From NCBI GenBank assembly GCA_964187785.1, contig OZ076409.1, positions 75,332,001 through 75,396,000 of the forward strand: a DNA stretch of 64,000 nt. The letters run 5' to 3'. Positions 1 through 64,000 of the stretch are shown piece after piece (position 1 is the first letter of the stretch; each line of letters begins with the position of its first letter). The translations under genes and the position numbers were made by a program. Source of the stretch: Amphiscolops sp. MND2022. Its lineage: Eukaryota. Under the pieces are notes generated by a model. The model had not been told where the DNA came from. It worked only from the letters and a program-made list of their open reading frames with translations, and made no database searches.

Positions 1-458
1 TCTTTGCCATTGGGGGAGGGGCCCCGGATGGCCAGTAGTACGGGATAGCTTCCTACCAAATCCAGATGGAAAAAACGTGATTTTGGAAACTAGCCGTCAG
101 AATTTGCTCAAATTTTGCATACGGCTTCCTATAACAATCCTAAGAACTAATCCCTACTGGCATTTTGCCCAAAAAACGCAAAAAGTTGGTCATAATCTTA
201 GTTTTTTGGTCAAAAAATGGCGTTTTTTCGAAAAATTTTTTTTTCAGAGACAATTACTCGTAACTGGTTCACCCAGCGCAAAAACGCCTAGCTGATTTAT
301 TGTTGGGCACTTCATGAGGAGTGCGTATACAAATTTTCGTCCAGATCGGAAAAAAAATGACTAAGTATTAGCCGGAATTCGGACGCATTTTTTCGCAAAT
401 TTTTGAAAACCTAGTCTATCTCTGCCGTTTTTTGCCCAGATTTTTTTCTAGACCCTCT

Positions 459-566
459 CCTAAAGGCCTCCCCTGGCCGGATTACCTCCCAGCAAAACCA
501 TTTGGCCCTAAATACGAAGTTTCAGCGTTCTAGCATTCTCGGGCGAAAAGTTGTGGGACTTAGAAA
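459..566 (+). repeat. Central conserved ~105-bp block of class A units (exemplar)
   Basis: CCTAAAGGCCTCCCCTGGCCG...CCAGCAAAACCATTTGGCCCTAAATACGRAGTTTCAGCGTTCYAGCATTC...GAAAAGTTGTGGGACTT is near-identical across class A units whose flanks differ widely. Confidence 0.9.
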
Positions 567-940
567 AATTTTTTTGAAAACGCAAAATGTGTAAAGTCAA
601 CTTCAGGCCTCCCAAAGTCAAGGAACTTCCACACAACTAGTATTGCAAGTGAATGCATGTGGAAAGTACTCGGATAGACGAGAAAAATGAGCTATTATAA
701 ATCTCTGTAGCTTAACCTGACGTTGACTTATGACAATTTTAGTGTGAGCTTGCTATGTGAGAAAAAAATTCAAAATTGGAAATCGAAGCTAAGTCTCATC
801 CAAAACTCATCGGAACACGTTCAATCCATCCCAGAGCGGTTTAATTCCAGCTATATAATGCAGCAACACTATTCAAGACCATTTGATCCACTTACATTAG
901 TTTTGACACCGTATTATTCATCCGAGAGCACAAAACAGTT

Positions 941-983
941 GAGTACATTCCATCTCCCTTTCGGGGGAGATGAGAATGTACTC
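941..983 (+). other. Internal 43-nt bulged hairpin of class A/F units (exemplar)
   Basis: GAGTACATTC-CATCTCCC-loop-GGGAGATG-A-GAATGTACTC, located ~300 nt upstream of the junction in class A units. Confidence 0.9.
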
Positions 984-1140
984 GCTAAAGTCCAGGTACT
1001 ACAGCCCATATTTGCTTTTATGCGACGCTCTTATGCTAGTGCGCATACTTTTTAATCGTTTAACTGAATTTTCTTCTGTCTGCACTTTGACTTTGACTTG
1101 ACATATAGTGAACGTTTTGTCTTACAACTTACAAATGAGT

Positions 1141-1219
1141 AACGTCAACGCCCCATCCTTGCATCAACGCCCACCGTCCGTGGGCATGCCGAGGCATGCC
1201 CTTCGACGACGTATGCCAA
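1141..1219 (+). other. Universal subterminal box (exemplar): CAACGCC x2 + GGGCATGCC-GA-GGCATGCCC hairpin + TTCGACGACGT
   Basis: Present before all 44 junctions in every size class. The perfect 9-bp inverted repeat lies at 1182-1201, starting ~59-74 nt upstream of CTAG in the copies measured. Confidence 0.93.
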
Positions 1220-1243
1220 GATATATCCCAAGCGCGGTAGCAG

Positions 1244-1250
1244 CTAGGTG
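1244..1250 (+). other. Invariant junction core CTAGGTG (exemplar); putative cleavage/recombination site
   Basis: It is the only sequence shared at the exact point where upstream unit identity switches to downstream unit identity. Its function is inferred. Confidence 0.8.
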
Positions 1251-4200
1251 CCGGGATTTCTATTCGATAAAGTATGTGGCGCGTGTGGGTAGGGTCCCTG
1301 GCGCGCTCTTGGGTATGGTGTTCACCAGCTAGGAAATAGGGGTCGATTTTTCGGGATCTCCTAAACTAGCCACACGATTTGGCTGAAATTTGGCACACGT
1401 ACTCCCCTCGGCACGGTGAAGATGATTTCCTACTGACGTTTTTCCCGCAAAATTTTTTTTGTTGTCCAAAATAACGGTTTTTGGGGTGAAATTTTGATTT
1501 TTTTTTAAATTTTATCTTATATCTCGCCACCGGTTTACGCTAGCGCTTCAAAACCCTGCTAAAGAAAGCTTGCAAACTGTCTCAGGAATGCTGTGTGAAA
1601 ATTTCAGCTCAATCGGACTTAAACTCAGGGAGATATAGCGTTTTTCCGGAGCGGGGGGGTTTCATTTTTCTAACGGTCCAGCTTATCTTAGCCATTTTTT
1701 CGAAAATGTACTCGCCTAAAGACCTCCCCTGGCCGGTTTTATTCCCAGCAAAACCATTTGGCCCTAAATACGGAGTTTCAGCGTTCCAGCATTCCCGGGC
1801 GAAAAGTTGTGGGACTTAGAAAAGTTCAAAAATTTTCAAAAAATTTTTTTTCCGTTTTCCGCCCTCCCCCCCGAGGGGAAAAGACCCCCAACCAGTAATT
1901 TGAGTGAATTCATGTGGAAAGGCCATGTTTAGAGGAGAAAAATCTCGTTTAAATCGTCTTTTTATCTTTATTCAACGTTGACTTATGACGTTTTAAAGGT
2001 GATGTTTGGAGGTGTGAAGCACGTGAAAAGTAAACGTTATGAGTATTTATCTGATCTGAAAGCCATTGAGATGCAACCTGTATTGCTCAAAACGTAATTC
2101 ATATCAGTTTGGTAGTCAATCAACACCCTTTGTTGTCATTTGACATCTTTTTTTGTTGATATAAGAAAAAATTTCGTGTATTTATTCATTTTTTTCTCAT
2201 CAAATAACTTGAAACAGTTGAGTACATTCCATCCCCCCTTCACGGGGGAGATGAGAATGTACTCGCAAAAAGCCCCGAACTACGGCCCTTACCTTCCTGA
2301 GCTACGCAGTATAAAGATTGCATATTGGTTCCGACATTTTCATAGAGTTATATCTTGGTAATCTGTCTGGGTATGCAGAAAAACCAGCACGTGCTTTTTT
2401 ATACCAAGTTGCTCACAACGACATTTATTTTATATCAACGCCCCCATATTTATCAACGCCCCCCGTCCGTGGGCATGCCGAGGCATGCCCTTCGACGACG
2501 TATACCAAGATATGTTCAAGCGCGTTAGCCTAGGTGCCGGGATTTCCATTCGATAAGGAATTCTGCGCGTGTGGGTAGGGCCCCTGGCGCGCTCCTGTGT
2601 TTTGGGTTTTCCTACTCTAAATTCACACATCAGTTATCTCGGATCTCGAAAACTAGCCACACGATTTGGCTAAAATTTGGCACACAGCTCCGTTGGAACA
2701 TTGTAAGAACAAATCCCTACTGACGTTTTGCCCGCTAAACATTTTTTGTTGGTCAAAAATGCGATTTTCCGACAAAATTTTTGACTTTTTTTTCTTTTTC
2801 AACTCATATCTCGCCACAGGGCTACGCTAGCGCTTTGCAACCTATGATCCTTTTTTGTAGGGCATTGCATGTAGAACACGTATGCCAAATTTGGTGGCGA
2901 TCGGACTTGAACTCAGGGAGATATAACGATTTTTTAGGTGCATTTTTTGACATTTTTTGCAATTGCTGATTTATCTTTGCCGTTTTTTGCCCAGATTTTT
3001 TTTGAGACACTCTCCTAAAGACCTCCCCTGGCCGGTTTACCTCCCAGCAAAACCATTTGGCCCTAAATACGAAGTTTCAGCGTTCTAGCATTCCCGGGCG
3101 AAAAGTTGTGGGCTTAGAATAATTTTTTGGAAACGCAAAATGTGTAAAGTCAACTTCAGGCCTCCCAAAGTCAAGGAACTTCCACACAACTAGTATTGCA
3201 AGTGGATGCATGTGGAAAGTACTGGGATAGACGAGAAAAATGAGCTATAGAACGACTCTGTAGCTTAACTTGACGTTGACTTATGATGTTTTGAGTGTGT
3301 GCTTACTAAGGGGTCCGAAATTGAAAATTTTTAAAGAAAATTAATATCGTTAAAAATTCATCGGAATGCCTGCAATATACAGTAGAGCGTGTTCAATTGT
3401 AGCTGACTAATGCATCAACGCTGTTCAAGGTCTTTCAACTCAGTTTCAAATTTTTTTACACTGTATTATCCATCCGAGAGTTCGAAACAGTTGAGTACAT
3501 TCCATCTCCCTCCCGAGGGAGATGAGAATGTACTCGCTAAAGTACAGATACCACGACCCATATTTGTTTCTCTGCGACGCAAACATTTGCTAGTGCACAT
3601 AAATAGTGATCTTTTGACTGAATTCTGTATTTACATTGACGTGACATATGCTGAACGTTCGGTTCTTACAACATACACATGACAAACGTCAACGCCACAT
3701 ACTGTTACCAACGCCCACCGTCCGTGGGCATGCCGAGGCATGCCCTTCGACGACGTATGCCAAATACCTTTGACCGACGCGCACTCTCCCGCTAGGTGCC
3801 GGGATTTCTATTCGTTCGAGTATGTGGCGCGTGTGGGTAGGGCCCCTGGCGCGCTCTTTTATTTCGGGTACACCTACTCCAAATTCACGATGTGATTTCG
3901 ACGATCTCGTAAACTAGCCATACGATTTGGCTGAAATTTGGCACACGTACCCCCCTCGGCACGGTGAAGATGATTCCCTACTGACGTTTTGCCCGCTAAA
4001 CATTTTTTGTTGACCAAAATAACGGTTTTTGGTGGAAAATTTTTGATTTTTTTTAAAATTCATCTTATATCTCGCCACGGGTTTACGCTAGCGCTTCAAA
4101 ACCTTGCTGACGAAAGTTTGCAAACTGTCTCAGGAATGCGGTGTGAAATTTTCAGCTCAATCGGACTTAAACTCGAGGAGATATAGCGTTTTTCCGGAGC

Positions 4201-7200
4201 GGGGGGGTTTCATTTTTCTAACGGTCCAGCTTATCTTTGCCATTTTTTCGAAAATGCACTCGCCTAAAGGCCTCCCCTGGCCGGTTTTATTCCCAGCAAA
4301 ACCATTTGGCCCTAAATACGGAGTTTCAGCGTTCTAGCATTCTCGGGCGAAAAGTTGTGGGACTTAGAAAATTCAAAAATTTTCAAAAAAATTTTTTTTT
4401 GTTATTTGGGCCCCCAAAGTGGGGGAAAGGACCCCCCAACCATTAATTTGAGTGAATGCATGTGCAAAGCCCTTGTATAGAGGAGAAAAATGCCGTTTAG
4501 AACGTCTTTTTATCTTTACTCAACATTGACTTATGACGTTTTGAAGGTGACCGTTAGAAATGGAAAATTGATGTTTTGAGTATTTATCTCATCTGAAAGC
4601 CATTGAGATACAACATGTTTTGCTCAAAACGGGTTTCATTGCAGTTTCGCTGTCTATTAACACCCTTTGGTGACTTTTGACATATTTTTGCTTTTATATA
4701 AAACCAATTTTTTGTGCATTTTTTCTTTTTTTTTCATCTAATATCTTGAAACAGTTGAGTACATTCCATCTCCCTTCCCGGGGGAGATGAGAATGTACTC
4801 GCTAAAAGCCAAGAACTACGGCCAAAACCTTCCCGAGCTACGCACTACAAATATTGCATATGCATGCAGACCTTTTGATACATTTTTATCTTTGTAGATT
4901 GACTGGAAAAACCGAAAACTATGTCCTGATTATACAAAGTTTCCTCACAACGACACATGTTTACGTCAACGCCCCATAGTTCTTATCAACGCCCCCCGTC
5001 CGTGGGCATGCCGTGGCATGCCCTTCGACGACGTGCACCAAAATATATTCGAGCGCGGTAGCCGCTAGGTGCCGGTGTTTTTTTACACAATGGGGGAAGT
5101 TGCGCGTGTGGGGAGGGTCCCTGACGCGCTCCCGGGATTTCGGATTTTTTAACCTTTACGTACCCATCAAAAATTTTGGGATCTCGAAAACTAGCCGTAC
5201 GATTTGGCTGAAATTTGGCACACGTACCCCCCTCGGCACGGTGAAGATGATTCCCTACTGACGTTTTGCTCGCTAAACATTTTTTGTTGACCAAAATAAC
5301 GGTTTTTGGGGTAAAATTTTCAACTTTTTTTAAATTTCATCTTATATCTCGCCACAGGTGCACGCTAGCGCTTCCAAACCTTGCTGACGAAAGGTCGCAA
5401 ACTGTCTCAGGAATGCTGTGTGAAATTTTCAGCTCAATCGGACTTAAACTCGAGGAGATATAGCGTTTTTCCGCAGCGGGGGGGTTTCATTTTTCTAACG
5501 GTCCAGCTTATCTTTGCCATTTTTTCAAAAATGCACTCGCCTAAAGGCCTCCCCTGGCCGGTTTTATTCCCAGCAAAACCATTTGGCCCTAAATACGGAG
5601 TTTCAGCGTTCCAGCATTCCCGGGCGAAAAGTTGTGGGACTTAGAATTTTTCAAAAATTTTCAAAAATTTTTTTTTCCGTTATTTGGGCCCCCAAAGTGG
5701 GGGAAAAGACCCCCCAACCAGTAAAGCAAGTGAATGCATGTGGAAAGCCCTTGTTTAGACGAGAAAAATGGCGTTTAGAACGTTTTTTTATCGTAACTTG
5801 ACATTGACTTTTGTCGTTTTGAAGGTGACCGTTAGATACGGAAAATTGATGTTTTGAGTGTTTATCCCATCTGAAAGCCATTGAGATACAACATGTTTTG
5901 CTCAAAACGTGTTTCATTGCAGTTTCGCTGTCCATTAACACCCTTTGGTGTCTTTTGACGTAATTTTCTTTTCTATAACAACAATTTCTTTGTGTATTTA
6001 TTCATTTTTTTCTCATCAAATAACTTGAAACAGTTGAGTACATTCCATCTCCCTTCCCGGGGGAGATGAGAATGTACTCGCTAAAGGTCAGGAACTACGG
6101 TCTATATCTTCCACAACACAAAAGAGATTGCAAATTGTTTCAGTTTGTCGCAGAAAACTTCTTTTTGCACTCTGTGACTCGACAAAGTGAACGTTTCTTA
6201 CTTACTTTGAATCTCACCATACCACAACTCATCTCTAACGTCAACGCCCCCCACACACATCAACGCCCCCCGTCCGTGGGCATGCCGAGGCATGCCCTTC
6301 GACGACGTATAGCAAAATATATTCGAACGCGGTAGCGGCTAGGTGCCGGGATTTCCATTCGATAAGGAATTCTGCGCGTGTGGGTAGGGCCCCTGGCGCG
6401 CTCCTGTGTTTTGGGTTTTCCTACTCTAAATTCACACATCAGTTATCTCGGATCTCGAAAACTAGCCACACGATTTGGCTGAAATTTGGCACACGTACCC
6501 CCCTCGGCACGGTGAAGATGATTTCCTACTGACGTTTTTCCCGCTAAACATTTTTTGTTGACCAAAATAACGGTTTTTGGGGTAAAATTTTCAACTTTTT
6601 TTAAATTTTATCTTATATCTCGCCACGGGTACACGCTAGCGCTTCCAAACCTTGCTGACGAAAGTTTGCAAACTGTCTCAGGAATGCTGTGTGAAATTTT
6701 CAGCTCAATCGGACTTAAACTCGAGGAGATATAGCGTTTTTCCGGAGCGGGGGGGTTTCATTTTTCTAACGGTCCAGCTTATCTTTGCCATTTTTTCGAA
6801 AATGCACTCGCCTAAAGGCCTCCCCTGGCCGGTTTTATTCCCAGCAAAACCATTTGGCCCTAAATACGGAGTTTCAGCGTTCCAGCATTCCCGGGCGAAA
6901 AGTTGTGGGACTTAGAAAATTTCAAAAATTTTCAAAAATTTTTTTTCCGTTATTTGGGCCCCCAAAGTGGGGGAAAAGACCCCCCAACCAGTAAAGCAAG
7001 TGAATGCATGTGCAAAGCCCTTGTTTAGAGGAGAAAAATGCCGTTTAGAACGTCTTTTTATCTTGGCTCAACGTTGACTTATGACGTTTTGAAGGTGATG
7101 TTTGGAGGTGTAAATCACGTGAATAGTAAACGTTATGAGTATTTATCTGATCTGAAAGCCATTGAGATGCAATATGGTTTGCTCAAAACGTAATTCATGG

Positions 7201-10200
7201 CAGTTTGGCAATCAATCAACACCCTTTGTTGTCGTTTGACATACTTTTTTGTTGTTATAATAAAAATTTTGTGTATTTGTTCATTTTTTTCTCATCAAAT
7301 AACTTGAAACAGTTGAGTACATTCCATCCCCCCTTCCGGGGGAGATGAGAATGTACTCGCAAAAAGCAGCGAATTACGGCCCTTACCTTCCCGAGCTACG
7401 CAGTATAAGGATTACATATTGGTTCCGACATTTTCATAGAGTTAAATCTTGGTAATCTGTCTGGATATGCAGAAAAATCAGCACGTGCCTTTTAATACCA
7501 AGTTGCTCACAACGACAATTATTTTATATCAACGCCCCCATATTTATCAACGCCCCCCGTCCGTGGGCATGCCGAGGCATGCCCTTCGACGACGTATACC
7601 AAGATATACATCGAGCGCGTTAGCCTAGGTGGCCGTGTCTTTTCGACGTGCTTTTGCATTGAGGAGTGGGTAGGGCCCCGCGACGACCTAGAAGAATTGG
7701 ATGCTCACCGAAACGTGCAGAATTCTACGAGATCTCATAGTTTGAGCCATACGATTTTTCTGAAATTTGGCATGTGGCCTGGAATTGGTGAGTAGGTAAA
7801 ACGTGTAGAAGGTAATTTTTCCCAAATTCCACTGTGAGAGGAGATATGGGCAAATAACGGACCCAAAAATGGCAAAAATGCACATTTTTCAACTTTGTCA
7901 GCCAATATCTCTTTTCCAGGTGCCCGTAGCGTTCCGCACGTGGACATCAATATTGCTCAGCGCTGTTGGAGGAGTGCGTGGACAAATTTTGGTTTAAATC
8001 GGACTTAAACTTGACGAGAAATTAACGGTTTTTTGGGCGTTTCCGGGGTAAATTTTTTAACGGTCCAGCTTATCTTTGCCATTTTTTCGAAAATGTACAT
8101 GCCTAAAGGCCTCCCCCTGGCCGAATTTACTCCCAGCAAACCCATTTGGCCCTAAATACGGAGTTTCAGCGTTCCAGCATTCCGGGGCGGAAAGTTGTGG
8201 GACTTGGAAAAATTTCAAAATTTTTTCAAAAATTTTTTTTCCCGTTTTCCGGGCCCCCAATGAAGGGGAACGACCCCCCAACCAGTATTTTGAGTGAATT
8301 CATGTGGAACGCCCATGTTTGGAGGAGAAAAATGCCGTTTAGTACATCTTTTTATCTTAACTTGACATTGACTTATGACGTTTTGAATGTGATGTTAGGA
8401 TATATGAAGCATGTTAAAAGTTGGAGTTTTGAGACTTTATCTCATCGGAAAACCATTGAGATACAAGCAGTTTTGCTAAAAACGATTTTCATTGTAGATT
8501 AGCAGAGTATTAGTACACTTTGATGTCATTTGAGTATTTTTTTCTTCTATATAATAACTGTTTTTATGTATTTATTCCAATTTATCTCATCTCATTTTAA
8601 CATCAAGCAGTTGAGTACATTTCATCTCCCTTTCGGGGGAGATGAGAATGTACTCGCTAAAAACCTAATGCTATGGCGCCAATGTTTGGATGGGAAGTTT
8701 TCTATGCTTTGAAAAAAGTTATTTTTAATTACTTGATTTTTTAAAACAATAATTAACATGAAGTACATTACTTGCTCCTACTACTACCACGATACATCTC
8801 TAACGTCAACGCCCCCTGCTTGCATCAACGCCCCATCGTCCGTGGGCATGCCGAGGCATGCCCTTCGACGACGTATGCCAAATGCCCAGTGCCACGCAGT
8901 CTTTCCCCGCTAGGTGGCCGTGTCTTTTCGACGTGCTTTTGCATCGAGGAGTGGGTAGGGCCCCGCGACGACCTAAAAGAATTGGATGCTCACCGAAACG
9001 TGCAGAATTCTACGAGATCTCATAGTTTGAGCCATACGATTTTTCTGAAACTTGGCATGTGGCCTGGAATTGGTGAGTAGGTAAAACGTGTAGGAGGTAA
9101 TTTTTCCCAAATTCCATTGTGAGAGGAGATATGGGCAAATAACGGACCCAAAAATGGGGAAAATGCACTTTTTTCAAGTTTGTCAGCCAATATCTCATTT
9201 CCACGTGCCCGTAGCGTTCCGCACGTGGACATCAATATTGCTCAGCGCTGTTGGAGGAGTGCGTGGACAAATTTTGGTTTAAATCGGACTTAAACTTGAC
9301 GAGAAATTAACGGTTTTTTGGGCGTTTCCGGGGTAAATTTTTTAACGGTCCAGCTTATCTTTGCCATTTTTTCGAAAATGTACATGCCTAAAGGCCTCCC
9401 CCTGGCCGAATTTACTCCCAGCAAACCCATTTGGCCCTAAATACGGAGTTTCAGCGTTCCAGCATTCCGGGGCGGAAAGTTGTGGGACTTGGAAAAATTT
9501 CAAAATTTTTTCAAAAATTTTTTTCCCGTTTTCCGGGCCCCCAATGAAGGGGAACGACCCCCCAACCAGTATTTTGAGTGAATTCATGTGGAACGCCCAT
9601 GTTTGGAGGAGAAAAATGCCGTTTAGCACATCTTTTTATCTTAACTTGACATTGACTTATGACGTTTTGAATGTGATGTTAGGATATATGAAGCATGTTA
9701 AAAGTTGAAGTTTTGAGTCTTTATCTCATCGGAAAACCATTGAGATACAAGCAGTTTTGCTAAAAACGATTTTCATTGTAGGTTAGCACAGTATTAGTAC
9801 ACTTTGATGTCATTTGAGTATTTTTTTCTTCTATATAATAACTGTTTTTATGTATTTATTCCAATTTATCTCATCTTTTAACATCAAGCAGTTGAGTACA
9901 TTTCATCTCCCTTTCGGGGGAGATGAGAATGTACTCGCTAAAAACCTAATGCTATGGCGCCAATGTTTGGATGAGAAGTTTTCTATGCTTTGAAAAAAGT
10001 TATTTTTAATTACTTGATTTTTTAAAACAATAATTAACATGAAGTACATTACTTGCTCCTACTACTACCACCATACATCTCTAACGTCAACGCCCCCTGC
10101 TTGCATCAACGCCCCATCGTCCGTGGGCATGCCGAGGCATGCCCTTCGACGACGTATGCCAAATGCCCAGTGCCACGCAGTCTTTCCCCGCTAGGTGCCG

Positions 10201-13200
10201 GGATTTCTATTCATTAAAGTATGTTGCGCGTGTGGGTAGGGCCCCGTGGCGCGCTCTTGTGTCCCTGTTCTCATAACTGCAATTTCCGGCAGCATTCTGA
10301 GCGATTTTCTAAACTATCCATACGATTCGGCTGAAATTTGGCACACGTACCCCCCTCGGCACGGTGAAGATGATTTCCTACTGACGTTTTTCCCGCAAAA
10401 TTTTTTTTGTTGTCCAAAATAACGGTTTTTGGGGTAAAATTTTGAATTTGTTTTAAATTTTATCTTATATCTCGCCACGGGTTTACGCTAGCGCTTCAAA
10501 ACCCTGCTAAAGAAAGCTTGCAAACTGTCTCAGGAATGCGGTGTGAAATTTTCAGCTCAATCGGACTCAAACTCGGGGAGATATAGCGTTTTTCCGGAGC
10601 GGGGGGGTTTCATTTTTCTAACGGTCCAGCTTATCTTTGCCATTTTTTCGAAAATGCACTCGCCTAAAGGCCTCCCCTGGCCGGTTTTATTCCCAGCAAA
10701 ACCATTTGGCCCTAAATACGGAGTTTCAGCGTTCCAGCATTCCCGGGCGAAAAGTTGTGGGACTTAGAAAAGTTCAAAAATTTTCAAAAAAATTTTTTTT
10801 CCGTTTTCCGCCCTCCCCCCCTAGGGGAAAAGACCCCCCAACCAGTAATTTGAGTGAATTCATGTGGAAAGGCCATGTTTAGAGGAGAAAAATGCCGTTT
10901 AGAACGTCTTTTTATCTTGGCTCAACGTTGACTTATGACGTTTTGAAGGTGGTGTTTGCAGGTGTAAAGCACGCGAATAGTAAACGTTATGAGTATTTAT
11001 CTGATCTGAAAGCCATTGAGATGAATATGGTTTGCTCAAAACGTAATTCATGGCAGTTTGGCAATCAATCAACACCCTTTGTTGTCGTTTGACATACTTT
11101 TTTGTTGTTATAATAAAAAATTTTGTGTATTTATTCATTTTTTTCTCATCAAATAACTTGAAACAGTTGAGTACATTCCATCCCCCCCTTCCGGGGGAGA
11201 TGAGAATGTACTCGCAAAAAGCACCGAACTACGGCCCTAACCTTCCCGAGCTACGCAGTATAAGGATTACATATTGGTTCCGACATTTTCATAGAGTTAA
11301 ATCTTGGTAATCTGTCTGGATATGCAGAAAAACCAGCACGTGCTTTTTTATACCAAGTTGCTTACAACGACAATTATTTTATATCAACGCCCCCATATTT
11401 ATCAACGCCCCCCGTCCGTGGGCATGCCGAGGCATGCCCTTCGACGACGTATACCAAGATATTCCCGAGCGCGTTAGCCTAGGTGCCGGGATTTCTATTC
11501 GATAAGGAATTCTGCGCGTGTGGGTAGGGCCCCTGGCGCGCTCCTGTGTTTTCGGTTTTCCTACTCCAAATTCACACCCCAGTTATCTCCGATCTCGTAA
11601 ACTATCCATACGATTTGGCTGAAATTTGGCACACGTACCCCCCTCGGCACGGTGAAGATGATTTCCTACTGACGTTTTTCCCGCTAAACATTTTTTGTTG
11701 ACCAAAATAACGGTTTTTGGGGTAAAATTTTCAACTTTTTTTAAATTTTATCTTATATCTCGCCACGGGTACACGCTAGCGCTTCCAAACCTTGCTGACG
11801 AAAGTTTGCAAACTGTCTCAGGAATGCTGTGTGAAATTTTCAGCTCAATCGGACTTAAACTCGAGGAGATATAGCGTTTTTCCGGAGCGGGGGGGTTTCA
11901 TTTTTCTAACGGTCCAGCTTATCTTTGCCATTTTTTCGAAAATGCACTCGCCTAAAGGCCTCCCCTGGCCGGTTTTATTCCCAGCAAAACCATTTGGCCC
12001 TAAATACGGAGTTTCAGCGTTCCAGCATTCCCGGGCGAAAAGTTGTGGGACTTAGAAAATTTCAAAAATTTTCAAAAATTTTTTTTCCGTTATTTGGGCC
12101 CCCAAAGTGGGGGAAAAGACCCCCCAACCAGTAAAGCAAGTGAATGCATGTGCAAAGCCCTTGTTTAGAGGAGAAAAATGCCGTTTAGAACGTCTTTTTA
12201 TCTTGGCTCAACGTTGACTTATGACGTTTTGAAGGTGATGTTTGGAGGTGTAAATCACGTGAATAGTAAACGTTATGAGTATTTATCTGATCTGAAAGCC
12301 ATTGAGATGCAATATGGTTTGCTCAAAACGTAATTCATGGCAGTTTGGCAATCAATCAACACCCTTTGTTGTCGTTTGACATACTTTTTTGTTGTTATAA
12401 TAAAAATTTTGTGTATTTGTTCATTTTTTTCTCATCAAATAACTTGAAACAGTTGAGTACATTCCATCCCCCCTTCCGGGGGAGATGAGAATGTACTCGC
12501 AAAAAGCAGCGAATTACGGCCCTTACCTTCCCGAGCTACGCAGTATAAGGATTACATATTGGTTCCGACATTTTCATAGAGTTAAATCTTGGTAATCTGT
12601 CTGGATATGCAGAAAAATCAGCACGTGCCTTTTAATACCAAGTTGCTCACAACGACAATTATTTTATATCAACGCCCCCATATTTATCAACGCCCCCCGT
12701 CCGTGGGCATGCCGAGGCATGCCCTTCGACGACGTATACCAAGATATACATCGAGCGCGTTAGCCTAGGTGCCGGGATTTTCTATTCGACAAGTTTGCGC
12801 GCCTTGGGGAGGGTCCCTTTGCGCGCTTTAAGATCCAGGTGTTTCCAACTCCTAAACGGGCATGTGATTTCGACGATCTCCTAAACTAGCCATACGATTT
12901 GGCTGAAATTTGGCACACGTACCCCCCTCGGCACGGTGAAGATGATTCCCCACTGACGTTTTGCTCGCTAAACATTTTTTGTTGACCAAAATAACGGTTT
13001 TTGGGGTAAAATTTTCAACTTTTTTTAAATTTCATCTTATATCTCGCCACGGGTTTACGCTAGCGCTTCCAAACCTTGCTGACGAAAATTTGCAAACTGT
13101 CTCAGGAATGCTGTGTGAAATTTTCAGCTCAATCGGACTTAAACTTGGGGAGATATAGCGTTTTTCCGGAGCGGGGGGGTTTCATTTTTCTAACGGTCCA

Positions 13201-16200
13201 GCTTATCTTTGCCATTTTTTCGAAAATGCACTCGCCTAAAGGCCTCCCCTGGCCGGTTTTATTCCCAGCAAAACCATTTGGCCCTAAATACGGAGTTTCA
13301 GCGTTCTAGCATTCCCGGGCGAAAAGTTGTGGGACTTAGAAACTTTCAAAAATTTTCAAAAAATTTTTTTCCGTTATTTGGGCCCTCAAAGTGGTGGAAA
13401 AGACCCCCCAACCAGTAAAGCAAGTGAATGCATGTGGAAAGCCCTTGTTTAGACGAGAAAAATGCCGTTTATAACGTCTTTTTATCTTAACTTGACATTG
13501 ACTTTTGTCGTTTTGAAGGTGACCGTTAGATACGGAAAATTGATGTTTTGAGTGTTTATCCCATCTGAAAGCCATTGAGATACAACATGTTTTGCTCAAA
13601 ACGTGTTTCATTGCAGTTTCGCTGTCCATTGACACCCTTTGGTGTCTTTTGACGTAATTTTCTTTTCTATAATAACAATTTCTTTGTGTATTTATTCATT
13701 TTTTTCTCATCAAATAACTTGAAACAGTTGAGTACATTCCATCTCCCTTCCCGGGGGAGATGAGAATGTACTCGCTAAAGGTCAGGAACTACGGTCTATA
13801 TCTTCCACAACACAAAAGAGATTGCAAATTGTTTCAGTTTGTCGCAGAAAACTTCTTTTTGCACTCTGTGACTCGACAAAGTGAACGTTTCTTACTTACT
13901 TTGAATCTCACCATACCACAACTCATCTCTAACGTCAACGCCCCCCACACACATCAACGCCCCCCGTCCGTGGGCATGCCGAGGCATGCCCTTCGACGAC
14001 GTATAGCAAAATATATTCGAACGCGGTAGCAGCTAGGTGCCGGGATTTCTATTCGATAAAGTATGTGGCGCGCCTTGGGTAGGGTCCCTTGCGCGCTCTT
14101 GGGTATGGTGTTCACCAGCTAGGAAACAGGGGTCGATTTTTCGGGATCTCCTAAACTAGCCACACGATTTGGCTGAAATTTGGCACACGTACCCCCCTCG
14201 GCACGGTGAAGATGATTTCCTACTGACGTTTTTCCCGCAAAATTTTTTTTGTTGTCCAAAATAACGGTTTTTGAGGGAAAATTTTGAACTTTTTTTAAAT
14301 TTCATCTTATATCTCCCCACCGGTTTACGCTAGCGCTTCAAAACCCTGCTAAAGAAAGCTTGCAAACTGTCTCAGGAATGCGGTGTGAAATTTTCAGCTC
14401 AATCGGACTTAAACTCAGGGAGATATAGCGTTTTTCCGGAGCGGGGGGGTTTCATTTTTCTAACGGTCCAGCTTATCTTAGCCATTTTTTCGAAAATGTA
14501 CTCGCCTAAAGACCTCCCCTGGCCGGTTTTAATCCCAGCAAAACCATTTGGCCCTAAATACGGAGTTTCAGCGTTCCAGCATTCCCGGGCGAAAAGTTGT
14601 GGGACTTAGAAAATTTCAAAAATTTTCAAAATTTTTTTTTCCGTTTTCCGCCCTCCCCCCCTAGGGGAAAAGACCCCCCAACCAGTAATTTGAGTGAATT
14701 CATGTGGAAAGGCCATGTTTAGAGGAGAAAAATCCCGTTTAAATTGTCTTTTTATCTTTATTCAACGTTGACTTATGACGTTTTGAAGGTGATGTTTGGA
14801 GGTGTGAAGCACGTGAAAAGTAAACGTTATGAGTATTTATCTGATCTGAAAGCCATTGAGATGCAATCTGTTTTGCTCAAAACGTAATTCATATCCGTTT
14901 GGTAGTCAATCAACACCCTTTGTTGTCATTTGACATCTTTTTTTGTTGATATAAGAAAAAATTTTGTGTATTTATTCATTTTTTTCTCATCAAATAACAT
15001 GAAACAGTTGAGTACATTCCATCCCCCCTTCACGGGGGAGATGAGAATGTACTCGCAAAAAGCCCCAAACTACGGCCCTTACCTTCCTGAGCTACGCAGT
15101 ATAAAGATTGCATATTGGTTCCGACATTTTGATAGAGTTATACCTTGGTAATCTGTCTGGGTATGCAGAAAAACCAGCACGTGCTTTTTTATACCAAGTT
15201 GCTTACAACGACAATTATTTTCTATCAACGCCCCCATATTTATCAACGCCCCCCGTCCGTGGGCATGCCGAGGCATGCCCTTCGACGACGTATACCAAGA
15301 TATGTTCGAGCGCGTTAGCCTAGGTGCCGGGATTTCCATTCGATAAGGAATTCTGCGCGTGTGGGTAGGGCCCCTGGCGCGCTCCTGTGTTTTCGGTTTT
15401 CCTACTCCAAATTCACACCCCAGTTATCTCCGATCTCGTAAACTATCCATACGATTTGGCTGAAATTTGGCACACGTACCCCCCTCGGCACGCTGAAGAT
15501 GATTCCCTACTGACGTTTTGCTCGCTAAACATTTTTTGTTGACCAAAATAACGGTTTTTGGGGTAAAATTTTCAACTTTTTTTAAATTTCATCTTATATC
15601 TCGCCACGGGTACACGCTAGCGCTTCCAAAACTTGCTGACGAAAGCTTGCAAACTGTCTCAGGAATGCGGTGTGAAATTTTCAGCTCAATCGGACTTAAA
15701 CTCGGGGAGATATAGCGTTTTTCCGGAGCGGGGGGGTTTCATTTTTCTAACGGTCCAGCTTATCTTAGCCATTTTTTCGAAAATGTAATCGCCTAAAGGC
15801 CTCCCCTGGCCGGTTTTACTCCCAGCAAAACCATTTGGCCCTAAATACGGAGTTTCAGCGTTCCAGCATTCCCGGGCGAAAAGTTGTGGGACTTAGAAAA
15901 TTTCAAAAATTTTCAAAATTTTTTTTTCCGTTATTTGGGCCCCCAAAGTGGGGGAAAAGACCCCCCAACCAGTAAAGCAAGTGAATGCATGTGCAAAGCC
16001 CTTGTTTGGACGAGAAAAATGCCGTTTAGAACGTCTTTTTATCTTGGCTCAACGTTGACTTATGACGTTTTGAAGGTGATGTTTGGAGGTGTAAAGCACG
16101 TGAATAGTAAACGTTATGAGTATTTATCTGATCTGAAAGCCATTGAGATGCAATATGGTTTGCTCAAAACGTAATTCATTGCAGTTTGACAATCAATCAA

Positions 16201-16643
16201 CACCCTTTGTTGTCGTTTGACATATTTTTTTGTTGTTATAATAAAAAATTTTGTGTATTTATTCATTTTTTTCTCATCAAATAACTTGAAAGAGTTGAGT
16301 ACATTCCATCCCCCCCTTCCGGGGGAGATGAGAATGTACTCGCAAAAAGCACCGAACTACGGCCCTTACCTTCCCGAGCTACGCAGTATAAGGATTACAT
16401 ATTGGTTCCGACTTTTTCATAGAGTTATATCTTGGTAATCTGTCTGGATATGCCGAAAAATCAGCACGTGCCTTTTAATACCAAGTTGCTCACAACAACA
16501 ATTCTTTTATATCAACGCCCCCATATTTATCAACGCCCCCCGTCCGTGGGCATGCCGAGGCATGCCCTTCGACGACGTATACCAAGATATGCCATAACGC
16601 GTTAGCCTAGGTGCGGGGGGGTAACCCCTACAAAGATATTGGA

Positions 16644-16667
16644 GGATTCGGGTAGGGTCCTGAATCC
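16644..16667 (+). other. 5' subterminal hairpin with conserved (T/G)AGGG(T/C) loop (exemplar)
   Basis: GGATTCGGG-TAGGGT-CCTGAATCC. Equivalent stems of different sequence lie at 1279-1306, 31788-31809, 33055-33076 and 52895-52914. Confidence 0.85.
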
Positions 16668-18122
16668 GATCTTAGTACCGCCAGCTATCAGTAGAAAATT
16701 TCCCTCAAAAACCGGGATCTCGGGAACTAACCGTAGGATTTGAAAGTTGGAGCGGCCCCCACCAGATTTTCCCGAATAGATCGCCCCCCACCGGGCTCCA
16801 TACCCCGGAAAATTTTTTTTTGGCCACACGGGCGACAGTTAGGGGGTCATTTTAGGGGTAAAATTCATATTGGTCCATATAACTTTTTTCCTGTTGGTTT
16901 AAAAGTTTGGGAACCCTGCTAAAGGTTTTTCGACCATGTTGCAAGGGCTCCGGAGGTGCAAACCAAATTTTTCTATCTTGAAGCTATCTCCAAGTACCCC
17001 CCCGCTCAAACCGTTATTTTTCCGGAAACGCAGGTTTTTGACCCGGAAGGAGTCGTCTGAGCGCGGGGTCGTTAGGTGATGTTTTGGGGACGGCCTTGAG
17101 ACAAAGTGGGGGACATGTAGTTTACCAACCTCAATTTACCCCCCGGACGGGAAATGACCGTTATATGAGCGGAAAAAATGCCCCCCTTCACGTTTTACCG
17201 CTATTTCCGGTGTGAAGGTGTGGGAGAGCGCGTCGGGTGCCATATATCAAAAGTAGGTTTAGACAAAGACCTATCGGAAACATGTGGTTTGGGACCCCCT
17301 GACCCAACCCGTTAGCGGGAAATGGGGCTTCCGCCTCCTTTTTTTACGGTTAAAAACGGAAAATGGGCATTGAGGGGTAAATATCTCGTGAACGCGTGGA
17401 GCTACGGTGTCCTTCACTACTACAAGTTTTCATACCCATGATATGGTGCCTTCAGGGGGGCAAACAGATTTCCGCTATCTATCACTGTTACGGACTTGGC
17501 CCCCCAGCCTAACCGCTATGTGACCGGAAATGTCACTTTTTGAGCCCAAAGGGTCGGTCCCAGCCAGGGAACGTTAGATAACTTTTTGTAGTACTCATTG
17601 AGACGAGTTGGGGGACATAGTTTCAGTCACCCCCCGTTACCCCTTGTGACCGGAAATGACCGTTATGTGGGTAAAATTGGGATTTTTGTACTTTTTGAAG
17701 GGCAATTAGGTGCGGAAGGAGTGGTAATAGGTGCTTGGACACTATATGATGGAATGGAGGACGTGAGGCGAACATTCAGACATAACCGTTATGTTGACCC
17801 TAAAGTCCCCCTGGTACCGTAAACGACCGGAAATGGTCAAATTTTGTGTCTATTGGGTACAAATGTTTGGTATTTTGTAAATAAAAGTATCTATTAGGTG
17901 TTTCGACGGTCTGCAGTAGTGAACATAGTCATGAAACCTTGTCGGGGGGTAACGGTATATAGCACCGGAAGTCCAAAACGTTAGAGACGGGATAGGTTTT
18001 TCCGTTTTAAAATGTCTTTCGGCGTACTTTTGTCAACTAATATGGAATATTTTGTAAAATTAAAGTTTTTCCATATAGTTTCAGAGACTCCCAAACCTCA
18101 AACAACATAACCGTTACCTTAT

Positions 18123-18166
18123 GATAGCCTTTCAAGTTGGCCTGGTGTCAACTTGGAAGGGCTATC
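18123..18166 (+). other. Internal 44-nt hairpin of class B/E units (exemplar)
   Basis: GATAGCCTTTCAAGTTGGC-CTGGT-GTCAACTTGGAAGGGCTATC. Homologues occur in all B units and at 34059 and 53908. Confidence 0.9.
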
Positions 18167-20556
18167 CTTCAAAAATCATTGATCAAGTGTGTTTTTGGGT
18201 ATGTTTGAATCATTTTAGAATCAATTAGAGCTTCAAGAAATGTTTGCCAACGACAAAAACTATGTCGCGATGATTCCGTTATTAGAGTAATAGTTAACAA
18301 AATATTGATTAAGTTGATTTTTTACATTTCAAAAGTGTCCTAAAAGCCAGAAAACCTCTTTACCAAACAAATGGTATTGATTGGATTGTATATAACAGGT
18401 AATAAAAGTTCAAATTGATTATTACGTTTTATTATGTGAGCTGAAACGTCATATTATAGTTTAATTAACGTCAACGCCACATACTTTACACCAACGCCCA
18501 CCGTCTGTGGGCATGCCGAGGCATGCCCTTCGACGACGTATACCAAATACATTTCATATCTACACCCACCCGCGGTAGCAGCTAGGTGCGGGGGGGTAAC
18601 CCCAACAAATATATTGGAGGATTCGGGTAGGGTCCTGAATCCGATTTTAACTCTAATAGCTATCGATAGGAAATCTTGCAAAAATTTCGGGATCTCGTGA
18701 TCTAACCATAGGATTTTAAAGTTGGAGCGGCCCCCACCAGATTTTCCGAAAATTAGCGCCCCCCACCGGTTTCCATACCCCGGAAAATTTTTTTCTGGCC
18801 ACACGGGCGACCGTTAGGGGGTCATTTTAGGGGTAAAATTCATATTGGGCCACATAACTTTTTTTCTGTTGATTTAAAACTTTGGAACCCTGCTAAAAGT
18901 TTCTTGACCGTGTTGCAGGGGCCCCGAAGGTCCAAACCAAATTTTTCTATCTTGAAGCTATCTCCAAGTACCCCCCCGCTCAAACCGTTATTTTTCCGGA
19001 AACGCAGGTTTTTGACCCGGAAGGAGTCGTCTGAGCGCGGGGTCGTTAGGTGATGTATTGGGGACGGCCTTGAGACGAAGTGGGGGACAAGTAGTTTGCC
19101 AACCTCAATTTACCCCCCGGACGGGAAATGACCGTTATATGAGCGTGAAAAATGCCCCCCTCCACGTTTTACCGCTATTTCCGGTGTGAAGGAGTGGGAG
19201 TAGCGCGTCGGGTGTTATATAACAAAAGTAGGTTTAGACAAGGACCTATCGGAAACATGTAGTTTGGGACCCCCTGGACCAACCCGTTAGCGGGAAATGG
19301 GGCTTCCGCCTCCTTTTTTTAGTGCTAAAACCGTAAAATGGGCATTGAGGGGTAAATATCTCGTGAACGCGTGGAGCAATCGTGTCCATCACTACTACAA
19401 GGTTTCATACCCATGATATGGTGCCTTCAGGGGGGCAAACAGATTTCCGCTATCTATCACCGTTACCGACTTGTCCCCCCAGCCTAACCGCTATGTGACC
19501 GGAAATGTCACTTTTTGAGCCCAAAGGGTCGGACCCAGCCTGGGAACGTTAGGTAACTTATTGCAGTACTCAATGAGACGAGTTGGGGGATATAGTTTCA
19601 GTCAACCCCCGTTACCCCTTGGGACCGGAAATGACCGTTATGTGGGTAAATTTGCAATTTTTATACTTTTTCAAGTGTATTTAGGTGCGGAAGGAGTGGT
19701 AATAGGTGCTTGGACACTATATGAGGTAAGGGAGGACGTGAGGCGAGCATTCGGAAATAACCGTTATGTTGACCCTAAAGTCCCCCTAGTACCGTAAACG
19801 ACCGGAAATGGTCAAATTTTGTGTCTATTGGGTACAAATGTTTTGTATTTTGTAGATAAAAGTATCTATTAGGTGTTTCGACGGTCTACAGTAGTGAACA
19901 TAGTCATGAAACCTTGTGGGGGGTAACGGTATATAGCACCGGAAGTCAAACCGTTGGAGACAGGATAGGTTTTTTGGTTTTAAAATGTCTTTCGGCGTAA
20001 TTTTTTCGACTCTTGTGGACTATTTTTAAAAATTAAAGTTTTTCCATATAGTTTCAGAGACTCCGAAACCTCAACCAACATAACCGTTACCTTATGATAG
20101 CCTTTCAAGTTGGCCTGGTGTCAACTTGGAAGCGCTATCCTTCTGAAATCGTTAATCAAGAGTGTTTTTGGGTAGGTATATATTGCATTAGTACCAATTA
20201 GAGCTTCATCAACAGTGTACCAACGACAAAAACTATGCCGTCATGATTCCGTTATTAGAATCATAGTGAGCAAATTGTTGAAAAAAATGGTTTTTTCCAT
20301 ACAAAATGTGTCCTAAATGCCAGGAAACCTATTTACCTAACAAATGGTATTAATTGGAATGTTTGTAACAGATTTATAAAAGTTCAAATTGAATATTACA
20401 TTTCATTATGGAAGCTGAAACGTCATATTTTAGTTTAATTAACGTCAACGCCACACACTTTACATCAACGCACACCGTCTGTGGGCATGCCGAGGCATGC
20501 CCTTCGACGACGTATGACAAATCCTTATCAAACGACGCCCGTACATGCCGGGCTAG

Positions 20557-21844
20557 GTGCCGGGATTTCTATTCGATAAAGTATGTGGCGCGCCTTGGGT
20601 AGGGTCCCTTGCGCGCTTTTGGGTATGGTGTTCACCAGCTAGGAAATAGGGGTCGATTTTTCGGGATCTCCTAAACTAGCCACACGATTTGGCTGAAATT
20701 TGGCACACGTACTCCCCTCGGCACGGTGAAGATGATTTCCTACTGACGTTTTTCCCGCAAAATTTTTTTTGTTGTCCAAAATAACGGTTTTTGGGGGAAA
20801 ATTTTGAACTTTTTTTAAATTTCATCTTATATCTCGCCACGGGTTTACGCTAGCGCTTCAAAACCCTGCTAAAGAAAGCTTGCAAACTGTCTCAGGAATG
20901 CGGTGTGAAGTTTTCAGCTCAATCGGACTTGAACTCAGGGAGATATAGCGTTTTTCCGGAGCGGGGGGGTTTCATTTTTCTAACGGTCCAGCTTATCTTT
21001 GCCATTTTTTCGAAAATGCACTCGCCTAAAGGCCTCCCCTGGCCGGTTTTATTCCCAGCAAAACCATTTGGCCCTAAATACGGAGTTTCAGCGTTCCAGC
21101 ATTCCCGGGCGAAAAGTTGTGGGACTTAGAAAAGTTCAAAAATTTTCAAAAAAAAATTTTTCCGTTTTCCGCCCTCCCCCCCTAGGGGAAAAGACCCCCC
21201 AACCAGTAAAGCAAGTGAATGCATGTGCAAAGCCCTTGTTTAGAGGAGAAAAATGCCGTTTAGAACGTCTTTTTATCTTGGCTCAACGTTGACTTATGAC
21301 GTTTTGAAGGTGATGTTTGGAGGTGTAAAGCACGTGAATAGTAAACATTATGAGTATTTATCTGATCTGAAAGCCATTGAGATGCAATATGGTTTGCTCA
21401 AAACGTAATTCATGACAGTTTGGCAATCAATCAACACCCTTTGTTGTCGTTTGACATACTTTTTTGTTGTTATAATAAAAAATTTTGTGTATTTATTCAT
21501 TTTTTTCTCATCAAATAACTTGAAACAGTTGAGTACATTCCATCCCCCCCTTCCGGGGGAGATGAGAATGTACTCGCAAAAAGCACCGAACTACAGCCCT
21601 TACCTTCCCGAGCTACGCAGTATAAGGATTACATATTGGTTCCGACATTTTCATAGAGTTAAATCTTGGTAATCTGTCTGGGTATGCAGAAAAACCAGCA
21701 CGTGCTTTTTTATACCAAGTTGCTCACAACGACATTTATTTTATATCAACGCCCCCATATTTATCAACGCCCCCCGTCCGTGGGCATGCCGAGGCATGCC
21801 CTTCGACGACGTATACCAAGATATGTTCGAGCGCGTTAGCCTAG
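20557..21844 (+). mobile_element. Single 1288-bp class A unit between class B units
   Basis: Its 5' portion is nearly identical to units starting at 1248, 14037, 55555, 58110 and 61943. It is bounded by CTAGGTG at 20553 and 21841. Confidence 0.65.
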
Positions 21845-24800
21845 GTGCGGGGGGGTAACCCCTACAAAGATATTGGAGGATTCGGGTAGGGTCCTGAATC
21901 CGAGTTCAGTGCTGCCAGCTATCGTTAGGGATTTTAGAAAATTTTGCCGATCTCGTGATCTAACCGTAGGATTTTAAAGTTGGAGCGGCCCCCACCAGAT
22001 TTTCCAAAGTTATTCGCCCCCCACCGGGTTCCAGCGTGATTGAAATATTTTGACGGGGTACACGGGCGACCGTTAGGGGTCATTTTGGGGGTAAAATTTA
22101 TATCCGGTCGCATAACTTTTTTCCTGTTGGTTTAAAACTTTGGAACCCTGCTAAAAGTTTCTTGACCTTGTTGCAGTGGCTCCGGAGGTCCAAACCAAAT
22201 TTTTCTATCTTGAAGCTATCTCCAAGTACCCCCCCGCCCAAACCGTTATTTTTCCGGAAACGCAGGTTTTTGACCCGGAAGGAGTCGTCTGAGCGCGGGG
22301 TCGTTAGGTGATGTATTGGGGACGGCCTTGAGACGAAGCGGGGGACATGTAGTTTGCCGACCCCAGTTTACCCCCCGGACGGGAAATGACCGTTATTTGA
22401 GCGGGAAAAATGCCCCCCTCCACGTTTTACCGCTATTTCCGCTGTGAAGGAGTGGGAGTAGCGCGTCGGGTGTTATATAACAAAAGTAGGTTTAGACAAG
22501 GACCTATCGGAAACATGTGGTTTTGGACCCCCTGGTCCAACCCGTTAGCAGGAAATGGGGCTTCCGCCTCCTTTTTTAACTGCTAAAACCGTAAAATGGG
22601 CATTGAGGGGTAAATATCTCGTGAACGCGTGGAGCAATCGTGTCCATCACTACTACAAGGTTTCATACCCATGATATGGTGCCTTCAGGGGGGCAAACAG
22701 ATTTCCGCTATCTATCACCGTTACGGACTTGGCCCCCCAGCCTAACCGCTATGTGACCGGAAATGTCACTTTTTGAGCCCAAAGGGTCGGTCCCAGCCGG
22801 GGAACGTTAGGTAACTTATTGTAGTACTCAATGAGACGAATTTGGGGATATAGTTTCAGTCACCCCCCGTTACCCCTTGGGACCGGAAATGACCGTTATG
22901 TGGGTAAAATTGCAATTTTCATACTTTTTCAAGTGTATTTAGGTGCTGAAGGAGTGGTAATAGGTGCTTGGACACTATATGATGTAATGGAGGTCGTGAG
23001 GAGAGCATTCGGAAATAACCGTTATGTTGACCCCAAAGTCCCCCTGGTACCGTTAACGACCGGAAATGGCCAAATTTTGTGTCTATTGGGTACAAATGTT
23101 TGGTATTTTATGGATAAAAGTACCTGGAAGGTGTTTTAAAGGCCTCCAGAAGTGAACATAGTCATGAAACCTTGTGGGGGGTAACGGTATATAGCACCGG
23201 AAGTCCAAACCGTTGGTCACAGAATAGGTTTTTTGGTTTCAAAATGTCTTTAGGCATAGTTTTGTGGGTTGAATTGTCATAATATCAACTAATACGGACA
23301 TTTTTCGGAAATAAAATTTTTTCACATTAGTTTCAGGGACCTCCAATGCTTCAGTCAACATAACCGTTACATTTTGATAGCCTTTCAAGTTGACCTGGTG
23401 TCAACTTGGAAGGGCTATCCTTCTAAAATCGTTAATCAAGAGTGTTTTTGGGTAGGTATATGTTGCATTAGTACCAATTAGAGCTTCATCAACAGTTTGC
23501 CAACGGCAAAAACGATGTCGTGATAATTCCGTTATAAAAATATTAGTTAACAAATTGTTTTCAAAGTTGATTTTTTCCATTAAAAATGTGTCCTAATGCC
23601 ACCAAATTGAATAAAATAATAAATGGTATTGACTAAAACTAAATAACAATGAAAAAGAAGATCAACATTTTTATTAGGTCTCATTATGGAAGCTGAAACC
23701 TCACGTTTTAGTTTAATTAACGTCAACGCCACATACTTTACATCAACGCCCACCGTCTGTGGGCATGCCGAGGCATGCCCTTCGACGACGTATACCAAAC
23801 AACCTCCATATCTACACCCTAACCGCGGTAGCAGCTAGGTGCGGGGGGGTAACCCCTACAAAGATATTGGAGGATTCGGGTAGGGTCCTGAATCCGAGTT
23901 CAGTGCTGCCAGCTATCGTTAGGGATTTTAGAAAATTTTGCCGATCTCGTGATCTAACCGTAGGATTTTAAAGTTGGAGCGGCCCCCACCAGATTTTCCA
24001 AAGTTATTCGCCCCCCACCGGGTTCCAGCGTGATTGAAATATTTTGACGTGGTACACGGGCGACCGTTAGGGGTCATTTTGGGGGTAAAATTTATATCCG
24101 GTCGCATAACTTTTTTCCTGTTGGTTTAAAACTTTGGGACCCTGCTAAAAGTTTCTTGACCGTGTTGCAGTGGCTCCGGATGTCCAAACCAAATTTTTCT
24201 ATCTTGAAGCTATCTCCAAGTACCCCCCCGCCCAAACCGTTATTTTTCCGGAAACGCAGGTTTTTGACCCGGAAGGAGTCGTCTGAGCGCGGGGTCGTTA
24301 GGTGATGTATTGGGGACGGCCTTGAGACGAAGCGGGGGACATGTAGTTTGCCGACCCCAGTTTACCCCCCGGACGGGAAATGACCGTTATTTGAGCGGGA
24401 AAAATGCCCCCCTCCACGTTTTACCGCTATTTCCGGTGTGAAGGAGTGGGAGTAGCGCGTCGGGTGCCATATATCAAAAGTAGGTTTAGACAAGGACCTG
24501 TCGGAAACATGTGGTTTGGGACCCCCTGGTCCAACCCGTTAGCAGGAAATGGGGCTTCCGCCTCCTTTTTTTACTGCTAAAACCGTAAAATGGGCATTGA
24601 GGGGTAAATATCTCGTGAACGCGTGGAGCAATCGTGTCCATCACTACTACAAGGTTTCATACCCATGATATGGTGCCTTCAGGGGGGCAAACAGATTTCC
24701 GCTATCTATCACCGTTACCGACTTGGCCCCCCAGCCTAACCGCTATGTGACCGGAAATGTCACTTTTTGAGCCCAAAGGGTCGGTCCCAGCCGGGGAACG

Positions 24801-27800
24801 TTAGGTAACTTATTGTAGTACTCAATGAGACGAGTTGGGGGATATAGTTTCAGTCACCCCCCGTTACCCCTTGGGACCGGAAATGACCGTTATGTGGGTA
24901 AAATTGCAATTTTTATACTTTTTCAAGTGTATTTAGGTGCGGAAGGAGTGGTAATAGGTGCTTGGACACTATATGATGTAATGGAGGTCGTGAGGAAAGC
25001 ATTCGAAAATAACCGTTATGTTGACCCCGAAGTCCCCCTGGTACCGTTAACGACCGGAAATGGCCAAATTTTGTGTCTATTGGGTACAAATGTTTAGTAT
25101 TTTATGGATAAAAGTACCTGGAACGTGTTTTAAAGGCCTCCAGAAGTGAACATAGTCATGAAACCTTGTGGGGGGTAACGGTATATAGCACCGGAAGTCC
25201 AAATCGTTGGTTACAGAATAGGTTTTTTGGTTTCAAAATGTCTTTAGGCATAGTTTTGTGGGTTGAATCGTCATAATATCAACTAATACGGACTTTTTTC
25301 GGAAATAAAATTTTTTCACATTAGTTTCAGGGACCTCCAATGCTTCAGTCAACATAACCGTTACATTTTGATAGCCTTTCAAGTTGACCTGGTGTCAACT
25401 TGGAAGGGCTATCCTTCTAAAATCGTTAATCAAGAGTGTTTTTGGGTAGGTATATGTTGCATTAGTACCAGTTAGAGCTTCATCAACAGTTTGCCAACGG
25501 CAAAAACGATGTCGTGATAATTCCGTTATAAAAATATTAGTTAACAAATTGTTTTCAAAGTTGATTTTTTCCATTAAAAATGTGTCCTAATGCCACCAAA
25601 TTGAATAAAATAATAAATGGTATTGACTAAAACTAAATAACAATGAAAAAGAAGATCAACATTTTTATTAGGTCTCATTATGGAAGCTGAAACCTCACGT
25701 TTTAGTTTAATTAACGTCAACGCCACATACTTTACATCAACGCCCACCGTCTGTGGGCATGCCGAGGCATGCCCTTCGACGACGTATACCAAACAACCTC
25801 CATATCTACACCCACCCGCGGTAGCAGCTAGGTGCGGGGGGGTAACCCCAACAAAGATATTGGAGGATTCGGGTAGGGTCCTGAATCCGATCTTAGTACC
25901 GCCAGCTATCAGTAGAAAATTTCCCTCAAAAACCGGGATCTCGGGAACTAACCGTAGGATTTGAAAGTTGGAGCGGCCCCCACCAGATTTTCCCGAATAG
26001 ATCGCCCCCCACCGGGCTCCATACCCCGGAAAATTTTTTTTGGCCACACGGGCGACAGTTAGGGGGTCATTTTAGGGGTAAAATTCATATTGGTCCATAT
26101 AACTTTTTTCCTGTTGGTTTAAAAGTTTGGGAACCCTTCTAAAGGTTTTTCGACCATGTTGCAAGGGCTCCGGAGGTGCAAACCAAATTTTTCTATCTTG
26201 AAGCTATCTCCAAGTACCCCCCCGCTCAAACCGTTATTTTTCCGGAAACGCAGGTTTTTGACCCGGAAGGAGTCGTCTGAGCGCGGGGTCGTTAGGTGAT
26301 GTTTTGGGGACGGCCTTGAGACAAAGTGGGGGACAAGTAGTTTGCCAACCTCAATTTACCCCCCGGACGGGAAATGACCGTTATATGAGCGTAAAAAATG
26401 CCCCCCTCCACGGTTTACCGCTATTTCCGGTGTGAAGGTGTGGGAGTAGCGCGTCGGGTGCCATATATCAAAAGTAGGTTTAGACAAGGATCTATCAAAA
26501 ACATGTGGTTTGGGACCCCCTGACCCAACCCGTTAGCGGGAAATGGGGCTTCCGCCTCCTTTTTTTTCGGTTAAAAACGGAAAATGGGCATTGAGGGGTA
26601 AATATCTCGTGAACGCGTGGAGCTACGGTGTCCTTCACTACTACAAGGTTTCATACCCATGATATGGTGCCTTCAGGGGGGCAAACAGATTTCCGCTATC
26701 TATCACCGTTACGGACTTGGCCCCCCAGCCTAACCGCTATGTGACCGGAAATGTCACTTTTTGAGCCCAAAGGGTCGGTCCCAGCCAGGGAACGTTAGAT
26801 AACTTTTTGTAGTACTCATTGAGACGAGTTGAGGGACATAGTTTCAGTCACCCCCCGTTACCCCTTGTGACCGGAAATGACCGTTATGTGGGTAAAATTG
26901 GGATTTTTGTACTTTTTGAAGGGCAATTAGGTGCGGAAGGAGTGGTAATAGGTGCTTGGACACTATATGATGGAATGGAGGACGTGAGGCGAACATTCAG
27001 ACATAACCGTTATGTTGACCCTAAAGTCCCCCTGGTACCGTAAACGACCGGAAATGGTCAAATTTTGTGTCTATTGGGTACAAATGTTTGGTATTTTGTA
27101 AATAAAAGTATCTATTAGGTGTTTCGACGGTCTGCAGTAGTGAACATAGTCATGAAACCTTGTGGGGGGTAACGGTATATAGCACCGGAAGTCCAAAACG
27201 TTAGAGACGGGATAGGTTTTTCCGTTTTAAAATGTCTTTCGGCGTACTTTTGTCAACTAATATGGAATATTTTTTAAAATTAAAGTTTTTCCATATAGTT
27301 TCAGAGACTCCCAAACCTCAAACAACATAACCGTTACCTTATGATAGCCTTTCAAGTTGGCCTGGTGTCAACTTGGAAGGGCTATCCTTCTAAAATCGTT
27401 GATCAAGTGTGTTTTTGGGTATGTTTGAATCATTTTAGAATCAATTAGAGCTTCAAGAAATGTTTGCCAACGACAAAAACTACGTCGTGATGATTCCGTT
27501 ATTAGAGTAATAGTTAACAAAATATTGATTAAGTTGATTTTTTACATTTCAAAAGTGTCCTAAAAGCCAGAAAACCTCTTTACCAAACAAATGGTATTGA
27601 TTGGATTGTATATAACAGGTAATAAAAGTTCAAATTGATTATTACGTTTTATTATGTAAGCTGAAACGTCATATTATAGTTTAATTAACGTCAACGCCAC
27701 ATACTTTACACCAACGCCCACCGTCTGTGGGCATGCCGAGGCATGCCCTTCGACGACGTATACCAAATACATTTCATATCTACACCCACCCGCGGTAGCA

Positions 27801-30800
27801 GCTAGGTGCGGGGGGTAACCCCAACAAATATATTGGAGGATTCGGGTAGGGTCCTGAATCCGAGTTCAGTGCTGCCAGCTATCGTTAGGGATTTTAGAAA
27901 ATTTTGCCGATCTCGTGATCTAACCGTAGGATTTTAAAGTTGGAGCGGCCCCCACCAGATTTTCCAAAGTTATTCGCCCCCCACCGGGTTCCAGCGTGAT
28001 TGAAATATTTTGACGGGGTACACGGGCGACCGTTAGGGGTCATTTTGGGGGTAAAATTTATATCCGGTCGCATAACTTTTTTCCTAATGGTTTAAAACTT
28101 TGGGACCCTGCTAAAAGTTTCTTGACCTTGTTGCAGTGGCTCCGGAGGTCCAAACCAAATTTTTCTATCTTGAAGCTATCTCCAAGTACCCCCCCGCCCA
28201 AACCGTTATTTTTCCGGAAACGCAGGTTTTTGACCCGGAAGGAGTCGTCTGAGCGCGGGGTCGTTAGGTGATGTATTGGGGACGGCCTTGAGACGAAGCG
28301 GGGGACATGTAGTTTGCCGACCCCAGTTTACCCCCCGGACGGGAAATGACCGTTATTTGAGCGGGAAAAATGCCCCCCTCCACGTTTTACCGCAATTTCC
28401 GGTGTGAAGGAGTGTGAGTAGCGCGTCGGGTGCCATATATCAAAAGTAGGTTTAGACAAGGACCAACTGGAAACATGTGGTTTGGGACCCCCAGGCCCAA
28501 CCCGTTAGCGGGAAATGGGGCTTCCGCCTCCTTTTTTTACTGCTAAAACCGTAAAATGGGCATTGAGGGGTAAATATCTCGTGAACGCGTGGAGCAATCG
28601 TGTCCATCACTACTACAAGGTTTCATACCCATGATATGGTGCCTTCATGGGGGCAAACAGATTTCCGCTATCTATCACCGTTACCGACTTGGCCCCCCAG
28701 CCTAACCGCTATGTGACCGGAAATGTCACTTTTTGAGCCCAAAGGGTCGGTCCCAGCCGGGGAACGTTAGGTAACTTATTGTAGTGCTAATTGAGACGAG
28801 TTGGGGGATATAGTTTCAGTCACCCCCCGTTACCCCTTGGGACCGGAAATGACCGTTATGTGGGTAAATTTGCATTTTTTGTACTTTTTGAAGGGCATTT
28901 AGATGCGGAAGGAGTGATAATAGGTGCTTGGACTCTATACGATGATAGGGAGGACGTGAGGCGAGCATTCGGAAATAACCGTTATGTTGACCCTAAAGTC
29001 CCCCTGGTACCGGAAGTGACCCGTAATGGTCAAATTTTGTGTTTAAAGGTTACAAATGATTGGTGTTCAATGGATAACAGTACCTATTAGGTGTTTCGAC
29101 GGTCTGCAGTCGTGAACATAGTCATGAAACCTTGTGGGGGGTAACGGTATATAGCACCGGAAGTGCAAACCGTTGAAGACAGGATACGTTTTTTGGTTTT
29201 AAAATGTCTTTTGGCCTACTTTTGTCGACTATTATGGACTATTTTTGAAAAATAAAGTTTTTCCATATAGTTTCAGAGACTCCGAAACCTCAACCAACAT
29301 AACCGTTACCTTATGATAGCCTTTCAAGTTGGCCTGGTGTCAACTTGGAAGGGCTATCCTTCAAAAATCATTAATCAAGTGTGTTTTTGAGTATGTTTGT
29401 TTTACTTTAGAATCAATTAGAGCTTCAAGAAAAGTTTGCCAACGATAAAAACTATGTCGTGATGATTCCGTTATTAGAATATTAGTTAACAAAATATTGA
29501 TAAAGTTGATTTTTTACATTTCAAATGTGTCCTAAATGCCAGAAAAACTCTTTACCAAACAAATGGTATTGATTGGATTGTACATAACAGCTAATAAAAG
29601 TTCAAATTGAATATTACGTTTCATTATGGAAGCTGAAACGTCAAATTATAGTTTAATTAACGTCAACGCCACATAGTTTACATCAACGCCCACCGTCTGT
29701 GGGCATGCCGAGGCATGCCCTTCGACGACGTATACCAAATTCCTTTAACACAACACCCCCGAGCGCGTTAGCAGCTAGGTGCGGGGGGGTAACCCCAACA
29801 AAGATATTGGAGGATTCGGGTAGGGTCCTGAATCCGATCTTAGTACCGCCAGCTATCAGTAGAAAATTTCCCTCAAAAACCGGGATCTCGGGAACTAACC
29901 GTAGGATTTGAAAGTTGGAGCGGCCCCCACCAGATTTTCCCAAATAGATCGCCCCCCACCGGGCTCCATACCCCGGAAAATTTTTTTTTGGCCACACGGG
30001 CGACAGTTAGGGGGTCATTTTAGGGGTAAAATTCATATTGGTCCATATAACTTTTTTCCTGTTGGTTTAAAAGTTTGGGAACCCTTCTAAAGGTTTTTCG
30101 ACCATGTTGCAAGGGCTCCGGAGGTGCAAACCAAATTTTTCTATCTTGAAGCTATCTCCAAGTACCCCCCCGCTCAAACCGTTATTTTTCCGGAAACGCA
30201 GGTTTTTGACCCGGAAGGAGTCGTCTGAGCGCGGGGTAGTTAGGTGATGTTTTGGGGACGGCCTTGAGACAAAGTGGGGGACAAGTAGTTTGCCAACCTC
30301 AATTTACCCCCCGGACGGGAAATGACCGTTATATGAGCGTGAAAAATGCCCCCCTCCACGTTTTACCGCTATTTCCGGTGTGAAGGTGTGGGAGTAGCGC
30401 GTCGGGTGCCATATATCAAAAGTAGGTTTAGACAAGGATCTATCAAAAACATGTGGTTTGGGACCCCCTGACCCAACCCGTTAGCGGGAAATGGGGCTTC
30501 CGCCTCCTTTTTTTTCGGTTAAAAACGGAAAATGGGCATTGAGGGGTAAATATCTCGTGAACGCGTGGAGCTACGGTGTCCTTCACTACTACAAGGTTTC
30601 ATACCCATGATATGGTGCCTTCAGGGGGGCAAACAGATTTCCGCTATCTATCACCGTTACGGACTTGGCCCCCCAGCCTAACCGCTATGTGACCGGAAAT
30701 GTCACTTTTTGAGCCCAAAGGGTCGGTCACAGCCAGGGAACGTTAGATAACTTATTGTAGTACTCATTGAGACGAGTTGGGGGACATAGTTTCAGTCACT

Positions 30801-31752
30801 CCCGTTACCCCTTGGGACCGGAAATGGCCGTTATGTGGGTAAAATTGGGATTTTTGTACTTTTTGAAGGGCAATTAGGTGCGGAAGGAGTGGTAATAGTT
30901 GCTTGGACACTATATGATGGAAGGGAGGACGTGAGGCGAACATTCGGACATAACCGTTATGTTGACCCTAAAGTCCCCCTGGTACCGTAAACGACCGGAA
31001 ATGGTCAAATTTTGTGTCTATTGGGTACAAATGTTTGGTATTTTGTAAATAAAAGTATCTATTAGGTGTTTCGACGGTCTGCAGTAGTGAACATAGTCAT
31101 GAAACCTTGTCGGGGGGTAACGGTATATAGCACCGGAAGTCCAAACCGTTAGAGACGGGATAGGTTTTTTCGTTTTAAAATGTCTTTCGGCGTACTTTTG
31201 TCAACTAATATGGAATATTTTTTAAAATTAAAGTTTTTCCATATAGTTTCAGAGACTCCCAAACCTCAAACAACATAACCGTTACCTTATGATAGCCTTT
31301 CAAGTTGGCCTGGTGTCAACTTGGAAGGGCTATCCTTCAAAAATCGTTGATCAAGTGTGTTTTTGGGTATGTTTGAATCATTTTAGAATCAATTAGAGCT
31401 TCAAGAAAAATTTGCCAACGACAAAAACTATGTCGTGATGATTCCGTTATTAGAGTAATAGTTAACAAAATGTTGATAAAGTTGATTTTGTACATTTCAA
31501 ATGTGTCCTTTATGCCAGAAAACCTTTTTACCAAACTAATGATATTGATTGAATTGTATATAACAGGTAATAAAAGTTCAAATTGAATATTACGTTTCAT
31601 TTTGTAAGCTGAAACGTGATATTATAGTTTAATTAACGTCAACGCCACATACTTTACATCAACGCCCACCGTCTGTGGGCATGCCGAGGCATGCCCTTCG
31701 ACGACGTATACCAAACACCAATATATCTACACCCACCCGCGGTAGCAGCTAG
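21845..31752 (+). mobile_element. Five ~1.98-kb class B units
   Basis: Lengths 1994, 1993, 1974, 1973 and 1974. The first two carry an extra ~20 nt (GGGTTGAATYGTCATAATAT near 23266 and 25260). Confidence 0.65.
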
Positions 31753-33022
31753 GTGGCCGCGTCTTTTTGATGGACTTTTATCCTTGAGGCGCGGGTAGGG
31801 TCCTGCGCCGAGCTGGTGAAAATATACTACGTCCAAATCGCCCGTTCCGGAAACGATCTCAAAACTGGCCCGTACGATTTTCCTGAAACTTTGCATGTGG
31901 CCCCCAATTGGCGAGCAATGAAAAAGTGTAGGAGGCCATTTTTCCCAAATTCCATTGTGAGAGGAGATATATGAAAAAAACGGACCCCGAAATGACGAAA
32001 ATTTCACTTTTTGACCATTAATGGGACATTATCTCCCCGGACAATGCTCGGAGCAAAATTTGTCAGGACCCAAACCTACAGCAGACTGTTAGAGGAGTAC
32101 GCACAGTAAGTTTGAAGGAAATCTGATAATCACATGTTGAGAAATTAACGATTTTTTGACAAAATTTTTGCATTTGCAGTCTATCTCTGCCGTTTTTTGC
32201 CCAAAATTTTTTCGAGACCCTCTCCTAAAGACCTCCCCTGGCCAGTTTACCTCCCAAAAAAACCATTTGGCCCTAAATACGAAGTTTCAGCGTTCTAGCA
32301 TTCCCCAGTGAAAAGTTATGGGACTTAGAACTTTTTCAAAAATTTTCAAAATTTTTCTAAAAAAGTTCAGGCCTCCCAAAGTGAAGAAACTTCCACACAA
32401 CTAGTATTGCAAGTGAATGCATGTGGAAAGCCCTGCACTTGACGAGAAAAATGCCGTTTAGAACGTCTTTTTATCTTAACTTGATGTTGACTTATGATCT
32501 TTTGAGTAGCGTATAACACGTGATCACAGTAGTGAAAATCCTAATTTTCAAAAATTTTCAAACAATAACGCATGAAAAGAACCTGGAAAAGGTTCCGATG
32601 GGTCAGTTGGGATGTCTGAAGCATGTGTACATTTCCGTAGTGTATAGCGGATGTATTTGAGACTTATTAGAAATTGTGATAAATTTTATACAAGTCTTTG
32701 TTTCTCTTAGAATCTTATGCAGTTGAGTACATTCCATCTCCCTCTCAGGGGAGATGTGAATGTACGTTTGCCAAATGCCTTGTAAAGCTCACAATTTTGA
32801 TGGATTCAAATAACTAAACATGTGTGATTTGCGTTTGCCGAACCACTGCGACAAAATATCCTAAATCTATAGCGAGATTGTATGGTTTTTGTCTTTAGTG
32901 TTTCGTCTTGTATAGCCGACTTCCACATCCAAATATCAACGCCCGCCGTCCGTAGGCATGCCGAGGCATGCCTTTCGACGACGTATGCCAAATACCTAAT
33001 GCCACGCTGTCATTATCGCTAG
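31753..33022 (+). mobile_element. Divergent 1270-bp class A unit
   Basis: It has the central block and GAGTACATT hairpin but a largely unique interior. Its terminal hairpin carries a compensatory A-T pair at 32954/32973. Confidence 0.6.
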
Positions 33023-34410
33023 GTGGTTGGGGCGGTCCCCAGAACGCACAAGGAGGCGCGGGGAGGGTCCTGCGCCGACGTAGAATAATTTCATATAATA
33101 CTAGTATCCTACATGGGTGTTTTAGAGGCGATTTTGGAATCTAACCGTAGGATTTGGATAATTTTTTGCATGCGGCCATAACTCGAAATTCTAAGAACTT
33201 TTTCCTACTGTCATTTTCCCCGCAAATTGTTTTTTGTTGACTTATGGCCGAAAAACCGGAAATAACGTCCTTTTTAGACGTTATATCCGAAGTGTCGTCA
33301 TAACTTTTTTCCAGGGCATGCTAGCGTTCTCGTTCACTTTTACACTTAGTTGCAGCATCTCAAAATACAACTGGTGGAAAATTTTGGTTGCATTCGGATC
33401 ACCCCCCACCAAGTTAGAAGGGTTCCCCCCTCCAGTTTTACCCCCCAAATTTGCAAAATAGCCAAATTTGAGCATGAAGCCGAGGATTTAGCGTACCCGC
33501 ACTCTCCTGATGTTTTGTTGTACGTATTGGGGTCAATCTGACGACATGTGTGGTTTTCACCCCCAACCCCCCCTTGGACCGGAAATGACACTTTTTTGTG
33601 TTTTTTGGCAGAATTTAGCCTTTTTCATTATTAGGCAGTCGTTTTAGGGACTCCTAGCAGGATATCGAAATTGAAATACAACCTGATCACAACCCAGTGA
33701 CAACATGTTGGCCACTTGGAGGTATCATCATGACCGGAAGTGGGGTCAACCCCCCTTTTTGTGACCGCTTTTTGACCTTGTGCACCAAAATGCCAACATC
33801 TTGAGGCCTAATGAGGCATTCAAATCTGTACAAAGATAAAATGTTAGACAACCGAAGCCCGGAAGATCTTTAGCATATACCGGAAGTTACCCCCCATGAC
33901 CGGAAGTTACCCAATGTGACCGGAAATGGTCCAAAAATTATTGTAAAGTTGAATTTTTCACTATTTCAAGACCACCTAATTGAAACTTTTCAATCTCAAA
34001 ACTAGCGTACTGGCTTGTTTTGCTGAATTTATGGAAATTGATGAGCTCTATCGCCCCCGATAGCCTTCGAAGTTGACCTTGCGTCAACTTTGGAGGCTAT
34101 CGATAAAGAAAAATGAACAACAAAGTACATTGTTGCTCTCGTTTTTCTCCCGTTGTTTTTCCTCAAACATTCTTGAGACATATACATGGCCGTTAGTTGA
34201 AATCAATATTCAGCCCATGTTATAGCTGGAGCAGCGAAGCGTTACACAGACTAGTGTGGTTTTGAAATCACACTATTTATATTAACAACTGACCGTCTTA
34301 GTCAACTCCACACACTCATACCAACGCCCACCGTCTGTGGGCATGCCGAGGCATGCCCTTCGACGACGTATGACGAATCCATTCCAACGACACCCGCAGT
34401 CCTCAGCTAG
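33023..34410 (+). mobile_element. 1388-bp unit (class E)
   Basis: It lacks the class A central block, has the GATAGCC hairpin (34059-34101) and a CCGGAA triplet (33880, 33900, 33920), and is related to 52858-54238. Confidence 0.6.
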
Positions 34411-36957
34411 GTGCCGGGATTTTCTATTCGTTTGGGGAAGATGCGCGCTGTTGGGGAGGGTCCCGGGCGCGCTCAGGTGTTTGTGGTTTTCCAACTTTGG
34501 AATCAGCACCCGCTGGGAACGATCTCGAGAACTATCCATACGATTTGGCTGAAATTTTGCATGTGGCTCCCAATGGACATTGTAAGAACAAATCCCTACT
34601 GGCGTTTTGCTGGGAAAAATCAAAATGTTGGTCAAAAATGCGATTTTCCGACGAAATTTTTGACTTTTTTTACTTTGACAGTCAAAATCTCGCCACAAGG
34701 TCACGCTAGCTACCCTAAACCCTGCTAATTATAATTTGCAATCTGTCTCAGGAATGCGGTGTGAAATTTTCAGGTCAATCGGACTTAAACTCAGCGACTT
34801 AGAGCGATTTTTTAGGTGCATTTTTTGACATTTTTTGCATTTGCTGATTTATCTCTGCCGTTTTTTGCCCAGATTTTTTTTGAGACCCTCTCCTAAAGAC
34901 CTCCCCTGGCCGGTTTACCTCCCAGCAAAACCATTTGGCCCTAAATACGAAGTTTCACCGTTCTAGCATTCCCGGGCGAAAAGTTGTGGGACTTAGAAAA
35001 TTTTTTTGGAAACGCAAAATGTGTAAAGTCAACTTCTGGCCTCCCAAAGTCAAGGAACTTCCACACAACTAGTATTGCAAGTGAATGCATGTGGAGAGTA
35101 CTCGAATAGACGAAGAAAATGAGCTATTATAAAACTCTGTAGCTTAACCTGACATTGACTTATGACCTTTTGAGTGTGAGCTTGCTATGCGAGAAAAAAT
35201 GCAAAACATGAAAATGGAAGCAAAGTATCGTCGAAAACCCATCATAAGATGTTCAACTCATCCTAGAGCGGTTTATTTACAGTTGTTTCGTAGAGCAACA
35301 CCATTCATGATCATGTGACCCATTTTTATGGGTTATGAGATTGTCTTATTCATCCGATAGCCCAAAGCAGTTGAGTACATTCCATCTCACCTCCGTGTGA
35401 GATGAGAATGTACTCGCTAAAGTCCAGGTACTACAGCCCATATTGGTTTTATGCGACGCTCTGTATGCAAATGAGCATACTTGAAATTTTTTTAGCTGAT
35501 ATTTTTTTAACTGCACTTTGACTCTGACCTGACATACTGAATATTTAGTCCTTATAACATACACATAATTAACGTCAATGCCCCATCCTTGCATCAACGC
35601 CCACCGTCCGTGGGCATGCCGAGGCATGCCCTTCGACGACGCGCACCAAAATATTCCCCGAGCGCGGTAGCCGCTAGGTGCCGGGATTTCTATTCGATAA
35701 AGTAAGTTGCGCGATTGGGTAGGGCCCCGTGAGCGCGCCCGTGTCTGTGTTTTTTGAACCTGAATTTGCGGGTGCCAAAATAGACGATCTCCTAAACTAT
35801 CCATACGATTTTGCTCAAATTTGGCATACGGGTTCCTGAGACAGATATAAGAACTAATTCCTACTGGCGTTTTGCCCGGAAAATTTTTTTTGTTGCGCAA
35901 ACTTGAAATTTTTGACAAAAAAATGCGATTTTTTTTGAAAAATTTTTTTTGAGAGGCCATATCTTTTTTCAGGGTGCCCGGAGCGGGACGCGTTAAACTG
36001 ATTATAAACTCTACGGTTCATGGGCTGTACGAGGAACCTATTTTTGTTGGAATCCGACTTGTAGATTTTGAGATATATTATCAAATTTGGGTGTTTTTTT
36101 TCCAATTTTTCGAAAAACCTGGTTTATCTCTGCCGTTTTTTGCCCAGATTTTTTTCTAGACCCTCTCCTAAAGGCCTCCCCTGGCCGGATTACGTCCCAG
36201 CAAAACCATTTGGCCCTAAATACGAAGTTTCAGCGTTCTAGCATTCTCGGGCGAAAAGTTGTGGGACTTAGAAAATTTTTTTTTAAAACGCAAAATGTGT
36301 AAAGTCAACTTCAGGCCTCCCAAAGTCAAGGAACTTCCACACAACTAGGATTGCAAGTGGATGCATGTGGAAAGTGCTTGAATAGACGAGGAAAATGAGC
36401 TATTATAAAACTCTGTAGCTTAACCTGACGTTGACTTATGACAATTTTAGTGTGAGCTTGCTATGTGAGAAAAAATTTCAAAAATTGAAAATCGAAGCTA
36501 AGTCTCATCCAAAACTCATCGGAATACGTTCAATCCATTCCAAAGCGGTTTACTTCCAGCTATAGACTGCAGCAACACTATTCAAGACCATTGTACCCCT
36601 TTATATTAGTTTTGACATTGTATTATTCATCCGAGAGCACAAAGCAGTTGAGTACATTCCATCTCCCTTTCGGGGGAGATGAGAATGTACTCGCTAAAGA
36701 ACAGGTACTACAGCCAATTTTTGTATTTATGCGAAGCCATTCTATGCTATTGCACATAACAACTAATCTATTGACTTAATTTTGCCTACACTTTGCTATG
36801 ACATATGCTAAACGTTTGGTCCTTACAACAACATACACATGACTAACGTCAACGCCACATACTCTTACCAACGCCCACCGTCCGTGGGCATGCCGAGGCA
36901 TGCCCTTCGACGACGTATGCCAAATACCTTCCAGCGACGCTCGCGCTCCCCGGCTAG
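34411..36957 (+). mobile_element. Two class A units (1267 and 1280 bp)
   Basis: Junctions at 34407, 35674 and 36954. The central block and GAGTACATT hairpin are present. Confidence 0.65.
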
Positions 36958-39900
36958 GTGGAGGTTATTTTATAATAATTAATGTGTTTTTTTCCGGAGT
37001 TTGTGGCTTTGGAAAAAACAAAAGGCGAGAAATGGTGCACTCCGGGCTGAACCGTATACACTCAAATTTCGCCCATTTTTTATACGATCTCGAAACCCAG
37101 CCGTACGATTTTGCTCAAAATTTGCATGCGGCTACAAAATCAGATTCTAAGAACTATTTCCTGGTGACATTTTTTTGAAATTTTTGTGTACGTTTCCCCC
37201 CCGCCCCCTAAAGGGGTCACTTTTCCCCACTTTTGCACTTATGAGTCAAATTCTCAAAACTGGTGGATCTGAGCGTATTCCTGGCGGGGACAACTTTTAA
37301 CAAGCGCTCCTCAGTCGACCTTTTTGACTTTTTACTTTGGTGGTACGTTCACCCCCCGAGGAGGAAATTGCGTTTTTGTGACTTCCGGTCGAGGCTTTTT
37401 TCACCCAAAAATTAGAATTAAGCCAGTTTTGAGCAGGAAGGAGTGGATTTAAAGTGCCTGTACCCTGCTAAAAATTTGTTGGGCTTGTAGCGATATATCT
37501 CATACCAAGTCTGGTTTTCACCCCCAAACCCCCCTTGAGACCAAAATTCACCCAAAGTTTTTTACCTCTGTTTGTAGTTTTTTTACCGAATATCGTCTTT
37601 TCCATGGGTACGGAGTTGAATTAGGGGCTCCTAATAGGGTACCGATGTTCAAGTACACTTGCAGTGCAACTGAGTGACCCTTTTTGGGCCTCTCCTGTGT
37701 TCGGCAAGGACCGGAAGTGGTGTAACCCCCCCCCCCCTTTTTGACGTTTGTTGACCTTGAGACTCGCGCTTAGATGACGTTTATGTCGCGCAAATCCTAC
37801 AAACAAGTATTAGGATGTCATGCTAGCCAACTAGAGAGCAGTAAGGGAAACAATAATATACCGGAAGTAACCCCCCGTGACCGGAAGTTGTCATTTTTGA
37901 CCGGAAATGGTCCAAAACCTAGCGTTGAAGCAGTTTTTCATTGCTTTTAAAGTCAACTTCTTACATTTTTCAATCTGCGCGAGCTTTTCTTCAGGTTCGT
38001 TTTTGTTGCCGGTGCACAGCAACGAATATACAACTGTAAAATTTTCGCTATAAAATCGTCGGAGAGAGAAATAACGGAATATTTGGAGTTTTTTTCGAAA
38101 ATATTAGTCTATATCTGTCATTTTTACCCAATGTTATTCAACAGTAGAACCACAGGTTTTATTCTCTGCCCAAAAATATGCCTAACAAATTCACCTGTCC
38201 CTTTGGTTGCAGTTTGAGCATTCTAGCTTTTTCTGGTCACAAGTAAGGGGACTTGAAAAAGTTTCAAAAATTTTTCCGAAAAATTTTTCTAAACGTCATG
38301 TCTCCCAAAGTTAAGAAACTTCCGCACAACTAGGATTACAAGTGAATGCACGTGGTAAGACCTCTAATTGGAGAGAAAAATTCAGTTTAGAACGTCTCTT
38401 TATCGTAACGTGACGTTAAGAGAAGTTGCTTTGAATGCGAGCTTGATGAGACGTCGAGAAGTAACAGTGTGTAAATGGAACCTATGTCTCGACAAATACT
38501 CATCGGAATACATGAGATGAACCCCAATTACCCTCAATTTCAGTTGCCTAGTACAACAACGTCTTCCAAGGACCCTTTAATCTTTTTGATAAGCGTTGAA
38601 GTCATCAATAGATTGAGTTCGCAAGAAACAATTGAGTACATTCTCATCTCTCCCCATCGGGTGAGATGAGAATGTTTTTGCTGAAAGCCAGGTACTACGG
38701 CCCAATTTTGTTTCATTGCGACGCATTCTGTGCTTTAGCACATAGATACTTTTATTCCGTCTCACTTTTTGTATACACTCTGATTTGTTGTTATGAATTT
38801 CTCGTCATTACTTTACATAAACTAATTACCATAAAACTTTAACGTCAAAGCCACATTCATTTAGACACCCACCATTCCGTAGGTATGCCGAGGTATGCCA
38901 TTCGAAGATGTAGGTCAAACGCAAATGCGATAAAAATAGTGCTGAAAATCGGAAACAGTGACAAACAATTTTGACTTTTTGATATTTGTTAGGTTTTCAT
39001 ATGGAACTTACACATCACTGACAATTCAAAACATTCCAGCTGACGCTCACATACAAACATCAACGCCCACCGTCTGTGGGCATGCCGAGGCATGCCCTTC
39101 GACGACGTATAGCAAATTCCTTTAATATCTACACCCAATTGCGGTAGCTGCTAGGTGGAGGTTATTATATATCAATTAAAGTGTTTTTTTCCGGAGTTTG
39201 TGGCTTTGGAAAAAACAAAAGGCGAGAAATTGGGCACTCCAGGCTGAACCTAAAAACACCCTAAAATTCGCCCGATTTTTTTACGATCTCGAAACCCAAC
39301 CGTACGATTTGGCTGAAAATTTGCATGTGGCTCCTAATCAATGAGTAATGAAAAAGTGTAGGAGTGACTTTTCCTGGGAAAATTGTTTTTGTTGCACTTT
39401 TTGCGCAATTTTTGACCGATTGTTGCGTTTTTTATGTCACTTTTGACTTTTCAGGCAAAAAACTCATAGATGCTTTGATCCTAGCGCATCGAGTGTTTCG
39501 ACCAAAAAGTTGCAACATGGTCTTTTACGTACGTTGAGAAAATTTGGTAGCCATCGTATTACCCCCCACTGAGATAGAGGGAACTTCCGGTGGATTTTCG
39601 CACTCTAAAAACGAGGACCTCCTAAATTTCAGCATGAAGCCGTAGTTTTAGCGTGCTCATACCCTGCTGAAGTTTTGTTGGGCATATTGAGATAGTTATG
39701 ATATCATGTGTTCAGTTCACCCCCCATCACCCCCTGGACCGGAAATGAACTTTTTTTGCACTATCATACCGGAAGTCTCCAATTTCACCGTTAAGCAGTT
39801 CTTGTACGAGCAACTACCAGGACATCAAAATTGAAGTACCACCTGAGGTCAACGTAGTGACTACGTGTTGTCCAGTCATAGGTTCCGCTATGACCGGAAA

Positions 39901-41325
39901 TGGGGTCCAAACCCCCTTTTTTGGTTGTTTTTCAACAATTTTACGAGTGTTTGGTCCACATTCAAGTCGCGTAAGTCAATTGAATCAGTGTGAGCATAAA
40001 CTGTATGTTCACTGCGTAGACGTAACTGACACTGACAGATACCGGAAGTAACCCCCCGTGACCGGAAGTTGTCATTTTTGACCGGAAATGGTCCAAAATG
40101 TAGCGTAAAATCAGTTTTCCACTGCTTTTTAAAGTCAACTTATTATTTTTTCAATCTCCGCGAGCTTGTATTCAGGTTCGTTTTTGTTACCCGTGCACTT
40201 TGCAACAAATATACATCTGTAAAATTTTCTCTATAATATCTTCGGATAGAGAAATAACGTGTTTTTGAGACTTTTTTCAAAAATATTAGACTATATCTGT
40301 CATTTACCCAAAGTTTTTCAACATAACGACCACAGTGGTTCGTCTCTGCCCAAATTTGTGCCTAAAAAACTATTTGGCCCATTGGCCTCAGTTTGAGCGT
40401 TCCAGCTTTGCGTGATCATAAGCTAAGGGACTTGAAAAAATTTCGAACTTTTTTCAAAAAAAAAATTCTCACATTCATGTCTCCCAAAGTGAAGAAACTT
40501 CCACACAACTAGGATTGCAAGTGGATGCATGTGGCAAGCCCTATAATTGAAGGGAAAAATGCCGCTTAGAACGTCTCTTTATCGTAACTTGACGTTAACG
40601 TATGGTGCTTTGAATGAGAGCTTGATAAGAGGTCGAGAAGTCAAAGTGTGTAAATGGAACGTATGTCTCGTCGAAAACTCACCGGAATTCATGCAATGAA
40701 CCCCAATTGTCCTCAATTGCAGTTGCCTACTGCAACAACGTCTTTCTGGTACATTTTACTCTTTTTCATAAGTGTCAAAATTATTTTTAAATTCAGTTAG
40801 CAAGAAACACTTGAGTACATTTTCATCTCTCCCCAGCGGGTGAGATGAGAATGTTCTTGCTAAATGCCAGGTACTACGGCCCCCCTTTTGTTTTAATGCG
40901 ACGCATTCTCTGCTTTAGCACATAGATATTTCATTTCGCCTGGTTTTTTGTATACTCTCTGACTTGTTATTATAAAGTTCTCGTCATTACTGTACATAAA
41001 TTTACAACCATAAATCGTTATCGGCAACGCCACATACACTTAGACGCCCACCATTCTGTAGGTATGTCGAGGCATACCTTTCGATTATGTCATAACGCAA
41101 ACGCGATAAAAAGTGCTGAAATTCAGAAACAGTGACAATCAATTTTCACTATTTGACATATGGTAGGTTTTTATAGGGAACTTACACATCACTGACATTT
41201 CACAACATTCCAGCTGACGCCCACATACCATATCAACGCCCACCGTCCGTGGGCATGCCGAGGCATGCCCTTCGACGACGTATGCCAATTTTTTTATATC
41301 TACACTCAATTGCGGTAGCAGCTAG
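36958..41325 (+). mobile_element. Two ~2.18-kb units (class F) with a duplicated terminal box
   Basis: Lengths 2197 and 2171, both starting GTGGAGGTTATT. Each has a CCGGAA triplet as in class E, a diverged class A-like right half, and a degenerate terminal box ~195 bp before the intact one. Confidence 0.6.
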
Positions 41326-44300
41326 GTGGCCGTGTCTTTTCGACGTGCTTTTGCATTGAGGAGTGGGTAGGGCCCCGCGACGACCTAGAAGAATTGGATG
41401 CTCACCGAAACGTGCAGAATTCTACGAGATCTCATAGTTTGAGCCATACGATTTTTCTGAAATTTGGCATGTGGACTGGAATTGGTGAGTAGGTAAAACG
41501 TGTAGAAGGTAATTTTTCCCAAATTCCACTGTGAGAGGAGATATGGGCAAATAACGGACCCAAAAATGGCAAAAATGCACATTTTTCAACTTTGTCAGCC
41601 AATATCTCTTTTCCAGGTGCCCGTAGCGTTCCGCACGTGGACATCAATATTGCTCAGCGCTGTTGGAGGAGTGCGTGGACAAATTTTAGTTTAAATCGGA
41701 CTTAAACTTGACGAGAAATTAACGGTTTTTTGGGCGTTTCCGGGGTAAATTTTTTAACGGTACAGCTTATCTTTGCCATTTTTTCGAAAATGTACATGCC
41801 TAAAGGCCTCCCCCTGGCCGAATTTACTCCCAGCAAACCCATTTGGCCCTAAATACGGAGTTTCAGCGTTCCAGCATTCCGGGGCGGGAAGTTGTGGGAC
41901 TTGGAAAAATTTCAAAATTTTTTCAAAAAATTTTTTTCCCGTTTTCCGGGCCCCCAATGAAGGGGAACGACCCCCCAACCAGTATTTTGAGTGAATTCAT
42001 GTGGAACGCCCATGTTTGGAGGAGAAAAATGCCGTTTAGCACATCTTTTTATCTTAACTTGACATTGACTTATGACGTTTTGAATGTGATGTTAGGATAT
42101 ATGAAGCATGTGAAAAGTTGAAGTTTTGAGTCTTTATCTAATCGGAAAACCATTGAGATACAAGCAGTTTTGCTAAAAACGATTTTCATTGTAGGTTAGC
42201 AGAGTATTAGTACACTTTGATGTCATTTGAGTATTTTTTTCTTCTATATAGTAACTGTTTTTATGTATTTATTCCAATTTATCTCATCTTTTAACATCAA
42301 GCAGTTGAGTACATTTCATCTCCCTTTCGAGGGAGATGAGAATGTACTCGCTAAAAACCTAATGCTATGGCGCCAATGTTTGGATGGGAAGTTTTCTATG
42401 CTTTGAAAAAAGTTATTTTTAATTACTTGATTTTTTAAAACAATAATTAACATGAAGTACATTACTTGCTCCTACTACTACCACCATACATCTCTAACGT
42501 CAACGCCCCCTGCTTGCATCAACGCCCCATCGTCCGTGGGCATGCCGAGGCATGCCCTTCGACGACGTATGCCAAATGCCCAGTGCCACGCAGTCTTTCC
42601 CCGCTAGGTGGCCGGAAATTTTTTTTTCATCAAAATCTTTGCCATTGGGGGAGGGGCCCCGGATGGCCAGTAGTTCGGCTTGGCTACCTGCAAAATCAGG
42701 TACAAAAAAACACGATCTCAAAATTGGCCCGTCAGAATTCGCTCATTTTTTGCATGCGGCCCTAGAATCAATATATAAGAACAAAGTCCTGCTGACGTTT
42801 TGCCGAAAAAACATTTTTTGTTGACCAAAAATAACATTTTTCATGCCAAAATGACCGTTTTTTCACATTTTTCAACTTTGAGAGCTCATATCTCGTTCCC
42901 AGGTGCCCGGAGCCGTTCGCACGTGAACTGCAATATTGCTCAGCGTTGTTAACGGAGTGCGTGGACAAATTTTGGTCCAAATCGGACTTAAACTCGGGGA
43001 GATATAAACGGATTTTTGGGAGTTTCCGGGGTAAATTTTTTAACGGTCCAGCTTATCTTTGCCATTTTTTGGAAAATGTACTCGCCTAAAGGCCTCCCCC
43101 TGGCCGAATTTACTCCCAGCAAAACCATTTGGCCCTAAATACGGAGTTTCAGCGTTCTAGCATTTCCGGGCGAAAAGTTGTGGGACTTAGAAAAAATTCA
43201 AAATTTTTCAAAATTTTTTTTTCGTTTTCCGGCCCCCCAATGAAGGGGAACGACCCCCCAACTAGGATTTTTGGTGAATCCATGCGAAAAGGTCTTGTTT
43301 AGTGGAGAAAAATGCCGTTTAGAGCGACTTTTTATCTTAACTTGACGTTGACTTATGTCGTTTTGAATTTGATATTAGTATGTGTTGAGCATGTGAAAAG
43401 TTGAATATTTCAGTTGTTCTTTCGTGTTAGCCATTGAGATACAAGCTGTAGTGATCAAATTGTGATTTTTTGCAATTTCGTGGTGCTTTTGGTGTATTTT
43501 GATTCTTTTGATAAAAAAGTTGTTCTTTATATATTGACAATTTTGGTGTATTGATTCAAATGAACATGAAACAGTTGAGTACATTTCATCTCCCTCTCGG
43601 GGGAGATGAGAATGTACTCGCTAAAGTCCTAGTACTATGACCCATTTTTGTTTTTATCAGACGCAGATACTGCCAACGGATACTTTTTGTTGGTGCAACT
43701 TTCCCCTGCACAATGTCTTTAGAAGCTAGAAAATTCTATGTCTCTAGCTTACTTCTCCTACAAATTCGTCACCAACGTCAACGCCACACACTCTCACTAA
43801 CGCCCACCGTCTGTGGGCATGCCGAGGCATGCCCTTCGACGACGTATGCCAAATAGCGCCACAGGGCGCCCAATTTTGTCTAGGTGCCGGGATTTCCATT
43901 CGATAAGGAATTCTGCGCGTGTGGGTAGGGCCCCTGGCGCGCTCCTGTGTTTTCGGTTTTCCTACTCCAAATTCACACCCCAGTTATCTCCGATCTCGTA
44001 AACTATCCATACGATTTGGCTGAAATTTGGCACACGTACCCCCCTCGGCACGCTGAAGATGATTCCCTACTGACGTTTTGCTCGCTAAACATTTTTTGTT
44101 GACCAAAATAACGGTTTTTGGGGTAAAATTTTCAACTTTTTTTAAATTTCATCTTATATCTCGCCACGGGTACACGCTAGCGCTTCCAAAACTTGCTGAC
44201 GAAAGCTTGCAAACTGTCTCAGGAATGCGGTGTGAAATTTTCAGCTCAATCGGACTTAAACTCGGGGAGATATAGCGTTTTTCCGGAGCGGGGGGGTTTC

Positions 44301-47300
44301 ATTTTTCTAACGGTCCAGCTTATCTTTGCCATTTTTTCGAAAATGCACTCGCCTAAAGGCCTCCCCTGGCCGGTTTTATTCCCAGCAAAACCATTTGGCC
44401 CTAAATACGGAGTTTCAGCGTTCCAGCATTCCCGGGCGAAAAGTTGTGGGACTTAGAAAATTTCAAAAATTTTCAAAAATTTTTTTTCCGTTATTTGGGC
44501 CCCCAAAGTGGGGGAAAAGACCCCCCAACCAGTAAAGCAAGTGAATGCATGTGCAAAGCCCTTGTTTAGAGGAGAAAAATGCCGTTTAGAACGTCTTTTT
44601 ATCTTGGCTCAACGTTGACTTATGACGTTTCGAAGGTGATGTTTGGAGGTGTAAATCACGTGAATAGTAAACGTTATGAGTATTTATCTGATCTGAAAGC
44701 CATTGAGATGCAATATGGTTTGCTCAAAACGTAATTCATGGCAGTTTGGCAATCAATCAACACCCTTTGTTGTCGTTTGACATACTTTTTTGTTGTTATA
44801 ATAAAAATTTTGTGTATTTGTTCATTTTTTTCTCATCAAATAACTTGAAACAGTTGAGTACATTCCATCCCCCCTTCCGGGGGAGATGAGAATGTACTCG
44901 CAAAAAGCAGCGAATTACGGCCCTTACCTTCCCGAGCTACGCAGTATAAGGATTACATATTGGTTCCGACATTTTCATAGAGTTAAATCTTGGTAATCTG
45001 TCTGGATATGCAGAAAAATCAGCACGTGCCTTTTAATACCAAGTTGCTCACAACGACAATTATTTTATATCAACGCCCCCATATTTATCAACGCCCCCCG
45101 TCCGTGGGCATGCCGAGGCATGCCCTTCGACGACGTATACCAAGATATACATCGAGCGCGTTAGCCTAGGTGCCGGGATTTCTATTCGTTCGAGTATGTG
45201 GCGCGTGTGGGTAGGGCCCCTGGCGCGCTCTTGTGTTTGGGGGTTTCCTACTTCTAAATCACGTTCAGATTTCCGGGATCTCGTAAACTATCCATACGAT
45301 TTGGCTGAAATTTGGCACACGTACCCCCCTCGGCACGGTGAAGATGATTTCCTACTGACGTTTTTCCCGCTAAACATTTTTTGTTGACCAAAATAACGGT
45401 TTTTGGTGGAAAATTTTTGATTTTTTTTAAATTTTATCTTATATCTCGCCACGGGTCCACGCTAGCGCTTCCAAACCTTGCTGACGAAACCTCGCAAACT
45501 GTCTCAGGAATGCTGTGTGAAATTTTCAGCTCAATCGGACTTAAACTCGGGGAGATATAGCGTTTTTCCGGAGCGGGGGGGTTTCATTTTTCTAACGGTC
45601 CAGCTTATCTTTGCCATTTTTTCGAAAATGCACTCGCCTAAAGGCCTCCCCTGGCCGGTTTTACTCCCAAAAAAACCATTTGGCCCTAAATACGGAGTTT
45701 CAGCGTTCTAGCATTCCGGGGCGAAAAGTTGTGGTACTTAGTAAATTTCAAAAATTTTCAAAAATTTTTTTTTCGTTATTTGGGCCCCCAAAGTGGGGGA
45801 AAAGACCCCCCAACCAGTAATTTGAGTGAATTCATGTGGAAAGGCCATGTTTAGCGGCGAAAAATGCTTTTTAGATCGTCTTTTTATTTTAACCTGTTGT
45901 TGACTTATGTTGTTTTGAAGGTGATGTTTGGATGTGTGAAGCATGTGAAAAGGTAATTTTTTGTGTCTTTATCTCTTCTAAAAGCCATTGAGATGCAATC
46001 TGTTTTGCTCAAAACGTAATTCAATGCAATTTGGCAGTCAATGAACACAATTTGGTGTCTTTTGTTATATTTTTCTGTTGATATAATAAAAAATTTTGTG
46101 TCTTTATTAATTTTTTTTAAATAAAATAACTTGAAACAGTTGAGTACATTCCATCCCCCCCTTCCGGGGGAGATGGAAATGTACTCGCTAAAAGCCGCGA
46201 ACAAGAGCCCATACCTTCCTGCGCTACGCAGTATAAAGATTGCATGTTGGTTCCGACTTTTTGGTAGTGTTATATCTTGGTAATTTGACTGAATATGGAG
46301 AAAAATCAGCAAGTGCTCTTTTATAGCAAATTGCTGACAACGACAATTTTTTTATATCAACGCCCCCATATTTATCAACGCCCCCCGTCCGTGGGCATGC
46401 CGAGGCATGCCCTTCGACGACGTATACCAAGATATACTCCCGAGCGCGGTAGCCGCTAGGTGGCCGGAAATTTTTTTTTTCATCAAAATCTTTGCCATTG
46501 GGGGAGGGGCCCCGGATGGCCAGTAGTACGGGATAGCTTCCTACCAAATCCAGGCGGAAAAAACGTGATTTTGGAAACTAGCCGTCAGAATTTGCTCAAA
46601 TTTTGCATACGGCTTCCTATAACAATCCTAAGAACTAATCCCTACTGGCATTTTGCCCAAAAAACGCAAAAAGTTGGTCAAAATCTTAGTTTTTTGGTCA
46701 AAAAATGGCGTTTTTTCGAAAAAAAATTTTTTCAGAGACAATTACTCGTAACTGGTTCACCCAGCGCAAAAACGCCTAGCTGATTTATTGTTGGGCACTT
46801 CATGAGGAGTGCGTATACAAATTTTCGTCCAGATCGGAAAAAAAGTGACTAAGTATTAGCCGGAATTCGGACGCATTTTTTCGCAAATTTTTGAAAACCT
46901 AGTCTATCTCTGCCGTTTTTTGCCCAGATTTTTTTCCAGGTCCTCTCCTAAAGGCCTCCCCTGGCCGGTTTACTTCCCAGAAAAACCATTTGGCCCTAAA
47001 TACGGAGTTTCAGCGTTCTAGCATTCCCGGGCGAAAAGATGTGGGACTTAGAAAAAATTCAAAATTTTTCAAAAAAATTTTTTTTCGTTTTCCGGCCCCC
47101 CAATGAAGGGGAACGACCCCCCAACGAGGATTTTTGGTGAATTCACGTGGAAAGGCCTTGTTTTGTGGAGAAAATTGCCGTTTAGAGCGACTTTTTATCT
47201 TAACTTGACGTTGACCTCTGTCGTTTTGAATTTGATATTAGTATGTGTTGAGCATGTGAAAAGTTGATGATTTCAGTTGTTCTCTCGTGTTCAAGCCATT

Positions 47301-50300
47301 GAGATACAAGCGGTAGTGATCAAAATGTGATTTATCGCAATTTGGTGGTGCTTTTGGTGTATTTTGATTCTTTTAAATAAAAAGTTGTTCTTTATATATT
47401 TGGTGTATTGATTCAAATTAACAAGAAACAGTTGAGTACATTTCATCTCCCCCCTTGTGGGGGAGATGAGGATGTAACCGCTGAATGACACGCACAATGG
47501 CCCACTTTTACTTTTATGCGACGTTTTCTAGGCTTTTGCGCAAGCCCACTAATATTTAGACTGGTTTCCTTTTCTTTTACTCCAAAATTTTCCGTACTAA
47601 CCACCTTACGCACCACCAGCTCAACGTAACATCTGTAACGTCAACGCCACACACTCTCACTAACGCCCACCGTCCGTGGGCATGCCGAGGCATGCCCTTC
47701 GACGACGTATGCCAAATAGCGCCACAGGGCGCCCAATTTTGTCTAGGTGCCGGGATTTCTATTCGTTCGAGTATGTGGCGCGTGTGGGTAGGGCCCCTGG
47801 CGCGCTCTTGTGTTTGGGGGTTTCCTACTTCTAAATCACGTTCAGATTTCCGGGATCTCGTAAACTATCCATACGATTTGGCTGAAATTTGGCACACGTA
47901 CCCCCCTCGGCACGGTGAAGATGATTTCCTACTGACGTTTTTCCCGCTAAACATTTTTTGTTGACCAAAATAACGGTTTTTGGGGGAAAATTTTTGATTT
48001 TTTTTAAATTTTATCTTATATCTCGCCACGGGTCCACGCTAGCGCTTCCAAACCTTGCTGACGAAACCTCGCAAACTGTCTCAGGAATGCTGTGTGAAAT
48101 TTTCAGCTCAATCGGACTTAAACTCGGGGAGATATAGCGTTTTTCCGGAGCGGGGGGGTTTCATTTTTCTAACGGTCCAGCTTATCTTTGCCATTTTTTC
48201 GAAAATGCACTCGCCTAAAGGCCTCCCCTGGCCGGTTTTACTCCCAAAAAAACCATTTGGCCCTAAATACGGAGTTTCAGCGTTCTAGCATTCCGGGGCG
48301 AAAAGTTGTGGTACTTAGTAAATTTCAAAAATTTTCAAAAATTTTTTTTTCGTTATTTGGGCCCCCAAAGTGGGGGAAAAGACCCCCCAACCAGTAATTT
48401 GAGTGAATTCATGTGGAAAGGCCATGTTTAGCGGCGAAAAATGCTTTTTAGATCGTCTTTTTATTTTAACCTGTTGTTGACTTATGTTGTTTTGAAGGTG
48501 ATGTTTGGATGTGTGAAGCATGTGAAAAGGTAATTTTTTGTGTCTTTATCTCTTCTAAAAGCCATTGAGATGCAATCTGTTTTGCTCAAAACGTAATTCA
48601 ATGCAATTTGGCAGTCAATGAACACAATTTGGTGTCTTTTGTTATATTTTTCTGTTGATATAATAAAAAATTTTGTGTCTTTATTAATTTTTTTTAAATA
48701 AAATAACTTGAAACAGTTGAGTACATTCCATCCCCCCCTTCCGGAGGAGATGGAAATGTACTCGCTAAAAGCCGCGAACAAGAGCCCATACCTTCCTGCG
48801 CTACGCAGTATAAAGATTGCATGTTGGTTCCGACTTTTTGGTAGTGTTATATCTTGGTAATTTGACTGAATATGGAGAAAAATCAGCAAGTGCTCTTTTA
48901 TAGCAAATTGCTGACAACGACAATTTTTTTATATCAACGCCCCCATATTTATCAACGCCCCCCGTCCGTGGGCATGCCGAGGCATGCCCTTCGACGACGT
49001 ATACCAAGATATACTCCCGAGCGCGGTAGCCGCTAGGTGGCCGTGTCTTTTCGACGTGCTTTTGCATTGAGGAGTGGGTAGGGCCCCGCGACGACCTAGA
49101 AGAATTGGATGCTCACCGAAACGTGCAGAATTCTACGAGATCTCATAGTTTGAGCCATACGATTTTTCTGAAATTTGGCATGTGGCCTGGAATTGGTGAG
49201 TAGGTAAAACGTGTAGGAGGTGATTTTTCCCAAATTCCACTGTGAGACGAGATATGGGCAAATAACGGTCCCAAAAATGGCAAAAATGCACTTTTTTCAA
49301 ATTTGTCAGCCCATATCTCGTTCCCAGGTGCCCGGAGCGGGACGCGTTAAGCTGATTATAAACTCTAGGGTGTTGAGGCTGTACGGGGAAGTCAGGCCCG
49401 TTCCGATCGGACTTGTAGTCTTGGAGAAATAACGGTATTTTTGGGGAACCTTTTCTAACGGTCCAGCTTATCTTTGCCATTTTTTCGAAAATGTACTCGC
49501 CTAAAGGCCTCCCCCTGGCCGAATTTACTCCCAGCAAAACCATTTGGCCCTAAATACGGAGTTTCAGCGTTCCAGCATTCCCGGGCGAAAAGTTGTGGGA
49601 CTTGGAAAATTTTCAAAAATTTTCAAAATTTTTTTTTTCGTTTTCCGGGCCCCCAAATGAAGGGGAAACGACCCCCCAACCAGTATTTTGAGTGAATTCA
49701 TGTGGAAAGCCCTTGTTTTGACGAGAAAAGTACCGTTTAGAACATCTTTTTATCTTGACTCAACGTTGACTTATGACGTTTTGAATGTGATGTAAGGATG
49801 TAGGAGGCATGTGATAAGTTGATGTTTTGAGTCTTTATCTCATATGAAAGCGGTTGAGATGCAAGCTGTCCTGCTCAAAACGTCTTTCGTTGTAATTTTC
49901 CAGTGCACCAATACCCTTTGGTGTCATATAAACATACTTTTCGTCGATATATTAACAATTTTAATGTATTTATTCCAATTTTTATTATCTTTTAACTCAA
50001 AACATTTGAGTACATTTCATCTCCCTTTCGGGGGAGATGAGAATGTACTCGCTAAAGACCTAGCGCCATGACCAAAAGTTTGAAACCCACGTTTTTTATC
50101 TTCTTACAGACTTGTTTTTGTATTTTTTCGGAATCTTTTAAAAATTAATATACTTGAAATACATTACTTGACTTTACTACTACAATCCACCTCCAACGTC
50201 AACGCCCCCTTGCTTGCATCAACGCCCACCGTCCGTGGGCATGCCGAGGCATGCCCTTCGACGACGTATGCCAAATGCCCAGTGCCACGCAGTCATTATC

Positions 50301-52857
50301 GCTAGGTGGCCGTGTCTTTTCGACGTGCTTTTGCATTGAGGAGTGGGTAGGGCCCCGCGACGACCTAGAAGAATTGGATGCTCACCGAAACGTGCAGAAT
50401 TCTACGAGATCTCATAGTTTGAGCCATACGATTTTTCTGAAATTTGGCATGTGGCCTGGAATTGGTGAGTAGGTAAAACGTGTAGAAGGTAATTTTTCCC
50501 AAATTCCACTGTGAGAGGAGATATGGGCAAATAACGGACCCAAAAATGGCAAAAGTGCACATTTTTCAACTTTGTCAGCCAATATCTCTTTTCCAGGTGC
50601 CCGTAGCGTTCCGCACGTGGACATCAATATTGCTCAGCGCTGTTGGAGGAGTGCGTGGACAAATTTTGGTTGAAATCGGACTTGAACTTGACGAGAAATT
50701 AACGGTTTTTTGGGCGTTTCCGGGGTAAATTTTTTAACGGTCCAGCTTATCTTTGCCATTTTTTCGAAAATGTACATGCCTAAAGGCCTCCCCCTGGCCG
50801 AATTTACTCCCAGCAAACCCATTTGGCCCTAAATACGGAGTTTCAGCGTTCCAGCATTCCGGGGCGGAAAGTTGTGGGACTTGGAAAAATTTCAAAATTT
50901 TTTCAAAAAATTTTTTTCCCGTTTTCCGGGCCCCCAGTGAAGGGGAACGACCCCCCAACCAGTATTTTGAGTGAATTCATGTGGAACGCCCATGTTTGGA
51001 GGAGAAAAATGCCGTTTAGCACATCTTTTTATCTTAACTTGACATTGACTTATGACGTTTTGAATGTGATGTTAGGATATATGAAGCATGTTAAAAGTTG
51101 AAGTTTTGAGTCTTTATCTCATCGGAAAACCATTGAGATACAAGCAGTTTTGCTAAAAACGATTTTCATTGTAGGTTAGCAGAGTATTAGTACACTTTGA
51201 TGTCATTTGAGTATTTTTTTCTTCTATATAATAACTGTTTTTATGTATTTATTCCAATTTATCTCATCTTTTAACATCAAGCAGTTGAGTACATTTCATC
51301 TCCCTTTCGGGGGAGATGAGAATGTACTCGCTAAAAACCTAATGCTATGGCGCCAATGTTTGGATGGGAAGTTTTCTATGCTTTGAAAAAAGTTATTTTT
51401 AATTACTTGATTTTTTAAAACAATAATTAACATGAAGTACATTACTTGATCCTACTACTACCACCATACATCTCTAACGTCAACGCCCCCTGGTTGCATC
51501 AACGCCCCATCGTCCGTGGGCATGCCGAGGCATGCCCTTCGACGACGTATGCCAAATGCCCAGTGCCACGCAGTCTTTTCCCGCTAGGTGGCCGTGTCTT
51601 TTCGACGTGCTTTTGCATTGAGGAGTGGGTAGGGCCCCGCGACGACCTAGAAGAATTGGATGCTCACCGAAACGTGCAGAATTCTACGAGATCTCATAGT
51701 TTGAGCCATACGATTTTTCTGAAATTTGGCATGTGGCCTGGAATTGGTGAGTAGGTAAAACGTGTAGGAGGTGATTTTTCCCAAATTCCACTGTGAGACG
51801 AGATATGGGCAAATAACGGTCCCAAAAATGGCAAAAATGCACATTTTTCAACTTTGTCAGCCCATATCTCGTTCCCAGGTGCCCGGAGCGGGACTCGTTA
51901 AGCTGATTATAAACTCTAGGGTGTTGAGGCTTTACAGGGAAGTCAGGCCCGTTCCGATCGGACTTGTAGTCTTGGAGAAATAACGGTATTTTTGGGGAAC
52001 CTTCTCTAACGGTCCAGCTTATCTTTGCCATTTTTTCGAAAATGTACTCGCCTAAAGGCCTCCCCCTGGCCGAATTTACTCCCAGCAAAACCATTTGGCC
52101 CTAAATACGGAGTTTCAGCGTTCCAGCATTCCCGGGCGAAAAGTTGTGGGACTTGGAAAATTTTCAAAAATTTTCAAAAAAATTTTTTTTCGTTTTCCGG
52201 GCCCCCAATGAAGGGGAAACGACCCCCCAACCAGTATTTTGAGTGAATTCATGTGGAAAGCCCTTGTTTTGACGAGAAAAATACCGTTTAGAACATCTTT
52301 TTATCTTGACTCAACGTTGACTTATGACGTTTTGAATGTGATGTAAGGATGTAGGAGGCATGTGATAAGTTGATGTTTTGAGTCTTTATCTCATATGAAA
52401 GCGGTTGAGATGCAAGCTGTCCTGCTCAAAACGTCTTTCGTTGTAATTTTCCAGTGCACCAATACCCTTTGGTGTCATATAAACATACTTTTTGTCGATA
52501 TATTAACAATTTTAATGTATTTATTCCAATTTTTATTATCTTATAACTCAAAACAGTTGAGTACATTTCATCTCCCTTTCGGGGGAGATGAGAATGTACT
52601 CGCTAAAGACCTAGCGCCATGACCAAAAGTTTGAAACCCACGTTTTTTATCTTCTTACAGACTTGTTTTTGTATTTTTTTCGGAATTTTTTAAAAATTAA
52701 TATACTTGAAATACATTACTTGACTTTACTACTACAACCCACCTCCAACGACAACGCCCCCCTGCTTGCATCAACGCCCACCGTCCGTGGGCATGCCGAG
52801 GCATGCCCTTCGACGACGTATGCCAAATGCCCAGTGCCACGCAGTCATTATCGCTAG
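41326..52857 (+). mobile_element. Nine class A units
   Basis: Lengths 1282, 1276, 1286, 1290, 1287, 1290, 1269, 1282 and 1270, with several subfamilies interleaved. Confidence 0.65.
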
Positions 52858-54238
52858 GTGGCGGGGGTGCCTCATGCCCCTCAAAAAATCACGAGCGCGG
52901 GTAGGGTCCTGCGCGAGTTCAAGAAGTGAAACATCGATATTTCGAAGCAACACTTTTGGAAGCTATCTTTTTATTGAACCATACGATTTGAACCATTTTT
53001 TGCATGTGGCTTTGGAATCAGGTTATAAGAACTTTTTCCTGCTGACAGTTTAACCGGAAATCATTTGGTGTTGACTTTTGGCCAAAAAACCGGTTATAAC
53101 GTCGAAAATCAACGTTATATCCGAATTGTCGTCGTAACTTTTTTCCAGGGCGTCCTAGCGATTTTTGTTGCTCCTACATTGCGTTGCAGCATGTGAAAAT
53201 ACATCTGCTGTGAAATTTTGGTTGCAATCGGATCACCCCCCTCCGAGATTGAGGGGTACCCCCCTCCAATTTTACCCCCAAAATTTAGGAAAATGATAAT
53301 TTTGAGCATGAAGCTGTGGATTGAGCGTGTCCGCACCCTGCTGAAGGATTGTCGGGCGCATTAAGGTGAATCCGATGACATGTGTAGTTATCACCCCCAA
53401 CCCCCCCTGGGACCGGAAATGACCCTTTTTTGTGTATTTTGACAGGAAGTTGTGGTTTTCAGTCGTAAGACGTTGTTTTATGTTCGCTTTACAGGGTATC
53501 AAAGTTGAAACACAGCATGAGAACAACTTAGTGACCACATTTTGGCCAGTCGGGGGTAACGTAATTACCGGAAATAGGGTCGAAACCCCCCAAAATTGAT
53601 GTTTTTTAACCATTATGACTCGTTTATTGATCACGTATAGGTCCGATAGGTCTCATTAACTATTGTCAAGATGAACAGCTGATCAATTAACGAAGTCTTA
53701 ACGACGCTTTCAGAAACCGGAAGTTACCCCCTTGACCGGAAGTGGTCCATTTTGACCGGAAATGGTGCGAAAAATAGATCAAAAACGTCTTTTTTGTTTA
53801 ATTTCTGTATACTTCGTCAGATATTTTTGAAATTTTGAAGGTTGTGGTTGAAAGTAGGATTAAAAGACTGAATCGCTGCAGAATGATGATCACCTTTGTC
53901 ACCCCCCGATAGCCTTCCAAGTTGACTTTGGGTCAAGCTTGAAGGCTATCTGTTATGAAAACAAAAAACAAAGCAGAACCCCCTGTCCCCGTGGTTGTTA
54001 AATTCTGCTTAGATCAGTTCAATGCAGAGAGTACTTTTGTTAAGGTAAACAAATAGCGTTACTTTTACGTTTCTTATAGTTGTTCACCCCCACCCGCCAA
54101 AATTTCATGCACCTCCCCCCTCAGTACAACGCCACATAGCGTTTCGACGCCCACGGTCTGTGGGCATGCCGAGGCATGCCCTTCGACGACATATGCCAAA
54201 TGAGCCTTTCCCGCACTCTGGAGTGCGGTAGCAGCTAG
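52858..54238 (+). mobile_element. 1381-bp unit (class E)
   Basis: GATAGCC hairpin at 53908-53950 and CCGGAA triplet at 53717/53736/53756. It is alignable by eye with 33023-34410 but strongly diverged. Confidence 0.6.
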
Positions 54239-57200
54239 GTGCCCGGATTTCTATTCATTAAAGTATGTTGCGCGTGTGGGTAGGGCCCCTGGCGCGCTCT
54301 TGTGTCCCTGTTCTCATAACTGCAATTTCCGGCAGCATTCTGAGCGATTTTCTAAACTATCCATACGATTCGGCTGAAATTTGGCATGTGAGTTCCTATG
54401 ACAGTTCTAAGAAACATTTCCTACTGGCGTTTTGCCCGCAAAATTTTTTTTGTTGACTTATAACGGTTTTTTTGGCCAAAAAATGCGATTTTTTCAAAAA
54501 ATTTCTTTTTCGGAGCCCATATCTTTTTTCAGGGTGCCCGGAGCGTGACGCGTTAAACTGATTATAAACTCTACGGTTCATGGGCTTTACGGAGAACCTA
54601 GGCTCGTTTCGATCGGACAAATAGTCTTGGAGATATAACGGCATTTTTTGGGAATTTTTTGGAAATTTTTCTAACGGTCCAGCTTATCTTTGCCATTTTT
54701 TCGAAAATGTACTCGCCTAAAGGCCTCCCCTGGCCGGTTTTAATCCCAGCAAAACCATTTGGCCCTAAATACGGAGTTTCAGCGTTCCAGCATTCCCGGG
54801 CGAAAAGTTGTGGGACTTAGAAAAATTTCAAAATTTTTCAAAATTTTTTTTTCCGATTTCCGCCCTCCCCCCCGAGGGGAAAAGACCCCCCAACCAGTAA
54901 TTTGAGTGAATTCATGTGGAAAGGCCATGTTTAGAGGAGAAAAATGCCGTTTAGATCGTCTTTTTATTTTAACCTGTCGTTGACTTATGTTGTTTTGAAG
55001 GTGATGTTTGGATGTGTGAAGCATGTGAAAAGGTAATTTATTGTGTCTTTAGCTCTTCTAAAAGTCATTGAGATACACGGTGTGTGACTCAGAACGTGTT
55101 TAATTCTAAATTAGCAATGCATCAACACTTTTTTGTGTCTTTTGACTCTGTTTTAAAAAATTTTTCCGACTAAAATCAAAAATTATTTATAATTATTCAC
55201 ATTTTTTTTCTGATCTCATGACTCGAAACAGTTGAGTACATTCCATCTCCCTTCACGGGGGAGATGAGAATGTACTCTTTAGAGACCAGGTACTACAGTA
55301 CTTACCTTCCCCGAGCAACGCCCCATAAAAATTGCGTTTTGATCCAGATATTTTGACATAATTTAATCTTTGTAATTTGACTGGAAATGAAGAAAATGCC
55401 GCACGTGCTCTTTTATATCAAGTATCTTAACAACGCCATCTCTTTTACGTCAACGCCCCATAGTTCACATCAACGCCCACCGTCCGTGGGCATGCCGAGG
55501 CATGCCCTTCGACGACGTATGCCCAAGATATACCCCGAGCGCGGTAGCTGCTAGGTGCCGGGATTTCTATTCGATAAAGTATGTGGCGCGTGTGGGTAGG
55601 GTCCCTGGCGCGCTCTTGGGTATGGTGTTCACCAGCTAGGAAATAGGGGTCGATTTTTCGGGATCTCCTAAACTAGCCACACGATTTGGCTGAAATTTGG
55701 CACACGTACCCCCCTCGGCACGGTGAAGATGATTTCCTACTGACGTTTTTCCCGCAAAATTTTTTTTGTTGTCCAAAATAACGGTTTTTGGGGTAAAATT
55801 TTGAATTTTTTTTAAATTTATCTTATATCTCGCCACCGGTTTACGCTAGCGCTTGAAAACCCTGCTAAAGAAAGCTTGCAAACTGTCTCAGGAATGCGTT
55901 GTGAAATTTTCAGCTCAATCGGACTTAAACTCGGGGAGATATAGCGTTTTTCCGGAGCGGGGGGGTTTCATTTTTCTAACGGTCCAGCTTATCTTTGCCA
56001 TTTTTTCGAAAATGCACTCGCCTAAAGGCCTCCCCTGGCCAGTTTTATTCCCAGCAAAACCATTTGGCCCTAAATACGGAGTTTCAGCGTTCCAGCATTC
56101 CCGGGCGAAAAGTTGTGGGACTTAGAAAAGTTCAAAAATTTTCAAAAAATTTTTTTTCCGTTTTCCGCCCTCCCCCCCTAGGGGAAAAGACCCCCCAACC
56201 AGTAATTTGAGTGAATTCATGTGGAAAGGCCATGTTTAGAGGAGAAAAATGCCGTTTAGAACGTCTTTTTATTTTAACCTGTCGTTGACTTATAACGTTT
56301 TGAAGGTGATGTTTGGAGGTGTGAAGCACGTGAAAAGTAAACGTTATGAGTATTTATCTGATCTGAAAGCCATTGAGATGCAATCTGTTTTGCTCAAAAC
56401 GTAATTCATATCCGTTTGGTAGTCAATCAACACCCTTTGTTGTCATTTGACATCTTTTTTTGTTGATATAAGAAAAAATTTCGTGTATTTATTCATTTTT
56501 TTCTCATCAAATAACTTGAAACAGTTGAGTACATTCCATCCCCCCTTCACGGGGGAGATGAGAATGTACTCGCAAAAAGCCCCAAACTACGGCCCTTACC
56601 TTCCTGAGCTACGCAGTATAAAGATTGCATATTGGTTCCGACATTTTGATAGAGTTATATCTTGGTAATCTGTCTGGGTATGCAGAAAAACCAGCACGTG
56701 CTTTTTTATACCAAGTTGCTCACAACGACATTTATTTTATATCAACGCCCCCATATTTATCAACGCCCCCCGTCCGTGGGCATGCCGAGGCATGCCCTTC
56801 GACGACGTGCACCAAGATATACTTCGAGCGCGTTAGCCTAGGTGGCCGTGTCTTTTCGACGTGCTTTTGCATTGAGGAGTGGGTAGGGCCCCGCGACGAC
56901 CTAGAAGAATTGGATGCTCACCGAAACGTGCAGAATTCTACGAGATCTCATAGTTTGAGCCATACGATTTTTCTGAAATTTGGCATGTGGCCTGGAATTG
57001 GTGAGTAGGTAAAACGTGTAGGAGGTGATTTTTCCCAAATTCCACTGTGAGACGAGATATGGGCAAATAACGGTCCCAAAAATGGCAAAAATGCACTTTT
57101 TTCAACTTTGTCAGCCCATATCTCGTTCCCAGGTGCCCGGAGCGGGACGCGTTAAGCTGATTATAAACTCTAGGGTGTTGAGGCTGTACGGGGAAGTCAG

Positions 57201-60200
57201 GCCCGTTCCGATCGGACTTGTAGTCTTGGAGAAATAACGGTATTTTTGGGGAACCTTTTCTAACGGTCCAGCTTATCTTTGCCATTTTTTCGAAAATGTA
57301 CTCGCCTAAAGGCCTCCCCCTGGCCGAATTTACTCCCAGCAAAACCATTTGGCCCTAAATACGGAGTTTCAGCGTTCCAGCATTCCCGGGCGAAAAGTTG
57401 TGGGACTTGGAAAATTTTCAAAAATTTTCAAAATTTTTTTTTTCGTTTTCCGGGCCCCCAATGAAGGGGAAACGACCCCCCAACCAGTATTTTGAGTGAA
57501 TTCATGTGGAAAGCCCTTGCTTTGACGAGAAAAGTACCGTTTAGAACATCTTTTTATCTTGACTCAACGTTGACTTATGACGTTTTGAATGTGATGTAAG
57601 GATGTAGGAGGCATGTGATAAGTTGATGTTTTGAGTCTTTATCTCATATGAAAGCGGTTGAGATGCAAGCTGTCCTGCTCAAAACGTCTTTCGTTGTAAT
57701 TTTCCAGTGCACCAATACCCTTTGGTGTCATATAAACATACTTTTCGTCGATATATTAACAATTTTAATGTATTTATTCCAATTTTTATTATCTTTTAAC
57801 TCAAAACAGTTGAGTACATTTCATCTCCCTTTCGGGGGAGATGAGAATGTACTCGCTAAAGACCTAGCGCCATGACCAAAAGTTTGAAACCCGCGTTTTT
57901 TATCTTCTTACAGACTTGTTTTTGTATTTTTTCGGAATTTTTTAAAAATTAATATACTTGAAATACATTACTTGACTTTACTACTACAATCCACCTCCAA
58001 CGTCAACGCCCCCTTGCTTGCATCAACGCCCACCGTCCGTGGGCATGCCGAGGCATGCCCTTCGACGACGTATGCCAAATGCCCAGTGCCACGCAGTCAT
58101 TATCGCTAGGTGCCGGGATTTCTATTCGATAAAGTATGTGGCGCGTGTGGGTAGGGCCCCTGGCGCGCTCTTGGGTATGGTGTTCACCAGCTAGGAAATA
58201 GGGGTCGATTTTTCGGGATCTCCTAAACTAGCCACACGATTTGGCTGAAATTTGGCACACGTACCCCCCTCGGCACGGTGAAGATGATTTCCTACTGACG
58301 TTTTGCTCGCAAAATTTTTTTTGTTGTCCAAAATAACGGTTTTTGGTGGAAAATTTTGAACTTTTTTTAAATTTCATCTTATATCTCGCCACGGGTTTAC
58401 GCTAGCGCTTCAAAACCCTGCTAAAGAAAGCTTGCAAACTGTCTCAGGAATGCGGTGTGAAATTTTCAGCTCAATCGGACTCAAACTCGGGGAGATATAG
58501 CGTTTTTCCGGAGCGGGGGGGTTTCATTTTTCTAACGGTCCAGCTTATCTTTGCCATTTTTTCGAAAATGCACTCGCCTAAAGGCCTCCCCTGGCCGGTT
58601 TTATTCCCAGCAAAACCATTTGGCCCTAAATACGGAGTTTCAGCGTTCCAGCATTCCCGGGCGAAAAGTTGTGGGACTTAGAAAAGTTCAAAAATTTTCA
58701 AAAAAATTTTTTTCCGTTTTCCGCCCTCCCCCCCTAGGGGAAAAGACCCCCCAACCAGTAATTTGAGTGAATTCATGTGGAAAGGCCATGTTTAGAGGAG
58801 AAAAATCCCGTTTAAATCGTCTTTTTATCTTGGCTCAACGTTGACTTATGACGTTTTGAAGGTGATGTTTGGAGGTGTAAAGCACGTGAATAGTAAACGT
58901 TATGAGTATTTATCTGATCTGAAAGCCATTGAGATGCAATATGGTTTGCTCAAAACGTAATTCATATCCGTTTGGTAGTCAATCAACACCCTTTGTTGTC
59001 ATTTGACATCTTTTTGTGTTGATATAAGAAAAAATTTTGTGTATTTATTCATTTTTTTCTCATCAAATAACTTGAAACAGTTGAGTACATTCCATCCCCC
59101 CTTCACGGGGGAGATGAGAATGTACTCGCAAAAAGCCCCAAACTACGGCCCTTACCTTCCTGAGCTACGCAGTATAAAGATTGCATATTGGTTCCGACAT
59201 TTTGATAGAGTTATATCTTGGTAATCTGTCTGGGTATGCAGAAAAACCAGCACGTGCTTTTTTATACCAAGTTGCTCACAACGACATTTATTTTATATCA
59301 ACGCCCCCATATTTATCAACGCCCCCCGTCCGTGGGCATGCCGAGGCATGCCCTTCGACGACGTATACCAAGATATGTTCGAGCGCGTTAGCCTAGGTGC
59401 CGGGATTTCCATTCGATAAGGAATTCTGCGCGTGTGGGTAGGGCCCCTGGCGCGCTCCTGTGTTTTCGGTTTTCCTACTCCTAAATAGACCCCCTGAATT
59501 CCGGGATCTCCTAAACTATCCATACGATTTGGCTGAAATTTGGCACACGTACCCCCCTCGGCACGGTGAAGATGATTTCCTACTGACGTTTTTCCCGCTA
59601 AACATTTTTTGTTGACCAAAATAACGGTTTTTGGGGTAAAATTTTGAACTTTTTTTAAATTTCATCTTATATCTCGCCACGGGTACACGCTAGCGCTTCC
59701 AAACTTTGCTGACGAAAGTTTGCAAACTGTCTCAGGAATGCTGTGTGAAATTTTCAGCTCAATCGGACTTAAACTCGAGGAGATATAGCGTTTTCCCGGA
59801 GCGGGGGGGTTTCAATTTTCTAACGGTCCAGCTTATCTTTGCCATTTTTTCGAAAATGCACTCGCCTAAAGGCCTCCCCTGGCCAGTTTTATTCCCAACA
59901 AAACCATTTGGCCCTAAATACGGAGTTTCAGCGTTCCAGCATTCCCGGGCGAAAAGTTGTGGGACTTAGAAAAGTTCAAAAATTTTCAAAAAAAAATTTT
60001 TCCGTTATTTGGGCCCTCAAAGTGGGGGAAAAGACCCCCCAACCAGTAAAGCAAGTGAATGCATGTGGAAAGCCCTTGTTTAGACGAGAAAAATGCCGTC
60101 TAGAACGTCTTTTTATCTTAACTTGACATTGACTTTTGTCGTTTTGAAGGTGACCGTTAGATACGGAAAATTGATGTTTTGAGTATTTATCCCATCTGAA

Positions 60201-63200
60201 AGCCATTGAGATACAACATGTTTTGCTCAAAACGTGTTTCATTGCAGTTTTGCTGTCCATTATCACCCTTTGGTGTCTTTTCACGTAATTTTCGTTTCTA
60301 TAATAACAATTTTTTTGTGTATTTATTCATTTTATTCTCATCAAATAACTTGAAACAGTTGAGTACATTCCATCTCCCTTCCCGGGGGAGATGAGAATGT
60401 ACTCGCTAAAGGTCAGGAACTACGGTCTATATCTTCCACAACACAAATGGGATTGCAAATGGTTTCTGTTTGTCGCAGAAAACTTCTTTTTGCCCTCTGT
60501 GACTCGACAAAATGAACGTTTCTTACTTACTTTGAAACTCAGCATACCACAACTCATCTCTAACGTCAGCGCCCCCCTACTTGCATCAACGCCCACCGTC
60601 CGTGGGCATGCCGAGGCATGCCCTTCGACGACGTATACCAAGATATACCTGGAGCGCGGTAGCCGCTAGGTGCCGGTGTTTTCTTCACTTTTAAGGATGT
60701 TGCGCGTGTGGGTAGGGCCCCTGGCGCGCTCCGTTGTCCCCCTGTTTATATCTTCGTAATTTTGAACAATTTTTTGGGATCTCGAAAACTGGCCACACGA
60801 TTTGGCTGAAATTTTGCATGCGGCTTCCTATAACACTTCTAAGAACTAATCCCTAGTGGCGTTTTGCCCGGAAAATTTTTTTTGTTGACTTATTCACATT
60901 TTTAGGGTCAAAAAAAGGCGTTTTTTTGAAAAATTTTTTTTTCAGAGACAATTACTCGAAACTGGTGCACCCAGCGCAGTAACGCCTAGCTGATTTATTG
61001 TTACGCATTTCATGAGGAGTCCGTATACAAATTTTTGTTCAAATCGGATAAAAATTGAGTGAGAAATAACTGAAAATTTGAGGAATTTTTTTGGAAATTT
61101 TCGAAAACCCAGTCTATCTCTGCCGTTTTTTGCCCAGATTTTTTTTGAGACACTCTCCTAAAGACCTCCCCTGGCCGGTTTTCCTCCCAGCAAAACCATT
61201 TGGCCCTAAATACGAAGTTTCAGCGTTCTAGCATTCCCGGGCGAAAAGTTGTGCGACTTAGAAAAAATTTTTGGAAACGCAAAATGTGTAAAGTCAAATT
61301 CAGGCCTCCCAAAGTCAAGGAACTTCCACACAACTAGGATTGCAAGTGGATGCATGTGGAAAGTACTCGAATAGACGAGAAAAATACGCTGTAGAACGTC
61401 TCTGTATCTTAACCTGACGTTGACTTATGATATTTTGAGTGTGAGCTTGCTGAGGGGTCTGAAAGTCAAAAATTGAAAATGGAAACTAAGTCTCATTGAA
61501 AACTCACCGGAATCCGTGCAATCGACCCCAGAGCGTGCTCAATTGTAGTTTTCTACTCTATCAACACCATTCAAGGTCTTTTGACTAATGTTGAAAAAAT
61601 TGATGCCGTATTTTTCATCCGAGAGCACGAAACAGTTGAGTACATTCCATCTCCCCTCCGTGGGAGATGAGAATGTACTCGCTAAAGTCCAGGTACTACA
61701 GCCCATATTTGTTTTAATGCGACGCTCTTTATGCTATTGCACATAACTACTAATTTATTGACTTAATATTGCCTTCACTTTGCTATGACATATGTTAAAC
61801 CTTTGGTCCTTACAACAACATACACATGACTAACGTCAACGCCACATACTGTTATCAACGCCCACCGTCCGTGGGCATGCCGAGGCATGCCCTTCGACGA
61901 CGTATGCCAAATACCCTTCACCAACGCGCACTCTTTCGCTAGGTGCCGGGATTTCTATTCGATAAAGTATGTGGCGCGCCTTGGGTAGGGTCCCTTGCGC
62001 GCTCTTGGGTATGGTGTTCACCAGCTAGGAAATAGGGGTCGATTTTTCGGGATCTCCTAAACTAGCCACACGATTTGGCTGAAATTTGGCACACGTACCC
62101 CCCTCGGCACGGTGAAGATGATTTCCCACTGACGTTTTTCCCGCAAAATTTTTTTTGTTGTCCAAAATAACGGTTTTTGGGGTAAAATTTTGAATTTTTT
62201 TTAAATTTTATCTTATATCTCGCCACCGGTTTACGCTAGCGCTTCAAAACCCTGCTAAAGAAAGCTTGCAAACTGTCTCAGGAATGCGGTGTGAAATTTT
62301 CAGCTCAATCGGACTTAAACTCGGGGAGATATAGCGTTTTTCCGGAGCGGGGGGGTTTCATTTTTCTAACGGTCCAGCTTATCTTTGCCATTTTTTCGAA
62401 AATGCACTCGCCTAAAGGCCTCCCCTGGCCGGTTTTATTCCCAGCAAAACCATTTGGCCCTAAATACGGAGTTTCAGTGTTCCAGCATTCCCGGGCGAAA
62501 AGTTGTGGGACTTAGAAAAATTCAAAAATTTTCAAAAATTTTTTTTTCGGTTTTCCGCCCTCCCCCCCGAGGGGAAAAGACCCCCCAACCAGTAATTTGA
62601 GTGAATTCATGTGGAAAGGCCATGTTTAGAGGAGAAAAATCCCGTTTAAATCGTCTTTTTATCTTTATTCAACGTTGACTTATGACGTTTTGAAGGTGAT
62701 GTTTGGAGGTGTGAAGCACGTGAAAAGTAAACGTTATGAGTATTTATCTGATCTGAAAGCCATTGAGATGCAATCTGTTTTGCTCAAAACGTAATTCATA
62801 TCAGTTTGGTAGTCAATCAACACCCTTTGTTGTCATTTGACATCTTTTTTTTGTTGATATAAGAAAAAATTTCGTGTATTTATTCATTTTTTTCTCATCA
62901 AATAACTTGAAACAGTTGAGTACATTCCATCCCCCCTTCACGGGGGAGATGAGAATGTACTCGCAAAAAGCCCCAAACTACGGCCCTTACCTTCCCGAGC
63001 TACGCAGTATAAAGATTGCATATTGGTTCCGACATTTTGATAGAGTTATATCTTGGTAATCTGTCTGGGTATGCAGAAAAACCAGCACGTGCTTTTTTTT
63101 ACCAAGTTGCTTACAACGACATTTATTTTATATCAACGCCCCCATCTTTATCAACGCCCCCCGTCCGTGGGCATGCCGAGGCATGCCCTTCGACGACGCG

Positions 63201-64000
63201 CACCAAAATATTCCCCGAGCGCGTTAGCCTAGGTGCCGGGATTTCTATTCGTTCGAGTATGTGGCGCGTGTGGGTAGGGCCCCTGGCGCGCTCTTTTATT
63301 TCGGGTACACCTACTCCAAATTCACGATGTGATTTCGACGATCTCGTAAACTAGCCACACGATTTGGCTGAAATTTGGCACACGTACCCCCCTCGGCACG
63401 GTGAAGATGATTCCCTACTGACGTTTTGCCCGCTAAACATTTTTTGTTGACCAAAATAACGGTTTTTGGGGTAAAATTTTCAACTTTTTTTAAATTTCAT
63501 CTTATATCTCGCCACGGGTTTACGCTAGCGCTTCAAAACCCTGCTAAAGAAAGCTTGCAAACTGTCTCAGGAATGCTGTGTGAAATTTTCAGCTCAATCG
63601 GACTTAAACTCGAGGAGATATAGCGTTTTTCCGGAGCGGGGGGGTTTCATTTTTCTAACGGTCCAGCTTATCTTTGCCATTTTTTCGAAAATGCACTCGC
63701 CTAAAGGCCTCCCCTGGCCGGTTTTATTCCCAGCAAAACCATTTGGCCCTAAATACGGAGTTTCAGCGTTCCAGCATTCCCGGGCGAAAAGTTGTGGGAC
63801 TTAGAAAATTTCAAAAATTTTCAAAAAAATTTTTTTCCGTTATTTGGGCCCCCAAAGTGGGGCAAAAGACCCCCCAACCAGTACAGCAAGTGAATGCATG
63901 TGGAAAGCCCTTGTTTAGACGAGAAAAATGCCGTTTAGAACGTTTTTTTATCGTAACTTGACATTGACTTTTGTCGTTTTGAAGGTGACCGTTAGATACG
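54239..64000 (+). mobile_element. Seven complete class A units plus one truncated by the window edge
   Basis: Lengths 1316, 1287, 1268, 1287, 1273, 1273 and 1290. The last unit begins at 63233. Confidence 0.65.

Follow-up and report, generated by a model that had tools for sequence, protein, structure and literature searches.

Introduction

A window of 64,000 nt from the genome of Amphiscolops sp. (the whole stretch of DNA analyzed here, positions 75,332,001 to 75,396,000 of contig OZ076409.1) carries 44 matches, all on the + strand, to a palindromic 20-mer, GGGCATGCC-GA-GGCATGCCC, if up to two mismatches are allowed, versus none in each of 100 shuffles. The question is what is repeated together with this palindrome and what keeps it nearly unchanged. 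An earlier note, made from the letters of the sequence only, described it as a terminal hairpin maintained as structure and assigned it either to the recognition or termination signal of a mobilizing enzyme or to the core of a structured RNA. Below the palindrome is referred to as H3 and two further hairpins of the same repeated units as H1 and H2.

Organization of the array

The window is occupied by a single array of units arranged head-to-tail in one orientation (Table 1), their lengths ranging from 1262 to 2197 nt. Mean identity between units is 66%, and they fall into 12 families at the 80% identity level and into 20 families at 90%. Units of the long block share little with the main family beyond their ends. 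None of 18 open reading frames chosen from the window gave a Pfam match above the cut-off, no transposase was found, and the units look non-coding.

Several features of the unit interiors deserve recording on their own. Lengths are rather uniform, 34 of 43 units being shorter than 1450 nt and most falling between 1262 and 1290 nt, though families differ by 20-35%. Eleven units (u14, u15, u17-u21, u23, u26, u27, and u37; 16611-41325 and 52858-54238) contain four to seven copies each of the motif ACCGGAA(G/A)T, which resembles an ETS-factor site. The 1.97-kb family possesses an internal direct repeat of about 170 nt with 70% similarity (16997-17167 and 17500-17669). Around CCATTTGGCCCTAAATAC (1700-1820, and 50-200 in the metagenomic relative L001 described below) lies a block that both the main family and L001 conserve well, and it shows no covariation. 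CpG depletion, considered as a background property, was discarded (observed/expected ratio 0.94-1.0).

Table 1. Coordinates of the array, its units and their elements within the window
Feature	Positions	Strand	Remarks
Array of 43 complete and two partial units, extending past both window ends	1..64000	+	
Sample unit u02, complete (1286 nt between seams)	1248..2533	+	
Long-unit block, seven units of ~1.97-1.99 kb and one of 1.29 kb	16611..31752	+	
Seam CTAGGTG, invariant in 44/44, crossover inside 7 nt	1244..1250	+	
Variable tail, in linkage with the unit 5' of it	1212..1243	+	without consistent hairpin
H1, hairpin near the 5' end; cap GGG(T/G)AGGG(T/C/G)CC fixed, stem variable and in part covarying	1279..1306	+	
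H2 class 1, ~19-bp hairpin, located in most units some 190-210 nt 5' of H3	941..983	+	z -8.96
H2 class 2, equal size, different compensating sequence	18123..18166	+	z -5.92
H3 palindrome, GGGCATGCC-GA-GGCATGCCC	1182..1201	+	stem 8-9 bp; 19/20 match to RRRCWWGYYY x2
H3 loop variant, GA to GT	5004..5023	+	
H3 outer-pair variant A..T, also in L001	32954..32973	+	
Full frozen subterminal block with invariant GTC..GT 5' and TTCGACGAC 3' of the stem	1170..1211	+	per-position counts, 44 copies
Two TCAACGCC motifs, spacing 18-19 nt, 5' of the block	1145..1173	+	family D2
Decayed internal H3 copy in unit u26, ~200 nt past H2, no seam behind	38881..38900	+	
Decayed internal H3 copy in unit u27	41060..41079	+	stem still fully pairable

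Seams and the order of units

Units meet at the heptamer CTAGGTG, which occurs exactly 44 times in the window and never on the - strand. Its division into CTAG|GTG is used here as an assumption. Similarity matrices computed for the segment upstream of H3 and for the tail behind it correlate with r of 0.57-0.74 over 44 loci and of 0.66-0.77 over the 29 of 44 loci not belonging to the long-unit block; within a unit, head and tail are linked as well (r 0.69). Across the seam the same correlation is 0.11 (44 loci) or -0.02 (29 loci), with columns -1 and +7 being independent (adjusted mutual information 0.01). At the 90% cut the 44 junctions represent 39 distinct adjacencies versus 40.2 expected at random, while 43 units comprise only 26 head-tail combinations versus 39.3. 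In 35 pairs of units the ends are 95% or more alike, and no dimer is duplicated; u31 and u33, for example, are 99.8% alike, their respective neighbors only 69% and 63%. Since linkage is lost only at the seam and near-identical units have unlike neighbors, units were copied singly and joined within 7 nt. The order is not fully random, neighbors being more alike than by chance (0.755 vs. 0.712, p 0.0002; P 0.025 for adjacency at the 80% cut), and this excess comes mostly from the run of 2-kb units. As a separate observation, the base at +10, three bases past the seam, is G in 44/44 cases though its neighbors vary, and T in L001.

Head-to-tail layout, chimeric combinations of heads and tails and local clustering of one family are also what an ordinary satellite homogenized by unequal exchange, or a mis-assembled repeat, may display. 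Exchange inside units does occur, head and tail types of the main family being recombined within units (e.g. one head with several tails). Nevertheless, unequal exchange or mis-joins would break linkage in the longest stretch that units share, the block of 40 nt, where it holds, and not in 7 nt, where it breaks; duplicated dimers are missing, and the same layout is seen in L001. In sequencing run X1, sequence at least 99% alike was present in 8 of 37 records, which also speaks against mis-assembly. Comparison of this run with positions 1-20000 yielded one contig with a u07-type tail joined to a u02-type head at the seam; a similar join is present at 58106, outside the compared part, and the X1 join was therefore not counted as evidence. 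Among the sequencing runs listed, one contains a small share of matching sequence and none is of RNA, which speaks neither for nor against expression. The satellite or mis-assembly reading is already largely refuted, and we rate it as extremely improbable.

Bacterial integron arrays resemble this one in that cassettes are shuffled singly and meet at a core of 7 nt. The units might be cassettes moved by a tyrosine recombinase with Crypton-like or integron-like logic, CTAGGTG serving as the strand-exchange overlap and the block around H3 as an arm-type site, so that circles enter any seam. The invariant core is exactly 7 nt with free flanks, the same heptamer flanks every unit in direct repeat, and the different core of L001 suits homology between partners better than a fixed sequence. 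Tyrosine recombinases use spacers of 6-8 bp and Cryptons carry short direct repeats of 4-6 bp at both ends and no terminal inverted repeats (TIRs) (PMC3212892); the units here have a shared core of 7 nt and no TIRs. Columns flanking the core, however, vary independently and comprise no conserved inverted binding pair, and the inverse core CACCTAG is encountered nowhere, so no attC-like or DIRS-ICR-like element is present. Moreover, the covariation in H1 and H2 suggests that a single-stranded stage exists. Unlike Cryptons and integron arrays, the cassettes are gene-less, have no inverse core folding onto the crossover, and no recombinase was seen. In sum we consider a tyrosine recombinase unlikely. 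Polinton AG/CT ends and an attC-like fold were rejected by inspection, no pairing or motif being conserved across families.

Conserved subterminal block

H3 is exact in 42 of 44 copies and consists of two self-complementary GGCATGCC octamers with a period of 10 bp. The distance from H3 to CTAG is bounded to 39-54 nt in all 44 copies. Conservation is wider than the hairpin, spanning from -12 to +30 around H3 (about 40 nt, 44 copies): 16 of 18 stem positions, 9/9 positions of the 3' flank and 5/6 before the stem are invariant, with TTCGACGAC unchanged in every copy. This block is retained between units that are about 70% alike or cannot be aligned internally. The TCAACGCC motif is found in 41/43 units. 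A second terminator hairpin just before CTAG was considered and rejected, since the tails fold no better than background (mean z -0.01, with 0 of 34 distinct tails below -2).

The folding model gives an 8-bp stem with a CGAG loop rather than a 2-nt loop, which the program is unable to form. Extension of the stem through CGTC/GACG, where parts of the conserved flanks supply the pairing, is possible in 43/44 copies; at 54162 it is broken, both outer partners being altered and the pair not restored. Thus, the number of hairpin copies, the loop variant, the compensatory A..T pair and the extensible stem all proved to be as the earlier note had claimed. Its contrast between a conserved hairpin and divergent flanks is correct for the hairpin and fails for the adjoining flanks, which are conserved too over the whole block. 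An alternative GCCCAC/GTGGGC stem, said there to overlap H3 in many copies, is indeed intact in 22/44; as a conserved, mutually exclusive switch it was rejected, the predicted pairing probability being 0.003 for DNA and 0.000 for RNA (main stem 0.995 and 0.999, respectively).

Whether structure or sequence is maintained is a different matter. Functional copies of H3 contain a single both-sides change (A..T at 32954), and this counts as one inherited event because it is common to L001, which matches best the same unit that has this change. Since the 3' flank varies no more than the stem does, sequence is what is held in H3. H3 is therefore frozen as sequence, while the upkeep as structure proposed previously is weakly supported; besides, a both-sides change cannot separate a hairpin from a two-fold symmetric double-stranded protein site.

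Two relic copies, at 38881 and 41060, were detected at E of 2e-12 and 1e-9; they are absent from the earlier note. Each has 3/20 positions changed, a pace similar to that of its own flanks. As these relics without a downstream seam have decayed, the frozen state is limited to blocks with a seam behind them. Their pooled changes comprise three G-T-compatible, one compensatory and one breaking, which is suggestive of structure but few in number; the copy at 41060 still folds and that at 38881 does not. In both u26 and u27 the decayed former end is followed by about 200 nt closing in a fresh block, so that these units look like what 3' read-through predicts. Location of the block 39-54 nt before the unit boundary, its frozen state across divergent units and its decay without a seam uphold the proposal of a recognition or termination signal of a mobilizing enzyme.

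The symmetry of the palindrome suggests one more interpretation, possible though doubtful in our estimate: the 20-mer may be kept as a double-stranded site for a tetramer of the host p53/p63 family and not as a hairpin. Such a candidate site would drive or gate transcription or mobilization across the seam downstream and is compatible with mobile units. A p53 response element is composed of two RRRCWWGYYY half-sites 0-13 bp apart. With the half-site as given in PMC2807882, 43/44 copies have one mismatch to the doubled consensus and one copy has two, all with zero spacer, and no other site of the window comes within two mismatches. The same source lists GGGCATGCCC as the tightest half-site of zebrafish p53 and half-site positions 1, 2, 9, and 10 as tolerant, the changes in terminal copies all being at 1 or 10. 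Each arm is itself palindromic, therefore the 20-mer represents four head-to-head pentamers, the layout of the p53 family, whereas a hairpin does not need quarter-sites of this kind. A random 9-bp stem with a 2-nt loop would fit equally well about once in 2700 (calculated by hand and post hoc), and the A..T pair is explained by a p53 site as well as by a hairpin. On the other hand, p53 allows more variation than the copies show, and the invariant non-consensus G10, GTC..GT and TTCGACGAC are left unexplained. Compared with a p53-family response element, the predicted site matches 19/20 consensus positions, with the flanks and the non-consensus base being invariant too.

Hairpins H1 and H2 and the folding of whole units

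The two other hairpins behave differently from H3 and show more covariation. The cap motif of H1 is present in 41/43 units, the other two having another hairpin; in u26 and u27 a T-rich/A-rich hairpin stands in place of H1. In 16 chosen rows 78% of H1 stem cells are paired, and both-sides changes affect 6/11 pairs; H1 folds no better on the + strand than on the - strand. H2 was found in 43/43 units (class 1 in 34 and class 2 in 9). In its outer stem 97% of cells are paired in 18 chosen rows with both-sides changes at 5/10 pairs, and the score was reached by none of 500 shuffles. These changes mostly separate the two classes and hence correspond to few events; even so, H2 is better evidence of structural selection than H3. 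A conserved bulge in H2 was discarded, its position differing between the classes. Two distant inverted pairs were also noticed: ATATCTC/GAGATAT (1519-1525 with 1631-1637), for which the main family shows some changes on both sides, and a 17-nt pair (1375-1391 and 1599-1615).

Prevalence of G-T over A-C mismatches on the + strand (13 vs. 3 in the three hairpins, the structures having been chosen from + folds), real covariation in H1 and H2 and the AG|GT dinucleotides within the seam are what one might expect if units travel as RNA, like SINEs, retrozymes or back-spliced circles, with AG|GT as the processing or target site. The features usual for such elements are not observed. Rfam gave 0 matches at the gathering threshold in 64 kb and, in 10.9 kb, sub-threshold chance matches only (E up to 2-5); ARAGORN detected no tRNA; no poly(A) or simple tail is present at unit ends, and 5' truncation affects 0/43 units, which leaves the units without the 3' tail, 5' truncation and tRNA-derived head expected of SINE and non-LTR elements. 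Consensus folding of 14 representative units revealed no extended covarying fold over the unit and favored the - strand (-86.9 vs. -74.5 on +). Furthermore, positions +4 to +6 after GT are unlike the donor consensus, and L001 contains GAG where YAG is expected. Movement as RNA appears therefore improbable, and the suggestion that H3 is the core of a structured RNA is not supported, neither an Rfam match at gathering nor an extended covarying fold having been found. An HDV-like ribozyme, a spliced-leader gene and a tRNA primer site were likewise put aside by inspection, no pairing or motif being conserved across families.

A metagenomic relative and the search for a partner

A pattern scan of metagenomes with the stem left free returned the sole locus L001, about 70% identical, which has the same layout and the seam CGAGGTG instead of CTAGGTG. 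In its region 796-950 the upstream part is closest to u22 and the downstream part to u23, repeating the order found in the window at 31753-34410; chance, old adjacency or compatibility of ends may be responsible. Viral contigs gave 0 matches in four pattern scans and prokaryotic genomes 0 pattern matches; plasmids and phages gave no BLAST match. No autonomous partner emerged from pattern scans of viral, prokaryotic and metagenome sequence.

Comparison with known mobile elements

The units fail defining tests of Helitron1 and Helitron2 (PMC11417382), and thus are not filed as members of either. From the features of Helitron1 they possess, if the cut is as assumed, the 3' CTRR terminus (CTAG in 44/44 seams, CGAG in L001). 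The 5' TC is missing from the 7-nt core on either strand; the hairpin, expected about 10-12 nt before the 3' end, is H3 lying 39-54 nt from CTAG; and in place of insertion between A and T without duplication all 44/44 junctions within the array are unit-to-unit. As for Helitron2, a hairpin is located at each end (a hairpin at the H1 position and H3, in 44/44). Asymmetric TIRs of 11-18 nt are not found, the best inverted match between the first 100 and the last 150 nt being 8.5 on average (maximum 10, one mismatch allowed) versus 8.9 for mismatched pairs, and instead of a T|T or T|C target the flanks of the seam are G/C-rich.

Partial likeness is nevertheless traceable to several groups. With Helitron1 and HLE1 the units share 3' CTAG after a palindrome rich in GC, ends that are conserved around unrelated interiors, the lack of TIRs and traces of 3' read-through; unlike Helitron1, where the palindrome lies about 11 nt from the end, here the distance is 39-54 nt, units join their own kind, the stem is frozen, and H1 and H2 are additional (PMC4778049, PMC11417382). 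Similarly to Helitron2/Helentron HINEs and FoHeli, hairpins occupy both ends, and the 3' palindrome is about 40-55 nt from the end, and for those elements self-insertion has been reported; their asymmetric TIRs, T-rich target and T-rich ends are absent here (PMC4067079, PMC5148889). Head-to-tail arrangement and target preference as a source of tandems resemble tandem Helitron arrays and dimers of transposable elements (PMC12628747, 10.1101/158386). The described Helitron arrays and element tandems are expansions of one element, often truncated (PMC12628747 on Xiong 2016, 10.1101/158386, PMC12001565), unlike the 12-20 families found here, full-length, copied singly and placed in near-random order. 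Helitrons have also been reported in centromeric or chromosome-end regions, the present layout not being described in the text covered (PMC13404089, PMC13085455, 10.64898/2026.09.17.752431). Replitrons, another group with HUH enzymes, have short direct end repeats, one orientation, insertion just after RG and a palindrome at the right end; the right ends of Replitron-1 are fuzzy with variable duplications (PMC10288648), unlike the exact seams here, and no Rep gene was seen in the units. The shared heptamer contains AG as well as GG and may be taken for such a direct repeat, which is not diagnostic.

A proposed rolling-circle explanation

The best explanation in our opinion, which we hold with about even confidence, is that a rolling-circle transposase (HUH, Helitron-like), encoded outside the units, uses the block as its sequence-specific signal for both end and target. 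With a similar, evenly balanced degree of belief the units may be regarded as non-autonomous, self-targeting elements that an HUH enzyme mobilizes in trans. This reading proceeds from the observed discreteness and single orientation of the units, crossover confined to the seam, three hairpins per unit and decay of those copies of the block that have no seam behind them. The enzyme, the strand, the circle and the position of the cut we infer. The enzyme would nick the + strand at a seam; on the displaced + strand H1, H2, and H3 would fold; the block would stall or position the enzyme for cutting at the next seam; the unit would then close into a circle with the seam regenerated, and the circle would insert at an existing seam. 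If every family uses the block as its terminator and also as its landing mark, then a frozen H3 alongside H1 and H2 drifting by compensation would follow, and so would near-random growth of the array.

Parallels exist among characterized elements. Helraiser has 3' CTAG with an upstream hairpin, forms circles with joined ends and shows 3' read-through (PMC4778049), and Helitron2/HINE elements carry hairpins at both ends, their 3' palindrome lying 38-51 or 38-60 nt away from the terminus (PMC5148889, PMC4067079). Some observations oppose the rolling-circle explanation. The stem of Helraiser can be swapped for another sequence with about 90% of activity kept (PMC4778049), therefore a plain terminator should not be frozen. 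All 43/43 units start with GT, not TC, which does not fit Helitrons, and the assignment to the + strand is at odds with the preference of the 14-unit folding for the - strand and with the equal folding of H1 on both.

Significance

Taken alone, a subterminal hairpin that a non-autonomous transposon conserves is commonplace. What is unusual is an exact-seam, multi-family, singly shuffled array combined with the p53-like symmetry of its end signal. The literature covered, to which Repbase, Dfam, most subscription journals and supplements did not belong, contains no description of the motif or of such an array, and the family may already be catalogued. A far-reaching interpretation, which we put forward as speculative and rather unlikely, is a new class of eukaryotic self-targeting cassettes, in which at least 12 gene-less families would use one end signal, move as single units and dock only at mutual seams, the signal doubling as a candidate p53-family site. 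If true, this would be an integron-like shuffled array in a eukaryote, and its end signal could tie mobilization to DNA damage or to the germline.

The usual models of how a transposon turns into a long tandem array give uniform or truncated copies of one element; the array described here bears the record of many families inserted as single units, all at the same exact seam. It also offers a natural substrate for the search and assay of the enzyme, as the donor end, the target and the circle junction are predicted to be the same sequence. A self-targeting eukaryotic element, if real, would represent a safe-harbor strategy and a possible tool for site-specific integration; and if the signal is a p53-family site as well, a host stress sensor would be linked to the end of a DNA transposon.
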